A DNA stretch of 64,000 nt from an uncultured Acidobacteriota bacterium (GTDB lineage Bacteria; Acidobacteriota; JAQAZP01). Every line of letters begins with the position of its first letter. Position 1 is the first letter of the stretch. A program made the position numbers and the translations under genes. Positions 1 through 64,000 of this stretch are shown here, one piece after another. The stretch lies in contig CAWIIB010000009.1 of NCBI GenBank assembly GCA_963836075.1, positions 1,824,001 through 1,888,000 on the forward strand. The letters are read 5' to 3'. Under the pieces are notes generated by a model that saw nothing but the letters and a program-made list of their open reading frames with translations, was not told where the DNA came from and made no database searches.

Positions 1-1871
1 GGCATCTCGTCCTCGATGACCATCGGCTCTGCCGGCGGTCGCGCAGCGCCTCGGCGAGCTGAGCGGCGTGCTCGCCGGTGACCCGGCCGATCGCCGGTCA
101 GCCTGCCCGAGCCGCGCGAGCCGCTCCGCAGCCTCGTCCAGCGCGCGCAGGAGCTGGCTCTCCAGCCGCCCCACAGGAGGTTGTCGTCGTCGCGCAGCCG
201 CCAGCTGAGCCGGCCGGTCTCGATGACCTCCGGTCGCCTCGTCGCGGCGCTCCGGTCCGACCGCCTCGAGCAGGCGCTGCTCCAGCTCGGCACGGCTCGT
301 GCCGGGCCGTCGGCTGCCGGCTCGCCGCGGTCGGCCGCCTCGCCAGTTCGACGATGTTCCGGAGCACGGCTCGGGCCGGTCGCGCAGCCGCTCCCGCGTA
401 GGCGATGTCCAGGTAGCGCTCGTCGAGATCCTCGAAGCCGCCGACGAACTCGCCGCGCCTCGGCTGACCGGCCGGCCAGCTCGCCGGCGGCACGCCGTCC
501 AGTTCGCGACCCGGCATGCGCGGCCAGCAGCGTCTTGCACTGCCCGGCGCAGGGCGCTCGTCCGCCGCCAGCTGCCGGGCCAGTCGTCGATGGCCGCGGT
601 TGCGCCGGGCGGCCAGCAGCGGCTGGTCCCGGAGCAGGCCGACGAACTCGTAGGGATCCTCCGGCCGGACGGCGTCGTTGTAGTAGGTGGCCAGCCGGCG
701 GACCCCGTGGGCGAAGGGGATGAACTCGTCCCAGTAGATCTTCTTCCAGCGCGCGAGCGGCCCGGCGCCGCCGTCGATGGCGTCGGCCAGCTGCCGGTCG
801 TCGCAGCGCGGCCAGGTCCTCGGCGGCGAAACCCGGGCCTTCGCCGCCAGCTCGCGGGATGAGCTCTGCTCGGCCACGCGCTGCCGCAGGTCCCGCAGGC
901 GCGCGTCGCCGGGCCGCAGGGTCAGGTACCAGTCGCGCTCGTCGTCCGTTCTGGGCCGACGGTGGTGATCGGGCGGGCCTGGAGCAGGGTGAGCGACCGC
1001 TCCGGCCGGTCCACTCCATGTCGGGCGGCCAGCCGAACAGCGCCTCCACGCGACAGCAGGGCGTCGAGGACGCGTCGAGGTCGCCGGGCTGCCAGCAGCG
1101 GTTCGCCGTCCGGTGCCGTCCTCGCGCGCTCCCGGCAGCCAGTTGATGACGGTCTCGCGTGTCGCGGTCGATCTCCCAGCGGTCGGGGTCCACCGCGCCG
1201 TCCACCAGCTGGCTGCAGGGCCCGGGCACGGCCTCGATGATCGCCCGGTCCTGCCGGCGTCCCGCGGGTCGCGGCCGAAGGCGACCCCGGAACGGTCGCG
1301 GTCCACCATCTCCTGGACCAGGACGGCCATGCGGCTGTGCGCCGGGTCGAGCCCCAGTTCCTTGCGGTAGAGCAGGGCGGCGTCGGACCAGAGCGAGGCC
1401 CAGACCAGGCGCACCGCGTCCAGCACCGCCTGCTGGCCGCGGACGCCGATGATGGATTCGTGCAGCCCGGCGAAGACTGCGCCGGCCGAGTCCTCGCCCA
1501 GGCGCCGAGGAGCGGACGGCCAGCGCGGCGCCGTCATCGAAGCGGGTCATCCGCGTCGGCGATGATCTCGCGCAGGTGGCCGGGCAGGGCGTGGCGAGAG
1601 AAGAGGGAGCGGATGCGCAGCGCCGCGTCCCAGATCTCCTCCCAGCGCATCTCCTCGAGCGGCTTGCGCCCGAGCTCCATCCGGATGGCTGTGGTGACTT
1701 CGCCTCGTCGAGAAACGCTCGTAGGCCGCCGTGGTGAGGCAGAACCCGGCGGGCACGGTGAACCCCGCCCCGGCCAGCCGGGCCAGCTTGGCCGCCTTGC
1801 CGCCGATGATCCGTTCGTCGCCGTGCTGCGGTGCGGTCCAGCGGGATCAGGAGCGGGGGTCGGGAACCCAC
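1..1871 (-). CDS. PEP/pyruvate-binding domain protein (PPDK/PEP-synthase N-terminal ATP-grasp type); heavily frameshifted, runs off the window
   Basis: Fragments in several frames read IIGGKAAKLARLAGAGFTVPAGFCLTTAAYERF, EDSAGAVFAGLHES, VRLVWASLWSDAALLYR and MAVLVQEMV. Probable GTG start near 1871 overlaps the upstream gene. Indel density is very high. Confidence 0.75.
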   Translation of the reverse strand, partial: MGSRPPLLIPLDRTAARRRTDHRRQGGQAGPAGRGGVHRARRVLPHHGGLRAFLDEAKSPQPSGWSSGASRSRRCAGRRSGTRRCASAPSSLATPCPATCARSSPTRMTRFDDGAALAVRSSAPGRGLGRRSLRRAARIHHRRPRPAGGAGRGAPGLGLALVRRRPALPQGTGARPGAQPHGRPGPGDGGPRPFRGRLRPRPAGRRQDRAIIEAVPGPCSQLVDGAVDPDRWEIDRDTRDRHQLAAGSARGRHRTANRCWQPGDLDASSTPCCRVEALFGWPPDMEWTGRSGRSPCSRPARSPPSAQNGRRARLVPDPAARRRAPAGPAAARGRAELIPRAGGEGPGFAAEDLAALRRPAAGRRHRRRRRAARALEEDLLGRVHPLRPRGPPAGHLLQRRRPAGGSLRVRRPAPGPAAAGRPAQPRPSTTGPAAGGGRAPCAGQCKTLLAAHAGSRTGRRAAGELAGRSAEARRVRRRLRGSRRALPGHRLRGSGCATGPSRAPEHRRTGEAADRGEPAADGPARAVPSWSSACSRRSDRSAATRRPEVIETGRLSWRLRDDDNLLWGGWRASSCARWTRLRSGSRGSGRLTGDRPGHRRARRSARRGAARPPAEPMVIEDEM

Positions 1872-2362
1872 TGGCTGACCTCCTGGAACCGCATCACGTG
1901 CAGGAAACGCACGGCATCCACCCGGAAGAGGGCCGAGGTGTCGGCGTGGACGAAGGACCGCAGGTAGGGGTGACGGGCGAGGAGCAGCTCGGCCCAGCGG
2001 TGGAACTCCTCGCCGCCCTCCACGTGGGTCGCCTGCCCGGTGACGGTGACCGCCTCGGTCTTCATCAACTCGCCCACCCGGTCGGGCCGGTTGTCGATGA
2101 GCAGGGCCACCCGGCCGCTCCTGGTGAGCATGCTGAACTTGCGAGTGGCCTTCGGCGTGGCGAACACGGCGTGGCGCAGGTCCGGGGTGAAGGCGAACGC
2201 CACCAGCGCGCCGTACGGCTGCCCCTCCCCCTGGACGCAGAGCACGGCGTAGGGCTGGCTGTCCACCAGGCGCTGGATCCGCTCGCGCACCGTTGCCCGG
2301 GAAGGGGTGCTGTCGTCCCCGGACGTTCCATCATCGATTACCGGCTCGTCAATAGTGCTCAT
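1847..2362 (-). CDS. Pyridoxamine 5'-phosphate oxidase-like (FMN split-barrel) protein
   Basis: C-terminal part of ORF 1847..2908: YAVLCVQGEGQPYGALVAFA...FATPKATRKF...VALLIDNR. ATG at 2362 follows GGAG. Confidence 0.8.
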   Translation of the reverse strand: MSTIDEPVIDDGTSGDDSTPSRATVRERIQRLVDSQPYAVLCVQGEGQPYGALVAFAFTPDLRHAVFATPKATRKFSMLTRSGRVALLIDNRPDRVGELMKTEAVTVTGQATHVEGGEEFHRWAELLLARHPYLRSFVHADTSALFRVDAVRFLHVMRFQEVSQWVPDPRS

Positions 2363-2485
2363 CGCGTCAAGTCTCCGTGCGGCCCGTTTTCGCTCGTCAG
2401 TGATGATAGTGGTTTCGGCTGCCAAAATCAGGGTATCATATTCAGTCCGAGTCCGCGCAGCAGCGCCCCATCCGGGAGGCATTCC

Positions 2486-2923
2486 ATGGCCGATCTCATT
2501 CTGCTGGCCCAGGCGGCGGCGACCCTGTTCATGGCGGGCCTGATCTGGTTCGTCCAGGTCGTCCACTACCCGCTCTTCGTCCAGGTGGGGCGCGAGCGTT
2601 TCCCGCGCTACGAGACCTCGCACCAGGTGCGCACAACCGTGATCGTCGTGCCGATGATGCTGGCCGAGGCGTTCACCGCCCTGGCCCTGATCTTCTGGCG
2701 CCCGGCGGGGGTCCCCTTGGCCGCCGCGGTGACCGGTTTCGTGATGCTGGCCCTGATCTGGGGCTGCACCCACCTCTGGCAGGTGCCGATCCACACCCGG
2801 CTTTCCAAGGCGTTCGACGTTGCCGCCTACCGCCGCCTGCTGGCCTCCAACTGGGTGCGCACCATCGGTTGGACCCTTCGCGGGTTGCTGGTCTGCTGGA
2901 TGATGCACTCGGCCTGGATCTGA
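2486..2923 (+). CDS. Conserved hypothetical membrane protein
   Basis: ATG 2486 follows GGGAGG. Hydrophobic 145 aa with motifs GLIWFVQVVHYPLF and NWVRTIGW. Confidence 0.75.
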   Translation: MADLILLAQAAATLFMAGLIWFVQVVHYPLFVQVGRERFPRYETSHQVRTTVIVVPMMLAEAFTALALIFWRPAGVPLAAAVTGFVMLALIWGCTHLWQVPIHTRLSKAFDVAAYRRLLASNWVRTIGWTLRGLLVCWMMHSAWI

Positions 2924-2939
2924 CCTGTCCGGGTCCCGA

Positions 2940-3311
2940 TTATGCCTGCTGGAAGAGAATGACGATCAGGCACATCACCAGCACGGTGGCCGCGGGGACC
3001 GATTTCTGCGGCGAGTCCTTTGCTTTGATGTGCATCAGGATGGCTCCGAGCATCAGGACCGCCAGGCCGGCCGCCGCCGGTTTGACCACGACCGAAATCC
3101 ACACCCCGATGATCAGAAGGGCGGCGCAGAGGACCTTGAGAAACCCGATGACACCCACCGACCAGGGGGGCATGCCGTAGACGGCGAACTCCTCTTTCAT
3201 GCTTTTCGCGGCGCCGCCGCGCCAGGCGGTTGGTTTCCCGAAGCGCAGCAGCCAGACATTGAGAATAATCAGAGCGATTACCAGTTGGAGAAGAGTCGTG
3301 AACACCTGCAT
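2940..3311 (-). CDS. DoxX-like membrane protein
   Basis: NVWLLRFGKPTAWRGG...MKEEFAVYG...LMLGAILMHIKAKD; RBS GGGAGG. Confidence 0.75.
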   Translation of the reverse strand: MQVFTTLLQLVIALIILNVWLLRFGKPTAWRGGAAKSMKEEFAVYGMPPWSVGVIGFLKVLCAALLIIGVWISVVVKPAAAGLAVLMLGAILMHIKAKDSPQKSVPAATVLVMCLIVILFQQA

Positions 3312-3651
3312 GGCGGTCTCCCTCCCGTTAACGGCGGACATTGAACAGCGCGATCCGGTCACTTTGCCTGTTTACTCTATACCGATAAACTGGTCTGCGA
3401 GAGAAAAAAATGTCGTCCCGGTTTCGGACCGGGGTGATACGCACGGCGGCTTGCCTTCGAGGCCTTAACCACTTCCGCTACGACCACCGGGGACGGACCG
3501 GCCACTCCGGTGGCGGGCCGCTCGGGGCGGGGTGGGTCGCGATGAGAGCTTCATCGGGGGAATATGCTGATGGCGTCAGGCCACCGCAGGTGGCCTCGAG
3601 CGGTGGGCGAAAGCAGAAGCGATAGAGGAAAATGATCCGGACGGCTTTCCC

Positions 3652-3706
3652 TTGACTTTGGCCCTGCCGCGTTATAAATTCAACTGTATTCGAACGGACG
3701 TTCGAA
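3652..3706 (+). promoter_or_regulatory. Sigma70 promoter with a downstream palindromic TetR operator
   Basis: TTGACT (3652)-N17-TAAATT (3675), then the perfect inverted repeat TTCGAACG-GA-CGTTCGAA at 3689-3706. Confidence 0.7.
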
Positions 3707-3776
3707 CGAATTGAGACTATTTCATCATAAATTATTGATTAATTGACAGATATCCTTGTCCGCCAGAGGCGCAACT

Positions 3777-4551
3777 ATGGGAAACGGAGTGGGAGCATCG
3801 ATCGGCAAGCCTGGCGTGAAACCGGGTGCGAAGCCGGGCAGGAAGCCGGATTCAGGGCCTGGCGTGAAACCGGGCGTCGAATCGGGGGAAAAGCCGGGCA
3901 CGGGTTCCGGGAAAAAACCGGGCGGAAGCGCTGCTGGCGGCAGTGCCGGCCGGCGGGCGCGCACGGCCCGCTACGATGAGAAACTGAACGCCGTGCTTTC
4001 CGCCTCATCCGCACTCTTTGCCAGCAAGGGCTACGAGCGGGCATCGATCCGGGATGTTTCCAAGGCCACGGGGATGAGTCTGGCCGGTCTCTACTACTAC
4101 TTCAGCAGCAAGGAAGAACTGCTCTTCCTGATCCAGTTCCGGGCATTCGAGTCGATCATGCGAAAAGCTGAGAGAGATCATCAAGAGCGAGACCGATCCG
4201 CAAACCTGTCTGCACCGCATGATCAAGATGCACTTCGAATACTTCATCCGCCACATGAACGATCTGAAAATCTGCTCCCGGGAGATCGACTCGCTGGAAG
4301 GGGAGTTCTACCAGGAGGTCGCGGAGAAGCGGAAAGAGTATTTCGACCTGACCCAGTCGATTTTCGAGCGGATGAACGACCTGTCCGGCGGTTCGTCGGC
4401 GGACAGCAGGCTTGCCGCGCTCTACCTCTTCGGCACCCTGAACTGGATCTACCAGTGGTACAGACCGGGGCGCTACCCGGATGCCGGGGAGATGGCCAGC
4501 CAGCTGTCGGGCATCTATCTGCAGGGTTTCCCGCGGATGGCATCGATGTAG
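3777..4551 (+). CDS. TetR/AcrR family repressor (PaaR/KstR2-like); +1 frameshift near 4161
   Basis: HTH LFASKGYERASIRDVSKATGMSLAGLYYYFSSKEELL and C-terminal LFGTLNWIYQWYRPGR. Removing the C at 4161 joins ORFs 3756..4556 and 4219..4551. Confidence 0.85.
3804..3923 (+). repeat. Coding 12-bp degenerate tandem repeat (about 10 units, xKPG)
   Basis: GKPG VKPG AKPG RKPD SGPG VKPG VESG EKPG TGSG KKPG at the TetR N-terminus. Confidence 0.8.
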
Positions 4552-4552
4552 G

Positions 4553-5701
4553 ATGATGAGAAGAGAGACACCGCGAGTCAAGCAGCTGCGACGGATGTAT
4601 TCCATCGAGGACGGAAGACTGCGGGGGGATGCCGGCTGGGAGAAACTCGCGTTCTTCTGGTTCCACCTCTTCCTGTCCTACCAGTGCACCAGAAGGTGCG
4701 ACTACTGCTATTCCTTCAACCAGGTGGGCAGCGACAACAAAACCGAAATGGACGAGAACACATTTTCCAGACTGCTGGACTGGATACCGGAAGTCTGGGA
4801 AGCCAACAACGTCAAGGTCAACGCCATCGGCTTCCTCGGCGGCGAGCCGCTTCTGCGCACCGACCGGATCAAGCGCGTGATGGATGCGGTCTACGAGAAC
4901 ACCGACGGCATGCAGGGCTTTGTCTATACCAACGGCGACACCATCGACGACGTGAACTGGGATGATCTGGAGGACATCCAGTGGATATCCACGAACATCA
5001 CCGACATCAGTTTTGATGAGCTGGCCAGAAGAATGAAGGTCGTCAGTGACCGCTCGAACGTCATCGGCCAGACCGTGGTGGCCACCCTGGATGATGAAAA
5101 CCTCGAGCGGGCCCTCGAGATCACCAGGTTCGGCGTCGACCATGGCTACCGGCTGAGGTTTTACCGCAATCTGTACCGCGGGCTGGATGCGGAGTACCGG
5201 GTCAGGTTGCTCAAGACCTATCACGACATCTGTGATCTGCTGGAACACGCGGTAGCCAGGGGATACGACGTTCACACCACCTTCATGATCGATACGCTGA
5301 TCCCCCTCTGGGGCCATGAGACGTCGCCGTACCAGTGCGGGCAGCGGGTGGCCACCGTATTCCCGGACGGGTCGATCGGGCCGTGCATCAGGAACCACTC
5401 CTTGAAGACCGGGACGATCTTCGACGCGGACCCGATGAGCAAACTGCAGTGCGGTTCCTATCACTACGGGTTCAACGAGACGGGCACTCCCGATGAGTGC
5501 CTGGCCTGCGAATCGAAAACCTCCTGCCAGGGGGGGTGCCCGAACGACAAACTGGTCCTCACCGGCTGCGAATCCGGCACGTCGGTGATGTGCGAGATCC
5601 ACCGGGAGATCATTCCGAGGTTGAGACATCTGGAAGAACTGAAAAGGGAACACCGGGACAGGGAAAGCAAGAGTAACCTGGAAGTAGGTTCATTGCGTTA
5701 G
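4553..5701 (+). CDS. Radical SAM protein with SPASM domain
   Basis: CTRRCDYC (CxxxCxxC), FLGGEPLL and YTNG, plus SPASM Cys pattern CGQRVATVFPDGSIGPC...CLACESKTSCQGGC...C. Start is 1 nt after the tetR stop. Confidence 0.9.
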   Translation: MMRRETPRVKQLRRMYSIEDGRLRGDAGWEKLAFFWFHLFLSYQCTRRCDYCYSFNQVGSDNKTEMDENTFSRLLDWIPEVWEANNVKVNAIGFLGGEPLLRTDRIKRVMDAVYENTDGMQGFVYTNGDTIDDVNWDDLEDIQWISTNITDISFDELARRMKVVSDRSNVIGQTVVATLDDENLERALEITRFGVDHGYRLRFYRNLYRGLDAEYRVRLLKTYHDICDLLEHAVARGYDVHTTFMIDTLIPLWGHETSPYQCGQRVATVFPDGSIGPCIRNHSLKTGTIFDADPMSKLQCGSYHYGFNETGTPDECLACESKTSCQGGCPNDKLVLTGCESGTSVMCEIHREIIPRLRHLEELKREHRDRESKSNLEVGSLR

Positions 5702-5734
5702 CTGAATGAATTCGTCTGGATAGCGGGGTTGAAC

Positions 5735-7738
5735 ATGAGATACGCGGAAATGGGCTACCACCTGGAGATTGATCTGGCCACGGGCAACATCGAGAAGGTG
5801 GAGACCGACCCGAAGTTGACCGAGCTTCACCTGGGGGGGCTGGGGACCAGCGTCAAGCAGCACTGGGACCGGGTGCCCCCCGAGGTCCAGCCGTTCGATG
5901 ACGAGAACCTGCTGATCTTCAGCACCGGCCTGTTCAACGGCACGCCGGCGTTCAGCGCCAACCGCACCGTGGTTACTTTTGTCTCTCCCCAGTCGGAGCT
6001 GCTGGCCTACCCGATGATGGGCGGGTTCTGGTCGGCCGAACTGAAGCATGCCGGCTACGACAAGGTGATCTTCAGCAACAAGGCCTCGGACTGGGTCTAC
6101 ATCTGGATCAAGGACGGCAAGGTGGAGATCCGCGACGCCCGTCACCTTAAAGGCCGGGGCGCGCTGGAGACCCAGGACCTGATCCGTGAAGAGCTGAACG
6201 AGCCGGCGGCCCAGGTGGCGGCCATCGGCCTGGCCGGCGAGAACCGCTGTTTCACCGCCTCCATCGAGCAGTCGAGGTCCAGCGCCAGCCGGCTGGGCGG
6301 CGGCGCGATCATGGGCGACAAGAAGATCAAGGCCGTGGCGGTGCGCGGCACCGGGGACGTCCACCTCGCCGATGGCGCCAAATTCATGGAGCTGATGAAG
6401 GACGTCACCGAGTACATCAATTTCCGTAACACGCACCCCATCCCCGACGTGATGACCATCCTCTCCGGCATCGGGTCGCCCCAGGAGATGCTCCACACCG
6501 ACGAGAAGTGGCACAGCGAGAGTTTCTCCTGGGGTAACGCCCGCGCGCGCAGAAAAAACTTCTGGACCGACGACATCGAGAAAAGCTGGGCCGGCTCGCA
6601 AACCGACGCCATCAAGCGGCTGATCAGCTGCTACAACTGCCCGCAGAGCTGCGGGGCCTTGATCGATGTGGAGAATCTCCCCCGATACATGATGAAGTGC
6701 TTCTCCAAGCTGACCTACAGCATGGCGGCCTATGTCGACAACCTCGATTTCGGTTTCAAGATCGTCCAGCGCGCCCAGGAATACGGCGTTGACGGTTTCT
6801 CCACCCCGCAGATCCTGGCCTTTGCCGTCGAGCTCAAGGAAAACGGCATCTTCACGGACAAGGATTTCGAAGGCTGCCCGCCGGACGAGGACAAGGAGGG
6901 CCGGTTCTTCTGGCTGCTCGACCGTCTGGCCAACCGCGAGGGGATCGGCGACATCCTTGCCGACGGCACCTACTGGGCGGCCAAGCGCATCGGCAAAGGC
7001 GCCGAAGAATTCGCGCACAACAACATCAAGAAGCACGAGCAGCTGCCGATCAAACTTGGCATGCTCGACCCGCTTTACTACCTGATGTATTCCACCAACG
7101 AGAAGATCAGCATCACCCAGATCGAAGGCAACTGGCCCCAGGCGCCGTTCCCCACACGGGAACAGCGCGAGCGGTTCGTTAAGGACTGGCCCCAGTTGCC
7201 CGACGAAAAGTTCAAACAGTATTTTGTCGACTGGGAACTGCGCGGTGACAACTCGATTCCCCATTTCCCCACACCGCCCATGTGCAGTGAGATCGTCGAC
7301 TGGATGGAGATGCTGCACAACATCGACGATGCCCTGGGGCTCTGTGCCGGCATGGCGTCGTTCTGCCTCAAGCCGCCCTACCACATCAACAACTACCACC
7401 TGCTGGTCTCGGCGGCCTCCGGCATGGACGTGGACCAGGACGAGCTGAAACGGAAGGTCAACCGCAGCCGCAACTTGCACCGGGCGTTCAACAACCGGCG
7501 GGGCATGAACCGCAAGGACGAGAAGCCGCCCGAGGACCACTGGCGGCACCGCTTCCCCGAGCTGGAGGAGGAGCTGCTCACCACTTATTACACGTACAAG
7601 GGCTGGAACTACGACGGCATCCCCACGAGGGAGAGGCTGCATGAACTGGACCTGGATTACGTTGCCGACGATCTTGAACAGAGAGGGATACTGAAAGATG
7701 GCCAAGGTCAAGAAGATAATCAAGCGAATCAAGGTTGA
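5735..7738 (+). CDS. bamB: Class II benzoyl-CoA reductase catalytic W-pterin subunit (AOR family)
   Basis: MRYAEMGYHLEIDL, GSPQEM..DEKWH..F.WGNAR, ISCYNCPQSC, YMMKCFSKLTY, KKHEQLP, ITQIEG and KPPYHI match my recollection of Geobacter BamB along the whole length. The downstream gene order is bamCDEFGHI. Confidence 0.92.
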   Translation: MRYAEMGYHLEIDLATGNIEKVETDPKLTELHLGGLGTSVKQHWDRVPPEVQPFDDENLLIFSTGLFNGTPAFSANRTVVTFVSPQSELLAYPMMGGFWSAELKHAGYDKVIFSNKASDWVYIWIKDGKVEIRDARHLKGRGALETQDLIREELNEPAAQVAAIGLAGENRCFTASIEQSRSSASRLGGGAIMGDKKIKAVAVRGTGDVHLADGAKFMELMKDVTEYINFRNTHPIPDVMTILSGIGSPQEMLHTDEKWHSESFSWGNARARRKNFWTDDIEKSWAGSQTDAIKRLISCYNCPQSCGALIDVENLPRYMMKCFSKLTYSMAAYVDNLDFGFKIVQRAQEYGVDGFSTPQILAFAVELKENGIFTDKDFEGCPPDEDKEGRFFWLLDRLANREGIGDILADGTYWAAKRIGKGAEEFAHNNIKKHEQLPIKLGMLDPLYYLMYSTNEKISITQIEGNWPQAPFPTREQRERFVKDWPQLPDEKFKQYFVDWELRGDNSIPHFPTPPMCSEIVDWMEMLHNIDDALGLCAGMASFCLKPPYHINNYHLLVSAASGMDVDQDELKRKVNRSRNLHRAFNNRRGMNRKDEKPPEDHWRHRFPELEEELLTTYYTYKGWNYDGIPTRERLHELDLDYVADDLEQRGILKDGQGQEDNQANQG

Positions 7739-8240
7739 TGCTGACCGCTGCAACGGCTGTCGGGGATGCGAGATCGTCTGCTCCGCCTTTCACGCCGAGC
7801 CGAAATACAGCAGCGTCAATCCGGCGCGGTCCCGCGTCCGGGTGATCAGCCACCGGCTGAAAGACATCTGGCTCCCGCTGTTCGCCGGTGAGTACGTGGC
7901 CACCGAATGTGCCGGCCGCGACATCTACACCATCGACGGCAAGGAATACGACGAGTGCGGTTTCTGCCGGGCCTCCTGCCCGTCGAGGGACCTGTTCAAG
8001 GAACCCGATTCCGGGTTGCCGCTGAAATGCGACATGTGCGAGGGCGAGGAGGGCGGGCCGCTCTGCGTCCAGTGGTGCCTCAACGACGTGCTGGTCTACG
8101 AGGAGGTTGAGGTGGAGGTGGACGAAGAGGACGAAAAGCCGAAGCCGGAGGAGTTGGAAATAGGGCTTGAGTCGCTGGCCGACAAGTATGGGGCGCAGCA
8201 GCTGCTGGACGCCGTGGCTCGAATGAACAAGAAAGACTGA
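7698..8240 (+). CDS. bamC: Benzoyl-CoA reductase 4Fe-4S subunit
   Basis: CNGCRGCEIVC, ECAGR, ECGFCRASCPSRDLFKEPDSGLPLKCDMC, PLCVQWC; overlaps the end of bamB. Confidence 0.9.
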   Translation: MAKVKKIIKRIKVDADRCNGCRGCEIVCSAFHAEPKYSSVNPARSRVRVISHRLKDIWLPLFAGEYVATECAGRDIYTIDGKEYDECGFCRASCPSRDLFKEPDSGLPLKCDMCEGEEGGPLCVQWCLNDVLVYEEVEVEVDEEDEKPKPEELEIGLESLADKYGAQQLLDAVARMNKKD

Positions 8241-8365
8241 CAAAACCTCAGCTTGCGGCCCGATAGCGGCGTTGCCGGCTTCCTCGAAATGCTCACATAC
8301 CATCAGAGTATGCTGCGCTTTCTCGTCAGCCGGCGCCTTGCTCTCGAACCTCAGCTGAGGTTTTG
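8241..8365. mobile_element. 125-bp miniature inverted-repeat (MITE/REP-like) element
   Basis: Perfect 13-bp terminal IR CAAAACCTCAGCT / AGCTGAGGTTTTG with nested palindromes (GCCGGCT..AGCCGGC, CATAC..GTATG). Begins right after the bamC stop. Confidence 0.6.
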
Positions 8366-8417
8366 AAGCCGGTCGGTGGCGAAACTTCGAAATGCAAACA
8401 ACAGGATTCATAAAACA

Positions 8418-9569
8418 GTGGAAACAGTAAACCCGTTCATTGAAGTGCTCGAAGAGATCAAGGAGTCGGGCGGCGACGCCTTCCGGCTCTGCTTCCAGTG
8501 CGGCAAGTGCGACACCGTCTGCCCCTGGAACCATTTTCGGCAATTCAGCATCCGCAAGATCATCCGCGAGGCCTCCTTCGGCCTGACCGAGATCGAAAGC
8601 GAGGACATCTGGCGCTGCACCACCTGCGGTACCTGTGCCGAGCAGTGCCCGCGGGGTGTGGAACAGATCACCCTCGGCGTCTCCCTGCGCAAGATCGCGG
8701 CGAACTACGATGTTGTTCACGCGTCGGCCAAACCGGTGAAAGCGGCACGGACCAGCCTGACCGACGAGGGAAATCCGCTGAACGAGAATCGGGCGGAGCG
8801 GGCCGCCTGGGCCGAGGGCCTGTCGGTGAAACCGTTCACCGAGGAAACGGAAATCCTCTTCTTCGGCTGCTGCTACCTCAGCTATGACCCGCGGATGAAA
8901 AAGGTGGCCCGGGCAACTGCCGAGATCCTGAACAAGGCCGGCGTGAACTACGGCATCCTGGGCAGCAGTGAGAGCTGTTGCGGCGAGAGCATCCGCAAGA
9001 CCGGGGCGGAAGACACGTACAAGAAGCTGGCCAAAGAGAACATCAAGGCCTTCATCGACAACGGGGTGAGAAAGATCGTGGTCTCCTCTCCCCACTGTTA
9101 CGAAGCCTTCAAGAACGAGTACGCCGAGTTCATGGTGAACTTCGAGGTCATTCATATGACCCAGTTCCTGCTCCAGCTGGTCAGGGATGGGCGTCTGGAA
9201 ATCACCGGGAGATACGAAAAGACGCTGACCTACCACGACCCCTGCTACCTGGGCCGGCACAACAACATATTTGACGAGCCCCGGGAACTGCTGAGCAGCG
9301 TGCCGGGCCTGACGCTGCGGGAGATGGCCGCCTCCCGCCGCAACAGCCTCTGTTGCGGCGGCGGCGGCGGACGGGTCTGGATGGAAACACCCAAGGGCGA
9401 GCGGTTTTCCGATCTCCGGGTGGAACAGGCACGCGCCATCGGGGCCGAAGTGCTGGTGACGGCGTGTCCTTATTGCATATCCATGTTCGAGGACAGCCGC
9501 CTGACCCTCGAAGCGGAAGACGATATCGAGATCAAGGACATTACGGAAATCGTTCGGGAAGTTATTTGA
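8418..9569 (+). CDS. bamD: HdrD-like Fe-S/CCG-domain subunit
   Basis: CFQCGKCDTVCP and CTTCGTCAEQCP; CCG motifs ESCCG and YHDPCYLGR..LCCGGGGG. GTG 8418 follows AGGA. Confidence 0.88.
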   Translation: METVNPFIEVLEEIKESGGDAFRLCFQCGKCDTVCPWNHFRQFSIRKIIREASFGLTEIESEDIWRCTTCGTCAEQCPRGVEQITLGVSLRKIAANYDVVHASAKPVKAARTSLTDEGNPLNENRAERAAWAEGLSVKPFTEETEILFFGCCYLSYDPRMKKVARATAEILNKAGVNYGILGSSESCCGESIRKTGAEDTYKKLAKENIKAFIDNGVRKIVVSSPHCYEAFKNEYAEFMVNFEVIHMTQFLLQLVRDGRLEITGRYEKTLTYHDPCYLGRHNNIFDEPRELLSSVPGLTLREMAASRRNSLCCGGGGGRVWMETPKGERFSDLRVEQARAIGAEVLVTACPYCISMFEDSRLTLEAEDDIEIKDITEIVREVI

Positions 9570-9598
9570 ACGTGGCGTGAAACCACTTCGAAGGAATT

Positions 9599-12500
9599 AT
9601 GAACCCGGAAGGACGAAGGCAAGTGGAAAAAATCTCAGTTGACAGGAATCTCGGAGATGTCCTGGTGGTGGGCGGCGGGATCAGCGGCATTCAGGCCGCC
9701 CTGGACATGGCCGCCGCCGGCTTCAAGGTCTACCTGGTGGAGAAGGGGCCGAGCATCGGCGGTCACATGGCCCAGCTGGACAAGACCTTTCCCACCAATG
9801 ACTGCTCCACGTGAATACTCGCACCTAAAATGGTCGAGTTCGGCCGTCATCAAAATATCGAAGCCCTGACCTACGCTGAAGTTGACAACGTGGAAGGTGA
9901 GGTCGGTGACTTCACGGTCACCGTGACCCGCAAGCCCCGCTACATCGACGAGGACATCTGCACCGGCTGCGGCATCTGTATGAAATACTGCCCGGTGGAT
10001 ATTCCCGATCCCTACAACCAGGGGCTGTCCAGCAACAAAGCGATCCATATCTACTTTTCCCAGGCCATTCCCCTGGTCACCTACATCGATCAGAGCTGCC
10101 TCAAGCTCAAGGAGGGCAAGTGCGACATCTGTACCGGTGTCTGCCAGCCCAGGGCCATCGACTTCAGGCAAACCGCCGAGAAGATCGAACTGAACGTGGG
10201 GACCATCATCCTGTCCGCCGGCATCGCGCCGTTCGATCCCGCCGTGGTGGATGAGTACGGCTACAAGAAATATCAGAACGTGGTCACCAGCATGGACTAC
10301 GAGCGGCTGCTCTCCGCCACCGGCCCGTACCAGGGCGAGATCCTGCGCGCCACCGACCGCAAACATCCCAAAAAGGTGGCCTGGCTGCAGTGCGTCGGCT
10401 CGCGCAAGGTCACCCCGGGGGAGAACAGCTACTGCTCCGGAGTCTGCTGCACCTATACCCAGAAGCAGGTGATCCTGACCAAGGACCACGAGGCCGAGGC
10501 GGAGTGCACGGTATTCCACAACGACATCCGCGCCATCGGCAAGGATTTCGAGCGCTACTACCAGAGAGCCGAAGACCTGCCCGGGGTGCGCTTCATCAGA
10601 AGCTACACCTCGGTGGTGCGGGAAATTCCGGAGAGCGGGAACGTGGTGGTGCGCTACTCCACCCCCGATGAAGGCGTGAAAGAGGAAGAATTCGAGATGG
10701 TGGTGCTGTCGGTGGGATTGAATCCGCCCGCCGACCACCAGGAGCTCTCCCATACCTTCGGCATCGGCCTCAATCCGCACGGGTTTCCCGAAACACCGCT
10801 GGAGAATCCCATGGCCACCACCCGGCCCGGGGTCTTTGTCAGCGGCGCCATGCAGGGGCCCATCGACATTCCGGAGTCGGTGTTCAGCGCCAGCGGCGCC
10901 GGCGCCCAGTGCGGTGAAGCGCTGCACTACCGCCGGGGCAAGTTGACCGAGGAGAAGACCTATCCGCCGGAGCGGGACACGGCCCGGGAGGAGCCGAGAA
11001 TCGGCGTCTTCGTCTGCCACTGCGGGGCGAACATCGGCAGCGTGGTGAACGTGCCTTCCGCCGTGGAATATGCCTGGACACTGCCCAACGTGGTTCACGC
11101 CCAGGAACAGCTCTTCTCCTGCGCCACCAATGCCGTCAGGGAGATCACCGATCTGGCGGAACAGAAAGGGCTCAACCGGGTGGTGATTGCCGCCTGCTCT
11201 CCCAGGACCCTGGAGGAACTGTTCCGCGACACCCTGCGTGAAGCGGGGCTCAACCAGTATTACCTGGAGATGGCCAACATCCGGGAGCAGTGCTCCTGGG
11301 TCCACTCGAAGGAAAAGGAAGCCGCCACCAGGAAATCGAAGGACATCATCAGGATGTCGGTGGCCCGGGCCGCCCACCTGGAGCCGCTGCAGGAGTTCGA
11401 CCTGCCGGTGAACAAGACCACCCTGGTGATCGGCGGCGGGATCGCCGGAATGACCTGTGCGCTGTCCATCGCCAACCAGGGCTACATGGTACACCTGGTG
11501 GAGAAGGACAAGCGTCTGGGCGGGATGGCGCGACGGATCCACAGCACCCTGGAGGGGATGGATGTCCAGGCCTATCTGGACGAGATGATCCAGTCGATCT
11601 ACCGCAACCCGATGATCCATGTATCGCAGGAAGCCAGCATCAGGGACGTTTCCGGATACGTGGGGAACTTCACCACCATCGTCGAATCCCAGGGCCGGGT
11701 GAAGAAGATCGATCACGGCGCCGCGGTCATCGCCATCGGGGCTGACGTCTACCAGCCGGCCGAATACCTCTACGGCGAGGACGACCGGGTGCTGACCCAC
11801 CTCGAACTGGGCGAGAAAATCGCCGGGAAGGACGAGGCGGTGGCCAACGCCCAGAGCCTGGTGATGATCCAGTGCGTGGGGTGCCGGAACGAGGACCGCA
11901 ACTACTGCAGCCGGGTCTGCTGCAGCCACGCTATCAAGAACGCCCTGAAGCTGAAAGAGATCAACCCCGGGATGGCGATCTACATCCTCTTCCGGGACAT
12001 GCGGACTTACGGCTTCAAGGAAGACTACTACCGGGAAGCGGCGGACAAGGGTGTGAACTTCATCCAGTACTCGCCGGAGAACGGGCCCGAAGTGGAAGCG
12101 GGCAAGAACGAGGCGGGCCAGCCCTGCCTCAAGGTCAGCGTGCCGGACCTCATTCTGGGCAACCGTCTGGAGCTGGACGCCGACATCCTGTCCCTGGCCG
12201 CTGCCGTGGTCCCCTCACCGGCGACCAGGGAGGTTGCCGGCCTGTTCAGGGTCACCCTGAATCCGGACCAGTTCTTCAAGGAGGCCCACGTCAAGCTGCG
12301 GCCAGTGGAGTTTGCCGCCGACGGCGTCTATCCTCTGCGGCATGGCGCACTACCCGAAGCACATCGAGGAGACGGTCAACCAGGCGTATGGCGCCGCCGG
12401 CCGGGTGCTGACCATGATGTCCCACGACACCGTGGTGGCTTCGGGTTCCGTGGCCGAGGTGGAAGAGTACGATTGCGTGTCCTGCGGGGCCTGCATCACC

Positions 12501-12701
12501 GCCTGCACCTATGAGGCCATCGAGTTCTGCGACACGCCAAAGGGCAGGAAAGCCCGGGTGAACCCGATCCTCTGCAAGGGGGATGGCCTCTGTGTGGCCA
12601 AGTGTCCCACCAGCGCCATCGCGCTGAAGCACTTCACCGACGAGGCGCTGCTGAGCCAGATCGATGCGGCGGAGGAAGTAAAAATGGGGGCTGGCTCCTG
12701 A
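9599..12701 (+). CDS. bamE: HdrA-like electron-bifurcating flavoprotein, selenoprotein (UGA 9812-9814); +1 frameshift near 12332
   Basis: [10 protein letters not shown]...[19 protein letters not shown] is in frame with ORF 9830. A second Rossmann motif LVIGGGIAG and ferredoxin motifs are present. Removing one C restores [12 protein letters not shown] and joins ORF 12312..12701. Confidence 0.88.
9830..9847 (+). promoter_or_regulatory. Putative SECIS hairpin of bamE
   Basis: ATGGTCG-AGTT-CGGCCGT stem-loop (two G-U pairs); the loop G lies 24 nt after the UGA. Confidence 0.6.
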
Positions 12702-12735
12702 TTTCCGCAGGAAATCGGTACCTGTCCCCGATTTT
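12681..12735. repeat. REP-like palindrome, copy 1
   Basis: AAAATGGGGGCTGG...CCTGTCCCCGATTTT; encodes the last bamE codons and its stop. Confidence 0.7.
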
Positions 12736-12763
12736 TAGAAGCTAAAAAAGGAGGTGAATAGCA

Positions 12764-13534
12764 ATGGCCGGCGGTCCTGGATTCAAACCCAAAATCATCG
12801 GGTTCGTGTGCCACTGGTGAGCATACGGAGCCGCTGATGCCGCGGGAGTATCCCGCCTGCAGTACAAGAACGAGATCAGGCTGATTCGCGTCATGTGTTC
12901 CGGCCGGGTGGACCTGGAGTTCATCTTCCGGGCCTTTGCCCGAGGTCAGGACGGCGTGTTGATCGGCGGTTGCAAGCTGAACGAGTGCAACTACGCCACC
13001 CACGGTAATTTCGATGCCCTGAGCAATACATATATCAGTAAAAATATCCTGCAGCGGATCGGCGTGAACCCCGAGAGGCTGAGCATCGAGTTCATGTCCG
13101 GCGGCGAAGGCAACCGCCTGGCTGACGTGATCAACGGTTTCACCGACAAGGTCAAGGAGCTGGGCCCCCTGGGTGAGGCCGAGGGGATCGAGAAGCACGC
13201 ACTGAAACTCTCTCTTGATGCCGTTCGAAAGCTGGTGCCCTACCTCAGGCTGGTGGAACGGGAGAAGCTGAGGGTCCCTGTGCGGTCCGAGGAGGGGTAT
13301 CGCGAGTTCTTTGCCAGCGAGGAAATCAACCGGCTGTTCGACGAGCTGGTGGGCGACAACCTGGCCATCAGCCGGATCGTCATGCTGCTGCGGGAGAAGC
13401 CGCTGTCAACTGCGGAGATATCCACATCTCTTGGCCTGAACCCGTCCGACGTGGCCAGGCATATGAAGAGCTCATCGAGGCAGGGGCTGGTCAATTACGA
13501 CATGGACAGCAGCTGCTATTCCGTGGCCCATTGA
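12764..13534 (+). CDS. bamF: MvhD-like 2Fe-2S selenoprotein (UGA 12818-12820) with C-terminal HTH-like extension
   Basis: RBS AGGAGGTG, then MAGGPGFKPKIIGFVCHW-TGA-AYGAADAAG...IRVMCSGRVD...GGCKLNECNY. The UGA sits at the Cys of the MvhD CxWC motif and is in frame with ORF 12893. Confidence 0.9.
12842..12856 (+). promoter_or_regulatory. Putative SECIS hairpin of bamF
   Basis: GCGGGA-GTA-TCCCGC; the loop G lies 28 nt after the UGA. Confidence 0.65.
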
Positions 13535-13579
13535 AAAATGGGGACTGGCAACCGTCTTCGGGTGCCTGTCCCCGATTTT
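13535..13579. repeat. REP-like palindrome, copy 2
   Basis: AAAATGGGGACTGGCAACCGTCTTCGGGTGCCTGTCCCCGATTTT directly after the bamF stop. Confidence 0.75.
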
Positions 13580-13624
13580 TACGAAGCAATTTTTGTTGCA
13601 TTCATAACAACACACCATGAGTGA

Positions 13625-14080
13625 ATGATGTGCACCGATAAAATCGACCAGATCATCGACCGGCACCGGGGCGAGGCGAGCCAGCTCAACCAGGTCCTGC
13701 TGGAGATTCAGCGCGAATACAACTGGCTGCCCAAGGCGGCGCTGCAGCGGGTCGGCGAGAGGCTGCAGGTCCCCCTGTCCCTGATCCAGCACATCGCCAC
13801 TTTCTACAAGGCGTTCAGCGTGGTTCCCAAGGGCCGGCACCAGGTGCACGTCTGCGTGGGTACGGCCTGTCATGTCCGCGGGGCCACACGAATCCTGGAC
13901 ACGGTGCAGGAGCACACCGGCATCAACCCCGGGGAAACGGATCTGGAGCTCAAGTACAGCCTGGAAACGGTCAGCTGCCTCGGTTGCTGCGCCCTGGGCC
14001 CGGTGCTGGAAATCGACGGCAAGACCCATGGCAAGGTCACCACCGCTGAAACCGCCGACATCTTGGAACAGTACACCTGA
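13625..14080 (+). CDS. bamG: NuoE-like 2Fe-2S subunit
   Basis: ATFYKAFS, VCVGTACHVRGA, VSCLGCCALGP. Confidence 0.88.
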   Translation: MMCTDKIDQIIDRHRGEASQLNQVLLEIQREYNWLPKAALQRVGERLQVPLSLIQHIATFYKAFSVVPKGRHQVHVCVGTACHVRGATRILDTVQEHTGINPGETDLELKYSLETVSCLGCCALGPVLEIDGKTHGKVTTAETADILEQYT

Positions 14081-14088
14081 GGAACACT

Positions 14089-16017
14089 ATGGCGTTGCTG
14101 AATTCGCCCCAGGAACTGGAGACCTTCAGGCAGGAGCTGTCCGCCCGGCGAGACCCGGACGCGCCCTGCATCTCCATCTGCGCCGGCACCGGATGTCTGG
14201 CATACGGCGCCGCCGAACTGATCGCCGCATTCGAAGCCGAGCTGCAGAAGCAGGGTCTGGCCGCCACCGTCAGCACCAAGGGCACCGGGTGCCACGGGTT
14301 CTGCGAGCGGGGGCCGGTGGTGGTGATTCACCCCGAGGAGACCTGCTACCTCGGCGTCAAAATCAAAGACGTGCCCGAGATCGTCACCACCACCATTGGG
14401 GAGAAGAAGGTGGTGGACCGGCTGGTTTTCAAGGATCCCAACACCAAGGAGCCGGCCGTCCGCGAGTCGGAGATCACCTTCTACAAGCACCAGCAGCGGC
14501 ACCTGCTCTCCAACAACACCCGGATTGATTCCCGGAGCATCGACGACTACCTGGCCATCGAGGGCTACTCCGCGCTGAGCAAGGCGCTGTTCCAGATGAG
14601 CGATGTGGAGGTGCTGGAGGAAGTGAAGAAGGCCAACCTCCGGGGCCGGGGCGGCGGCGGTTTCCCTGCCGGCCGCAAGTGGGAGGGATCGCGCAATGCG
14701 CCTGAAAAAACGAAATATGTGATCATCAACGCCGACGAGGGCGACCCCGGGGCCTTCATGGACCGGACGCTGCTGGAGGGGAACCCGCACTCGATCCTCG
14801 AGGGGCTGATCATCGGCGGTTATGCCATCGGGGCGCACGAGGGGTTCATTTACGTCCGCCAGGAATACCCGCTGGCGGTGGAAAACTTCAACCGCGCCTT
14901 GGAGCAGGCCGAGGAATACGGCTTCCTGGGCAAGAACATCCTCGGTTCCGGGTTCGACTTCACCGTCCAGGTGCACAAGGGCGCCGGCGCCTTTGTCTGT
15001 GGTGAGTCCACCGCACTGATGACCGCACTGGAAGGCCGGGTGGGCGAGCCCCGGCCAAAGTATGTGCGCTCCAACATCAAGGGGCTGTGGAACAAGCCCA
15101 GTGTGCTGAACAATGTGGAAACATGGGCCAACGTCCCGCTGATCGTCAACCGGGGGGCAGACTGGTTCACCAGTTTCGGCACCGCAGGCAGCAAGGGCAC
15201 CAAGATCTTCTCTCTGGTGGGCAAGATCAACAACACCGGCCTGGTGGAAGTGCCCATGGGCATCACCCTCCGCGACATCATCCACAAGATCGGCGGCGGT
15301 ATCCCCGGCGGTAAGCAGTTCAAGGCGGTGCAGACCGGCGGGCCGTCCGGCGGTTGCATCCCCGAGCGGCTGCTCGACCTGGAAGTCGGTTTCGACGAAC
15401 TGACCGAAGCCGGGTCGATGATGGGCTCCGGCGGGTTGGTGGTGATGGACGAGGACACCTGCATGGTGGATGTGGCCAGGTTTTTCATCCACTTCCTCAC
15501 CGATGAATCGTGCGGCAAGTGTGTCCCCTGCCGTGAAGGCCTGAGGCAGATGGATACGATCCTCACGCGGATCACTGAAGGCCGGGGCCGGGAGGGCGAC
15601 ATCGAGACCCTGGAGGAACTCTCCGAGCTGGCCATGGAGGCCTCGCTCTGCGCCCTGGGCAAGAGCGCCCCCAACCCGCTGCTCAGCACGTTGCGCTACT
15701 TCAAGGACGAGTACGAGGCCCACATCAATGACCAGCGCTGCCCGGCGCTCTCCTGCAAAGAACTGATCAACTTCTACATCGAGCCGGAGAAATGCCTGGC
15801 CTGCATGATCTGCCTCAGGAAGTGCCCGGTGGATGCCATCGACGGCGGCAAGAACAAGATCCATTACATCATCCAGGACAAGTGCACAAACTGCGGGACC
15901 TGCTTCGAGGTCTGCCCGGCCAAGTTCGATGCGGTGAAGAAACTGTCGGCCGAACCGGTTCCTCCCCCGATCCCCGAAGAGCAGCGGACCATCGTCAGAA
16001 AGAGTAAAAAGAAATGA
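14089..16017 (+). CDS. bamH: NuoF/HydB-like NAD(H)-binding flavoprotein
   Basis: LRGRGGGGFP, NADEGDPGAFMDR, GAGAFVCGE, ESCGKCVPCREG and a C-terminal 2x4Fe-4S domain. Confidence 0.9.
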   Translation: MALLNSPQELETFRQELSARRDPDAPCISICAGTGCLAYGAAELIAAFEAELQKQGLAATVSTKGTGCHGFCERGPVVVIHPEETCYLGVKIKDVPEIVTTTIGEKKVVDRLVFKDPNTKEPAVRESEITFYKHQQRHLLSNNTRIDSRSIDDYLAIEGYSALSKALFQMSDVEVLEEVKKANLRGRGGGGFPAGRKWEGSRNAPEKTKYVIINADEGDPGAFMDRTLLEGNPHSILEGLIIGGYAIGAHEGFIYVRQEYPLAVENFNRALEQAEEYGFLGKNILGSGFDFTVQVHKGAGAFVCGESTALMTALEGRVGEPRPKYVRSNIKGLWNKPSVLNNVETWANVPLIVNRGADWFTSFGTAGSKGTKIFSLVGKINNTGLVEVPMGITLRDIIHKIGGGIPGGKQFKAVQTGGPSGGCIPERLLDLEVGFDELTEAGSMMGSGGLVVMDEDTCMVDVARFFIHFLTDESCGKCVPCREGLRQMDTILTRITEGRGREGDIETLEELSELAMEASLCALGKSAPNPLLSTLRYFKDEYEAHINDQRCPALSCKELINFYIEPEKCLACMICLRKCPVDAIDGGKNKIHYIIQDKCTNCGTCFEVCPAKFDAVKKLSAEPVPPPIPEEQRTIVRKSKKK

Positions 16018-16616
16018 GCGAAAAGGTCCACCTGAAGATCGATGGAAGAGACATTGAAGCCGAACTGGGGATGACCGTCCTGGAGGCAGCCCGCAGTGCG
16101 GGGATCCCGATTCCCACCCTCTGTCACCACGAGAGGCTGGAACCGCTGGGCGGGTGCCGACTGTGCATGGTGGAACTGGACTTCGGCGACTGGAAAAAAC
16201 ACGTTGTTTCCTGCGTCTACCCGGTGGAGGAAAACCTGGTGGTCAAGACCAGGACCGAAAAGGTGGACCGGATCCGCAAGGGCCTCCTCGAACTGCTGCT
16301 GGCCCACGCTCCGGACGCACCCCGGCTGCGGGAAATGGCCGAGGAATACGGTGCGGACAAGGACCGCTTTGCCAAGGATACCTCGTTCTGCATTCACTGC
16401 GGCCTCTGTGTCCGATACTGTGCCGAGGTGGTGAAAAAGCATGCCGTGGGATTCATCGACCGCGGCATCCGCAAGGAGATCAGCTTCATTCCCGAGATTG
16501 CCGCCAGGGAGTGCAACGCCTGCAAGGAGTGCTTCCCACTCTGCCCGACCTCGTATCTTCAGGCCGCCTTCGTGCTGGTGGAGTCCCTCGTCTTCCCCCG
16601 CGGAGGGGATGGGTAA
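16014..16616 (+). CDS. bamI: NuoG N-terminal-like Fe-S subunit
   Basis: IPTLCHH...GGCRLCMVE...VSC, CIHCGLCVRYC, CNACKECFPLCPT. Confidence 0.88.
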   Translation: MSEKVHLKIDGRDIEAELGMTVLEAARSAGIPIPTLCHHERLEPLGGCRLCMVELDFGDWKKHVVSCVYPVEENLVVKTRTEKVDRIRKGLLELLLAHAPDAPRLREMAEEYGADKDRFAKDTSFCIHCGLCVRYCAEVVKKHAVGFIDRGIRKEISFIPEIAARECNACKECFPLCPTSYLQAAFVLVESLVFPRGGDG

Positions 16617-16659
16617 AATGGGGACTGGCAACCGCCTTCGGGTGCCTGCCCCCGATTTT
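16615..16659. repeat. REP-like palindrome, copy 3
   Basis: AAAATGGGGACTGGCAACCGCCTTCGGGTGCCTGCCCCCGATTTT, 2 mismatches to copy 2; overlaps the bamI TAA. Confidence 0.75.
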
Positions 16660-16673
16660 ACAAGGAATCGGCA

Positions 16674-17507
16674 GTGCGCAAGAACACCGAACAGCACCAG
16701 GCCTCCCGCATCGGTGACGGACAGAGCGAACCTCTGACCCTCGACCTGATCGCTGAAGAACCGCTCCTGATCCGGATTGATGACAAGCCCTATTCCACCG
16801 TGATGCGCACACCGGGGGACGAAGTCTTTCACGCGGCCGGCTTCTGCCTTGCGGAGGGGATCATCGATCTGCGGCAGGACATGGCCGACATCATGTACAA
16901 CGAACGCCAGGACGAGAACGAGATCGACGTCCAGCTCAACCCCGAACGGCGTGAGCAGATCCCCGAGGTCCTCAATCGCCGGGTGTATGTCAGCCAGACC
17001 AGCTGCGGTATCTGCGGCAAGCAGCTGGTTGAGGACCTCTACCAGAAACTGACCCCGGTGGAGAGCAGCTTCGAGATCGAGCCGGGCCAGGTGTTCAAAT
17101 GCCTCGACGCCCTGTCCGAACACCAGAAGTGCCACAAGGTGACCCGCAGCGCCCATGCCGCACTGATCCTTGACGAGAACCTGGCCGCCATCGCCTTCGC
17201 CGAGGACGTCGGCCGCCACAACGCCCTGGACAAGGCCATCGGCAAGTGCCTGATGACCGACTGTCTGCCCGACGCCCGTGTCCTGGTCCTCTCCTCCCGG
17301 GTCAGCTACGAGTTGGTGCAAAAGGCCGCCCGGGCCCGCCTGCCGCTGATCATCAGTTTCTCCCGACCCACCGCCATCGCCGCGGAAATGGCTGCGGCCC
17401 TTAACATGACGCTCGCGTTTCCTGGCAAGGGTTCTGAGCTGGTTGTGCTCTGCAACGAAAGACGCATCAGAATTGAGAACTCCAGGGCCTTGGGTGACCG
17501 TACATAA
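16674..17507 (+). CDS. fdhD: FdhD/NarQ sulfurtransferase for Mo/W cofactors
   Basis: IAEEPL, MRTPG, TSCGICGK, HAA, EDVGRHNALDKAIG, SSRVSYELVQKA. Confidence 0.9.
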   Translation: MRKNTEQHQASRIGDGQSEPLTLDLIAEEPLLIRIDDKPYSTVMRTPGDEVFHAAGFCLAEGIIDLRQDMADIMYNERQDENEIDVQLNPERREQIPEVLNRRVYVSQTSCGICGKQLVEDLYQKLTPVESSFEIEPGQVFKCLDALSEHQKCHKVTRSAHAALILDENLAAIAFAEDVGRHNALDKAIGKCLMTDCLPDARVLVLSSRVSYELVQKAARARLPLIISFSRPTAIAAEMAAALNMTLAFPGKGSELVVLCNERRIRIENSRALGDRT

Positions 17508-17695
17508 ACTCGTGGTGACAATCGTCCCGGGACCCGGTGCTCTATGGCCCATCGACCCGCGGTCTGGTAATACTGTACAATTCCGACACCAATGGAATGG
17601 TTAGTCGATAGCCGTGACCCGGGGCAGGGCAGCGGTGTTTCCGCCTCCAGTCGCGCGGGAGAACATCAGGGTTTTTAACGTTCGAGGTCGAACTG

Positions 17696-19165
17696 ATGAT
17701 GGACGTTGCCAAGCGGTGGATTTGCCTTTGGAGGTGCGGGCGCCTGCCGGGTGGGCTGCTTCCGGTTGCCATCTGCGCCATGATTCTGGCCGCCGGCCTG
17801 ACCCTTTGGGGATGCGGGTCTGGTGGCGCTTCCGGCGGCGCGGCCGGAGGCACCGGCGCCGGTGAACCGCCGGCCGTGGAGGCGGTGCCGGCCCGGTTCG
17901 GCAGCCTGCCCCTGGAAGAGGTGCTCAGCGGGGTGGTCCGGGCCCGCGACCAGGTGGCCGTCCGCCCCGAGATCTCAGCCCCGGTGGTGGAGGTGCTGGT
18001 GCGCGACGGCGACAGCGTGCGCCGGGGGCAGCCGCTGGTGCGTCTCAACGACGACACCCTGCGCGAACAGCTGGCCCAGTCCGAGGCGAGCCTCCGGCTG
18101 GCCGAAGCCTCGGCCGCCGAGGCCCGGGCCCGGCTGGCCGAGATCACCGCCCGGGTGACCCGGACCAGGGTGATGGCCGGCGAAGAACTGGTCAGTGCCC
18201 TGGACCTGGAGGTCCAGGAGGCGCAGCGGGATGCCACCGCGGCCCAGGCTGACCAGGCTGAAGCACGGGTTGAACAGGTACGGGCCACGGTGGAGGAGCG
18301 ACGCTCGGCCATGGCCCGCACGGTGGTGCGATCGCCGGTGGCGGGCCGGGTGGGGCGCCGCGGCGCCGAAGTGGGCATGCTGGTTAATCCGGCAACCCTG
18401 CTCTTCCTCGTTGGCGACTTCGACGACCTGATCGTCGAGGTCTCCCTGACCCAGTCGATGCTCGATACAGTTGACGTGGGGACCCCGGTGGTGATCGAGA
18501 GCAAGCGTGGCTCAACCGGGGAGCCCTTCCGGGCGGAGATCTCCCGCATCTCGCCGTTTCTCGAGCGGTCCAGCTTCAGCACCACCGCCGAAATCGATGT
18601 GGCCAACCTGGGGGATCGTCTGCGGCCCGGGATGTTTGTCACCGTGCGGCTGAACTACGGCAGCTCCCACGAGGCCGCCCTTGTCCCGCTCAGCGCGGTT
18701 CGCGAAGTCCCGGAAACCGGAGTGATCCAGGTCTATGTGGTCGAGGAGACGGCCGGCCTGACCGAGCCGGAAACGCCGGGAACCGACATCCCCGACAAAC
18801 CCCGCCGGGTGGTCCTGCGGCCGGTGGCCCTGCTGGCCGAGGGCCGCGGCACCGCCGGGCTGCGCGGTGTCGAGGAAGGGGAGTGGGTGGTCACCCTGGG
18901 CCAGCAGCTGCTCGACGAAGCCCGGCGCAGCGCCGGAGCGGACACGGTGCAGGCCCGCGTCAGGCCCACCAGCTGGGAGCGTGTCCTGGGGCTCCAGGCC
19001 CTGCAGCGGGAGGACCTGCTGGAGACATTCCTCGACAAGCAGCAGCGGATTGCCCGCGTCCTGGGTGCCGAGCTTCCCGAGAGCAGGGAAGCGGTGGACG
19101 AAGCACTCCGTGCGGCCGAGGCCTCGGCCGCGCAGTCGCCGGCAGCCCCGGAGAGAGGGGACTGA
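17696..19165 (+). CDS. RND efflux periplasmic adaptor (MFP), probable lipoprotein
   Basis: LWGC lipobox, VRPEISAPVVEVLVRDGDSVRRGQPL, a coiled coil, VRSPVAG and LRPGMFV. Start uncertain. Confidence 0.88.
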   Translation: MMDVAKRWICLWRCGRLPGGLLPVAICAMILAAGLTLWGCGSGGASGGAAGGTGAGEPPAVEAVPARFGSLPLEEVLSGVVRARDQVAVRPEISAPVVEVLVRDGDSVRRGQPLVRLNDDTLREQLAQSEASLRLAEASAAEARARLAEITARVTRTRVMAGEELVSALDLEVQEAQRDATAAQADQAEARVEQVRATVEERRSAMARTVVRSPVAGRVGRRGAEVGMLVNPATLLFLVGDFDDLIVEVSLTQSMLDTVDVGTPVVIESKRGSTGEPFRAEISRISPFLERSSFSTTAEIDVANLGDRLRPGMFVTVRLNYGSSHEAALVPLSAVREVPETGVIQVYVVEETAGLTEPETPGTDIPDKPRRVVLRPVALLAEGRGTAGLRGVEEGEWVVTLGQQLLDEARRSAGADTVQARVRPTSWERVLGLQALQREDLLETFLDKQQRIARVLGAELPESREAVDEALRAAEASAAQSPAAPERGD

Positions 19166-19166
19166 G

Positions 19167-22100
19167 ATGGCCGGCATTACCGACCTCTCCATACGCCGCC
19201 CGGTGGCCACGGCGATGGTCTACCTCATCCTAATCGTGGTGGGCGTGGTATCGCTGCGCATCCTGCCGGTGGACCTGCTGCCCAGGATCGAGTTCACCGA
19301 GCTCACCGTCCGGACCCGCTACCCCGACGTCGGCCCCGAGGAGGTCGAGCAGATCATCACCGACCCGATCGAGAACGCGGTCTCCGGCCTGCCGAACCTC
19401 GAGCGGATTACCTCCAATTCCGAGGAGGGCTCGAGCCGCATCCGCCTGCGCTTCGCCCGGGGCACCAGCATCGATGAGGCGGCCAACGACCTTCGCGCGG
19501 CCCTTGACCGGCTGCGCGACGAACTGCCGGTGGAGGCCGAGGCCCCGGAGATCTTCAAACTCGACCTGGACATGATCGAGGTGGTTAGCCTGGCCGTCAC
19601 TTCCAGCCGTGATCTGGAGACGCTGACCCGCCTGCTGGAGGACGACCTGGCCCGGCGCTTCGAGCAGATCCCCGGGGTGGGGGCGATCAACGTCCGCGGC
19701 GGCATCTACCGTGAGATCCGGGTGGACCTGGACCGCGACCGCCTGCTGGCCGCCGGGCTGACCGCCCTCGACGTTCAGCAGGCGCTCTCCCGGGAGAACG
19801 TCACCCTGCCGGCGGGCAATGTGAAGAGCGGAATCAGCGACCTCTATGTCCGCGCCCTCGGCGAATACCAGTCGGTGGACCAGGTGGCCCGGACGGTGGT
19901 GGCCAGCCCGGGCGGCCGGCCGATCCGGGTGCGGGACGTGGCGGCAGTGCGTGACAGCTACGAGGATGTCCGCTACCTGGTGGAGATGAACGGCGTCCCC
20001 TCGATCACGCTCTCGATCCAGAAACAGAGCGGGGCCAACACGGTGGCCGTGGCCGAGGCGGTGCGCCGCGAGATGGAGAGGATCAATACTGAGCGTGACG
20101 ATGTCCACTTCGCGGTGATCAGCGACCAGAGCGAGTTCATCCGGCAGTCGATCGCCAATGTCCGCACTTCGGCGCTGTGGGGCTCGCTGCTCGCCGTGGC
20201 CGTGCTCTACTTCTTCCTGCGCAGCCGCTCCAGCACGGCGATCATCGCCCTCTCCATCCCCATCTCGGTGATCGCCACCTTCGGGCTGCTCTACTTCGGC
20301 GGGCTGACCCTGAACCAGATGACCTTCGGCGGGCTAGCCCTCGGGGTGGGGCTGATCGTGGACAATGCCATCGTGGTGCTGGAAAGCATTGTCCGCAAGC
20401 GGGAGGAACGGGGCGAGGAGCCGGTGGCCGCGGCGCGGGTGGGGGCGCGGGAGGTGGCCGGGGCGATAACCGCTTCGACGCTGACCACCTGCGTGATCTT
20501 CCTCCCGGTGGTTTTTGCCCGGACAACCAGCGGGGCCCTGTTCCAGGCCCTGGCCCTGGTGGTGGTTTTTGCCCTGGCCTGTTCGCTGCTGGTGGCGCTG
20601 ACCCTGGTGCCGGTACTCGCCTCGCGGCTGACCCGGGTGCGCAACGGGACGGCGGTCGGCGGCACGCGGTTCTCCCGCGCCTTCAGCCGCGTGGAGAACC
20701 GCTACACCGGGGCGCTGAACGCCGCCATCGGCCGCCGCTACCGGGTCTTCGGCGCAACCGCCCTGCTGCTTGCCGCGGCGTTGCTCTTCTGGCCCCTGAT
20801 CCCGGTGGAACTGGCGCCGCGAACCGACGCCGACGAGATCGACATCGAACTGGAAATGGCCCGGGGGACCAACATCGCCGTGGCCCGTACCTACCTCGAT
20901 GAGCTGGAAGAGAAGGTGCGCAGTGCAGTGCCTCCGGGCAACGTGCAACTGACGGCCACCGAGGTGCGCGGCGACAGCGCGGCGGTTGAACTGAAGCTCC
21001 GGCCGCTGGACCGGCGCAGCCTCGACAGCACCGAACTGGCCGACCTGGTTCGCGAGGCGGTGGACGGACAGGTGCCGGGGGCGGAGATCGACGTCGAGGC
21101 GCAACAGGGCCTCTGGATGCTCAACCGGGTCTTCAGTTCCGGCGGCAGCCAGAACGCCCTGGAGATCGAACTGCGCGGCTGGGACCTCGGCCGCGCCGAT
21201 GTGGTGGCCGCCGACATCCGCCGCCGTATGGAGCAACTGCCCGGGATTACCGACGTGCGGGTCAGCCGGCGGGAGGGGCAGCCGGAGGAACGGCTGATCC
21301 TCGACCGGGACCGCATGGCCCAGCTGGGCCTGACCGTGCGCGAGGTGGGCCGGACCCTGCTGGCCAACGTGGGCGGTCTCGAGGCCGGACGCTACCGCGA
21401 GGGGGGCGACGAGTTTCCGATCACTGTCCGGCTGCGGCCCGAAGACCGGCTCAACTCCCGGGACCTCGACACCGTGGCCCTGCGCACCCCGGCCGGGGCC
21501 ACGGTTCCCCTGTCTGCCGTGGTCCGGCGGCAGCGGGCCCTGGGACCGGTGGAGATCGATCGGGTGGACGGGCAGCGGGTCACCTACCTCACCGCCAACC
21601 TGGAGAGCGGCGTTGCGCTTGGCGACGCGGTGGAGATGGTCCGCAGCGAGCTTGACGGCATCGGCCTGCCTCCGGGCTTCACCCTGCTCTTCGGCGGCCA
21701 GTACGAAGAACAGTTGGCCGCGCAGCGAGACTTCATCATCGCCATCGTCATGGCCCTGGCCCTGGTCTACATGATCATGGCCGCCCAGTTCGAGCGCTTT
21801 ATCGACCCGCTGATCGTGATGCTCTCGGTCCCGGTGGCCCTGGTGGGCGTTGTGCCGATGCTGCTGCTCACCGGCACCACCCTCAACATCCAGAGCGTGA
21901 TGGGGCTGGTGATGCTGATCGGCATCGTGGTCAACAACGCCATCGTGCTGGTGGACGCGATCAACCTGCTGCGCCGGGACTACGGAATGGAGGTCGCAGA
22001 AGCGGTGGTGGAGGCCGGCCGGCTGCGCCTGCGCCCGATCCTGATGACCACTGCCACCACCGTGCTCGGCCTGGTCCCCCTTGCCCTGGGCTGGGGCACC

Positions 22101-22232
22101 GGTGCCGAGATCCAGGCGGCTCTGGCCCGGGTGGTCATTGGCGGCCTGCTCGCCTCGACCCTGGTCACCCTGGTGCTGATCCCGGTGACCTATGCCACTG
22201 TGGCCAATCTGCGGGCCCGGACCGCAGCCTGA
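19167..22232 (+). CDS. RND efflux permease (AcrB/AcrD/AcrF family)
   Basis: [43 protein letters not shown] 19167. Confidence 0.93.
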
Positions 22233-22368
22233 TCAGCCCGCCCCCTGGTTCTCGGGCCGCCCAGCAAGATTTTCGTAATCGTGAACACCCTTTTTGTCGA
22301 TAAGTATGGAGATCCCGTGGAAGTGACTTTTGCGGGCGATAATGGTCTGTATCGGCTGGGAGGTGTGT

Positions 22369-22878
22369 GTGGTGAACGGGCGATTGATAACCGGGCTGGT
22401 GGTTTTGCTGATGGCCCTGGGGGTCTGCCTGGCCGTCCTTCCATCCGTTGCCTGTAATTCGAGTTCCACCACCGATCCCGGGGGCGAATCGCGCAGCCAG
22501 GAGTCGGTGCAGACCTTTGGCGCCACTATCACCGGTGACCCGCAGTACGACTCCTTGCCCGCTTCGGTGAAGATCTGCGTCAGCATCCAGAACCTGGTGG
22601 ATTCGCCGCGGACCGTCGATGGCCGGATCGACCTCTGGTTTGGCGGGGGGGAGATGCCGCTCTACGAGTGGCGTTTTCGTGAGGTGGATTTGGCGCCATC
22701 GGGCAGCTGGGATTACTGCTGGAACAACCAGCTTCTCGACCTGCAGAGTCTCGAAGACAAGAACATCGCCCGTCTCCGGGTGGTGGATGTCACCCCGCCT
22801 CCCTACAACCAACCGCCGTACCCACCCTCCGGATATGCTGTTGAAGATGTTTGCATCTTTTGGGGCAGCCAGCCCTGA
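22369..22878 (+). CDS. Hypothetical lipoprotein
   Basis: RBS GGAGG, hydrophobic signal ending SVA-C, C-terminal DVTPPPYNQPPYPPSG motif. Confidence 0.7.
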   Translation: MVNGRLITGLVVLLMALGVCLAVLPSVACNSSSTTDPGGESRSQESVQTFGATITGDPQYDSLPASVKICVSIQNLVDSPRTVDGRIDLWFGGGEMPLYEWRFREVDLAPSGSWDYCWNNQLLDLQSLEDKNIARLRVVDVTPPPYNQPPYPPSGYAVEDVCIFWGSQP

Positions 22879-22961
22879 TGATCGGTCTCCTTGACGCCAT
22901 CCGGTGAAGACCGTATTCTTTACAAACAAGCAGATCCGCACCCATTTCCGGGAGCTCCGAT

Positions 22962-24419
22962 ATGATCTCCGATCTTCAAGCGTTCGCCTCCAGCGGCATT
23001 CTGCTGCTGTTCATTCTGTTCCTCAGCCTCCTCGGCCGCCGCAACCCGATCATCGGCAAGCGGATAAGCATCCTCCTCCTCGCCCTGCTGATCCAGCTGG
23101 TGAGCGACACGGTGACCTACTTTCACCTGCCGCTGCCCGAGTTCGTCAGCCAGGGGCTGATCGCCCTGCTGCTGATGCTGCTGGCCATCTTCCTGGTCAG
23201 TGTGCTCAAGGCGTTTTCGCTCACCTGGCTCTCTGACAAGGGGGTCAAGGTCTCCAAGCTGATCACCGATGTCTCGGTGGGCCTGATCTACGCCATCCTG
23301 GCCCTCGTCCTGCTCAAGGAGCTGTTCGGGATAAACGTCACCCCGCTGCTGGCCACCTCGGCGGTGCTGACCATGGTTCTCGGCCTGGCCCTGCAGGACA
23401 CCCTGGCCAACCTCATCGCCGGGACGGTTTTTCACTTCGAGAACTCGATCCGCATCGGCGACTGGCTGGAGTTTGACGGGGTGACCGGTGAGGTGCGTGA
23501 GCTCTCCTGGAGGGCAGTGCGGTTGGTCACCACCCGCAAGGACGACATCCTGATCCCCAACACCATCCTGACCAAGCAGAAGTTCAGCAACCTGACCAAG
23601 TTGGGCCGGGCCCGGGAGAAGGATATCGGCACCAGCTACCGCGACGACCCGGACCTGGTGCTGCGGGTGCTGCGCAAGGCGGTGCTCTCCACCCCGGGGG
23701 TGCGCTGGGAGCCGGAGCCGCAGATCTGGATCACCGGTTTCGACGACTTCTCGATCAACTACCGCGTCCGCTTCTACATCAAGCAATACCGCGGATACCA
23801 GAAACTGGAAGGCGCAGTGATGCGCAACATCTGGTACCTGTTCAAGGCCCACGGCATCACCATTCCCTTCCCCATCCGCACCCTGCAGATCGAGCGCCGC
23901 CGCACGCCGGTCCCGGCCGCCCATGGCCCGGAGGAAATCCGCCAGGCGTTGCGCGGTGTCGATATTTTTACGACCTTCAGCGAGAGCGAAATTGCCGAAA
24001 TCGCGGAGTACAGCGAACTGCTGGACTATCCGCGGGGAACGGTGCTCACCGAGGAGGGCGAGTCGGGGGAGAGCATGTTCGCCTTACTCGCCGGGCGGGT
24101 GGAGGTGCTCAAGACCGGCAAACGGATCACCACCCTGGCTGCGGGGGACATCTTCGGCGAGATCTCGCTCTTCTCCGGCGGCGAGCGGACCGCTTCGGTG
24201 CGGGCGCTCACCGGCCTGGAAGTGCTGGTGATCCCCAAGGACGGTTTCGAGACGATCCTGAAAAAGAACAAGGAGTTCATCTCCAAGATAGAATCCATCG
24301 TCGAGGAGCGGCTGGAGACCTATCCCGAATTCTCCGACCTGGAGAAGACCGCCAAGCCGAAGGTCAGCCTGATCAAACAGATTCGAAGTTATCTACTGGG
24401 CGGCGGACAGAAGTCCTGA
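22962..24419 (+). CDS. MscS-family channel with C-terminal cyclic-nucleotide-binding domain
   Basis: GLALQDTLANLIAG..IRIGDWLE; cNMP motif GDIFGEISLFSGGERTASVRA. Confidence 0.88.
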   Translation: MISDLQAFASSGILLLFILFLSLLGRRNPIIGKRISILLLALLIQLVSDTVTYFHLPLPEFVSQGLIALLLMLLAIFLVSVLKAFSLTWLSDKGVKVSKLITDVSVGLIYAILALVLLKELFGINVTPLLATSAVLTMVLGLALQDTLANLIAGTVFHFENSIRIGDWLEFDGVTGEVRELSWRAVRLVTTRKDDILIPNTILTKQKFSNLTKLGRAREKDIGTSYRDDPDLVLRVLRKAVLSTPGVRWEPEPQIWITGFDDFSINYRVRFYIKQYRGYQKLEGAVMRNIWYLFKAHGITIPFPIRTLQIERRRTPVPAAHGPEEIRQALRGVDIFTTFSESEIAEIAEYSELLDYPRGTVLTEEGESGESMFALLAGRVEVLKTGKRITTLAAGDIFGEISLFSGGERTASVRALTGLEVLVIPKDGFETILKKNKEFISKIESIVEERLETYPEFSDLEKTAKPKVSLIKQIRSYLLGGGQKS

Positions 24420-24465
24420 GCCTGTTTGCACAATTCATGGACAATGACATCCCGGCGGAGGCCGC

Positions 24466-24732
24466 ATGAAACAACAGTACGCAGCACCACGGATCCGCAG
24501 CGAGAAATGCTTTGAAACCAGTGCTCTCGGTTGTGCCAAGCAGTCCAGTATGAACCCCGGGTCGTGGCATTTCGCCAACCCGTACGACACCTTCACCGGC
24601 CACCTTGGTTCGGGGCTCGGCGCCAGCGAATCGGTCACCGGGTCGGCGGGGGTGGGGTTCGGACCTGGCGGCACGTCGGCTTCCTATAACTATCCCGGTT
24701 TATGTGAGAACTGGGTCACCATGGTTTCCTGA
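24466..24732 (+). CDS. Putative RiPP-like precursor peptide, copy 1 (88 aa)
   Basis: RBS GGAGG. MKQQYAAPRIRSEKCFETSALGCAK-QSSMNPGSWHFANPYDTFTGHLGSGLGASESVTGSAGVGFGPGGTSASYNYPGLCENWVTMVS. Two paralogs follow. Confidence 0.75.
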   Translation: MKQQYAAPRIRSEKCFETSALGCAKQSSMNPGSWHFANPYDTFTGHLGSGLGASESVTGSAGVGFGPGGTSASYNYPGLCENWVTMVS

Positions 24733-24786
24733 GGACGGTGGACAATGACGGCTGCCTGGCAAGGCCGGCATCATGAAAGGTTGGCC

Positions 24787-25054
24787 ATGAAAAAAGAGTA
24801 CAGGCTCGCCACGGATCTGCAGTGAAAAGAGTTTCGAAACCAGCGCTCTGTCCTGCGCGAAAACGAACGACCCGCCCATGGGGTCATGGCACTTCGGCAG
24901 TGCGTACGACACCTTTACCGGTCACCTCTCATGGGGGTTTGGCGGCAGTGAGTCGGTTTCCGGGCCCATCGGGGTGGGATACGGCCCTGGCGGTACCACC
25001 GCGTCCTACGGTTACAGCGGGCTGTGCAGCAACTGGGTCACCTTTCACTCCTGA
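24787..25054 (+). CDS. Putative RiPP-like precursor, copy 2 (88 aa after removing an extra A at 24802)
   Basis: Corrected translation: MKKEYGSPRICSEKSFETSALSCAKTNDPPMGSWHFGSAYDTFTGHLSWGFGGSESVSGPIGVGYGPGGTTASYGYSGLCSNWVTFHS. Absent from the ORF track. Confidence 0.72.
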
Positions 25055-25108
25055 GGACGGTGGACAACGCCGGCCGCCTGGGTCGGTCGGCATACTGAAA
25101 GGCCGGCC

Positions 25109-25385
25109 ATGAAAAAAGAGTACGGCTCACCACGAATCTGCAGCGAGAAGAGTTTCGAGACTAGCGCGCTGTACCTGCGCCAAGACTCCCGGTGACCCGC
25201 CACCGGGGGCCTGGCATTTCAGCAGCGCTTATGACACCTTCACCGGCCACTTCGGGCCCTCCATGGGCCCTCGAGAATCGGAAACCGGGGCCACCGGTAT
25301 CGGATGGGGTCCGGGGGGCACGACCATGTCCGGTTCTTACGCGGCGTACTTACAATGTACGCACTGGGTTACATATTCCTCCTGA
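25109..25385 (+). CDS. Putative RiPP-like precursor, copy 3 (91 aa after removing an extra base near 25173)
   Basis: Corrected translation: MKKEYGSPRICSEKSFETSALSCAKTPGDPPPGAWHFSSAYDTFTGHFGPSMGPRESETGATGIGWGPGGTTMSGSYAAYLQCTHWVTYSS. Confidence 0.72.
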
Positions 25386-25419
25386 TGCCGCGAACTGATC
25401 CTGCAAAACCCCGCCGCAC

Positions 25420-25455
25420 AAAAAACGGGGCCGGACGTTTTCACGCCCGGCCCCG
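25420..25455 (-). terminator. Intrinsic terminator between convergent genes
   Basis: AAAAAA-CGGGGCCGGACGT-TTTC-ACGCCCGGCCCCG; the U-tract is on the minus strand. Confidence 0.7.
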
Positions 25456-25486
25456 CGGTTAGTTCCTCCTTCTATCCCCCAGCAGG

Positions 25487-28400
25487 TCAGTTGACCGTCA
25501 CCGACGTCTGGAAGACCACGTATCCCACCTGCTCGGTGGTGTGCCTCCGCTCATTGTCGTTCACCTGGTCCTCGTCGACCCAGAGGTCCATGCCCGAGGC
25601 GCTGACGCCGCCGACGGTGTTGGCCCAGCCGCCGTTTCCGCCGTCCATGGCCGCCATGGTGATCACGGCCACCGCCGGCACGCCGCCGAAGGCGGTGTCG
25701 AAGGTGTAGGCGTAGGGCCCGCCGTTGTCCGGGCCGCGCACGGAGTCCGCACCAACCTTGGCCTCGAAAGCCGAACCGCCGATGGTGCCGTGACCGGCCT
25801 CGAAGACGATGAAGCCCACCGTCTCGTTGGCCCGGGTGGTGTCCGGGTCTTCAGCGACCTCCTTGCCGGTAATCAGGGCGGTGGCTGTGGGGATGTTGGA
25901 GCGGGCGCTGCCGGCGCACCAGAAGGCTGACCAGTCGGGGTCGTTCTCGGTCATCACCTGACCGAGGACCACCGGGTTGGTGTAGCTCTGGCCGTAGGTC
26001 TGGCTCTCGCCGTTCCAGCTGTTGTTCTCGTCGGTCACCGTGGAGAGGTAGGTCTGGGCCTCGCAGTTGACGCCGTCGATGGTCCAGGTGCCCTCCTCCA
26101 TCACGATGTAGCTCACCGTTTCGGCGGCCACCCCGCTGTCCGAGGGGTTCTGCAGCCGCACGTCGAAGCTGTTGGCCGTGACGTTGCTCACCCGGGTGAC
26201 GATGGGAATGCTGTTGTTGTTGTAGTCGGCGGAGCAGACGACAACCGCACTGGTGTAGGTGTTGTTGAGGTTCACCGTGACGGGGGTTCCGCCCACGGTC
26301 ACCGTGCCGGTTTCCATCCGTGCCTGCGGGCCGGTCTCGCACTCGTCGGGGATGCCGTTGAGGTCGGTGTCCTCGCTGGTGCCGTCGGCGATGTCGCAGG
26401 AATCGGGGGTGCCGTTGCTGTTGCAGTCCGGTTCACCGGCGCAGGCATCACCGATGCCGTCGTTGTCGCAGTCCTCCTGTCCTGGGTTGTAGGTTGCGGG
26501 ACAGTTGTCCACACAGTCGGCCCAGCCGTCGCCGTCACCGTCCGTGTCGGGCACTCCGCAGCCGCAGATGCCGGGGTCAAACTTGTTGGGATCGCTGGGG
26601 CAGCCGTCGATGCAGTCGGCCACGCCGTCACCGTCACTGTCGGTATCCGGGGTGCCGCAGCCGCAGTCGCCGGGAGCGATCTTGTTGGGATCGCTGGGGC
26701 AGCCGTCCATGCAGTCGGCCGTTCCGTCACCGTCACTATCGGTATCCGGGGTGCCGCAGCCGCAGTCGCCGGGGGCCAGTTTGTCGGGATCGGCCGGGCA
26801 GCCGTCGCAGGGGTCGATCACCCCGTCACCGTCGCTGTCGGCCTGGCACTCGTCGGGCACGCCGTTGCCGTCGCAGTCCTGGCTGGTGCCGCCGGAGATA
26901 TCCTCGCTGTCGGGGACGCCGTTGTTGTTGCAGTCGATCATGCCGGCGGGGTAGACCATCGCCGTCTCGAACACCGCGTAGGCCACCTGTTCGGTGATGT
27001 GCCCGCGTTCGGTGTCCATGATCTGGTCTTCGTCGATGGAGAGGTAGAGGTTGGTGGCCGACGCCGGCGTGCCGTGGGTCTGGGCCCAGCCGCCGTTGCT
27101 GCCGTCCATGCCGGCCTGGGTGACCACGTTGACCGCCGGGGCGGAGGCGAAGGCAGTGTTGAAGGTGTAGGTGTAGGGCGGACTGTTGGTCACACCCTCG
27201 ATCAGATCGGAGCCCATCACCGCTTCGAAGTCCACGCCGCCGATGGTGCCGTGGCCGGCCTCGAAGACGATGAAGCCGATGGTTTCGTCGGCGCGGGTGA
27301 TGTCGGTGTCCTCGCAGACGGTCTTGCCGGTTTTGAGGACCGAGGCGCTCGGCGCGCTGGAACGGCTGGAACCGTAGCTCCAGAAGACCGACCAGTCAGA
27401 ATCGTTCTCGCTCATCACCTGGCCCAGCACCACCGGGGTGGTGTAGCCCTGGCCGTAGGCCTGGGTCTCGCCGACCCAACTGCCGTTTTCATCGGTCACC
27501 GTGGAGAGGTAGGTCTGGGCTTCGCAGTTGACGCCGTCGATGGTCCAGACGCCTTCCTCCATCACCAGGTAGCTCACCTCTTCGGCCGACACGGCGCTGC
27601 CCGAGGGGTTCTGCAGCCGGACGTCGAAGCTGTTGGTGGTGACGTTACTCACCCGGGCCACCACCGGGATGGCGTTGGCGCTGTAGTTCACCGCACAGAC
27701 CACCACCGGGCTGACGTAGGTGTTGACCAGGGCCACCGAAGTGGCACTGCCGCCGGCGGTCACCGTGCCGGACTCCATTTTCGCTTCAGGCCCGACCTCG
27801 CACTCGTCGGGGATGCCGTTACTGTTGGTGTCCTGGCTGGTGCCGTCCGTGATGTCGCAGGAATCGGGGATACCGTTCAGGTTGCAGTCCGGTTCGCCGG
27901 CGCAGGCATCGCCAATGCCGTCGTTGTCACAGTCCTCCTGGCCGGGGTTGTAGGTGCCGGGGCAGTTGTCATCGCAGTCGATCCAGCCGTCACCGTCACT
28001 GTCGCCATCGGGCACACCGCAGCCGCAGATGCCGGGGTCGGTCTTGTTGGGATCGTCGGGGCAGCCGTCGTTGCAGTCCAGGGTGCCGTCACCGTCACTG
28101 TCCACGTCGGGCACTCCGCAGCCGCATTCGCCGGGAGCGATCTTGTTCGGGTCACTGGGGCAGCCGTCGATGCAGTCGGCCACGCCGTCACCGTCACTGT
28201 CCACGTCCAGCACTCCGCAGCCGCAGTCGCCGGGAGCGATCTTGTTCGGGTCGTTGGGGCAGCCATCGGCGCAGTCGGCCACGCCGTCGCCGTCGCTGTC
28301 CACGTCGGGCACGCCGCAGCCGCAGTCGCCGGGCGCGATCTTGTTCGGATCGTTGGGGCAGCCGTCGTTGCAGTCGGGCACGCCGTCACCGTCGCTGTCG

Positions 28401-31400
28401 GTGTCCGGAGTGCCGCAGCCGCAGTTGCCGGGGACGGTCTTGTCCGGGTCGGCCGGGCAGCCGTCACAGGGATCGATCAGGCCGTCGCCGTCCGAGTCGG
28501 TCTGGCACTCGTCAGGCACGCCGTTGCCGTCACAGTCCTGGGATGTCCCTTCAGAGATATCCTGTGCATCGGGCACGCCGTTGTTGTTGCAGTCCACCGA
28601 TTCGCACTCGTCGGGGATGCCGTTGCCGTTGCCGTCCAGGCTGGTGCCGTCGGCGATGTCACACTCGTCGGGCACGCCGTTGGAGTTGCAGTCCTCGCTG
28701 GTGCCGTCGGTGATGTCGCACTCGTCGGGCACGCCGTTGTCGTTGCAGTCGCCCGGGCCGCCGCCTGCGGAGGTCCCGGTGACCTCCACGTCGTCGATGT
28801 TCCAGCCGCAATACTGCCAGGAGCTGTCAGTGGTGCCCTGGGTCCAGCGGATGTAGACCGTTCCCTCATAGTCGGCCACCGCCGAGATGTCGTAACTCTG
28901 CAGGGTCCAGGAAGCGTCCTCGGTGGCCGAGTCGGGGTTCTGCCAGATGGTGGTCCAGCTCGATCCGTCGTTGCTCACCCGGATGTAGGCGTGGTCGTAG
29001 GTGCTGCGCTCCACTCCCAGCCAGCGGCGGAAGGAGAGGGAGACATCGTAGATGTTGGAGCAGTCGATGGCCGTGGTGGTCAGGTGCCTCTCGGGCAGGC
29101 TGTTCTCGTAGTCGCCGGAGAGGTTGTAGCCGTAGACATTGCTGCCGGTGTAGGCCGAGGAGGGGTCGGGGCCGCCGTACTGGCCGCCGCCGCCCGTCGG
29201 GGTGCCGAAGCCCCAGAGCCCTTCGATACTCCAGCCGGGGTTGGTGTCGAGCGTGAAGCTGATCGTTGACGCACCCGAGCCGACCTCGCAGTCGTCGGGG
29301 ATGCCGTTGGCGTTGCAGTCTTCACTGGTGCCCAGGGCGATGTCACAGAGGTCGGACTGGCCGTTGTTGTTGCAGTCGTCGCCGCCGCCGGGCTCGCAGT
29401 CGTCGGGGATGCCGTTGCTGTTGCAGTCGGTGCTGGTGCCGTAGCTGATGTCGCACTCGTCGGGCACGCCGTTGCCGTTGCAGTCGAGGCTGGTGCCGCC
29501 GGAGATGTCCTGGTCATCGGGCACACCGTTGTTGTTGCAGTCGGCCGGGCCGGCCACGCCCAGGGTGGGTGAACCGCAGATGGAGAAGGATTGCGGGCCG
29601 TCGGGCACGCTGTAGCCCTGCACGGTCACGGTCCAGGTGCCGGCTTCGGGATTGTCCACCAGCACCTGCTCGATGTTGTTGGTGTGGTCCGCCTGGTTGC
29701 GCACCGCCGAGCTGGAGGGGCTGGTGGGGTTCAGCGTCCAGGGGTAGGCCCGCACGCTGGAGGGGCTCATCACCACCAGGTCGAGATCGTTGACCAGATT
29801 GGGGTTGACGTTGGGCGTTCCGGCCACATCGTCCCAGGCCATGGTGATCTTCAGTTCCGAGGTGCCGCCGGGGACCACCACCTGGTAGGTCACCGTGCCG
29901 CCCTGGCTCACCGAGTTCTCCTCGAACTCGCCGCCGCGCATGAAGTCGATGGTGTCGACAATGCGGATCGAGCCGAAGCCGTACTGGTAGTCCGGGCCGG
30001 TATTGCCCAGGTCAACCGCGTTGTGGGCCAGCAGGATCTTCAGTGTCGAGTTGCGCGGGTCGTTCTGGGCCGGATACTGGGCCCGGAAGTCTTCCAGCAG
30101 CAGGGCCAGGCAGCCGGTGACCGTGGGCGAGGCCATGGAGGTGCCGCACATGGTGGTGTAACCGCCGCTGGAGGAGCAGGAGGTGACGCCGCCGTCGCCG
30201 CCGCTCTGACAGCCCGGGCCGGAGATGTCCGGCTTCATCCGGCCGTCATCGGTGGGGCCCCAGCTGCTGAAATAGGTCATGGAGTCGTTGTCGGAGTTCA
30301 GCGCGCCAACGGCGATCTGGTTTTTCGCTCCGGCCGGGGGCGGGACGCTGTAGTAGTCGCCGTAGCCCTCCACGTCGCAGCGGCTGCCGCCGCGCTCGTT
30401 GCCGTTGGCCCAGACGATGCGGAACGGCGCACCGAGGCTGCCGCCCACGATCTCGTCGATCAGCGCCGCGGTGGCGCCGTAGTCGCCCTGGTAGGCGCAG
30501 TTGAAGCCGTTGGACTCGATGTTCGAGCCGATGGAGTTGTTGGAGATGTCGACGCCGTAGGTGTTGATCGCCTGGTTGTAGTCCGATTCCAGGTCGCCGG
30601 GGTTGGTGTAGAGGAAGGTCCCCGAGCCGTCATACTGGAAGCCGTAGGACTGGATGGTCACCCCCGGCGCCATCCCTTCATAATTGCTGTTGCCCGAACC
30701 GTCGCCGCCAATGGTGCCGGAGACGTGAGTGGCGTGGTCGCCCAGACCCGAGCTGTCGCGCACGGTGAGACGTCCGCTGAAATCGCTGTGGGATGCCAGG
30801 GCATACGCGGCATCGTACACCAGCACGTTTATGCCGCTGCCGTCCAGGTTGTAGGGCGCGGTCTGGGCCGAATCGGCCTGGGTGACCACGCTGTTGCTGT
30901 CATTGGTCTCGGTCATGAAGGGCAGCGGCGGTTCGACCCACATCACCGCGTCTTCGGCGGCCAGGTCGAGCAGTGCCTTGAGCGGCATCTCCACCACCAG
31001 CATGTTGATCGAGACGATCTCGGAAACCACCGTGGCCTTGTGCGCCCGGGCCAGGGCCCAGCCCTTGTCCAGGGGGATGTCCCGGTGGAACATCACATAG
31101 GCCGCCACCAGCGCTTCCTTGGTGTCCGCGTCCACGGCGATGGCATAGTCAGGATACTCGTTGGCCAGGATTGAGGGGGCGAGCTTCCACTCCAGCTCGA
31201 TGGGCATGGCGGATATGAGGGTGGGCGCCGCCCGCAGGTCGGTGGTCTCCAGACCGCCGGTCTTCAGCGTGGCAAAGAAGGCGTTGCTGCCCAGGTAGCT
31301 GTGCAGGCCCACGCCAAGGGTTTCCAGCGCGGCCTTTTCCTCGAGGGTCACCGGCTTGCTGAACTGCACCACGATGTGTTGCCCGGAGCCTGACTTTGAC

Positions 31401-31585
31401 AGCTCGCTGAGCGCCACGAAGGCGGCATCGCCGGTTGGCCGGTCGCCCATTTCAACCCCGCTTCTCCAGCTGATCTCAGCCTGTGCCGTCCAGGCCGGGC
31501 CGAACAGCAGCAGGGCCGTGGTGATGATGGCAGTGATCACCAGGGCTGGGTGGAATCCTCTTCTGTACACAGAACTACCTGACAT
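25487..31585 (-). CDS. Large secreted S8 (subtilisin-like) serine peptidase with Cys/Asp repeats and duplicated C-terminal beta domains
   Basis: Signal peptide (AQA-E) and triad VYD / HATHVSGTIGG / GTSMASP. Repeats DCNxNGVPDxC and DSDGDGxxDCxDGCPxDP, and two ~290-aa repeated modules beginning MESGTV and METGTV. Confidence 0.9.
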   Translation of the reverse strand: MSGSSVYRRGFHPALVITAIITTALLLFGPAWTAQAEISWRSGVEMGDRPTGDAAFVALSELSKSGSGQHIVVQFSKPVTLEEKAALETLGVGLHSYLGSNAFFATLKTGGLETTDLRAAPTLISAMPIELEWKLAPSILANEYPDYAIAVDADTKEALVAAYVMFHRDIPLDKGWALARAHKATVVSEIVSINMLVVEMPLKALLDLAAEDAVMWVEPPLPFMTETNDSNSVVTQADSAQTAPYNLDGSGINVLVYDAAYALASHSDFSGRLTVRDSSGLGDHATHVSGTIGGDGSGNSNYEGMAPGVTIQSYGFQYDGSGTFLYTNPGDLESDYNQAINTYGVDISNNSIGSNIESNGFNCAYQGDYGATAALIDEIVGGSLGAPFRIVWANGNERGGSRCDVEGYGDYYSVPPPAGAKNQIAVGALNSDNDSMTYFSSWGPTDDGRMKPDISGPGCQSGGDGGVTSCSSSGGYTTMCGTSMASPTVTGCLALLLEDFRAQYPAQNDPRNSTLKILLAHNAVDLGNTGPDYQYGFGSIRIVDTIDFMRGGEFEENSVSQGGTVTYQVVVPGGTSELKITMAWDDVAGTPNVNPNLVNDLDLVVMSPSSVRAYPWTLNPTSPSSSAVRNQADHTNNIEQVLVDNPEAGTWTVTVQGYSVPDGPQSFSICGSPTLGVAGPADCNNNGVPDDQDISGGTSLDCNGNGVPDECDISYGTSTDCNSNGIPDDCEPGGGDDCNNNGQSDLCDIALGTSEDCNANGIPDDCEVGSGASTISFTLDTNPGWSIEGLWGFGTPTGGGGQYGGPDPSSAYTGSNVYGYNLSGDYENSLPERHLTTTAIDCSNIYDVSLSFRRWLGVERSTYDHAYIRVSNDGSSWTTIWQNPDSATEDASWTLQSYDISAVADYEGTVYIRWTQGTTDSSWQYCGWNIDDVEVTGTSAGGGPGDCNDNGVPDECDITDGTSEDCNSNGVPDECDIADGTSLDGNGNGIPDECESVDCNNNGVPDAQDISEGTSQDCDGNGVPDECQTDSDGDGLIDPCDGCPADPDKTVPGNCGCGTPDTDSDGDGVPDCNDGCPNDPNKIAPGDCGCGVPDVDSDGDGVADCADGCPNDPNKIAPGDCGCGVLDVDSDGDGVADCIDGCPSDPNKIAPGECGCGVPDVDSDGDGTLDCNDGCPDDPNKTDPGICGCGVPDGDSDGDGWIDCDDNCPGTYNPGQEDCDNDGIGDACAGEPDCNLNGIPDSCDITDGTSQDTNSNGIPDECEVGPEAKMESGTVTAGGSATSVALVNTYVSPVVVCAVNYSANAIPVVARVSNVTTNSFDVRLQNPSGSAVSAEEVSYLVMEEGVWTIDGVNCEAQTYLSTVTDENGSWVGETQAYGQGYTTPVVLGQVMSENDSDWSVFWSYGSSRSSAPSASVLKTGKTVCEDTDITRADETIGFIVFEAGHGTIGGVDFEAVMGSDLIEGVTNSPPYTYTFNTAFASAPAVNVVTQAGMDGSNGGWAQTHGTPASATNLYLSIDEDQIMDTERGHITEQVAYAVFETAMVYPAGMIDCNNNGVPDSEDISGGTSQDCDGNGVPDECQADSDGDGVIDPCDGCPADPDKLAPGDCGCGTPDTDSDGDGTADCMDGCPSDPNKIAPGDCGCGTPDTDSDGDGVADCIDGCPSDPNKFDPGICGCGVPDTDGDGDGWADCVDNCPATYNPGQEDCDNDGIGDACAGEPDCNSNGTPDSCDIADGTSEDTDLNGIPDECETGPQARMETGTVTVGGTPVTVNLNNTYTSAVVVCSADYNNNSIPIVTRVSNVTANSFDVRLQNPSDSGVAAETVSYIVMEEGTWTIDGVNCEAQTYLSTVTDENNSWNGESQTYGQSYTNPVVLGQVMTENDPDWSAFWCAGSARSNIPTATALITGKEVAEDPDTTRANETVGFIVFEAGHGTIGGSAFEAKVGADSVRGPDNGGPYAYTFDTAFGGVPAVAVITMAAMDGGNGGWANTVGGVSASGMDLWVDEDQVNDNERRHTTEQVGYVVFQTSVTVN
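26340..29545 (-). repeat. Coding repeats (DCNxNG and thrombospondin type-3-like Ca-binding)
   Basis: Repeated GCAGCCGCAGTCGCCGGG...GATCTTGTT units inside the S8 gene. Confidence 0.8.
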
Positions 31586-31770
31586 TGGAAACTCCCCCTT
31601 CTTTTGGTTGTAGGTCATACGATCGCTTTGGCAATGACGACAGTTATTTGAGGAGGCAAAACCACTTGGCCGGCAGTTGCTGTGCTGACCGGCCACGACA
31701 CTATTGTCCTTAATATATGGCAAGGAAGGGGGAAATTCAATATTTTGGAGGAGAAAATTGACTTAGAAAC

Positions 31771-31965
31771 AGACATAGGGGACGCACATAACTTCTATAA
31801 CTTGCGGATAACCTGTTTTATTTTATCTGGATAGACTTACGTTTTCAGGGGCGTGACTGACGAATCCATGGTTCATGCCCCGCAGCACCTGGTCCGTTCC
31901 CTGCAACGCTCTATAGCTCAACGGAATATGGGAATGTTATAAAGTTATCTGCGTCCCCGGTGTCT
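31771..31965. mobile_element. About 195-bp MITE/REPIN-like element
   Basis: About 30-bp imperfect terminal IR AGACATAGGGGACGCACATAACTTCTATAAC / GTTATAAAGTTATCTGCGTCCCCGGTGTCT, with internal hairpin GGGGCGTGA..TCATGCCCC. Abuts the methyltransferase stop. Confidence 0.6.
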
Positions 31966-33013
31966 AGTTGGCAGCATCGATCATCACCATACCGTCGGTG
32001 AAGCGCCGGGCCGGGCCACTGGAAAAGGTGAGGTCGGTGCGGGTGATGGCGGTGAACCCGGCGGAGCGCAGCTGAGTCTCCAGCAGCTCTGCCGAGGGGA
32101 AGGCGAATTCCGGGTCATCCAGCGAGTGCTGGAGCGCCCAGTGTATCCGGGTCCAGGGGGCTTCACCACCACCCGGGGCCAACTGGTCCACGATCACCAG
32201 CCGGCCGCCCGGGTTCAGAGCGGAGCGGACTTTGCGAAAAAGATCCTCCCCGTAGGTGTCCACGTCACACTCCAGCACAAGGTCGAAGCTGACCGGCAGC
32301 GGATCATCGAGGAAGTCGGCCTCGTGCCAGCTGATGCGACCGGTCTCCTCCCCGTCCCCCGCAATTTCCCGGCCCACCCGGCATACGGTGGGAACGTCCA
32401 CCACCACCGACCGCAGCTGCGGGTGGCGGCGAAGCAGCGCGAGAGAAAAGATGCCGGACCCGCCGCCCAGGTCCATCATCCGGGTGACACCGTCCATCCT
32501 CAGCATGGACGCCAGTTCCTCAGCCATCCACCGGTGAAAGTCGCGGAGCATTCTGGTGAAGTGCAGGGCCAGGGCCGGGTCCGCCGTCATTTCAGCCAGG
32601 TAGTCACGTCGTTTCAGGCCCAGCGCATCCCGGGCCGAGCCGGGCTTTTTGAGATGAACGGCCAGGTCGCGCACCCAGCGGTTCAGCCCCCGGGTTTCCA
32701 TGGCCAGGTGGGCCCAACTCTCCCGTTCGAAGGTGTCGATGATGGCGGAACGTGCGGTGCTGGTGGGGCCAAAGCCGCCGGCGGTTTTTTCCACCAGGCC
32801 GGCCCGCTCCAGGAGCTGCAGCCAGTAACGGCAGCGGCCCGGGGGGATGCTGAGCCTGGCCGCGATGGCGCGGGAGGGAAGAGGCTGTTCATCGATCAAC
32901 CAGAAGAGGCCCAGCTCCAGGGCCGCGCCCAGGGCGGCGGAAGCGAAGGAGGCATCGAGGAGGTCGAGGACCTGGTCGGTGGTGGAAGGTTTCACCGGTC
33001 GGGCTCCAACCAT
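31964..33013 (-). CDS. SAM-dependent O-methyltransferase (dimerisation + Methyltransf_2)
   Basis: ALGAALELGLF, MDLGGGSG, ADFLDDPLP..FDLV, ALNPGGRLVIVD. Confidence 0.85.
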   Translation of the reverse strand: MVGARPVKPSTTDQVLDLLDASFASAALGAALELGLFWLIDEQPLPSRAIAARLSIPPGRCRYWLQLLERAGLVEKTAGGFGPTSTARSAIIDTFERESWAHLAMETRGLNRWVRDLAVHLKKPGSARDALGLKRRDYLAEMTADPALALHFTRMLRDFHRWMAEELASMLRMDGVTRMMDLGGGSGIFSLALLRRHPQLRSVVVDVPTVCRVGREIAGDGEETGRISWHEADFLDDPLPVSFDLVLECDVDTYGEDLFRKVRSALNPGGRLVIVDQLAPGGGEAPWTRIHWALQHSLDDPEFAFPSAELLETQLRSAGFTAITRTDLTFSSGPARRFTDGMVMIDAAN

Positions 33014-33022
33014 GGATCAGGG

Positions 33023-33220
33023 CTAGTAGGGAAGGATCCTGCCATGAACGAACCAGTGGTAGATGACATAGAACCAGCTGCAGGCCGCGTGGATCAGGGC
33101 CCAGAGCAGACTGTGATTTGTCTGCCAGCTGAGAATCGCCGCCAGCACCGCGCCGATGCTGCCGAAAACGCCGCCGCCGCAGCAGCCGCAACCGCCCTTG
33201 CTACTTTTCTCTCTACCCAT
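33023..33220 (-). CDS. Small two-TM membrane protein
   Basis: GSIGAVLAAILSWQTNHSLLWALIHAACSWFYVIY, with N-terminal GGCGCCGG. Confidence 0.65.
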   Translation of the reverse strand: MGREKSSKGGCGCCGGGVFGSIGAVLAAILSWQTNHSLLWALIHAACSWFYVIYHWFVHGRILPY

Positions 33221-34214
33221 TCCCATTCCCCTCGTGTGATTCACCCATGTCCCTTACGGAGGCGGAACCCGTTCTGTTCGTCCCCTCGAACCCTCCCGGC
33301 TCCTCGCCCGGGCGGGGTGCGCCGGCGATCAGTGACGGCAGGTAGGCCCGGATCAGCGGGTCGTCATAGTATTTCTCGATCGCCTTGAGCTTGTCCAGTT
33401 CAAATTTTTCGCCGTGACACTGGACCAGCAGTTCACCGAAGAAATCGAACACCCGCTTGAATTCATCCATGTCGTTGACCACTTCTTCGGAGATCTTCGA
33501 CAGGCAGTGGATGGCCTTTTCCTTCGAATCGTAGATGAAGAGGTTGAACGTGGCCAGGGTCTCGAAGTAGTGCACAAGCCCATAGGCATAAGGGGTTTCC
33601 TGACTCTTCAGCACGGAATAGGCCAGGGCCAGGTCGTTCCGTGCGCGCTCACGTTCGCCGATGACCGCATGGCTGTTGGCCAGGTTGATGTAGATTGTGG
33701 CCAGTATTTTGTGTTCGATGGAAATGGCACGATCCCGGGCCAGCATGTAGTGTTCGATGGCTTTTTCAGGCTTGCCGATTTTGTCGAAATAGCGGCCGCA
33801 GCCGATGTGGTAGCGGCAGACCAGATAGACCGGGTCGCTGCCGTCATCCGCATCAACATTGAAATCGATCAGGTTGGCCGCCAGCCCGAGGTAGTCGAGA
33901 CAGAGGTCCGCTTTGCCCCGGCTGAGTTGTATCTTGGCCAGTTCCAGAGAGAGGTGTGATCGGAGAAACAGGTCCAGGTGGACATCCCTCTCCAGTTCCT
34001 CGAGCAGCTCCATGGCGATCTGCTTCTGGCCACGGTTGAAATACATGGATGACAGGTAGAGCTGGGCCCGCTGCCTGTCATAGGGCGGTTTGTCGGGGGG
34101 CCAGGTGTCGATGACCTCCAGCAGCAGCCTGATGGCCGGCCGGCACTCTCCACTGTCGTAGAGTTCGGTTGCCCTGTCGATGCGACGGTCAGTCATTGGC
34201 CGCTCGTCACTCAT
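33213..34214 (-). CDS. Tetratricopeptide-repeat protein
   Basis: Helical repeats such as IGKPEKAIEHYMLA and LATIYINLANSHAVIGERERA. Confidence 0.65.
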   Translation of the reverse strand: MSDERPMTDRRIDRATELYDSGECRPAIRLLLEVIDTWPPDKPPYDRQRAQLYLSSMYFNRGQKQIAMELLEELERDVHLDLFLRSHLSLELAKIQLSRGKADLCLDYLGLAANLIDFNVDADDGSDPVYLVCRYHIGCGRYFDKIGKPEKAIEHYMLARDRAISIEHKILATIYINLANSHAVIGERERARNDLALAYSVLKSQETPYAYGLVHYFETLATFNLFIYDSKEKAIHCLSKISEEVVNDMDEFKRVFDFFGELLVQCHGEKFELDKLKAIEKYYDDPLIRAYLPSLIAGAPRPGEEPGGFEGTNRTGSASVRDMGESHEGNGNG

Positions 34215-34463
34215 CTACTCAAGGCACGCTGGAGTAGAGCGTGCAGAATGCTGCTGTAGCCTGGCAAGAGGTGCCCGATGGCAGAAATCTTCGTATTGAT
34301 GATAAATATAGGTTTTGCCTTTCAGGAAATCAAGACTCTCTTTCGCCTGTACTATCTCCAGTAGCGGCCAACAGCAGGTTCCCTGTAGAATATCGCCCGA
34401 ATTGCCCTGCGGCCCGTGGCCGGTGATTTCAGCACCTGATATCGCACTGCATCGAGCGGGTTC

Positions 34464-35006
34464 ATGATCATTTTCTACAGCACCGTCCTCGCCCTCTGCG
34501 GCCTGGCCGTGCTTTTTCTACTTCGGGTCGGCTACTGGTATTACTGCCAGTATCGCTTCGTGGAGGTGATCAAGGGCCGCCTGTTCCGCTGCAAGGCCAT
34601 GCCCGGGGCCAGGCTGCTGAAGACGGTGCGCACCCACGGTATCCGCACGGTGATCGACCTGCGCCGGCCGGCAAACTCCGGCAGGAGTATCGAGGAAGAG
34701 CGCCGCTGTCTCGAGGAGGAGGGGATCGGCTACGTCAACGTGCCGGCCAACCAGTCCCCCTCGCCGGAGACCGTGGGGGCGTTTCTCGAGGCCGTACAGG
34801 CGGCGGAGCCCGGGCCGCTGCTGGTCCACTGCCGCGACGGGAGGGGGCGCTGCGTTTTTTACTGCGCCATCTACCTCATCGAACGCGAGGGGCTCTCCCC
34901 GGATCAGGCCCGGCGCAAGTGCCGGCTGGTGGCCAGCCGCGGCACCTTCTCACCCACCGGCGCCAAGGGCCGTTTCCTCCTCGAGTACACCCCGAAACGC
35001 GGCTAA
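34464..35006 (+). CDS. Membrane-anchored protein-tyrosine/dual-specificity phosphatase family protein
   Basis: GIRTVIDLR; P-loop LVHCRDGRGR (Cx5R); N-terminal TM helix. Confidence 0.8.
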   Translation: MIIFYSTVLALCGLAVLFLLRVGYWYYCQYRFVEVIKGRLFRCKAMPGARLLKTVRTHGIRTVIDLRRPANSGRSIEEERRCLEEEGIGYVNVPANQSPSPETVGAFLEAVQAAEPGPLLVHCRDGRGRCVFYCAIYLIEREGLSPDQARRKCRLVASRGTFSPTGAKGRFLLEYTPKRG

Positions 35007-35851
35007 GCCTGAACCAGCGCTTTGCGGTTCGATTCCTCGGCAAATTTTCTGCAGGCTTCCCAGTCCCCGGCGTAGAACTGGCGCACCCGTTGAAGCTCTT
35101 CCGTTGAGATCAGCGGTTCGCTGCCCAGTGCTGACCGGGGGACGGCGTGCGCTGCGGCCAGCACCGCGTGGACGAGGATGAGACGCGACCGGACCTGCAG
35201 CCAGTGGAGCAGCCGGTTGTTCACCTGCGGCCGGGGACGCCAGGGGAGGCGCCGGGAGATCGATCGCATCACCTTGAGCTGCTTTTCGCTGAACGACGCG
35301 TGCACTCGGCCGAGATCGATTTTCTCCGGCTGGTAGGTGGCGCCGATATAGCGGGCCATGGCTTCGAGAACCCGGTGGGGCTCTTCCAGCAGGTCCTGGT
35401 GAAAGAGCACCAGCGGCGGGCGGTGGAAGCTGGTTTCCAGCATCTGAAGCAGGGGCAGGAAGAGCATCTCTTCCTGTTTCCAGATTCCCCGGTCACGGTC
35501 CAGGTCAAGGAAACCGCTGAACTCGGCGTAGCGGGCATTCTTCAGGAAGCGGCGGTATTGCGAGGCGGCGTAGCCGTCGTGGCGCCGCAGCAGGATGATC
35601 GTGCCGGCCTGGGGAAAATGTCCGGCAAACCGGTTCACTTCCTGTTGGAACTGACGGTCGAACTCGCGGGATACCAGGTAGTTCTGGTGCGCACCGCCAT
35701 TGATCACCCCGGAGTAGCGGCGGTAGTGGCGGCGCGGCACGTAGTAGACCCCGTCAAGCCGGGGAAAGAAACGGTGCTGCAGCCAGGTGGAGGCTGTCTT
35801 GGCCAGTCCCGGGTGAAAACAGACCCGGGGCCCGGACTGTTTCTGGGGCAT
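35003..35851 (-). CDS. Sulfotransferase-like P-loop protein
   Basis: HPGLAKTASTWLQ (PAPS-loop-like), LVSRE, IILLRR...SQYR. Confidence 0.65.
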   Translation of the reverse strand: MPQKQSGPRVCFHPGLAKTASTWLQHRFFPRLDGVYYVPRRHYRRYSGVINGGAHQNYLVSREFDRQFQQEVNRFAGHFPQAGTIILLRRHDGYAASQYRRFLKNARYAEFSGFLDLDRDRGIWKQEEMLFLPLLQMLETSFHRPPLVLFHQDLLEEPHRVLEAMARYIGATYQPEKIDLGRVHASFSEKQLKVMRSISRRLPWRPRPQVNNRLLHWLQVRSRLILVHAVLAAAHAVPRSALGSEPLISTEELQRVRQFYAGDWEACRKFAEESNRKALVQA

Positions 35852-35897
35852 GCTTCGCGACTCCTTCCCCTCATTCTAGGTTCTTCCCCGTACATTG

Positions 35898-35922
35898 AAA
35901 AGGGGGCGCACGGAGCGCCCCC
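35898..35922 (-). terminator. Intrinsic terminator after microprotein copy 1
   Basis: AAAA-GGGGGCGC-ACGGA-GCGCCCCC (stem GGGGGCGC/GCGCCCCC). Confidence 0.65.
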
Positions 35923-35940
35923 GGGTGATCGGATCATTCT

Positions 35941-36113
35941 TCAGTTGTTCTGGGGGTTGAACGACTCGTTGACGCAGTGGCCAACTCGTCGGGGCTGACG
36001 TTGTTCCGGTCTGAGATGGCGTCCTTGGGGCAGATCCAGGTGTTGCCGTCCTCGGTTTTGATCCAGACCATCGGCTTGGCCGCTTTCCACTCGTTGCTCT
36101 TTTCTTTGATCAT
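35941..36113 (-). CDS. 57-aa two-Cys microprotein, copy 1 (1-nt deletion near 35979)
   Basis: Corrected: MIKEKSNEWKAAKPMVWIKTEDGNTWICPKDAISDRNNVSPDELADCVNESFNPQNN; RBS GGGAGGACAGG. Confidence 0.7.
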
Positions 36114-36261
36114 CGTCCTGTCCTCCCGTGACACCGGCGGTGTCGAAAATTTGTTGTTTCGGTTTCTATGTGCGTCGTCGTAATCAGTGGAGTTTCTTCT
36201 ACTTTTTGTTTTTGTTTCCGGCCCCTGACGCCTCGCGGGGTCAGGGGCCGGCTCAGAACAC

Positions 36262-37044
36262 TTACTGCATGTCGATGGTCTGGATGAAGAGGGTGAAGCT
36301 GTCGTCAAACAGGCTGCCGATGGCATACACGATGTAGTTGATGCCGGGCTCGAAGACAACCGTGCCCGAAGAGAATGCGGGTTCGGTGGATCCGGCCGGG
36401 TAGAGCATGCCGTTCAGTTCGCCGGCCCAGAGGTCCACGGAACCGAAGGAGCTGGGCTTCATGCCATCGTTGTTGGTCAGGTTCTGTCCACCCACGAACA
36501 GCGAGCGGCCGGCATAGCCGGACTCGGAGGTGAAGACCCGCTGCAGGTCGAGGTCCACGGCCGGGGCGTCAGCGGTGTGGCGGACGGTGATCCGGGTACG
36601 GCCGTTGCGCAGCGGGGCGGTGTTGTTCTCGAAGAGCGACAGGGCGATGCCGTTGCTATCACCGTCGATGAAGGTCAGGTGGGCAATGATGGTGTAGTCA
36701 CTGCCCGGCTCGGGGCTGACCGTGCGGGACAGCACCGTGGTGCCCTGGAGCTTGATCTCGATGTCGTAGTCGCCGCGGGGCAGGGCCAGGGGACCGGCGC
36801 TCTCGTTGAAGTCGAAGGAGAGCAGGTAGTCGCCGTTGACATAGACATCCACGGGAACCGGGAGGCCGGGGATGGCGTGGATGGCGGTGAGCATGGCCTC
36901 GTCCACTTCGGTGGTGTAGGCGTCATCGTTGAACGGGGCGGCACGGAAGCTGTCGGCAGCCTTGAAGGCTCTGACGTCGGCGGTGGCGCCGGCGGCCACG
37001 AGAATCAGCATCAGGGAAGCGAGGGAAGCAACTTTCTTCAACAT
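36262..37044 (-). CDS. Secreted DUF4397-like protein, copy 1
   Basis: Signal peptide; AIHAIPGLPVPVDVYVNG and VRHTADAPAVD repeats; YAIGSL. Confidence 0.75.
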   Translation of the reverse strand: MLKKVASLASLMLILVAAGATADVRAFKAADSFRAAPFNDDAYTTEVDEAMLTAIHAIPGLPVPVDVYVNGDYLLSFDFNESAGPLALPRGDYDIEIKLQGTTVLSRTVSPEPGSDYTIIAHLTFIDGDSNGIALSLFENNTAPLRNGRTRITVRHTADAPAVDLDLQRVFTSESGYAGRSLFVGGQNLTNNDGMKPSSFGSVDLWAGELNGMLYPAGSTEPAFSSGTVVFEPGINYIVYAIGSLFDDSFTLFIQTIDMQ

Positions 37045-37133
37045 TTTCTTTCTCCTTAAGGTCTATCGTTTTGTCCTGTCCAAGTTTCAGTTTGCGGGGC
37101 GGCTTCACTGTCCGCTCCCGATGTTCGAGATCA

Positions 37134-37180
37134 ATATACAGACTCAGAATCAGCTTGTCAAGTAAAAATCTAAAAAACTA
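37134..37180 (-). promoter_or_regulatory. Sigma70 promoter with CarH-type repeats, DUF4397 copy 1
   Basis: Minus strand: TTTTTTAGATTTTTAC-TTGACA-N17-TATATT. Confidence 0.65.
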
Positions 37181-37491
37181 TGAAAATAATATAGACAGAA
37201 TATAATGTACTAGACATACCGCCGCCCCTGCTTTTGATGGAAAGGCTTTATTGATTATAGACATTAATGGCCTCATCGGCCCAGGTTGCGTTGTTTATTA
37301 CTACGTAGACAAATAATAGACATTTGTGGGGCATGTGGCGTCGCGATACTGCAAACCTGCTCTCCGGATATGGTGCGGACAGGTCTTGCGAGGTTGTTAA
37401 GCCTGGTCTCTATAAAAGGAAGGGGGCGCCGGAGCGCCCTTGAAGGAGTGTTGGATTTCGCGTCGGTGAGAGACGCGGGCATGAGGACGTA

Positions 37492-37665
37492 TTAGTTGTT
37501 CTGTGGGTTGTGCGACTCGTTGACGCAGTCGGCCAGCTCGGCCGCGCTGACATTCTTTCGGTCGGTGATGGCGTCCTTGGGGCAGATCCAGGTGTTGCCG
37601 TCCTCGGTTTTGATCCAGACCATCGGCTTGGCCGCTTTCCACTCGTTGCTCTTTTCTTTGATCAT
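37492..37665 (-). CDS. 57-aa two-Cys microprotein, copy 2
   Basis: MIKEKSNEWKAAKPMVWIKTEDGNTWICPKDAITDRKNVSAAELADCVNESHNPQNN; strong RBS; terminator-like hairpin at 37414-37441. Confidence 0.75.
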   Translation of the reverse strand: MIKEKSNEWKAAKPMVWIKTEDGNTWICPKDAITDRKNVSAAELADCVNESHNPQNN

Positions 37666-37813
37666 CGTCCTGTCCTCCCGTGACACCGGCGGTGTCGAAA
37701 ATTTGTTGTTTCGGTTTCTATGTGCGTCGTCGTAATCAGTGGAGTTTCTTCTACTTTTTATTTTTGTTTCCGGCCCCTGACGCCTCGCGGGGTCAGGGGC
37801 CGGCTCAGAACAC

Positions 37814-38596
37814 TTACTGCATGTCGATGGTCTGGATGAAGAGGGTGAAGCTGTCGTCAAACAGGCTGCCGATGGCATACACGATGTAGTTGATGCCGGG
37901 CTCGAAGACAACCGTGCCCGAAGAGAATGCGGGTTCGGTGGATCCGGCCGGGTAGAGCATGCCGTTCAGTTCGCCGGCCCAGAGGTCCACGGAACCGAAG
38001 GAGCTGGGCTTCATGCCATCGTTGTTGGTCAGGTTCTGTCCACCCACGAACAGCGAGCGGCCGGCATAGCCGGACTCGGAGGTGAAGACCCGCTGCAGGT
38101 CGAGGTCCACGGCCGGGGCGTCAGCGGTGTGGCGGACGGTGATCCGGGTACGGCCGTTGCGCAGCGGGGCGGTGTTGTTCTCGAAGAGCGACAGGGCGAT
38201 GCCGTTGCTATCACCGTCGATGAAGGTCAGGTGGGCAATGATGGTGTAGTCACTGCCCGGCTCGGGGCTGACCGTGCGGGACAGCACCGTGGTGCCCTGG
38301 AGCTTGATCTCGATGTCGTAGTCGCCGCGGGGCAGGGCCAGGGGACCGGCGCTCTCGTTGAAGTCGAAGGAGAGCAGGTAGTCGCCGTTGACATAGACAT
38401 CCACGGGAACCGGGAGGCCGGGGATGGCGTGGATGGCGGTGAGCATGGCCTCGTCCACTTCGGTGGTGTAGGCGTCATCGTTGAACGGGGCGGCACGGAA
38501 GCTGTCGGCAGCCTTGAAGGCTCTGACGTCGGCGGTGGCGCCGGCGGCCACGAGAATCAGCATCAGGGAAGCGAGGGAAGCAACTTTCTTCAACAT
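37814..38596 (-). CDS. Secreted DUF4397-like protein, copy 2
   Basis: Translation identical to copy 1; own promoter TTGACA-N17-TATATT near 38685-38713. Confidence 0.75.
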   Translation of the reverse strand: MLKKVASLASLMLILVAAGATADVRAFKAADSFRAAPFNDDAYTTEVDEAMLTAIHAIPGLPVPVDVYVNGDYLLSFDFNESAGPLALPRGDYDIEIKLQGTTVLSRTVSPEPGSDYTIIAHLTFIDGDSNGIALSLFENNTAPLRNGRTRITVRHTADAPAVDLDLQRVFTSESGYAGRSLFVGGQNLTNNDGMKPSSFGSVDLWAGELNGMLYPAGSTEPAFSSGTVVFEPGINYIVYAIGSLFDDSFTLFIQTIDMQ

Positions 38597-38811
38597 TTTC
38601 TTTCTCCTTAAGGTCTATCGTTTTGTCCTGTCCAAGTTTCAGTTTGCGGGGCGGCTTCACTGTCCGCTCCCGATGTTCGAGATCAATATACAGACTTGAT
38701 AATCGAATGTCAAGAGTTTTTATAAAATTATTTAAAAAAAATATAGACAGTAAATCGGCCAACAAAATAGGGACGGAAGGAGAGCGGAATTACCTGGGCC
38801 AATGATGGGGG

Positions 38812-39618
38812 TCAGATGCCGGGGGGGCGGTAGTCCATGGACAGCAGGCTGCGCAGCGGCGGGAAGAGCGGTTCCGGAAGCCGGTCCCATTGGAACCACT
38901 CCCAGCCGTCACAGAATTCCGGCTCGAGGTTTTCGGGCTCTCCATAATTCCAGTCCGCGGTGACATAGAGGGTCACGTACTGCTTTCCGTGGGCTTCGAA
39001 CATGTTATTGGTGAAGGCGGCATGCCGGACCTGCTGGATTTCCATCCCGGTCTCCTCCCGGGTTTCCCGCCGTGCGCACTCCTCGATGGTCTCGCCGAAC
39101 TCCAGGTGCCCGCCGGGACAGGACCAGCTCCCCGCACCGTGGGCATTGCGCCGCTTCCCCAGCAGCACTCGGCCTTCCCGCAGCACAATGACGCCGATAC
39201 CCACGCCGGGCCGCTTCACCTCCGGAGCGCCAGGTGCCGGCAGGTGGTTCTGCACAGCGGCGCCGGCCAGCGCGAGGATGGTCTCCATGAACTCGGGCGA
39301 ATCGGAAACCGGCGGCAGAATGTGGATCTTCGTCTGTGGCCGCTGGACCCGCACTGCCCGGACCTGTTCCTCGATGTCGCGGTGCGTGGCTTCACTCACC
39401 GCCATGAAGAGCGGCAGAAGGCGGATCTGTTCAGTGCCATCGGCAAGGGCGGCGTCCACCGCATCGAGCAGGGTGGGGGGGACGAACTGCTGGTAGGCGA
39501 GCCTGATCCGCCTGTCACCGTAACGGCGCTTCAATTCGGTTTCCAGGTTCTCGAAAACCAACCGCCATTTCGGGTCACGGCTGCCGTGGGGGAAGAGGAT
39601 CAGGCACGATCGATTCAT
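38812..39618 (-). CDS. CbiX/SirB chelatase-like domain fused to a NUDIX hydrolase (NUDT15/MTH2-like)
   Basis: N-half LFPHGSRDPKW..LAYQQFVPPTL..LLPLFMA..H..DI. C-half RPGVGIGV..GKRRNAHGAGSW..PGGHLEFGETIEECARRETREETG..PENLEPEFCDGWEWF. Confidence 0.75.
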   Translation of the reverse strand: MNRSCLILFPHGSRDPKWRLVFENLETELKRRYGDRRIRLAYQQFVPPTLLDAVDAALADGTEQIRLLPLFMAVSEATHRDIEEQVRAVRVQRPQTKIHILPPVSDSPEFMETILALAGAAVQNHLPAPGAPEVKRPGVGIGVIVLREGRVLLGKRRNAHGAGSWSCPGGHLEFGETIEECARRETREETGMEIQQVRHAAFTNNMFEAHGKQYVTLYVTADWNYGEPENLEPEFCDGWEWFQWDRLPEPLFPPLRSLLSMDYRPPGI

Positions 39619-39636
39619 CTCGGTGAATCCTTGGGT

Positions 39637-40599
39637 TCAGGCGGCAGGGGTGCTGCGGATCTCGGCCAGCCGTTGGCGCATTTCGGACAGGTTTGACACC
39701 CGGACGGCCCCGATGTTCTCCAGTGCTTCGGCGTAGCCTTCCGCTGATTTACCTCCGGCCAGCACCGTTACTTCCGGGGGCAGAAGGGAGCCCAGCTCCC
39801 TGATCTGTTCAGCCACCCGCGGGTCATCAGCCGGGTAGACGATGCTCAGGGCCACCACCAGGGCATCACTGTTCCGTACCGCCGCCGCGATTTCACCAGC
39901 CGGCAGGTCTGGCCCGAGGAAGGCGACGCGCCAGCCGTCGGTGAGCGCATACAGGGTGGCTGCCTGGGCCCCGATCTCGTGCCGTTGTCCCACCGGCGTG
40001 GTGACCAGCAGCAGCGGCGCCGCCGCCGGAGGTGAAAAGGTGCGGATCTGGCTGCTGAGGAAGGCGATGATCGAGGCGGAAGCCAGGTGCTCCTGGGAGA
40101 CCCGGAGCGTGCCCGAGTGCCAGCGCTCGCCAACCACCCGCATCAGCGGCAACACCATATGATCGAGGAGCACCGGCAGAGTCAGGGCGATGGCCGCACC
40201 ATTGAGTGCACTGTCCAGTGCAGGGCCGTCCATCCGCTCCAGGGCCTCGATGCAGGCCTGGAGGTGTGCTTCGGGGGCGTGGCGGTCCGCAGCCGGGATC
40301 TCCGAACCGGATCCGGCTGTCGATCCGGCCATACCGGTATCCTGCCCCGCCTCCTTCACCATCTCCCTCAGTTTTTCAGTGGGCAGTTTGGCCACCTGGC
40401 CGATGCTGTATCCCGCTCGGGTGATCCGGGCCAGCAACAGCAGCCGCTCCAGGTGCGCTTCGGTGTAAACCCGGCGGTTGGTGGGGGTGCGGACCGGTTC
40501 CACGGCGTCGTAGCGCTTCTCCCAGGCCCGGATGGCGTGGGCGGTGAGACCGGTTCTCCGGGCCACCACCTTGATCGGGTATGTTCGTTCGTTGTCCAT
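39637..40599 (-). CDS. carH: CarH/LitR-type B12-dependent photoreceptor repressor (MerR HTH + B12-binding)
   Basis: YPIKVVARRTGLTAHAIRAWEKRY...R.Y; VGERW(x9)EH; B12 motif GQRHEIGA...LGPDLP...VALS...LAGG. Adjacent to photolyase. Confidence 0.85.
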   Translation of the reverse strand: MDNERTYPIKVVARRTGLTAHAIRAWEKRYDAVEPVRTPTNRRVYTEAHLERLLLLARITRAGYSIGQVAKLPTEKLREMVKEAGQDTGMAGSTAGSGSEIPAADRHAPEAHLQACIEALERMDGPALDSALNGAAIALTLPVLLDHMVLPLMRVVGERWHSGTLRVSQEHLASASIIAFLSSQIRTFSPPAAAPLLLVTTPVGQRHEIGAQAATLYALTDGWRVAFLGPDLPAGEIAAAVRNSDALVVALSIVYPADDPRVAEQIRELGSLLPPEVTVLAGGKSAEGYAEALENIGAVRVSNLSEMRQRLAEIRSTPAA

Positions 40600-40605
40600 G
40601 TGCTG

Positions 40606-40634
40606 AAGATATCCTATTGTCTAATGAACGTCAA
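40606..40634 (-). promoter_or_regulatory. carH promoter with overlapping 11-bp-spaced operator repeats
   Basis: Minus strand TTGACG-TTCAT-TAGACA-ATAGGA-TATCTT (17-bp spacer), only 6 nt from the ATG. Confidence 0.6.
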
Positions 40635-42091
40635 TAATTCGTATGTGCCCCGTCTCCGCCCCGGCCGCGAACGGCCCTGAAAGCGGCGATGGCGCTCAAC
40701 CGGGCGGCGGCGTGGTCCACCACCGGTTCCGGGTAGTCGATGTGCCGCCGTTCGGTCGCCGGCAGCAACGAGGGATCGTGAATCGCCGGGCCGGTGATGC
40801 CCTGCAACTCCGGCAACTGGCTGCGGATGAACACGCCATCGGGGTCGACTTTTCGGCTCTGGCTCGTGGGATTGAATATCCGGAAGTAGGGCGCCGCATC
40901 GGTGCCGGTTGACGCCGACCACTGCCAGCCGCCGTTATTGCTCGCCAGGTCGCCGTCGATCAGCTGCCGCATGAAGTGACGCTCCCCGCGGCGCCAGTCG
41001 ATGAAGAGGTCCTTGGTCAGGAACATGGCCGTGATCATTCGCAGCCGATTGTGCATCCAGCCGGTGTCCCGGAGCTGCCGCATCCCGGCGTCGACGATGG
41101 GAAACCCGGTGCGCCCCTCGCGCCAGGCCTCCAGGCCCGACTCGTCCTCACGCCAATCCAGTGTCTCGGTCTCGGTGAGAAATGCGCGGTCCATGCTCAC
41201 CCGGGGGAAGCCGACCATAACGTGGCGGTAGAACTCGCGCCAGGCCAGTTCGCTGATCCAGGTGTCCCCGCCACGGCCGCCCCGCTGGAGCCGGTCCCGG
41301 TTCTCCCCCAGGGCCGCCCGGAGGCACTGCCGAACCGAGACCGCCCCGACGGTGAGGTAGGGCGAGAGCCGGCTCGTCCCATCCAGGGCCGGCCGGTCCC
41401 GCAGGTCATGGTAGTCGGCCAGCTGCTGCTCAGCGAATCTTTCCAGACGTTGAACGGCTGCGTCCTCCCCGGCAGGCCAGAGCCCAGAGCGATGGGCCGA
41501 GGTCTCGAAACCGGGTACGGACAGTGGTATGGGGTCGGGGGGCGCCGCCAGTTCCGGCATCCGCCGGGGCGTGCCTGACGGATCCGGAATCCCCTTTTCT
41601 TTCAGCCGGCGGTAAAGCGCCTTTCTGAAAGGTGTAAACACCCTGTAAAAAGCACCGGCCCCGGTTCGCAGTTTGCCAGGCTCCACCAGCACCTGGTCGG
41701 TGAAAGCACGGGCCGTGAAGCCCTCCCCGGAAAAGAGGCGCACGGCTTCGGTATCCCGACGGGACTCGTTGACTTCGTATTCACGGTTGAAAAAGAGGGC
41801 ATCACAGCCGAATTCCCGGGCTGTTTCCAGCAGCAGGGCGGGCACGCCGCCGAATCGCCCGGTGTTGCGGATCAGCAACGGTATATTCAGGCTGCGCAGC
41901 TGTTCGCTCAATAGCTCGAGGGTTCTCAGCATGAACGAGACCTTCACCGGCCCCCAATGGTGTTCCGCCCACTGGCCGGGAGTGATCACGAACAGGGCAA
42001 CCGCCCCCCTGTCGGCTTCCAGGCAGGCCTGGTGAACCGCAGGGTTGTCGGTGGTGCGGAGGTCTGATCTGAACCAGATGAGCGGTCTCAT
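40631..42091 (-). CDS. phrB: Deoxyribodipyrimidine photolyase (class I CPD)
   Basis: WFRSDLRTTDNPA, TSRLSPYL, ELAWREFY, TGFPIVDAGMRQL..TGWMHNRLRM, NNGGWQWSASTGTDAAPYFRIFNP. Confidence 0.93.
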   Translation of the reverse strand: MRPLIWFRSDLRTTDNPAVHQACLEADRGAVALFVITPGQWAEHHWGPVKVSFMLRTLELLSEQLRSLNIPLLIRNTGRFGGVPALLLETAREFGCDALFFNREYEVNESRRDTEAVRLFSGEGFTARAFTDQVLVEPGKLRTGAGAFYRVFTPFRKALYRRLKEKGIPDPSGTPRRMPELAAPPDPIPLSVPGFETSAHRSGLWPAGEDAAVQRLERFAEQQLADYHDLRDRPALDGTSRLSPYLTVGAVSVRQCLRAALGENRDRLQRGGRGGDTWISELAWREFYRHVMVGFPRVSMDRAFLTETETLDWREDESGLEAWREGRTGFPIVDAGMRQLRDTGWMHNRLRMITAMFLTKDLFIDWRRGERHFMRQLIDGDLASNNGGWQWSASTGTDAAPYFRIFNPTSQSRKVDPDGVFIRSQLPELQGITGPAIHDPSLLPATERRHIDYPEPVVDHAAARLSAIAAFRAVRGRGGDGAHTNY

Positions 42092-42312
42092 CGAAATGCC
42101 CCTATTGAGGTCTGGCCCGGATGGCCAGTCCATTTGCCTTGCCTGATGTCTATTAATTTATACATCAATAATAGACAAAAAGTCAACATTTCATGGGTGG
42201 CAGAGGAAGCCTTGCGGTTTATTATCGAATAATTTTCTTGTCACAATTGAAATGGGCCGGAGTGCCATGGGCCCTGATTCTGCTGGTTGGGGTGATGCTG
42301 CACATCGAGTGA

Positions 42313-43244
42313 TCAGTCGAGGTCTTCGGGCAGGCATTCCATGGTGACGAAGCGGTCCTCGGGCCAGCGGAGCACCACCAGCATCCGGCCGGCGTGCGAG
42401 CCGTAGTCGAGGCAGGCCGCCCGGTGGTGGGGGGGATCCAGCCCGGATCGGCCGGGGTGGACCCGTCGCGGCTGTCGGTCCAGGGGAACTTGTAGTGACC
42501 GAAGAGGATTTTCGGCTCCCCGTCGTATGACGCCCACCAGGCCACTCTCTCCTTGTAGCGGATTTTCCCCCGGTGGTCCGGGCGAGGCTCGCAGGGCACC
42601 TCAGCACCCTTGATGCACTGCTCGATGGCAACGAAGTACGGGTCGGCAGCGTGCTTCAGACCGTCTTCCAGGGCCGGGTCGTGGTTGTCAGCCCACTCCC
42701 GGTTTTCCGGGGGTGTGGTGGAGGTGCGGTAGAGTTTCTCCGGTGTGTCAATGAACAGCGGCAGGTCGTCGATGAAGTCCGCGTCCCAGCAGGCGTGGAT
42801 CACCCGCAGCTTCCCGCCGTCAAGTTCCAGACGGGTGGGGATCTGTTCGATGAACCGCCGGGCCCGCTCCCAGCGTGAGCGGTCGGCTTCGATCTGGGCC
42901 AGGGTGGAGGCAAACTGTTTGGTGTTGTCCGGCGACCGCCGGCGCAGCGGCGGGTCGGCCATGTAGTGCAGCGCGTTCAGTTCGTGGTTGCCCATCACCG
43001 CCGCTGCGCAGCCGTCACCGGCCATCTCCTCGATCAGTTCCAGGCAGTCCAGCGGGTTCCGGCCATCGTCCAGCATGTCGCCCACCGAGACCAGCTGTCG
43101 ACCCTCGGGGTGCTGCCAGCGGCCATCCTCCTTCACGTAGCCCAGACGTTCCACCAGTCCCTGCAGGGTGGCGATCCGCCCGTGGACGTCACCGACGATG
43201 TCATACCGTTCGCTCATTCTGCGCTCAATGATGATCGGTTCCAT
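42313..43244 (-). CDS. Calcineurin-like metallophosphoesterase (PrpE/ApaH-like); frameshift in a homopolymer near 42430
   Basis: DIVGDVHG, VGDMLDDG, MGNHE, IHACW, FGHY; the tail AACLDYGS..LRWPE lies in ORF 42313..42537. Confidence 0.8.
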
Positions 43245-43259
43245 TTACCGAAGCTATTT

Positions 43260-43787
43260 TCATATCACAATTGCGCGGTGATTCCCACGGTTTACCGGGG
43301 TTTCACTGGTGGGGGATTCAGCGGTGCGGTGCCCGAACAGGGCGGTCAGTGCATTACGCCGATAGTCGAAGATCTGCCGCAGCTGGCGGTGCACCATCAG
43401 TGCGTGGGCGGCACGGCCCAGAGGTCCGAAAGGCAGAGCGTAATGAATCAGGTCGACGGTCCGCACACCGCCCGCCGTTTCCTCGAAACGGTGTTGATGA
43501 TGCCAGAAGCGGTAGGGGCCGAAGCGCTGCTCATCGATGAAGAAATGCGGCCGTTGCGCCTGGGTTATCTCGGTGACCCATTCCAGCGAGATCAGCGGCA
43601 GCGGCTTGATGCGGTAGGTGATGATCATTCCGGCATGGATTTCCGAAGCGCTGTCCGGCGAGGTCATTCGGAATCCCAGCGAAGGCGGCGTGATCTGTCC
43701 CAGGTTGCGCGGGTCGGAAAAGAAACGCCAGGCCTGGTCCAGGTCGATGGGCAGGTCCTGCGTTTTCTGCATACGATAGATCTTCAT
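43260..43787 (-). CDS. SRPBCC family protein
   Basis: FFSDPRNLGQITPP, WVTEIT, FIDEQRFGPYRFWHHQHRF, IFDYR. Confidence 0.88.
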   Translation of the reverse strand: MKIYRMQKTQDLPIDLDQAWRFFSDPRNLGQITPPSLGFRMTSPDSASEIHAGMIITYRIKPLPLISLEWVTEITQAQRPHFFIDEQRFGPYRFWHHQHRFEETAGGVRTVDLIHYALPFGPLGRAAHALMVHRQLRQIFDYRRNALTALFGHRTAESPTSETPVNRGNHRAIVI

Positions 43788-43808
43788 GATTCAACCTGAA
43801 TGAAAATA

Positions 43809-43839
43809 GCCGGGGCCGGGGCATCGCCCCGACCCCGGC
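43809..43839 (-). terminator. Hairpin/terminator after the fasciclin gene
   Basis: GCCGGGGCCGGGGC-ATC-GCCCCGACCCCGGC, followed by TATTTT on the minus strand. Confidence 0.5.
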
Positions 43840-43869
43840 GCAAGCCGGCGTAGCGCCGCGTTCAGGCGC

Positions 43870-44376
43870 TTACTTGGGCAGGACGACGCTGTCGATAACG
43901 TGGATCACTCCGTTGGAGCAGCTGATGTCTGTGGTGACCACTTTCGCACTGTCCACCATAACGTTTTTGCCGTCGAGGCTGATGGAAAGACTCTGGCCGT
44001 TCACGGTGGCCGCCGAGTCGAGTTTGACCACGTCACTGGCCATCACGTTGCCCGGAACCACGTGGTAGGTCAGGATCGCCTGCAGCTGGGCCTTGTTCTC
44101 GGGCTTGAGCAGCGATTCCACGGTGCCGGCGGGCAGTTTGGCAAAGGCCTCGTCAGTGGGGGCGAAGACGGTGAACGGGCCGTCGCCCTTGAGGACGTCG
44201 CCAAGGTCGGCGGCGGTGACCGCGGCCACCAGGGTGTTGAAAGTGCCGGCGGCCACGGCGGTGTCCACGATGTCGCTCTGATGCTTGGCGCCGCAGTCGG
44301 CCATTACCGGCTGGATCGAAACGAGCGTTAGAACGGTCACGGCCAGGGCGCTGATGATGGTGCTTTTGAGCTTCAT
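43870..44376 (-). CDS. Secreted fasciclin (FAS1) domain protein
   Basis: Signal peptide; [44 protein letters not shown]. Confidence 0.92.
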
Positions 44377-44511
44377 TTTTATATCTCCTCTATTCTGTTT
44401 TTTACCGGAGCGTTTCTTCTTCCTCCGGCGGCTGAGTTTCTGTGGACCCGACTGCATGGTTTTACCGGTTGTCCTGCCCGATGCACCGCCGGATCTCTTG
44501 CTTGCGGGTAT

Positions 44512-44566
44512 AATATACAAGATCTGTCCATTGCGTGTCAAGCTAAAATCTAAAAAACATTAGACA
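44512..44566 (-). promoter_or_regulatory. Fasciclin promoter with four 11-bp-spaced CarH-type repeats
   Basis: Minus strand TAGATT / TTGACA / TGGACA / TGTATA at plus coordinates 44547, 44536, 44525, 44514. Confidence 0.65.
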
Positions 44567-44755
44567 CTTGTAGCTATTGCAAATATTGGCCTTAATTGAA
44601 TTCTTCCAGTCCTCTGGCCCTTTTTCAGGCATATTTCGCACAAGATTGGCGGTGCAGGCCGGCATTGATCAAGGCTCTTTCGGCGATTCCGGACGCCGGT
44701 TGGGTGTATACTATCCGGGTCCATTTCATGACGATCAACGAACCGCGAGGTGATC

Positions 44756-45727
44756 ATGTCAGCACCGAGCCGCTCCCTCTCTCTGGCCCTCGCCCTCCTC
44801 TCGCTCGGTATCTCCGCCACCGGATGCCTGCGTTCGCTTCCTGCTCGAAAGTATCCCGGCCCGGGGACATACAAGCAGAAAATGGACCTCAAGGTCGACC
44901 ACTTCCACCGCAGCTACCTGGTGCACCTGCCTCCAGACTCCACGGCGAGCGAACCGCTGCCGCTGGTGGTGGTGATCCACGGCGCCTTTGATTCGGGAAA
45001 GAAGATGGAGAAGCTCACCGGGTTCAGCCGCATCGCCGACCGCGAGGGTTTCATGGTTCTTTATCCCAACGGCATGGGCCTGTTCAGCCTCTTCCGTCAC
45101 TGGAACTCCGGCCACTGCTGCGGCCGGGCCCAGGCCCTCGGCGTGGACGATCCCGCCTTTCTGGAGACCGTGATCGGTGAGGTCCGTGAGCGGTTCACCG
45201 TCGATCCGGCGCGGATCTACATCGTCGGCAATTCCAACGGCGGCATGCTGACCCACCAGATGGCGGCCCGGGATTCCGATCTCTTCGCCGCGGCCGCCGT
45301 GGTCTCGGGCACCATCGGCGGCCGGCCCACCGCCGCCGAAGACGTCTGGCAGATCCCCCGTCCGGAGCAGCCGGTGCCGATGATGCTCTTCCACGGCCGG
45401 ACCGATGACATCATCCCCTTCGAAGGCGGGGATGACCGCCGGAGCAAGGAGGGCCGCACCTATCTGTCTGTGGACCAATCGGCCCGCTTCTGGGCCGCGG
45501 CCAACGGTGCGGCACCCGAGCCGGAGGAGGCGGCGCTCTACGACGGTCGTGTCGTTTTCAGCCGTTGGGGCGGAGAGGATGCGGCGCCGGTTGTGCTCTA
45601 TTCCATCGGTGAGTGGGGTCATGTCTGGCCCGGGAACGCCACCATCAAAAGCGGGAAGGACCCGGACCTGGCCGGGTTCGATGCCGCCGAACTGATCTGG
45701 GAATTTTTCAAGACGCAGTCGAGATAG
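44756..45727 (+). CDS. LpqC/PHB-depolymerase family esterase, probable lipoprotein
   Basis: ATGC lipobox, PLVVVIHG, WNSGHCCG, GNSNGG nucleophile motif, FHGRTD, GHVWPG. Confidence 0.85.
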   Translation: MSAPSRSLSLALALLSLGISATGCLRSLPARKYPGPGTYKQKMDLKVDHFHRSYLVHLPPDSTASEPLPLVVVIHGAFDSGKKMEKLTGFSRIADREGFMVLYPNGMGLFSLFRHWNSGHCCGRAQALGVDDPAFLETVIGEVRERFTVDPARIYIVGNSNGGMLTHQMAARDSDLFAAAAVVSGTIGGRPTAAEDVWQIPRPEQPVPMMLFHGRTDDIIPFEGGDDRRSKEGRTYLSVDQSARFWAAANGAAPEPEEAALYDGRVVFSRWGGEDAAPVVLYSIGEWGHVWPGNATIKSGKDPDLAGFDAAELIWEFFKTQSR

Positions 45728-45793
45728 AATTCGAAAGAATGTGCAACACGGCGGAATGGGTCGACCCGATCCACCCCGCCCTTACCCGAGGAT

Positions 45794-46747
45794 ATGATCG
45801 TGGACCAGATACGGATCGGCATCAGCAGTTGCCTGCTCGGTGAGGAAGTACGATACGACGGCCAGCACAAGCTCGACCGGTTCTGCCGCGACATCCTCGG
45901 GGAATACGTGGAGTATGTCCCGGTCTGTCCGGAGGTGGAGTGCGGCATGCCCATCCCCCGGGAATCGATGCACCTCGAGGGGGATCCCGAGGCGCCGCGG
46001 CTGATCACCACCAGGACCCGCAGGGACCTCACCGACCAGATGATGACCTGGGCCAACCGGCGGGTCAGGGAACTGGAAAAGGAAGAACTCTGCGGGTTCA
46101 TCTTCAAGAGCCGTTCGCCCAGCAGCGGCATGGAGCGGGTCAAGATTTACGACAGCAACAAGATCCCGAAGAACTCCGGCTCGGGGCTGTTCGCCGGCGC
46201 TTTCATGAAGCACTTCCCACTGCTGCCGGTGGAGGAGGAGGGCCGGCTGCACGATGCGGTGCTGCGGGAGAACTTCATCGAGCGGATCTTTATCTTCCGG
46301 CGCTGGCAGGAGATGACCACCGGCCGGCTCAAGCGTGGCGACCTGGTGGACTTCCACTCGCGGCACAAGTTGGCCATCATGTCCCACAGCCCGAAGCACC
46401 TCAAGCAACTGGGCCCACTGGTGGCCGCGGCCAGGTCCATGCCGCCGAAGGAGCTGTTCGCCGAGTACCAGGCGATACTCCAGGAAGGCCTGAAGCTGCG
46501 GGCCACGGTGCGCAAGAACACCAACGTGCTGCAGCACATGATGGGCTATTTCAAAAAGGTGCTCTCCCGGGACGAGAAGGCCGAACTGCTGGAAGTGATC
46601 GAGCGCTATCACTCGGAGTTGGTGCCGCTGATCGTCCCGCTGACCCTCTTCAACCACTACGTGCGCAAGTTCGAGGTGCCCTACCTTCAGATGCAGACCT
46701 ACCTCAACCCGCACCCCATCGAGCTGAAGCTGCGCAACCACGCCTGA
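45794..46747 (+). CDS. DUF523 + DUF1722 (YbgA / 2-thiouracil desulfurase-like) protein
   Basis: GISSCLLGEEVRYDG, VCPEVECGMPIPRE, KSRSPSSG, EEEGRL, FHSRHK, NVLQHMMGYFK, YLNPHP. Confidence 0.9.
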   Translation: MIVDQIRIGISSCLLGEEVRYDGQHKLDRFCRDILGEYVEYVPVCPEVECGMPIPRESMHLEGDPEAPRLITTRTRRDLTDQMMTWANRRVRELEKEELCGFIFKSRSPSSGMERVKIYDSNKIPKNSGSGLFAGAFMKHFPLLPVEEEGRLHDAVLRENFIERIFIFRRWQEMTTGRLKRGDLVDFHSRHKLAIMSHSPKHLKQLGPLVAAARSMPPKELFAEYQAILQEGLKLRATVRKNTNVLQHMMGYFKKVLSRDEKAELLEVIERYHSELVPLIVPLTLFNHYVRKFEVPYLQMQTYLNPHPIELKLRNHA

Positions 46748-46791
46748 CGGGCGGTCCCGCGGGTGACGACGACGGAACTCGCTCCGACGCT

Positions 46792-47238
46792 TCAGTTATA
46801 GGAGCGCCGGGTCTTGCCATCGGTCAACGAAGGCTCCAGGACCTCCTTCCACAACGGGTCAGCCCAGGTGTTCATCCTTGTATGAGTGTCGTAATACGTT
46901 TGCGGAATGGGATGTGTGCCATACACCACTTCCAGACCGTGCTTGATCTGAATCAGGTCGTGAAAGTGCTGCAGGTGGGGGCAGGGAGGATAGCCCACCA
47001 GAAAGCCTGTGGCGAGATGGACGATCCCGACGCCGTTCGCTTTCATTTCTTCGATGGCGTATTCGATATTGCCGCCGGGGCAGCCGTCGCAGGTGGTGAA
47101 CCCCGCGACCTCCAGATCCGCACCGACATACCGGCTGAAGGCGCCTTCCCTGGCCCGCAATGCGCGGAAGCATTTGCCTCCGGTACACCGCCGGTAGCGG
47201 TCGCAGATCACGATCCCGATTCGTGTCGTCCCTTCCAT
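46792..47238 (-). CDS. CGGC domain protein
   Basis: IGIVICDRYRRCTGGKCFRA..GFTTCDGCPG..HLATG..YPPCP..VYGTH. Confidence 0.85.
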   Translation of the reverse strand: MEGTTRIGIVICDRYRRCTGGKCFRALRAREGAFSRYVGADLEVAGFTTCDGCPGGNIEYAIEEMKANGVGIVHLATGFLVGYPPCPHLQHFHDLIQIKHGLEVVYGTHPIPQTYYDTHTRMNTWADPLWKEVLEPSLTDGKTRRSYN

Positions 47239-47296
47239 GACATCCTCCTCCCCGGCTCTCGTTGACCGGGAGCCCCGCCGTCTCATGCCGGCGCCA

Positions 47297-49267
47297 TCAG
47301 AGCGCCGGCGGTTCCGTCCTCCCTGTTTCAGCCGCCACCAGGGTTCCCTCGGTGGCGTCCCGGCCCTTGAGCGTGTCGTGACAGTTGGCGCAACTGTCCA
47401 GGCCGGCCTTCCCCGTCCGCTGCGCTTCCTCCCGGTGGCAGGGGACGCAGGTGCCGTGCATCGCTTCCTGGAAGCTGCAGGCCCGGCCGAGATCCTTCCC
47501 GCCGGCCAATTCCTCCGGAAGCCGCATGTCCTCCTTGTGGCACTGGTAGCAGTTCTTGGCATTACCGGCGGTCTTCGGCCCGTCCTGGGGGTGGCAGCCG
47601 TCGCAGGAGCGGTTCGCCGGATGCCAGCCGGCCAGCGATTCCTTGCGGGCCACCTCGCTCATGTGGCGATCGTGGTCGAAGATCATGGTGCTGGCCACCA
47701 GGTCGCGGTGGCACCGCGAGCAGGGCGTGGAGTTGTCCCCGGGACAGGAGATGTGGTGACAGCGGACGCAGGACTGCTCCCCGCCCATCCGCTGCTGGTG
47801 CGCGGCGTGGGGGAATTCGGTGCTCACTCCGGCCCGGTTGCCGTCGATGCGCAGGTGGGCCCGGGCGGCGTCGAGGCCCACCGAGGGCTGCACTTCGATC
47901 AGGCCTGAACCGGCGCCGGTGAACGGGGGATAGAGGAAGACCCAGGCCACCGGCAGGGTGAGCACGGCCATGAAGGTCACCCGGTGCAGTGGGCTGGACA
48001 GCGCCGCCTGGCAGACATGGGAGAACTTCTCGAACGAGGCCCGGAACATGCCCCGGGAGACCCGGCCCGCTTTCCACAGATCATCGAAGATGGGCAGGTA
48101 TTCCACGGCGTAGAGAAAGGCCAGACAGCCGCCGGCCACCACACCGATGCTCAGTGCCCACTCGGACAGTGAGGGGATGTAGACCGCCCCTGCCTCTCTG
48201 AAATAGCCGAAGATGCCCACGTCGAGACGGTTGAGCACCAGCCCCGCCGAGGCTGAACCTCCGGCCACGGCCAGCGCGGTGGGCGAGCGGCGGGCGGCCG
48301 GAATGGCCACCAGGATCAGCGGGATGATGGCGGAGAGGGCCATCTCCAGGATGAACAGCCCGCTCTCCCACGAGCCGTTGCCCAATGAGAACAGTTCACC
48401 GTCCCGGGCCAGATCGAACAGTTTGAGCAGCAGGTAGATTCCGAGGATCGAGGCGGCGATGACGGCCAGCCGCTCCAGCATCGGCATCGCCTCGCCCCGG
48501 GGTCCCCGGGGCCGCGGCTGGGCGTCGGCCAGTTTGAGCACACAGGCCGGTGCCCCGCCCTCCGGCTCGGGGCCGAAGACCGGTTCGGGGTTGTAGAACC
48601 AGGCATAGAGGATGCGGACCAGGATCAGGAACATCATTCCCGCCCCCATGGCGGAAATGATGAAGAACAGCGGCAGCATCGGCGAGTACCAGAGCTGGTG
48701 CAGCCGCTGGGGCGAGACGAGGAAGAGCGAACCGAGGGACGAGTGGTGCAGGCTGGAGAGCGAGATGCCCAGCACCACCACACCGAAGGAAATGCCGTGC
48801 AGGAAATGGGCGACCTTGCCCAGGCGCAGGCGCTCCAGAAGCGTTGGCGCCAGCTCGATGGAGGTCACGGTGAAATAGATCATCACGCACCAGAAGACCT
48901 CGAAGAGGAACGAGTGCTCGTTCCACATCAGCAGCGGGTGCCAGAAGCGGTGGGGCAGGCCGATATCGAAAAGCAGGGCGGCGCAGGAAGAACCATAGCC
49001 GAGGAAGGCCACCAGGATCGCCGGCTTGACCAGCGGCCGGAAGCGCTCCATGCGCAGGACGTAGACCAGGAAGCCGACGGTGAAGCCGCTGGTGGAGAGG
49101 GCCACCCCGGCCACCATGTTGGCGATCTTCCACAGCCCCCAGGGCATGGCGTCGCTGAGGTTGGTGGTGGGCCCCAGGCCGTACCACATGCGGAAGGCGC
49201 CGGCCACCAGGCCCCAGAAGGCAAAGAACCAGAGCACGTCCTTCAGTATTCGATTCTTGTTATTCAT
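47297..49267 (-). CDS. NrfD/HybB/HmcC-type membrane subunit fused to a hexaheme cytochrome c
   Basis: TNLSDAMPWGLW, DIGLPHRFWHP..SFLFEVFWC, LSSLHHSSLGSL. C-terminus has CVRCH, CSRCH, CDGCH, CYQCH, CVPCH and CANCH. Confidence 0.85.
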   Translation of the reverse strand: MNNKNRILKDVLWFFAFWGLVAGAFRMWYGLGPTTNLSDAMPWGLWKIANMVAGVALSTSGFTVGFLVYVLRMERFRPLVKPAILVAFLGYGSSCAALLFDIGLPHRFWHPLLMWNEHSFLFEVFWCVMIYFTVTSIELAPTLLERLRLGKVAHFLHGISFGVVVLGISLSSLHHSSLGSLFLVSPQRLHQLWYSPMLPLFFIISAMGAGMMFLILVRILYAWFYNPEPVFGPEPEGGAPACVLKLADAQPRPRGPRGEAMPMLERLAVIAASILGIYLLLKLFDLARDGELFSLGNGSWESGLFILEMALSAIIPLILVAIPAARRSPTALAVAGGSASAGLVLNRLDVGIFGYFREAGAVYIPSLSEWALSIGVVAGGCLAFLYAVEYLPIFDDLWKAGRVSRGMFRASFEKFSHVCQAALSSPLHRVTFMAVLTLPVAWVFLYPPFTGAGSGLIEVQPSVGLDAARAHLRIDGNRAGVSTEFPHAAHQQRMGGEQSCVRCHHISCPGDNSTPCSRCHRDLVASTMIFDHDRHMSEVARKESLAGWHPANRSCDGCHPQDGPKTAGNAKNCYQCHKEDMRLPEELAGGKDLGRACSFQEAMHGTCVPCHREEAQRTGKAGLDSCANCHDTLKGRDATEGTLVAAETGRTEPPAL

Positions 49268-50057
49268 GGTTTTCGTTTCCCGTTTCGCTCGGTTCGGTCC
49301 TTTCATCTTCAGCCGCCTGTTCGTCGGCAATGGCCATCCTTCGCCTGACGATCCAGTTCACCCCCAGCAGGCCGGCGGCCACGCTGAGCCCGATGTGCGG
49401 GGTCTTGCTGATCAACGGGTGGGTCAGCGAGGGGATGGAGACCGGCGTTGTCTCCGGCCAGCCCAGCCCGCCCAGGTCCACGTCGGAGATGTAGAGCACG
49501 CAGGTGCCGCCGAACTCCTCCTCGCCCCAGACGTGCTGGAGGTAGCCGCCGGGACGGGAGGCCAGACGGTCATGGGCCAGCTTGAGCAGCTCCTCCCGCT
49601 CCCCGAAGACCAGGGCCTTGTTCGGGCAGGCTTCCACGCAGGCCGGCTGCTTGCCCTCTTCCAGACGCCCGGCGCACATGTCGCACTTGCGCATGAAGGG
49701 GATGGTCTCGTCCCATTCGTAGCGCGGCACCGAGAAGGGGCAGGCCAGCATGCAGTAGCGGCAGCCGATGCACTTGTCCGGGTCGTAGATCACCGGCCCG
49801 TCAGGGCTTTTGGTGATTCCGCCCACCAGGCAGGCCTCGACGCAGCTCGGCTCCTGGCAGTGCATGCAGCTCTTCTTGCCGAAGCGGCCGTCGTCCACCT
49901 TGATCACGCTGGTATAGCGGTCGGCCGACAGGCCGTCCGCGGTGGTGGCCCGGTCCGCCTCCGCCTTTATCGCGTCGAGGCCGTTGGTCTCCACGCAGGC
50001 CGCGGCGCAGCGCTCGCAACCAGTGCACTTGGTGACATCGATCAGTATTCCGTGCAT
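49260..50057 (-). CDS. HybA/HmcB-like 4Fe-4S protein with C-terminal TM helix
   Basis: CTGCERCAAAC, CMHCQEPSCVEAC, CIGCRYCMLACP, KCDMC..PACVEACP, GEEEFGGT. Confidence 0.88.
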   Translation of the reverse strand: MHGILIDVTKCTGCERCAAACVETNGLDAIKAEADRATTADGLSADRYTSVIKVDDGRFGKKSCMHCQEPSCVEACLVGGITKSPDGPVIYDPDKCIGCRYCMLACPFSVPRYEWDETIPFMRKCDMCAGRLEEGKQPACVEACPNKALVFGEREELLKLAHDRLASRPGGYLQHVWGEEEFGGTCVLYISDVDLGGLGWPETTPVSIPSLTHPLISKTPHIGLSVAAGLLGVNWIVRRRMAIADEQAAEDERTEPSETGNENHE

Positions 50058-50755
50058 CAGACACGTGCCTCTTTTCCGAACAACGCTTCCGCGACCTTGT
50101 CGCCTGCCCCGGGACGGAGCTGCCAGTGGACCGCCGAGATGCGGTCAAAGACGAAGAGGACCACGTGGGCGAGTTTGGTGAACGGGACGAGAAGGAACAG
50201 GAGTTCGGCGCTCAGCAGGTGGACCAGCATGGCCAGCTGCCAGGAGACCGGGTTGACCCCGGGGTGGGAGGCCAGGAATCCGGCGACAAAGGGGAGCAGG
50301 ATCACCAGCAGCAGCAGGTAGTCCACCGGCTGGCTCATCGATCGCAGGCGGGGGATGAACAGCCGGCAGCCCAGGAGCAGGATCAGGCAGGTGATGGTGC
50401 CCAGGGTCAGCGCGTCCGCTGCGCTGTGGCCCAGCTGCGGAAGGTTGATCCCCAGCAGCCCCTCCCAGAGCACGATGTGGTCGGCAAGGAAGAGGGGGAC
50501 CAGGATCATGCCGATGTGAGAGAGAAAGGAGACGATAGAAAAAAAGATCGTCCCCTTGATCAGGTGGCGCACCGGGATGATCCAGCTGGCGGCATCGGCG
50601 GCGATCCGCCGCCAGGGAGCGTTCTGCAGCCGCCGGCCCTTGCTGATACCCAGCGAATAGATCTGGATCACCACCTGGCGGGCCAGGCCGAGCACCATGA
50701 CCAGGAAGGTCAGGGCGAAGAGCGGGCCGCGGGCGAATTCAATCCACTGTTCCAT
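50057..50755 (-). CDS. HmcE/NarI-like membrane cytochrome b subunit
   Basis: FARGPLF, SHIGMILVPLFLADH, VHLLSAELL..PFTKLAH. Confidence 0.8.
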   Translation of the reverse strand: MEQWIEFARGPLFALTFLVMVLGLARQVVIQIYSLGISKGRRLQNAPWRRIAADAASWIIPVRHLIKGTIFFSIVSFLSHIGMILVPLFLADHIVLWEGLLGINLPQLGHSAADALTLGTITCLILLLGCRLFIPRLRSMSQPVDYLLLLVILLPFVAGFLASHPGVNPVSWQLAMLVHLLSAELLFLLVPFTKLAHVVLFVFDRISAVHWQLRPGAGDKVAEALFGKEARV

Positions 50756-50770
50756 CGTTGTTGCCTTTCC

Positions 50771-52210
50771 TCAGAGGGCCATGGCAGCGGCCATCTCCTT
50801 GCGCTCCCGGGGACTTCTGGCCCCGGGGATTTCGATGGCCCTGAGGATCAGGTCGTGCAGGCCCATCACCCGGCAGGGCAGCTCGTAGTATTCCACCAGC
50901 TCCTTGAGCTGTTTCTTGCAGTTGGCGCAGGGCGCGATGACGATTTCCGCCCCGGTGCGCTGGATCTGCTCCGCCTTCACCTTGCCGCCGATGCTCATCC
51001 GGTACTCGTGGATCTCGTCCACCGAGACCAGGCCGCCGCCTCCGCCGCAGCAGTAGTTGTGCTCGCCCTTCGGCGCCATGTCGACGAAGTCCTTGACGAA
51101 GGTGCGCAGGATCTCCCGCGGCTGGTCGACGATCCAGCCCGAGCGGGCGATGTTGCACGGGTCGTGGTAGGTCACCCGCTCGGTGACGATGTCGGGGTTC
51201 AGCTTGATCTTGCCCTTCCTGATGCAGTCGAGGGTGTATTCCATGAAGTTGAACACCGGGTAGGCTTCCTGGCCCCCGAACACCGGCACGAAGTCGTGGG
51301 CTGCCCGGGAGGCGTGCCCGCACTCGCCGATCAGCAGTTGCTGGCCGTTGAGCCGGGTCACCTCGCTCACCAGCTGCTTGATGATCTTCTCCAGGTGCCA
51401 GTCGCTGTAGAACAGGCCGTAGTTGATGCCGTCGTAGTTGCCGCTGCCGATGGTCCAGTTGTCCCAGTCGCCGGCGGCATAGAGCACGGCGGCGTTGCCC
51501 ATCAGTGTTTCCGGTTCCATCAGGTAGTCGCTCACCGCGCAGAAGAAGACGTACTTGCGGTTCGGCTGGTCCACCGGGAAGGTGACCTTGATGCCCAGCA
51601 GGTCCTCCAACTCCTCGGAGAGGAACTCCAGCGTGTCCAGCAGGGCCGCCTTGGGGACCTTCGAGGTGTTGTGGGTCTCCCCCTCCAGCTGTTCGCGGAC
51701 GCTGACCTGCAGCGCCTTGGGCACGATGCCGATCAGGCTCAGCACGTAGCGGCCCAGGCGGGTGATCAGCCCGTGGTCCACTCCCATCGGGCATTCCTGG
51801 GTGCAGCGCCGGCAGGCGGTGCAGCGGTAGAAGAGATCGAGCATCTCGTCGATCTTCTCCTCGGTGAGCACGTCGCCCTGCACCAGTTTGTATTTGAACC
51901 AGCCGCCGATGGTGAAATAGCGCTTGTAGACATCGAGCAGCATGTTGGTCCGGTAGCAGGGGATGTCCCTGGGGTCGCCGGTGGCCAGAAACACCGGGCA
52001 GGTGACTGCGCAGCGGTTGCACTTGGCGTTTGACGTGCAGTAGGAATCGAGCAGCGGTTTGTAGTCCGAGAACTCGAGGACCGCCCTGAAGGCCTCGAGG
52101 AACCGGTCGACCCTGTCCTCGGTGACCGGGTTTTCGATGTAGTAGGGATAGGTTCGCTCCCCGCCCGCGGCGGTCGGCGTTTTTTTCACTTCAACTGCTT
52201 CCACACTCAT
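50771..52210 (-). CDS. HmcF/TmcB/DsrK-like Fe-S CCG-domain oxidoreductase
   Basis: KCNRCAVTCP, CTACRRCTQECP, GECGHA, YHDPCN, YCCGGGGG, APCANC. Confidence 0.85.
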   Translation of the reverse strand: MSVEAVEVKKTPTAAGGERTYPYYIENPVTEDRVDRFLEAFRAVLEFSDYKPLLDSYCTSNAKCNRCAVTCPVFLATGDPRDIPCYRTNMLLDVYKRYFTIGGWFKYKLVQGDVLTEEKIDEMLDLFYRCTACRRCTQECPMGVDHGLITRLGRYVLSLIGIVPKALQVSVREQLEGETHNTSKVPKAALLDTLEFLSEELEDLLGIKVTFPVDQPNRKYVFFCAVSDYLMEPETLMGNAAVLYAAGDWDNWTIGSGNYDGINYGLFYSDWHLEKIIKQLVSEVTRLNGQQLLIGECGHASRAAHDFVPVFGGQEAYPVFNFMEYTLDCIRKGKIKLNPDIVTERVTYHDPCNIARSGWIVDQPREILRTFVKDFVDMAPKGEHNYCCGGGGGLVSVDEIHEYRMSIGGKVKAEQIQRTGAEIVIAPCANCKKQLKELVEYYELPCRVMGLHDLILRAIEIPGARSPRERKEMAAAMAL

Positions 52211-52253
52211 TGATCAGTCCTCCAGTTTCGGTTTCCGGTCACCAGACCCACCG

Positions 52254-52269
52254 TGCAAGGGGCGTGCCA
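52254..52269 (-). promoter_or_regulatory. Sigma54 promoter of the Hmc-like operon
   Basis: Minus strand TGGCAC-GCCCC-TTGCA. Confidence 0.8.
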
Positions 52270-52463
52270 CGGGCTGGCGGACGGACCGGTCAGCCGCCAC
52301 CGGCCTCAGGACTGGCGTCTGCCGGACCACGCCACCGGCTTTTCCAGGACCCGGCGGGTGCTGCTGATTCGTGGTGTTTCCCCATGGGGAGGATATCGGC
52401 CGCCCCCGCAGAAAAGTGGGTTCGCTGCAGGGGCAACGGAAGCAGGAGGTGTGCCCGGGAAAC

Positions 52464-52509
52464 GTCGCAAGCGTTGCAACAGTCGTTGCAGCGCGACGAA
52501 TGTTGCAAC
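52464..52509. promoter_or_regulatory. Putative enhancer (UAS) for a sigma54 activator
   Basis: Clustered palindromes GTCGCA-AGCGT-TGCAAC, GTTGCAGCGCGAC and GTTGCAAC between the divergent sigma54 promoters. Confidence 0.55.
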
Positions 52510-52675
52510 GGTCCCGACTGCGCCCCGGGCCGCAGACCTGCTCGAATTCCTGAGGGCGCCCATCGAAGGATTCGTTAATTGCGCCCTGCCGGAGTTTTAT
52601 ATTTCAGCAGCTGTACTGTCCGCGCCTTTGGTGGACTGAGTAAAAGTAGGGACGCCTGCGGGAGAGGATGATCCA

Positions 52676-52691
52676 TGGCATGCATGTTGCT
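52676..52691 (+). promoter_or_regulatory. Sigma54 promoter
   Basis: TGGCAT-GCATG-TTGCT, 37 nt before ATG 52729. Confidence 0.78.
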
Positions 52692-52728
52692 TTGTGAAGT
52701 CAGTGAACCGAATTTTTCCGGAGGCGAC

Positions 52729-53757
52729 ATGCGATACGGGATTCAGTTGAGAGGCAAGAGGGTGGCGCCACGATACGCGGCGGCCCAGACAATCAGGTTG
52801 GTGACCATGCGCCGGGGGTATGTTTCGGCCCAGGCTGAAGTTCCAGCCGTGGGGCAGAGCTGGGTCGACCTGTTCAATCTGCTGGCCGAGCACAAGGTGG
52901 ATATCCTGGTCTGCGGCGGGATCGATATGGCCTCCAGGGAATCGCTGTCCGCCGGTGGGATTACCGTCATCGACAATGTGGCCTGCTCGGCGGACGAGGT
53001 GGTGGCCGCCCTCGCCGCCGGAAAGCTCTGTTCGGGATACGGGTTTCAGCGCGGCCCGGCGGCGTCTCCCAGCGCGGAGGACGGGATTTTGGCCAGGATG
53101 AATGCCGAAGTGCTCGATCCTGCTGCCGACTGCCTTGCCTGCCGGGAGAAAGTCTGTCTCAGCGGAGGCCGTTGCCCGCTGGCCGGTCAACCGGAGACGG
53201 TGGCGCCGCCTGGTGAGGTCACCCGCATGCTCGATGCGGCGGCGGACATCAGCTGCGAGGACGAGCGGTTCCTCTGCCGGCTGTCGGAACTGGTCTACTT
53301 CTGCCTCGAGATGAACTACCGCCGCATCGGGATCGCCTTCTGCGTGGAGCTCCAGGAACCGACGGAGATCCTGGTCGGCGCACTGAAGCGATTTTTCCAG
53401 GTGTTCGCCGTGGGGTGCAAGGTGGGGGGACACCGGCTGGATGAACCGCCCGACATGTCGGGCGGACAGGGGCCGGCGCTGTTCAGTGGGATTGCCTGTA
53501 ACCCGCTGGGCCAGGCCCGGGTACTGAACCGTCAGGGCTGCGATCTCAATGTGCTGGTGGGCCTCTGCGTGGGCACCGACTCGGTGTTTGTGCGGGCCAG
53601 CGAGGCGCCGGTGACCACCTTTATCGTCAAGGACCGGTCGCTGGCCCACAACCCCATCGGCGCTCTCTACTCGGAGTACTACCTCAGCGAAGCGTCGCGG
53701 GCCGACCCGGTGAAGGTCCGGACAACGGGAGAGGTGGATCGATACCGGAATCAATGA
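52729..53757 (+). CDS. NifB/NifX (FeMo-co/ORP-like) domain fused to DUF1847
   Basis: N-terminal RVAPRY...VDILVCGGID...GITVIDNV; C-terminal RIGIAFC, CKVGG, CNPLGQA, GLCVGTD, VKDRSLAHNP. Confidence 0.78.
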   Translation: MRYGIQLRGKRVAPRYAAAQTIRLVTMRRGYVSAQAEVPAVGQSWVDLFNLLAEHKVDILVCGGIDMASRESLSAGGITVIDNVACSADEVVAALAAGKLCSGYGFQRGPAASPSAEDGILARMNAEVLDPAADCLACREKVCLSGGRCPLAGQPETVAPPGEVTRMLDAAADISCEDERFLCRLSELVYFCLEMNYRRIGIAFCVELQEPTEILVGALKRFFQVFAVGCKVGGHRLDEPPDMSGGQGPALFSGIACNPLGQARVLNRQGCDLNVLVGLCVGTDSVFVRASEAPVTTFIVKDRSLAHNPIGALYSEYYLSEASRADPVKVRTTGEVDRYRNQ

Positions 53758-53799
53758 AAAGCGAACTGACCAGGGAAACAACGAAATGGAGGAAGGACA

Positions 53800-54335
53800 A
53801 TGACCATCCCGAGACTCAATTCCGTCGGCTTTTGTGCCCACTACTCGGAGCAGGGCGACTGGGCTTTTGATTACGCCCTGGGCCTCTGCCGGGAGGGCCG
53901 GATGCAGCTGAACGTGTTCCACTTTCTCTCCAGCCCCTACGAGCCGGATGACGGCCGGATGAAGGAGCTGCCGCATGATGAACTGGAGCGGATCGCCGTG
54001 GAACGCGAGCGAGAAATGCGGCTTTATTACGACCGCCGGGCCGGGGACTATCTTGAAGTGGGGTTCCGGCTGTGTTATGACGACAGCTGGACGGAGCTGC
54101 ACCGCTGCCTGATGATCCGGGAGTTCCAGTTGCTGGTGCTGGCCGTACCCGATCGTCCGCCCGTTTTTCGCGGAAACCCATCGAGGAGTGGGCGGAAAGT
54201 TTCATCAGTCCGGTGGTGCTGGTGGGCCCGGATGGGCCGGACCGTTTCAGGGTCAACACCAGAGCTGCCCTGCTGATCGATCGCCTGGGGATCGAAGAAG
54301 GGCAGTGGAGCACCATTCACGGGGTGACCGTCTAG
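53800..54335 (+). CDS. Universal-stress-protein-like hypothetical protein; frameshift near 54174
   Basis: VGFCAHYSEQGDWAFDYALGL..LNVFH; continues in another frame as PIEEWAESFISPVVLVGP..TV-stop. Confidence 0.6.
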
Positions 54336-54372
54336 CGGCCGCCCGCCCGCGGGGCAGAGGTCTTTCGCCGTC

Positions 54373-55682
54373 ATGTGCCAGAAGCTGAGCGAGCTGATCT
54401 TCAACAACATCCACGACGGTGTGTTCACCGTCGATCGGGACTGCATCATCACCTCCTTCAACCGGTCGGCGGAGCGGATCACCGGTTTCAAGGCCGGTGA
54501 GGCCGTGGGCAAGCACTGCTTCGAAGTGTTCCGCACCGAGGTCTGCCACAAGAAGTGCGCCCTCAAGGACACCTTGAAAACCGAGGACCCCACCGAAAAC
54601 GCCCGGGTGACCATCATCACCCGTGACGGCCGCGAGGTGCCGATCCGGGTCACCACCACCCTGCTCAAGGACGAGGAGGGGACCATCGTCGGGGCGGTGG
54701 AGTTTTTCCGGGACATCTCCGAGATCGAGCGGCTGCACGAGAGCCTGGAGAAGAAGAACAGCCTCGACGACATCGTCAGCGTCAACTCGGAGATGCACCA
54801 GCTGGTGGGCCTGCTGCCCGATATCGCCGAGTCGGAGTGCAACGTGCTGATCCAGGGCCCCAGCGGCTCGGGCAAGGAGCTCTTCGCCCAGGTGATCCAC
54901 AACCTCAGCCCCCGGCGCTACGGGCCGTACATCAAGCTCAACTGCGCCGCCCTGCCCGCTCCGCTGCTCGAGTCGGAACTCTTCGGCTATGTGCAGGGCG
55001 CGTTCACCGACGCCAAGACGCGACAAGCCGGGCCAGTTTCGTCTGGCCAACGGCGGGACCCTGCTCCTCGACGAAGATCAGCGAGATGGATGTCTCGCTG
55101 CAGGTCAAGCTGCTGCGGGTGCTGAACAACGGTGAATACCGCCCCCTGGGTTCCGCCGAGACGCTGCACACCGACGCGCGGATCATCGCCGCCAGCAATG
55201 CCGACCTGGAACTGGCCATCGCCGAGGGCCGGTTCCGGGAGGATCTCTACTACCGGATCAACGTGGTGAACCTCCAGATCCCCTCGCTCCACGAACGGCC
55301 CGAGGACATCCCCCTGCTGGCCAACCATTTTCTGCGGGTCTACCGCAAAAAGAGCCGCAAGGCCATCGAGCGGATCTCACCCGCCGCCCTCTCCGCGCTG
55401 CGCAAATGCCAGTTCTCGGGCAACGTGCGGGAGCTGGAGAACGCCATCGAGCACGCCTTCGTCATGTGCCACGGCGAGCAGATCGAGGTGGAGCACCTGC
55501 CCCTGCATATCACCACCCGCAGCGCGGCGGCCAACGGTATTTCCCATGCCCGGAACAGCGAGAAGGGCGTGATCCTGGAGAGCCTGCGGCGGAACAAGGG
55601 CAGCCGGGTCAGGGCCGCCGAAGAGCTCGGCATGCACCGCTCAACCCTCTGGCGCAAGATCAAGACCTACAACATCGATTGA
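54373..55682 (+). CDS. PAS-domain sigma54-dependent activator (OrpR-like); two +1 frameshifts near 55018 and 55074
   Basis: PAS domain with C-x8-C-x3-C (CFEVFRTEVCHKKC), GPSGSGKE, ESELFG..GAFTDA, REDLYYRIN, GNVRELEN and a Fis-type HTH. Confidence 0.85.
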
Positions 55683-55826
55683 CCCGAACTTCTTCTCGTC
55701 CACCCGAATGGCAACCAGCGCCGGGTATCGGAGTCTTCAGTTAGCGGTGGGCGAAACCACTGAAGACCGCTATAATTCCCGTGGCTCGGAGACAGGGCAA
55801 ATCCCCTTTGGGGCGAGGAGTTGGTG

Positions 55827-57029
55827 ATGAGCGCCGGATCGAAAAAGAACAAACAGGCCGTACCCGATCTGTCCCACGAAGAGAACCTCCTCGACCTCTC
55901 CCACCAGATGCTGCGCGAACGGGTGAAAGAGCTGAGCTGCCTTTACGCCATCGCCCGGATCGCCGGGGAGCCAGGGGTCTCCCTGGCCAATATCCTGGAG
56001 AGGATCGTCGAGCTGCTGCCCCCGGCCTGGCAGTATCCCGAGATCGCCTCGGGACGTATCGTTCTCGACGACCGGAACTATCTCACCAGTGGTTTTAGCG
56101 GTGCGGGGGCGGTGCAGGCCGCGCCGATCCTGGTCGACGGGGTACAGCGGGGCCTGGTGGAGGTGATCTACAGCGAGGAGCGGCCGGAACTGGACGAAGG
56201 CCCCTTCCTCAAGGAAGAGCGGAACCTCGTCGATGCCGTGGCCGGCCAGGTGGCCCTGATTGTCGAGCACAAGCAGGCCGGGGAAGAGCGTGAGCGCCTG
56301 CAGGAGCAGCTGCGGCACGCCGATCGCCTGGCCACCATCGGCCAGCTGGCAGCGGGGGTGGCCCACGAGCTGAACGAGCCGCTGGCCAACATCCTCGGCT
56401 TCGCCCAGCTGGCCTCCAAGGACAGCGGCCTGCCGGAAACGGCGGCCAACGATCTGGGAAAGATCATCAAGGCCTCCCTCCATGCCCGTGAGGTGGTGAA
56501 GAAGCTGATGCTCTTCGCCCGCCAGACCCCGCCGAACATGGCCGAGGTGGATCTGAACCAGCTGGTGGAGGAAGGGCTCTATTTCGTGGAATCGAGGTGC
56601 ACCAGGGCCGGTGTGCAGCTGGCCCGGGAACTGGCGGAAGATCTTCCGGCCCTGGCGGTGGACAAGGGGCAGATGCACCAGGTGCTGGTCAACCTGGTGG
56701 TCAACGCGGTCCAGGCCATGCCGGACGGCGGCCGGCTGGTGATCCGGACCGCCGCGGACGAGGAAGGGATTTCCCTGGCGGTGCAGGACACCGGCGAAGG
56801 GATGACCGAGGAGACGATGAAGAAAATGTTCATCCCCTTCTTCACCACCAAGGATGTCAACGAAGGCACCGGTCTCGGCCTGGCCGTGGTTCACGGCATC
56901 GTCACCTCCCACGGGGGCGTGATCAGCGTGGAGAGCGAGCCTGGCCGGGGGACCCGGATCGAGATCAGGTTCCCCCGCCACCCGGGGGACGTCGGGGAGA
57001 AAGGAACGTTTTCCGATGAAGACGCCTGA
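55827..57029 (+). CDS. Cytoplasmic sensor histidine kinase
   Basis: AGVAHELNEPL, NLVVNAVQAM, QDTGEGM, PFFTTK..GTGLGL. Confidence 0.92.
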   Translation: MSAGSKKNKQAVPDLSHEENLLDLSHQMLRERVKELSCLYAIARIAGEPGVSLANILERIVELLPPAWQYPEIASGRIVLDDRNYLTSGFSGAGAVQAAPILVDGVQRGLVEVIYSEERPELDEGPFLKEERNLVDAVAGQVALIVEHKQAGEERERLQEQLRHADRLATIGQLAAGVAHELNEPLANILGFAQLASKDSGLPETAANDLGKIIKASLHAREVVKKLMLFARQTPPNMAEVDLNQLVEEGLYFVESRCTRAGVQLARELAEDLPALAVDKGQMHQVLVNLVVNAVQAMPDGGRLVIRTAADEEGISLAVQDTGEGMTEETMKKMFIPFFTTKDVNEGTGLGLAVVHGIVTSHGGVISVESEPGRGTRIEIRFPRHPGDVGEKGTFSDEDA

Positions 57030-58350
57030 GCAGCGGGAGCGGATCCTGGTGGTGGACGACTCCGACCAGACCCTCGAGGTTTTGCAGCGCAACCTGAGCG
57101 GTGAGGGGTACCGGGTGTTGACCGCCGGGGGGGTGGAGGCGGCTATCGGGATCCTGGGGGACACGGCGGTGGATCTGGTGCTCACCGATCTCAAGATGCC
57201 GGGGATCAGCGGTATGGAACTGGTACGCCACGTGCGCGAGAATCTGCCGGACACCGAGGTGATGATGATCACCGGTTTCGCCACGGTCAACGGCGCCGTG
57301 GAGGCGGTGAAGTCCGGAGCGGAAGAATACCTGGGCAAGCCGTTCACCGACGAGGAGCTGTCCGGTGCGGTGCGGCGGGTGCTGGACAAGCTGCACCGCC
57401 GGCGAATTGCCGCTCCCGGAACGGTGGATGACACCGTGGCGATGTACGGGCTGATCGGCGGCTCCAGCGCCATGGGCAAGGTGTTCGGCGCCATCGACAA
57501 GGCGGCCACCACTGCGGCCACGGTCCTGATCACCGGTGAGAGCGGCACCGGCAAGGAACTGGTGGCCCGGGCCATCCACTACCGGAGCCGCAGGGCCGCC
57601 GCCCCCTTCGTCCCGATCAACTGCGGAGCCATCCCCGACACGCTGTTCGAGAGCGAGCTTTTCGGCCACGTCAAGGGCGCGTTCACCGGGGCGAACGAAT
57701 CCCGGGCCGGGTTTTTCCAGACCGCCGACGGCGGCAGCATCTTTCTCGACGAGATCGGGGAAACCGGCCTGTCAATGCAGGTCAAACTGCTCCGGGTGCT
57801 GCAGGACCGGGAGGTCTGCATGGTGGGCGCCACCCGCTCGCGGAAGATCGATGTGCGGATCCTGGCGGCATCCAACAAGAGCCTGGCCGGCCTGGTGAAG
57901 AAGGATGCCTTTCGCGAGGACCTCTTCTTCCGCATCTCGGTGATCGAAATCGAAGTGCCGCCGCTGCGGGACCGCGGCGACGATATCCTGGTTCTGGCCA
58001 ATCACTTTCTCGACAAGCATGCCGGTGAAGCGGAGCGGGCCGTGCCCCGCTTTTCTGACGACGCGCTGCAGCTGCTGAACAGCTACCATTGGCCGGGCAA
58101 TGTGCGGGAGCTGGAGAACCTGGTGCAGCGGCTGGTGGTGATGGTGGACGGCCCGGCCATCGATGTCCCCGACCTGCCGTCTCACATGCGGTTCTCGGTG
58201 GGCCACCGCGCCGGGCTGGACCGCACCCTGGCCGAGGTGGAGGCCGAACATATCCGCAACGTGCTGGCCAGCGTGGACGGCAACAAGACCAGGTGTGCGG
58301 AGATCCTCGGCATCGACCGCAAGACGCTCCGCGAACGGCTGAAGCGTTAA
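57016..58350 (+). CDS. NtrC-family sigma54 response regulator
   Basis: ILVVDD, TDLKMPG, GESGTGKE, GAFTGA, WPGNVRELEN, HTH. Confidence 0.93.
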   Translation: MKTPEQRERILVVDDSDQTLEVLQRNLSGEGYRVLTAGGVEAAIGILGDTAVDLVLTDLKMPGISGMELVRHVRENLPDTEVMMITGFATVNGAVEAVKSGAEEYLGKPFTDEELSGAVRRVLDKLHRRRIAAPGTVDDTVAMYGLIGGSSAMGKVFGAIDKAATTAATVLITGESGTGKELVARAIHYRSRRAAAPFVPINCGAIPDTLFESELFGHVKGAFTGANESRAGFFQTADGGSIFLDEIGETGLSMQVKLLRVLQDREVCMVGATRSRKIDVRILAASNKSLAGLVKKDAFREDLFFRISVIEIEVPPLRDRGDDILVLANHFLDKHAGEAERAVPRFSDDALQLLNSYHWPGNVRELENLVQRLVVMVDGPAIDVPDLPSHMRFSVGHRAGLDRTLAEVEAEHIRNVLASVDGNKTRCAEILGIDRKTLRERLKR

Positions 58351-58358
58351 CCTGCCCG

Positions 58359-59222
58359 TCACTCCCCACTTCCGATGGCCGAAGAAAGAGCGGCCGTCGC
58401 GGCGTCGGTCTCACCAATCTGTTCTAGAATTCGCTCGACCACCTGGGCGAATGCGCGGCTTGCCTCCGACTTCGCCCCAACGAAACTGAGCGGTATCCCC
58501 TCATCGCCCGATCTGGAGATGTCGGGGTCCAGCGGTATGCGGCCGAGGAAGGGTACGCCCATATCCTCGGCCATGGCCTCTCCGCCGCCACTGCTGAAAA
58601 TGTCCACCACTTCACCGCAATTGGGACAGGTGAAGCCGCTCATGTTCTCGATGACTCCCAGGACATTGACCTTCATGGTTTTGCAGAAGGAGATCGACTT
58701 GCGGACGTCGAGAATGGCCAGGTCCTGGGGTGTGGTGACGATGACCGCGCCGGTAGCGTCCTCGATGAGTTGCGCCACCGCCAGCGGCTCATCCCCCGTG
58801 CCGGGCGGGCAGTCCACGATGAGATAATCGAGCGGCCCCCATTCCACATCGGCCAGGAATTGCCTGATCATTTTCATTTTTCGTGGTCCGCGCCAGATCA
58901 CCGCATCGTCCTTGCTGTGGAGCATGAACCCGATCGACATGACCTCCAGGCCCTCGAAGCCCGCGGGGAAAATCCTCCCCTTTCTCGATACCACCTGGTC
59001 GCCGTCGATATTGAGAAGTTTGGGTATGCTGGGTCCGTGAACGTCCACGTCCAAGAGTCCCACCTGCTGTCCAGCCCTGGAGAGGGATGCCGCAAGGTTG
59101 ACGGCCACGGTGCTTTTGCCAACCCCCCCCTTGCAGGAGAGGACAATGATCTTGTGCTTTATAGCACCGAGCTGACGTTGAAGCATCACCTGCTGTTCGT
59201 CCTGCTTTTCATGGTCGCTCAT
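58359..59222 (-). CDS. mrp: Mrp/NBP35 (ApbC) Fe-S carrier ATPase
   Basis: SCKGGVGKST, DVDVHGPSIP, VIWRGP, DCPPGTGDE, VTTPQ, ENMSGFTCPNC. Confidence 0.9.
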   Translation of the reverse strand: MSDHEKQDEQQVMLQRQLGAIKHKIIVLSCKGGVGKSTVAVNLAASLSRAGQQVGLLDVDVHGPSIPKLLNIDGDQVVSRKGRIFPAGFEGLEVMSIGFMLHSKDDAVIWRGPRKMKMIRQFLADVEWGPLDYLIVDCPPGTGDEPLAVAQLIEDATGAVIVTTPQDLAILDVRKSISFCKTMKVNVLGVIENMSGFTCPNCGEVVDIFSSGGGEAMAEDMGVPFLGRIPLDPDISRSGDEGIPLSFVGAKSEASRAFAQVVERILEQIGETDAATAALSSAIGSGE

Positions 59223-59424
59223 CGTTGATTCCTCCGGTTCAAGCGTCACAGCCACCGTCTGGTGTGCTGCTTGTATTCGAGATACCGTTTACCGAACTGC
59301 CTTTCCATGTCCCGTTCTTCAGGGATGATGAAGTGAGCCCAACGTTTCCACCTCGAGTTTCCGTCCCCTGAAGATCTGCAGTGCCCGGAAAATGGTGCTC
59401 TCACCAGAGGCACGGACCCATTTT

Positions 59425-59634
59425 TCAGCAGGCGGCCGCCCCCTCCCCCAGGCCGCCCAACAGTTCGGCGATATCCTCCACACCCACGGAGATGCGAATC
59501 AGCCCATCGGTGACCCCGCCCTTTTGCCGTTCCTCTGGACTCTTACAGGCATCGGTCATCGAAGCCGGGTGCTGGATCAAGCTGTCGATGCTTCCCAGAC
59601 TTACGGCAAAGGTGAAGAGCTTCACCGATCGCAT
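59425..59634 (-). pseudogene. 3' remnant of a methionine gamma-lyase / cystathionine gamma-synthase gene
   Basis: LFTFAVSLGSIDSLIQHPASMT...EERQKGGVTDGLIRISVGVED is only the last ~70 aa of the family. Confidence 0.75.
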
Positions 59635-59932
59635 GAGACGCTTTCCCGCCTCCAGTCCGATGAATCCCCGCCGACCAACTCACACTCCCATATCCAGTTC
59701 TGGATCACTTGAGTCAGCAAAGCCTGTGCCAGAAGGAGTGGGGGATTGCATTTCATTGAAATAATAAAGCTTATAGTGGTCCATAGGCTCATCTGGACCC
59801 CCGTTCGGTGAGAATTGATCGAGGAGGGTAGCGATATCGCAACTTCTGGTTGTCGAATCACTGCAGAGGTGCAACTCTCGGGTCGTTTCAGTCGGCAAGG
59901 GTGCAACAGCAGCATCATGTTCATGATATTCC

Positions 59933-59948
59933 TGGCATAGGCCTTGCT
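59933..59948 (+). promoter_or_regulatory. Sigma54 promoter
   Basis: TGGCAT-AGGCC-TTGCT, with palindrome GTAGCG-ATAT-CGCAAC about 100 bp upstream (59828-59843). Confidence 0.6.
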
Positions 59949-60160
59949 CCACCAGAATCCCGTATCAAGCAGTTGAATATCGGAGGGTGCCGAGGTGTTG
60001 CTAAAACAACCAGACAGACGTCCTCATCGGCCGAAGCCCCGACGGAATCGGGCCTCGACTACGCGTGGGAAGGCCGGCTCGAACGGAACCACATCCACTG
60101 GGAAGCCCATAGAATGAGTAAAACATATGCTGAATGGAGAGAATCAACGGAGGCCGGCAA

Positions 60161-60475
60161 ATGATCAACATTGACGAAATCATCGATGAGTTCAAACAGC
60201 GTGCGGTCATTCCAATCGAACGTGCCGAACTCCCGCGCCTGCTGGACCAGGCCCTAGTGGTCAAGGAGGTTGACACGCACATCAGCGGCTGGATCCGCAT
60301 CCTCGATCTTGATGGAATCATCATCCTGGAGGAGGAAACAACGGAAGGTGAAGTTTTGCTGAGGCGGTTCAAATCAGTTGAAATGGCCGCCTCACTCATC
60401 GAGGACCGGCTCGCCACCTATGAGCGGATGTGGGACGGTTGCGGCTGCAGGATCGACTATCACGCCAAAACATGA
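60161..60475 (+). CDS. Hypothetical protein ending in WDGCGC.IDY
   Basis: RBS GGAGG; 104 aa; RLATYERMWDGCGCRIDY. Confidence 0.65.
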   Translation: MINIDEIIDEFKQRAVIPIERAELPRLLDQALVVKEVDTHISGWIRILDLDGIIILEEETTEGEVLLRRFKSVEMAASLIEDRLATYERMWDGCGCRIDYHAKT

Positions 60476-60672
60476 TCCCCCAACCAGCCTTCAGTTGCAG
60501 GGCTAAATGCCGGCTAACCGGGCTTTTTGCATGCGACTCTGCGGTGTCCCCTTTTGTGAATTGTCGGAGGGAACACCACAGAGTTAGGACGGACGCAGCG
60601 GGAGGGAAACAAGACGGGAGCTACACTTGCATGATGTGGCGTGGTAACTCATGGTTGTAAAGGTTGCCTGGC

Positions 60673-60936
60673 ATGAACAACGATGGTGAAAAATCAGATC
60701 AGATTGCCGAACTTTCAAATCTGGACGTGGCGGAATCGCTGGACGAAGTGTCCGACCTGTTAGAGGAGCAAGGCGCGAATCCCTTTCGCGTCCGCGCATA
60801 CCGTCGGGCGGCAGCGACTGTGCGAGGCTTGTCCGCAAACCTCCTCAGCGACCTTCTCCGCTGGGCGCTTCATGCACCAACGCTGCTCCGTACGTCGAGC
60901 CGGTGGTCCCGGACGAGATTCAATGGCCGTGCTTAA
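60673..60936 (+). pseudogene. 5' remnant of a PolX-type helix-hairpin-helix gene
   Basis: NLDVAESLDEVSDLLEEQGANPFRVRAYRRAAATVRGL, after which similarity ends. Confidence 0.65.
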
Positions 60937-61264
60937 TCAGGGCAAAAACCTCAGTGGTGGGCCTGGGCAGTCCGGCGATCCTCCAGGCGACGACGGGGTC
61001 GGGGAACTGTTCGTAGGTGCAGTTCTTGCCCTGGCGGACGTTCTTGCACAGGGCGCGAAGGACCGGAAATGAGCTGAACTTCGTGAAGTAGTCTCTCATG
61101 AAGCTCAGGATTTCCAACTGCTCCAGAGTGAGCGGGCAATCCCGGACGACCCCCTCGTGCTTCGCCAGTGCGCAGGCGACCTCCACGTTCCAGTCATCCA
61201 TACGCTCCAGGTATCCCTCCTCGTCCACGTGGACGGTTTGGTCCCGGTACTCTATCTTCGCCAT
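60920..61264 (-). CDS. TusE/DsrC-family protein lacking the C-terminal cysteines
   Basis: VDEEGYLERMDDWN..VA..LA, FMRDYF, WRIAGLPRP followed by TTEVFALIKHGH. Confidence 0.8.
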   Translation of the reverse strand: MAKIEYRDQTVHVDEEGYLERMDDWNVEVACALAKHEGVVRDCPLTLEQLEILSFMRDYFTKFSSFPVLRALCKNVRQGKNCTYEQFPDPVVAWRIAGLPRPTTEVFALIKHGH

Positions 61265-61331
61265 GTCGCACCTCCCGAGCGCTCGTCCGTTTCCGCTCCT
61301 GGCCTTACCTCCTCGTGCGCTGGCGGTGCTC

Positions 61332-61703
61332 TCAAGTGCGCGTGAACGGGAGAACGCTGTAGTCCCAGCAGTTCTTGGCCAACAGGGCTTCTGTTCCGTC
61401 GAATTCCTTGTCGCACAGCCAAGGGCTTCCCTTGGAATCCATGACCACCTTCATGGGACGCGCTGCCCGGTGCCCGCCTTCGCATCCGTTACACGGGATC
61501 TCCACATAGGAGCAGGGGTCCCGAAAGCTGAACACCAAGTCTTCTTCGTCGACCAGTTCCTTGATGATCTCGTTGACCTCATTCGCGGACAGCCCGCTCT
61601 CTTTCGCGAGCTGTTGCGTGAGCTCGATTGGGCGCATGCGCTGGTTGCGAGCCGACCCGACCAACTCCATGATCCGCTCTCTGTGCATTCTGTGTTCGTT
61701 CAT
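61332..61703 (-). CDS. Hypothetical protein: winged-helix-like N-terminus plus Cys-containing C-terminal domain
   Basis: RBS GGGAGG; IIKELVDEEDLVFSFRDPCSYVEIPCNGC..RPMKVVMDSKGSPWLCDK..CW. Confidence 0.65.
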   Translation of the reverse strand: MNEHRMHRERIMELVGSARNQRMRPIELTQQLAKESGLSANEVNEIIKELVDEEDLVFSFRDPCSYVEIPCNGCEGGHRAARPMKVVMDSKGSPWLCDKEFDGTEALLAKNCWDYSVLPFTRT

Positions 61704-61770
61704 GACTAACCTCCCTGTTGCTGACCCACCGCCGACGACACTGTCGGCCATTCTTTCCTCCCTATCTCAT

Positions 61771-61786
61771 TGCATACTTCGTGCCG
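61771..61786 (-). promoter_or_regulatory. Sigma54 promoter
   Basis: Minus strand CGGCAC-GAAGT-ATGCA, with palindrome GTAGCG-TGTT-CGCTAC at 61906-61921. Confidence 0.6.
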
Positions 61787-62030
61787 CGGCAGCTCGATCG
61801 CCATAAGCAGCTCGTCCTGCTGAGATTCCACACTGTTGCCGGCAGCAAGCCCGGTTGCGGGGAGTGTTCGGGAGTAGCGTGGCGGCAGCGCTAGAACTTG
61901 GCACGGTAGCGTGTTCGCTACTCTGTGTTGCTGCCAGGCGGGTGCAGTCATCCACCGAGTTTTCATCGGCGTGGACAGCAGAGATCAGTATCAGAGGATC
62001 GATAAGTCATATCTGCATCAAAGGGGAAGC

Positions 62031-62891
62031 TTAACAACTGCCGTCCTGCCGCAGTATCACGGCCTTGCCCTTGGGACAACCGATATGATTTCCCACGAGA
62101 TCGCACTTGACAAGCAGCAAGTAAAAAACCTCTCGATCCGCCGTGCCGCTGAGAGACTCGAAATTCCCCATACCCTTTGCGATGACGAGGTCGGCCGAAC
62201 GGAAGGCGGTCCTGAATGTCTCGACGCAATCCTCCAACAGGATACCGGGTGCGTCCGAGCCGTTGTCGATAATCGTGGCAAGCTCGTGCAAGCCGGCTAT
62301 CCGAGCATCCTCGTCTGTGGCATCGTTGAGGACTGGGCCACCCCGCACCACGAAGGTCACCTCCTTTTCCGGTTCGAATTGCTCGATCAGGATGCGATCC
62401 ATGACGGTTTCGCCCGCATTGTCGCCAATGTATAAAATTGTATGCGCCTGAGATACCGCCTGTTTAAGCTCTTCAATGCAATCCACAGCTGGCTGTTCCG
62501 CCGTCACGCGCTCGATTGTTTCCATCAAGGAAAAGTCGTCGGCTGCCCCAAAATCGATGACATTCCCCGCGATAGAGATCAAGACAGCTGCGCGAAAGGA
62601 ATCCTTTGCCTCGAGCACGCTCTCTTTCAATCCTGGATAAAGTTCCAGGGCGCGCTTGTTATAGAGGCTTTTCATTTCCTTGTAGGGATCGGGATTGCCT
62701 GAGATCTGGCGAATCGCGCGATGGACTTTTTGCCCGAAGTAGGGGGGCGGCAACTCCATATCCTTTTCATCGAATGCTTTTCGCCCCCCTTCGACGATGG
62801 CTTTCCGGAGCTTCGGATCGTCGGTCAACCTTTTCGAAAGGGATTTCAGTCGCTTTTCGATGCATGGAATGCACTCGAGGTAAGTCCTCAT
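62031..62891 (-). CDS. DUF89/ARMT1-like damage-control phosphatase
   Basis: ECIPC, DPYKEMK..N, IAGNVIDFG, GDNAGE..D, PVLNDAT, AKGMGNFESL, VKC. Confidence 0.9.
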   Translation of the reverse strand: MRTYLECIPCIEKRLKSLSKRLTDDPKLRKAIVEGGRKAFDEKDMELPPPYFGQKVHRAIRQISGNPDPYKEMKSLYNKRALELYPGLKESVLEAKDSFRAAVLISIAGNVIDFGAADDFSLMETIERVTAEQPAVDCIEELKQAVSQAHTILYIGDNAGETVMDRILIEQFEPEKEVTFVVRGGPVLNDATDEDARIAGLHELATIIDNGSDAPGILLEDCVETFRTAFRSADLVIAKGMGNFESLSGTADREVFYLLLVKCDLVGNHIGCPKGKAVILRQDGSC

Positions 62892-63032
62892 CGGGTATCT
62901 CCAGTTAACCTGATCTGCACCTTGGTGCCTTTTATTTGTCAAAACGCCATCTCGTACAAGCCCGATCATAATTTGACCACTATTGAATGCCGCTTTCCAC
63001 GGAAAGATCGGCACCCATTGAGAGCTGGTTGA

Positions 63033-64000
63033 TTAGCTTAAGTACGCCTCCATACGATCAAAGGCCCTGTTTATCATCTTCTCAGGTACGCAAAACGACA
63101 TTCGCAAATGCCCCTCGCCCGACGGCCCAAAATCGACTCCGGGCGTCGTGGACACCTTTGCTTCTCTGAGGAGTTTCTTGCAGAAGGATTCCGAGTCGGT
63201 TCCTTCCTTCAGTAGTATTTTGGGAAACATGAGATAGGAACCGCCAGGCTTTTGGTATTCAAATACATGACTGAGTTTATCGAGACGTGAACACATCAAA
63301 TCCCTGGCCGACTCGTATTTCCTCTGAAACTCTTCGATACAATCCTGCGGCCCTTTCAATGCGGCCAGCGCCGCGTATTGGGAGGCCACCGGGGCGCAGA
63401 TCGCAAAGGGGATATGGGCCTTTGCGATCTGGGGAATTAGATCCTTATCGGCATGCAGGTAGCCGATTCTCCATCCGGTCATGGCATATGTCTTTGTGAA
63501 AGTGTAGCAACTGATCGCGTTTCCTTTCATTTCCGAAATCGACGCAATGGAGAAATGCTTGTTGCCATCGAAGGTGAAGTACTCATAAGCTTCATCGGTG
63601 ATGACCACCAAGTTGTGCTTCAATGCGATTTCAGCAATATGGCGAAGCTGCCGCTCGGAAAAAACGGTGCCGGTCGGGTTGTTCGGGCTGCAGGTACAGA
63701 ATCGCCCTGGTCCTGGATGTTATGGCTTTTTCCATAGCATTGACATCGATAGCAAAGCCGTCCTCCTCGATCAGCGGAACAAAAACCGGCCTCCCTGATG
63801 CCAGAATAACTTGATTGACATGTGTGGAATAAGTGGGCGAAGGGAGAATGACCTCATCTTCCGGGTCGATGACGGCCATTACCGCTGCCGCCAGCCCTTC
63901 GATGGCTCCCACGGTGACGATGATTTCCGAGGGATTGGTAGTGATGTTGTTATCCCTTTCCAGCTTTTTAGCGATTTCGTTTCGCAACGGCACGAGTCCC
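63033..64000 (-). CDS. Class I/II PLP-dependent aminotransferase (5' end outside the window; +1 frameshift near 63693)
   Basis: IIVTVGAIEG, (C)SPNNPTG after correction, DEAYE, FTKTYAMTGWRIG, GHLRMSF. Confidence 0.9.

Follow-up and report, generated by a model that had tools for sequence, protein, structure and literature searches.

The stretch of DNA analysed here (the window, 64 kb) carries three tandem units of about 322 bp at positions 24466-25385 of the plus strand, with spacings of 322 and 321/325 nt in a repeat search. The units were aligned with MAFFT, and their mean column identity is 78%. A preliminary description of this DNA had noted a hidden tandem array of three peptide-coding units of about 320 bp, and the repeat search, the alignment and the translations all bear this out. 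The array and its surroundings comprise the following features.

24466..24732, plus strand: copy 1, an intact 88-aa ORF (P0001) by ORF list and translation; residues 1-22 are the leader, and Cys23 is the first residue of the putative core
24733..24786, plus strand: spacer 1, which resembles spacer 2 in the alignment; GAAAGG as ribosome-binding motif, 7-8 nt 5' of the ATG
24787..25054, plus strand: copy 2, ATG at 24787; one-base insertion after codon 5
24802..24802, plus strand: surplus A, found only in copy 2 (compared with copies 1 and 3) and absent from the reading of its orthologue P0137
25055..25108, plus strand: spacer 2, homologous to spacer 1 in the alignment
25109..25385, plus strand: copy 3, ATG at 25109; a subtype with a longer loop ahead of the second Cys
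25173..25175, plus strand: site of the surplus base of copy 3, within TACC; the A according to the paralogues, one of the two Cs according to P0160
25425..25456, no strand assigned: hairpin with a G+C-rich stem of 14 pairs, lying between copy 3 and the S8 subtilase gene that converges on the array; T-run on the minus strand

A GGAGG motif lies 6 nt 5' of the ATG of copy 1. Copies 2 and 3 had been described as masked by one extra base each, and the shifted frames are indeed open and conserved to the stop codon. In copy 2, the shifted frame at 24803-25054 (P0002) has 83 open codons, ends with the stop at 25052-25054 and keeps all conserved residues. The frame of copy 3 breaks in the TACC at 25172-25175, and 69 open codons run from 25176 to the stop at 25383-25385. 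An HMM of the peptide family matches copies 1, 2 and 3 with E-values of 4e-47, 9e-43 and 8e-30, respectively (the head of copy 3 is matched separately, at 4e-5), and finds no fourth copy across the 64-kb window. The array was not reported by Tandem Repeats Finder; its copies are only about 75% alike. Because the predicted folding energies of the spacers match those of shuffled sequences (z = -1.1 for spacer 1 and -1.0 for spacer 2), we claim no RNA element there. A scan of 23500-26500 against Rfam gave no match, and a scan for sigma-70 promoters found no site. The hairpin downstream of copy 3 was matched in a terminator scan and has a fold z-score of -2.8; it is likely a terminator, and it possibly ends both the array and the S8 transcripts.

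The array copies are real, constrained coding genes. Many synonymous differences had already been cited in favor of coding, and the counts agree: copies 1 and 2 differ at 23, 19 and 43 first, second and third codon positions, so that the third position dominates. Among the window copies, dN/dS is 0.14-0.29. In a set of 14 copy pairs, 11 allowed the ratio to be computed, and these gave 0.11-0.30; dS is saturated in both sets. The family comprises about 170 database proteins of 86-92 aa; the 166 homologues found in one search span 86-118 aa, and P0004 is 94% identical to copy 1. Scans of the three peptides against Pfam and NCBIfam gave no match at E<=10, the ESM Atlas returned only clusters of "hypothetical protein" (best 0.93, commonest in Acidobacteriota), and no description of the family was found among the literature matches listed, which were general papers on RiPPs, generic surveys of gene clusters or, for the sequence motifs, coincidences with surnames.

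The peptides consist of a hydrophilic leader of about 22 residues (M-K-x-x-Y-x-x-P-x-I ... F-E-T-x-A-L) and a Gly/Ser/aromatic core of about 65 residues. One Cys opens the core and a second lies eight residues from its end. Two His are conserved, and the last residue is a Ser or Thr (Ser in 111 of 133 relatives, Thr in 16). Two Cys from the junction onward are found in 121 of 130 relatives. The junction reads A-L-[A/S/G]/C-[A/G]-K, with Ala at position -3 in 127 of 130 relatives and A/S/G at position -1 in 124 of 130; the Tyr at position -1 of P0160 is a misfit to a strict Ala-x-Ala rule. Cys, Trp, His and Tyr residues had been taken as invariant. This holds for C23, C80 and H35, which together with P8 are the only invariant positions in 127 relatives, but W34 varies, and at least 90% of the relatives share Y40, H46 and W83. 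To call the array a precursor library, as was done previously, overstates the variability of the core, since conservation extends from its first residue to its last (mean column identity 46-66%). Most RiPP cores are not conserved in this way, and the pattern would fit a small folded or metal-binding protein just as well.

A locus of a sister Acidobacteriota MAG (L001) is syntenic with the window from 17.5 to 33 kb and has a peptide triple at the same place. The flanking proteins are 77-92% identical between the two genomes (AcrB 92%, MscS 86%, S8 subtilase 87% and O-methyltransferase 77%) and the peptides only 52-68%, so the peptides appear to turn over fast. This bears on how copies 2 and 3 are understood. 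Both insertions are recent or artefactual, and only copy 1 is translatable as sequenced. Intact orthologues exist for copy 2 (P0137, 86% identical) and for copy 3 (P0160, 93% identical). The position given earlier for the insertion in copy 2, 24802, stands. For copy 3, P0160 has a Tyr immediately before the first Cys, so a C at 25174/25175 is a better candidate for the surplus base than the A at 25173, the position given previously. We rejected programmed frameshifting in copies 2 and 3, since the orthologues are read through without a shift.

The array might instead be a decaying relic, with genuine pseudogenes of recent origin as copies 2 and 3 and at most one peptide made, as a result of birth-and-death turnover of redundant paralogues. 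We regard this as possible and lean against it. Both insertions lie outside homopolymer runs, and two frameshifts in 0.92 kb compare with none in about 3,500 codons aligned between the flanking genes here and those of L001; the fast turnover of the peptides is also in keeping with decay, as are decayed copies in relatives (a TAG in place of a Gln codon in L009, a TAG and further defects in L013, and a 5' truncation in L004). Apart from the single base, however, both copies are flawless, with every conserved residue kept, long open frames and a low dN/dS, and close intact orthologues exist. Moreover, at about 55035 a sigma-54 activator gene is interrupted in its Walker-B stretch by one further inserted base, and this hints at insertion errors in the assembly.

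The leader recurs on other cores. In tblastn searches, some matches covered only residues 1-25/46 and lay on otherwise unrelated peptides of about 40 and about 80 aa, from Armatimonadota, Terriglobales/Terriglobia, Rokubacteria, Methylomirabilia, Binataceae, Fermentibacteria and Eisenbacteria. The locus thus has a short precursor gene with leader and core, namely an 88-aa ORF whose head of about 25 residues also stands on unrelated cores. We surveyed the neighbors of 40 related loci from species-representative genomes (250 neighbor ORFs; some contigs are short). In 12 of the 40, the peptide gene adjoins genes for an S24/S26-type peptidase, a kinase-like protein of the PEPCK/HprK fold, a PqqD protein and a radical SAM (rSAM)/SPASM enzyme. 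These loci are the long-form loci L003 and L015, where peptides of the same type as in the array lie directly behind the enzyme genes, and 10 of 18 short-form loci. The co-occurrence of homologues with PqqD and rSAM/SPASM genes, which the preliminary description had suggested tabulating, is therefore found in this HMM-based survey, and the shorter YxKP..FETxALxCGK peptides that it placed near such genes do lie beside them in the 10 short-form loci. The enzymes are absent nearby in 12 of 14 long-form loci and in all seven short-form loci of Armatimonadota, some of which are on short contigs. The part that the array peptides share with the peptides inside the enzyme clusters is the first 25 residues (Y-x-x-P ... 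FET-x-AL-x-C-[AG]-K).

The cluster PqqD proteins match the Pfam PqqD model with E-values of 1e-21 and 5e-22, and Radical_SAM and SPASM domains were also matched. The rSAM enzymes that accompany the three classes of peptide (long, medium and short) show 35-44% identity in alignments of about 320-355 aa and have a common CNE-x-C-x-HC motif. The only core features common to the three peptide classes that go with this enzyme clade are the two Cys and the C-terminal Ser. The peptidase scores above the Pfam gathering score for S24 in L028 and L035, matches the signal peptidase I model TIGR02228 weakly (E-values of 1e-5 to 8e-7, below the cutoff), and contains a G-G-S-M-M-P motif. For the kinase-like protein, a predicted model with a pLDDT of 89 has PEPCK as its top Foldseek match (3e-9); the matches listed are mostly PEPCK, and HPr kinase is not among them. 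A profile search against PDB sequences gave a marginal match to the PEPCK P-loop (E = 0.018), and NCBIfam gave weak matches to ScmC and HprK-related kinase A. The rSAM enzymes, PqqD proteins and kinase-like proteins all score under every curated NCBIfam cutoff, so no chemistry can be transferred to them by homology.

None of four custom HMMs for the cluster enzymes matches in the 64-kb window at the threshold of E<=1e-5, in accord with the earlier remark that no maturase is adjacent. The only radical-SAM gene of the window (4481-5698, beside an aldehyde:ferredoxin oxidoreductase gene) was rejected as a maturase: its product is 21-30% identical to the cluster rSAMs, mostly over partial length, and is not matched by the cluster rSAM HMM at 1e-5. 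The sister MAG contains seven precursor loci with about 11 copies, and the enzymes lie only at L003, which carries a peptide triple of its own; the other six loci are without enzymes. This is the layout expected if the peptides are modified in trans, as had been proposed. Because the part of this genome that was searched, the window, is without the enzymes, maturation of its peptides is extrapolated from the sister genome. Judged from these gene arrangements, the array peptides are probably matured in trans.

Maturation in cis would assign this role to the neighboring genes for the S8 subtilase (25487-31723, minus strand) and the O-methyltransferase (31964-33013, minus strand) as dedicated enzymes. 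Subtilisin-type leader peptidases do occur in lanthipeptide clusters, and the order of peptide triple, S8 gene and O-methyltransferase gene is kept in L001. But the synteny with L001 extends through all of the 15 kb, so the shared order reflects relatedness rather than linkage, and no S8 gene lies within about 3.5 kb of any of the 13 other long-form loci. The subtilase gene is also convergent with the array, and its product of 2078 aa contains many repeat and lectin modules, as secreted or surface proteases typically do. We therefore consider dedicated enzymes at this position very improbable.

AlphaFold2, supplied with 127 sequences, assigned the peptide a mean pLDDT of 50.4 and a pTM of 0.22, with residues 29-76 below 50; the stable domain that would have spoken against a RiPP precursor is thus not predicted. 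Co-folding of the leader with the PqqD protein of the sister genome, in line with an earlier suggestion, placed the Y-x-x-P stretch on a beta-strand of PqqD, with a predicted interface between leader residues 2-16 and PqqD residues 31-40 and 62-85. The ipSAE was 0.67, compared with 0.02 for the best control, the runs agreed in at least 92% of contacts, and the partner pLDDT was at least 60. Of 157 solved complexes, 116 reach the mark that this prediction passes, as do 2 of 215 mismatched pairs, although the pass may reflect likeness only, because solved RRE-leader complexes exist.

These predictions also bear on the idea that peptides at loci without enzymes are left unmodified by rSAM enzymes and are small Gly-rich proteins that are unmodified altogether, only disulfide-bonded, or bind a metal through a site of two Cys and two His. 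Such proteins would account for the conservation of the peptides over their full length, including C23, H35 and C80 without exception and H46 in at least 90% of relatives, and for the fact that most long-form loci are without nearby enzymes. However, no fold is predicted even with 127 sequences, and the N-terminus, when read directly, has no hydrophobic stretch like that of a signal peptide. The N-terminal 25 residues, with their predicted docking on PqqD, are shared with peptides of the enzyme clusters, and peptides of identical type lie directly behind the enzymes in L003 and L015. We find this explanation improbable.

We read the three units as paralogues that encode precursors of an uncurated RRE/rSAM-SPASM RiPP family and form an orphan array served in trans, and assign this reading a probability of roughly 0.7. 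A PqqD-type protein would bind the Y-x-x-P-x-I part of the leader and hand the peptide to the rSAM/SPASM enzyme. This enzyme would install one or more crosslinks, most likely through the two Cys, since these and the C-terminal Ser are the sole core features common to all three peptide classes. The kinase-like protein of the PEPCK/HprK fold may phosphorylate the C-terminal Ser or Thr, as occurs for paeninodin and pseudomycoidin, and the signal-peptidase-like serine peptidase of the S24/S26 type would cut off the leader at the Ala-x-small junction. One enzyme set would act on many scattered precursors; with the four enzyme genes outside the 64-kb window, the array would be one of several dispersed loci without enzymes.

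Several known systems resemble this arrangement in part. Sactipeptide, ranthipeptide, mycofactocin and PQQ systems, which belong to the RRE/rSAM-SPASM RiPPs, likewise combine a precursor that has a leader with a stand-alone PqqD and a SPASM rSAM enzyme, as in the 12 of 40 loci here. They differ in that the core of the present family is unusually long (about 65 aa) and conserved, and in that a kinase-like protein and a signal-peptidase-like protease are added. By comparison with sactipeptides and ranthipeptides, the conserved Cys are candidate thioether donors. Against models of these families (StsB, AlbA, SkfB and PapB), the rSAM enzyme of L003 scored at best 135 (cutoff 625, StsB), 88 (850) and 67 (340, PapB), which places it outside them; the SkfB model is not among the matches listed for this enzyme, and gives the other cluster rSAMs 58-78 against a cutoff of 300. 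Scores of 125-137 bits, 132 among them, against the MftC model TIGR03962 (cutoff 265) likewise place the cluster rSAMs outside mycofactocin systems, whose precursor ends in Val-Tyr, in contrast to the Ser or Thr here. The SynChlorMet cassette (ScmC/D/E/F) and the HPr-rel-A system, themselves uncharacterised, bring together the same kinds of genes, for an HprK-like protein, a PqqD relative and an rSAM/SPASM enzyme. The cluster proteins match TIGR04249, TIGR04248, TIGR04250 and TIGR04352/3 weakly and always below the cutoff, and with 26-29 bits for ScmC (cutoff 125), 25 for ScmD (100) and 86-121 for ScmE (400) they fall outside SynChlorMet (TIGR04248-04251). A literature search gave no match for "SynChlorMet", and for "ScmC" and "HprK-related kinase" only unrelated acronyms among the matches listed.

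In lasso systems, the Y-x-x-P leader motif is read by a PqqD-type B1 protein. Neither a lasso cyclase (Asn-synthetase-like C protein) nor a B2 transglutaminase-like protease was found among the 250 neighbor ORFs of the 40 loci; the clusters have an rSAM/SPASM enzyme instead, and their kinase-like protein matches HprK-related NCBIfam models weakly. According to one report, an HprK-family kinase phosphorylates the C-terminal Ser of the lasso peptides paeninodin and pseudomycoidin, and a nucleotidyltransferase then decorates the phosphate (PMC6993621). The present family resembles these phospho-lasso peptides in the C-terminal Ser or Thr of 127 of 133 relatives and in the kinase-like gene of every full cluster, and an NTP_transf_5 gene in L027, L028 and L040 parallels the nucleotidyltransferase. 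We take PsmN to be a possible member of Pfam PF14907. Class IIb microcins such as MccE492 are long, Gly/Ser-rich, gene-encoded peptides with a C-terminal Ser that is decorated post-translationally; their leader type and enzymes differ, and the likeness would be one of analogy only, with no sequence similarity expected.

The layout of one enzyme set and scattered precursors, as in the sister MAG with its seven loci, is shared with the prochlorosins, in which ProcM acts on many ProcA peptides. A paper on that system speaks of a "solitary promiscuous enzyme" (PMC10783134). The systems differ in their enzymes (rSAM/SPASM and PqqD here, not LanM), in the leader family and in the cores, which are conserved here and not hypervariable.

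If our reading is correct, this RiPP family occurs widely among uncultured lineages of soil and sediment (Acidobacteriota, Rokubacteria, Armatimonadota, Binataceae, Fermentibacteria and Eisenbacteria) and lies outside Pfam and NCBIfam. Its combination of an rSAM/SPASM enzyme and PqqD with a kinase-like protein, a signal-peptidase-like leader protease and a long conserved core would be unusual. Mining based on clusters would miss most precursors, given that six of the seven loci of the sister genome are without nearby enzymes; the leader motif and the custom HMMs provide a handle for finding the remaining family members.

A more far-reaching proposal, which we offer tentatively, is that of a new RiPP class: peptides of about 65 residues crosslinked at two invariant Cys by a distinct rSAM/SPASM clade and phosphorylated at the C-terminal Ser, with a signal-peptidase-like enzyme to release them. 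One enzyme set in anaerobic Acidobacteriota would serve ten or more dispersed precursors with fast turnover, and the module of leader and enzymes has been reused, on this view, on cores of about 40 and about 80 aa in several other lineages. In such a class, the phosphorylated C-terminal Ser possibly carries a further decoration, and the product could bind a metal through its invariant Cys2/His2 pattern.

A repeat search resolved three head-to-tail units, spaced by ~322 bp, at window positions 24466-25385 on the + strand, each carrying a putative precursor-peptide gene:

24466-24732, +: copy 1, an intact 88-codon ORF
ATG at 24787, +: copy 2, with a surplus base at 24802; open from 24803, 83 codons to the stop
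ATG at 25109, +: copy 3, frame lost within TACC (25172-25175); open from 25176, 69 codons to the stop

Mean column identity in the three-way unit alignment is 78%, and similarity continues through the spacers. This alignment, together with the open downstream frames, bears out the preliminary description's proposal of a hidden array in which copies 2 and 3 are each masked by one base. A family profile detects copies 1, 2 and 3 (E-values 4e-47, 9e-43 and 8e-30) and no fourth copy anywhere in the 64-kb window. Differences between copies concentrate at third codon positions (23, 19 and 43 at positions 1, 2 and 3 for copies 1 versus 2), and Nei-Gojobori dN/dS values for the three pairs are 0.14, 0.29 and 0.25, with dS saturated. 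Therefore, all three frames, including the stretches past the frameshifts, evolved as coding, in agreement with the earlier reading that many codon differences are synonymous.

No Pfam or NCBIfam model matches the peptides at E<=10, and no description of the family or its motif was found among the matches listed in a search of open-access article texts. Among 5.8 billion proteins, 166 relatives were retrieved by word-seeded searching; the 120 listed have 86-118 aa and 57-94% identity, and the few named are called 'hypothetical protein'. Another 1.84 billion sequences, all cluster representatives, were scanned exhaustively and yielded 13. Across 127 aligned sequences, conservation spans the entire peptide. 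Of the Cys, Trp, His and Tyr residues previously described as invariant, C23, H35 and C80 are so, as is P8, but Y5 and W83 are conserved in at least 90% of the sequences, like F16, E17, A20, L21, K25 and the blocks Y-D-T-F-T-G-H and G-x-G-x-G-P-G-G-T. AlphaFold2, given this alignment, predicted no fold (mean pLDDT 50.4, pTM 0.22, residues 29-76 below 50), and so the stable structural domain that would speak against a RiPP precursor is not predicted.

Scanning species-representative genomes located 40 loci with related peptides; these cover the neighbourhoods of a minority of the ~170 relatives. Locus ORFs were called crudely, as the longest non-overlapping ones, and were backed by an HMM scan of six-frame translations.

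Size classes of the peptides at the 40 loci
Long form, full-length relatives: 14 loci (L001-L013, L015)
Medium form, ~80 aa, different core: 8 loci (L014, L016-L022), in Eisenbacteria and Fermentibacteria
Short form, ~40 aa: 18 loci (L023-L040), in Armatimonadota, Terriglobales/Terriglobia, Rokubacteria, Methylomirabilia, Binataceae and a further Acidobacteriota MAG

Beyond the first ~25 residues, the medium and short forms resemble the long form only in having a second Cys towards the end and Ser at the C-terminus. In 12 of the 40 loci, Pfam scans and custom HMMs place four genes beside the peptide, encoding an S24/S26-like peptidase, a PEPCK/HprK-fold kinase-like protein, PqqD and an rSAM/SPASM enzyme. 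Homologues thus do co-occur with RRE and modifying enzymes. Two of these loci are long-form (L003, L015); the others (L027, L028, L031, L033-L036, L038-L040) are short-form, which bears out the preliminary description's mention of shorter peptides with the same leader near PqqD and radical SAM genes. L003 has the order kinase-like, PqqD, rSAM/SPASM, peptidase, followed by three long-form precursor genes in tandem, and L015 keeps this order until the contig ends. Among medium-form loci, an rSAM gene lies directly upstream of the peptide in L019-L021 and more distantly in L016, and the kinase-like gene occurs in L018. In 23 of the 40 loci, some on short contigs, no profile of the four matches. 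The four genes are also absent within ~4 kb of all seven Armatimonadota loci (L023-L026, L029, L030, L037), whose ~42-aa peptides carry the same leader and contain three Cys; at L037 there is just a B12-binding rSAM, 3.6 kb away. Lack of nearby enzymes is therefore no special trait of long-form loci.

Compared across the three peptide classes, the rSAMs show 35-44% identity over ~320-355 residues and have a common CNE-x-C-x-HC motif. They fall under every curated NCBIfam cutoff, the best matches being AhbD, NirJ, MftC, StsB and WgkB (~130-160 bits). They miss the thresholds for sacti-/ranthipeptide maturases, MftC of mycofactocin and PqqE of PQQ, and the cluster genes miss those of the SynChlorMet models; on score, the system falls short of every named family whose curated thresholds were compared. 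Unlike lasso peptide clusters, the locus neighbourhoods lack a lasso cyclase and protease in Pfam scans.

The system probably operates in the manner of an RRE-dependent rSAM/SPASM RiPP pathway. Co-folding of copy 1 residues 1-32 with the PqqD of L003, which is from a sister genome, scored 0.67 and so passed its controls, the best of which reached 0.02. Among reference pairs, 116 of 157 solved complexes and 2 of 215 mismatched pairs attain that mark; contact agreement between runs was at least 92% and partner pLDDT at least 60. The predicted interface joins leader residues 2-16 to PqqD 31-40 and 62-85. The model supports leader-PqqD binding in silico, with a sister genome's PqqD; since solved RRE-leader complexes exist, the score may reflect likeness to them.

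The rSAM/SPASM enzyme would then crosslink the core, most likely through the two Cys; across the three size classes, the cores share nothing besides these Cys and the C-terminal Ser. In 121 of 130 relatives, two Cys lie at or beyond the leader-core junction, and the last Cys is eight residues from the C-terminal end in 112 of 130. The peptidase, which exceeds the Pfam S24 threshold in L028 and L035 and has a weak signal-peptidase I match and a G-G-S-M-M-P motif, would cut at this junction. With Ala at position -3 in 127 and A/S/G at -1 in 124 of 130 relatives, the junction appears to be an Ala-x-Ala-like site; P0160, the database orthologue of copy 3, is an exception, with Tyr at -1.

The kinase-like protein has a confident model (pLDDT 89), whose fold Foldseek assigns to the PEPCK-type P-loop kind (E 3e-9), and weak NCBIfam matches to ScmC and HprK-related kinase A. 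According to PMC6993621, the C-terminal Ser in paeninodin and in pseudomycoidin is phosphorylated by kinases of the HprK family, and a nucleotidyltransferase then decorates the phosphate. The C-terminal Ser, the kinase-like gene and an NTP_transf_5 gene in L027, L028 and L040 are points of likeness to those systems, and the last residue is Ser in 111 and Thr in 16 of 133 relatives. From these ends, the precedent and the NTP_transf_5 genes, it is a reasonable guess that the kinase-like protein phosphorylates the C-terminal Ser/Thr. Two enzyme-less long-form loci have B12-binding rSAMs of the RiPP C-methyltransferase type directly beside the peptide gene, which hints at an extra tailoring step there:

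L007 3035-4615: immediately downstream of the precursor; below cutoff
L004 784-3012: convergent with the precursor; below cutoff

Both match TIGR03975 at 99-133 bits, against a cutoff of 282.

As was originally noted, the array itself has no adjacent maturase: none of the four cluster profiles matches the 64-kb window at E<=1e-5. The window's only rSAM gene (4481-5698) was considered as maturase and rejected, being unrelated to the cluster rSAMs. Within 4481-7735, this gene immediately precedes the one for an aldehyde:ferredoxin oxidoreductase, and it has weak SPASM/twitch-type peptide-maturase matches (PapB, 63 bits). An Acidobacteriota MAG locus, L001, is syntenic with window 17.5-33 kb, and the same slot there holds three peptide genes, all intact.

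Protein identity between L001 and the window
HlyD: 83%
AcrB: 92%
MscS-cNMP channel: 86%
S8 subtilase: 87% (longest aligned segment, 1,242 residues)
O-methyltransferase: 77%

The MAG containing L001 has seven precursor loci with approximately eleven copies and has the enzymes at L003 only; a second MAG has six precursor loci, with enzymes at L015 only. These MAGs show a layout of one enzyme set with many scattered precursors; by extension, the window's array is probably matured in trans. Prochlorosins are known to have this layout (PMC10783134), the likeness being one enzyme set that serves dispersed precursor genes. Between the two syntenic genomes, peptide identity is just 52-68%, with no one-to-one orthology, whereas flanking proteins are 77-92% identical, which indicates that precursor genes turn over quickly. 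The subtilase (25487-31723, - strand, 2078 aa) is convergent with the array; its halves are internally duplicated, it carries an H-type lectin domain and numerous short repeats rich in Cys and Asp, and outside L001 no locus links it to the peptides. Farther downstream, a near-identical direct duplication of ~1.17 kb (about 35980-37160 and 37532-38712, offset 1552 bp) carries in each duplicate a DUF4397 gene of 260 codons' length in product (260 aa), and both genes receive the same Pfam scores.

Copies 2 and 3 may be recent pseudogenes or may reflect assembly errors, with evidence for each reading. Both copies are undamaged except for their single surplus bases, and both have intact orthologues, P0137 (86% identity to copy 2, with a common in-frame upstream spacer) and P0160 (93% identity to copy 3), which speaks against pseudogenes. 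P0160 also bears on the indel sites proposed earlier: 24802 stands, but because Tyr directly precedes the first Cys of P0160, the extra base of copy 3 is likelier C at 25174/5 than A at 25173. A sigma-54-dependent activator (PAS, AAA+, HTH_8; 54373-55679) is split into two overlapping ORFs by one surplus base near 55032-55040 (~55035), inside a Walker-B 'L-L-L-D-E' stretch. Either the gene is a pseudogene or the assembly has an insertion error here; as a third single-base insertion, this break suggests that the assembly may carry such errors, and so it bears on how much trust both array frameshifts deserve. Against pure assembly error, ~3,500 codons of flanking genes align to L001 without a frameshift, versus two frameshifts within 0.92 kb of array. 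Clearly decayed copies also exist among relatives: L009 has a single TAG (10175-10177) at a position that is Gln in sister sequences, L013 combines a TAG (1426-1428) with loss of conserved residues, and in L004 a 5'-truncated copy (394-495) lies behind an intact one.
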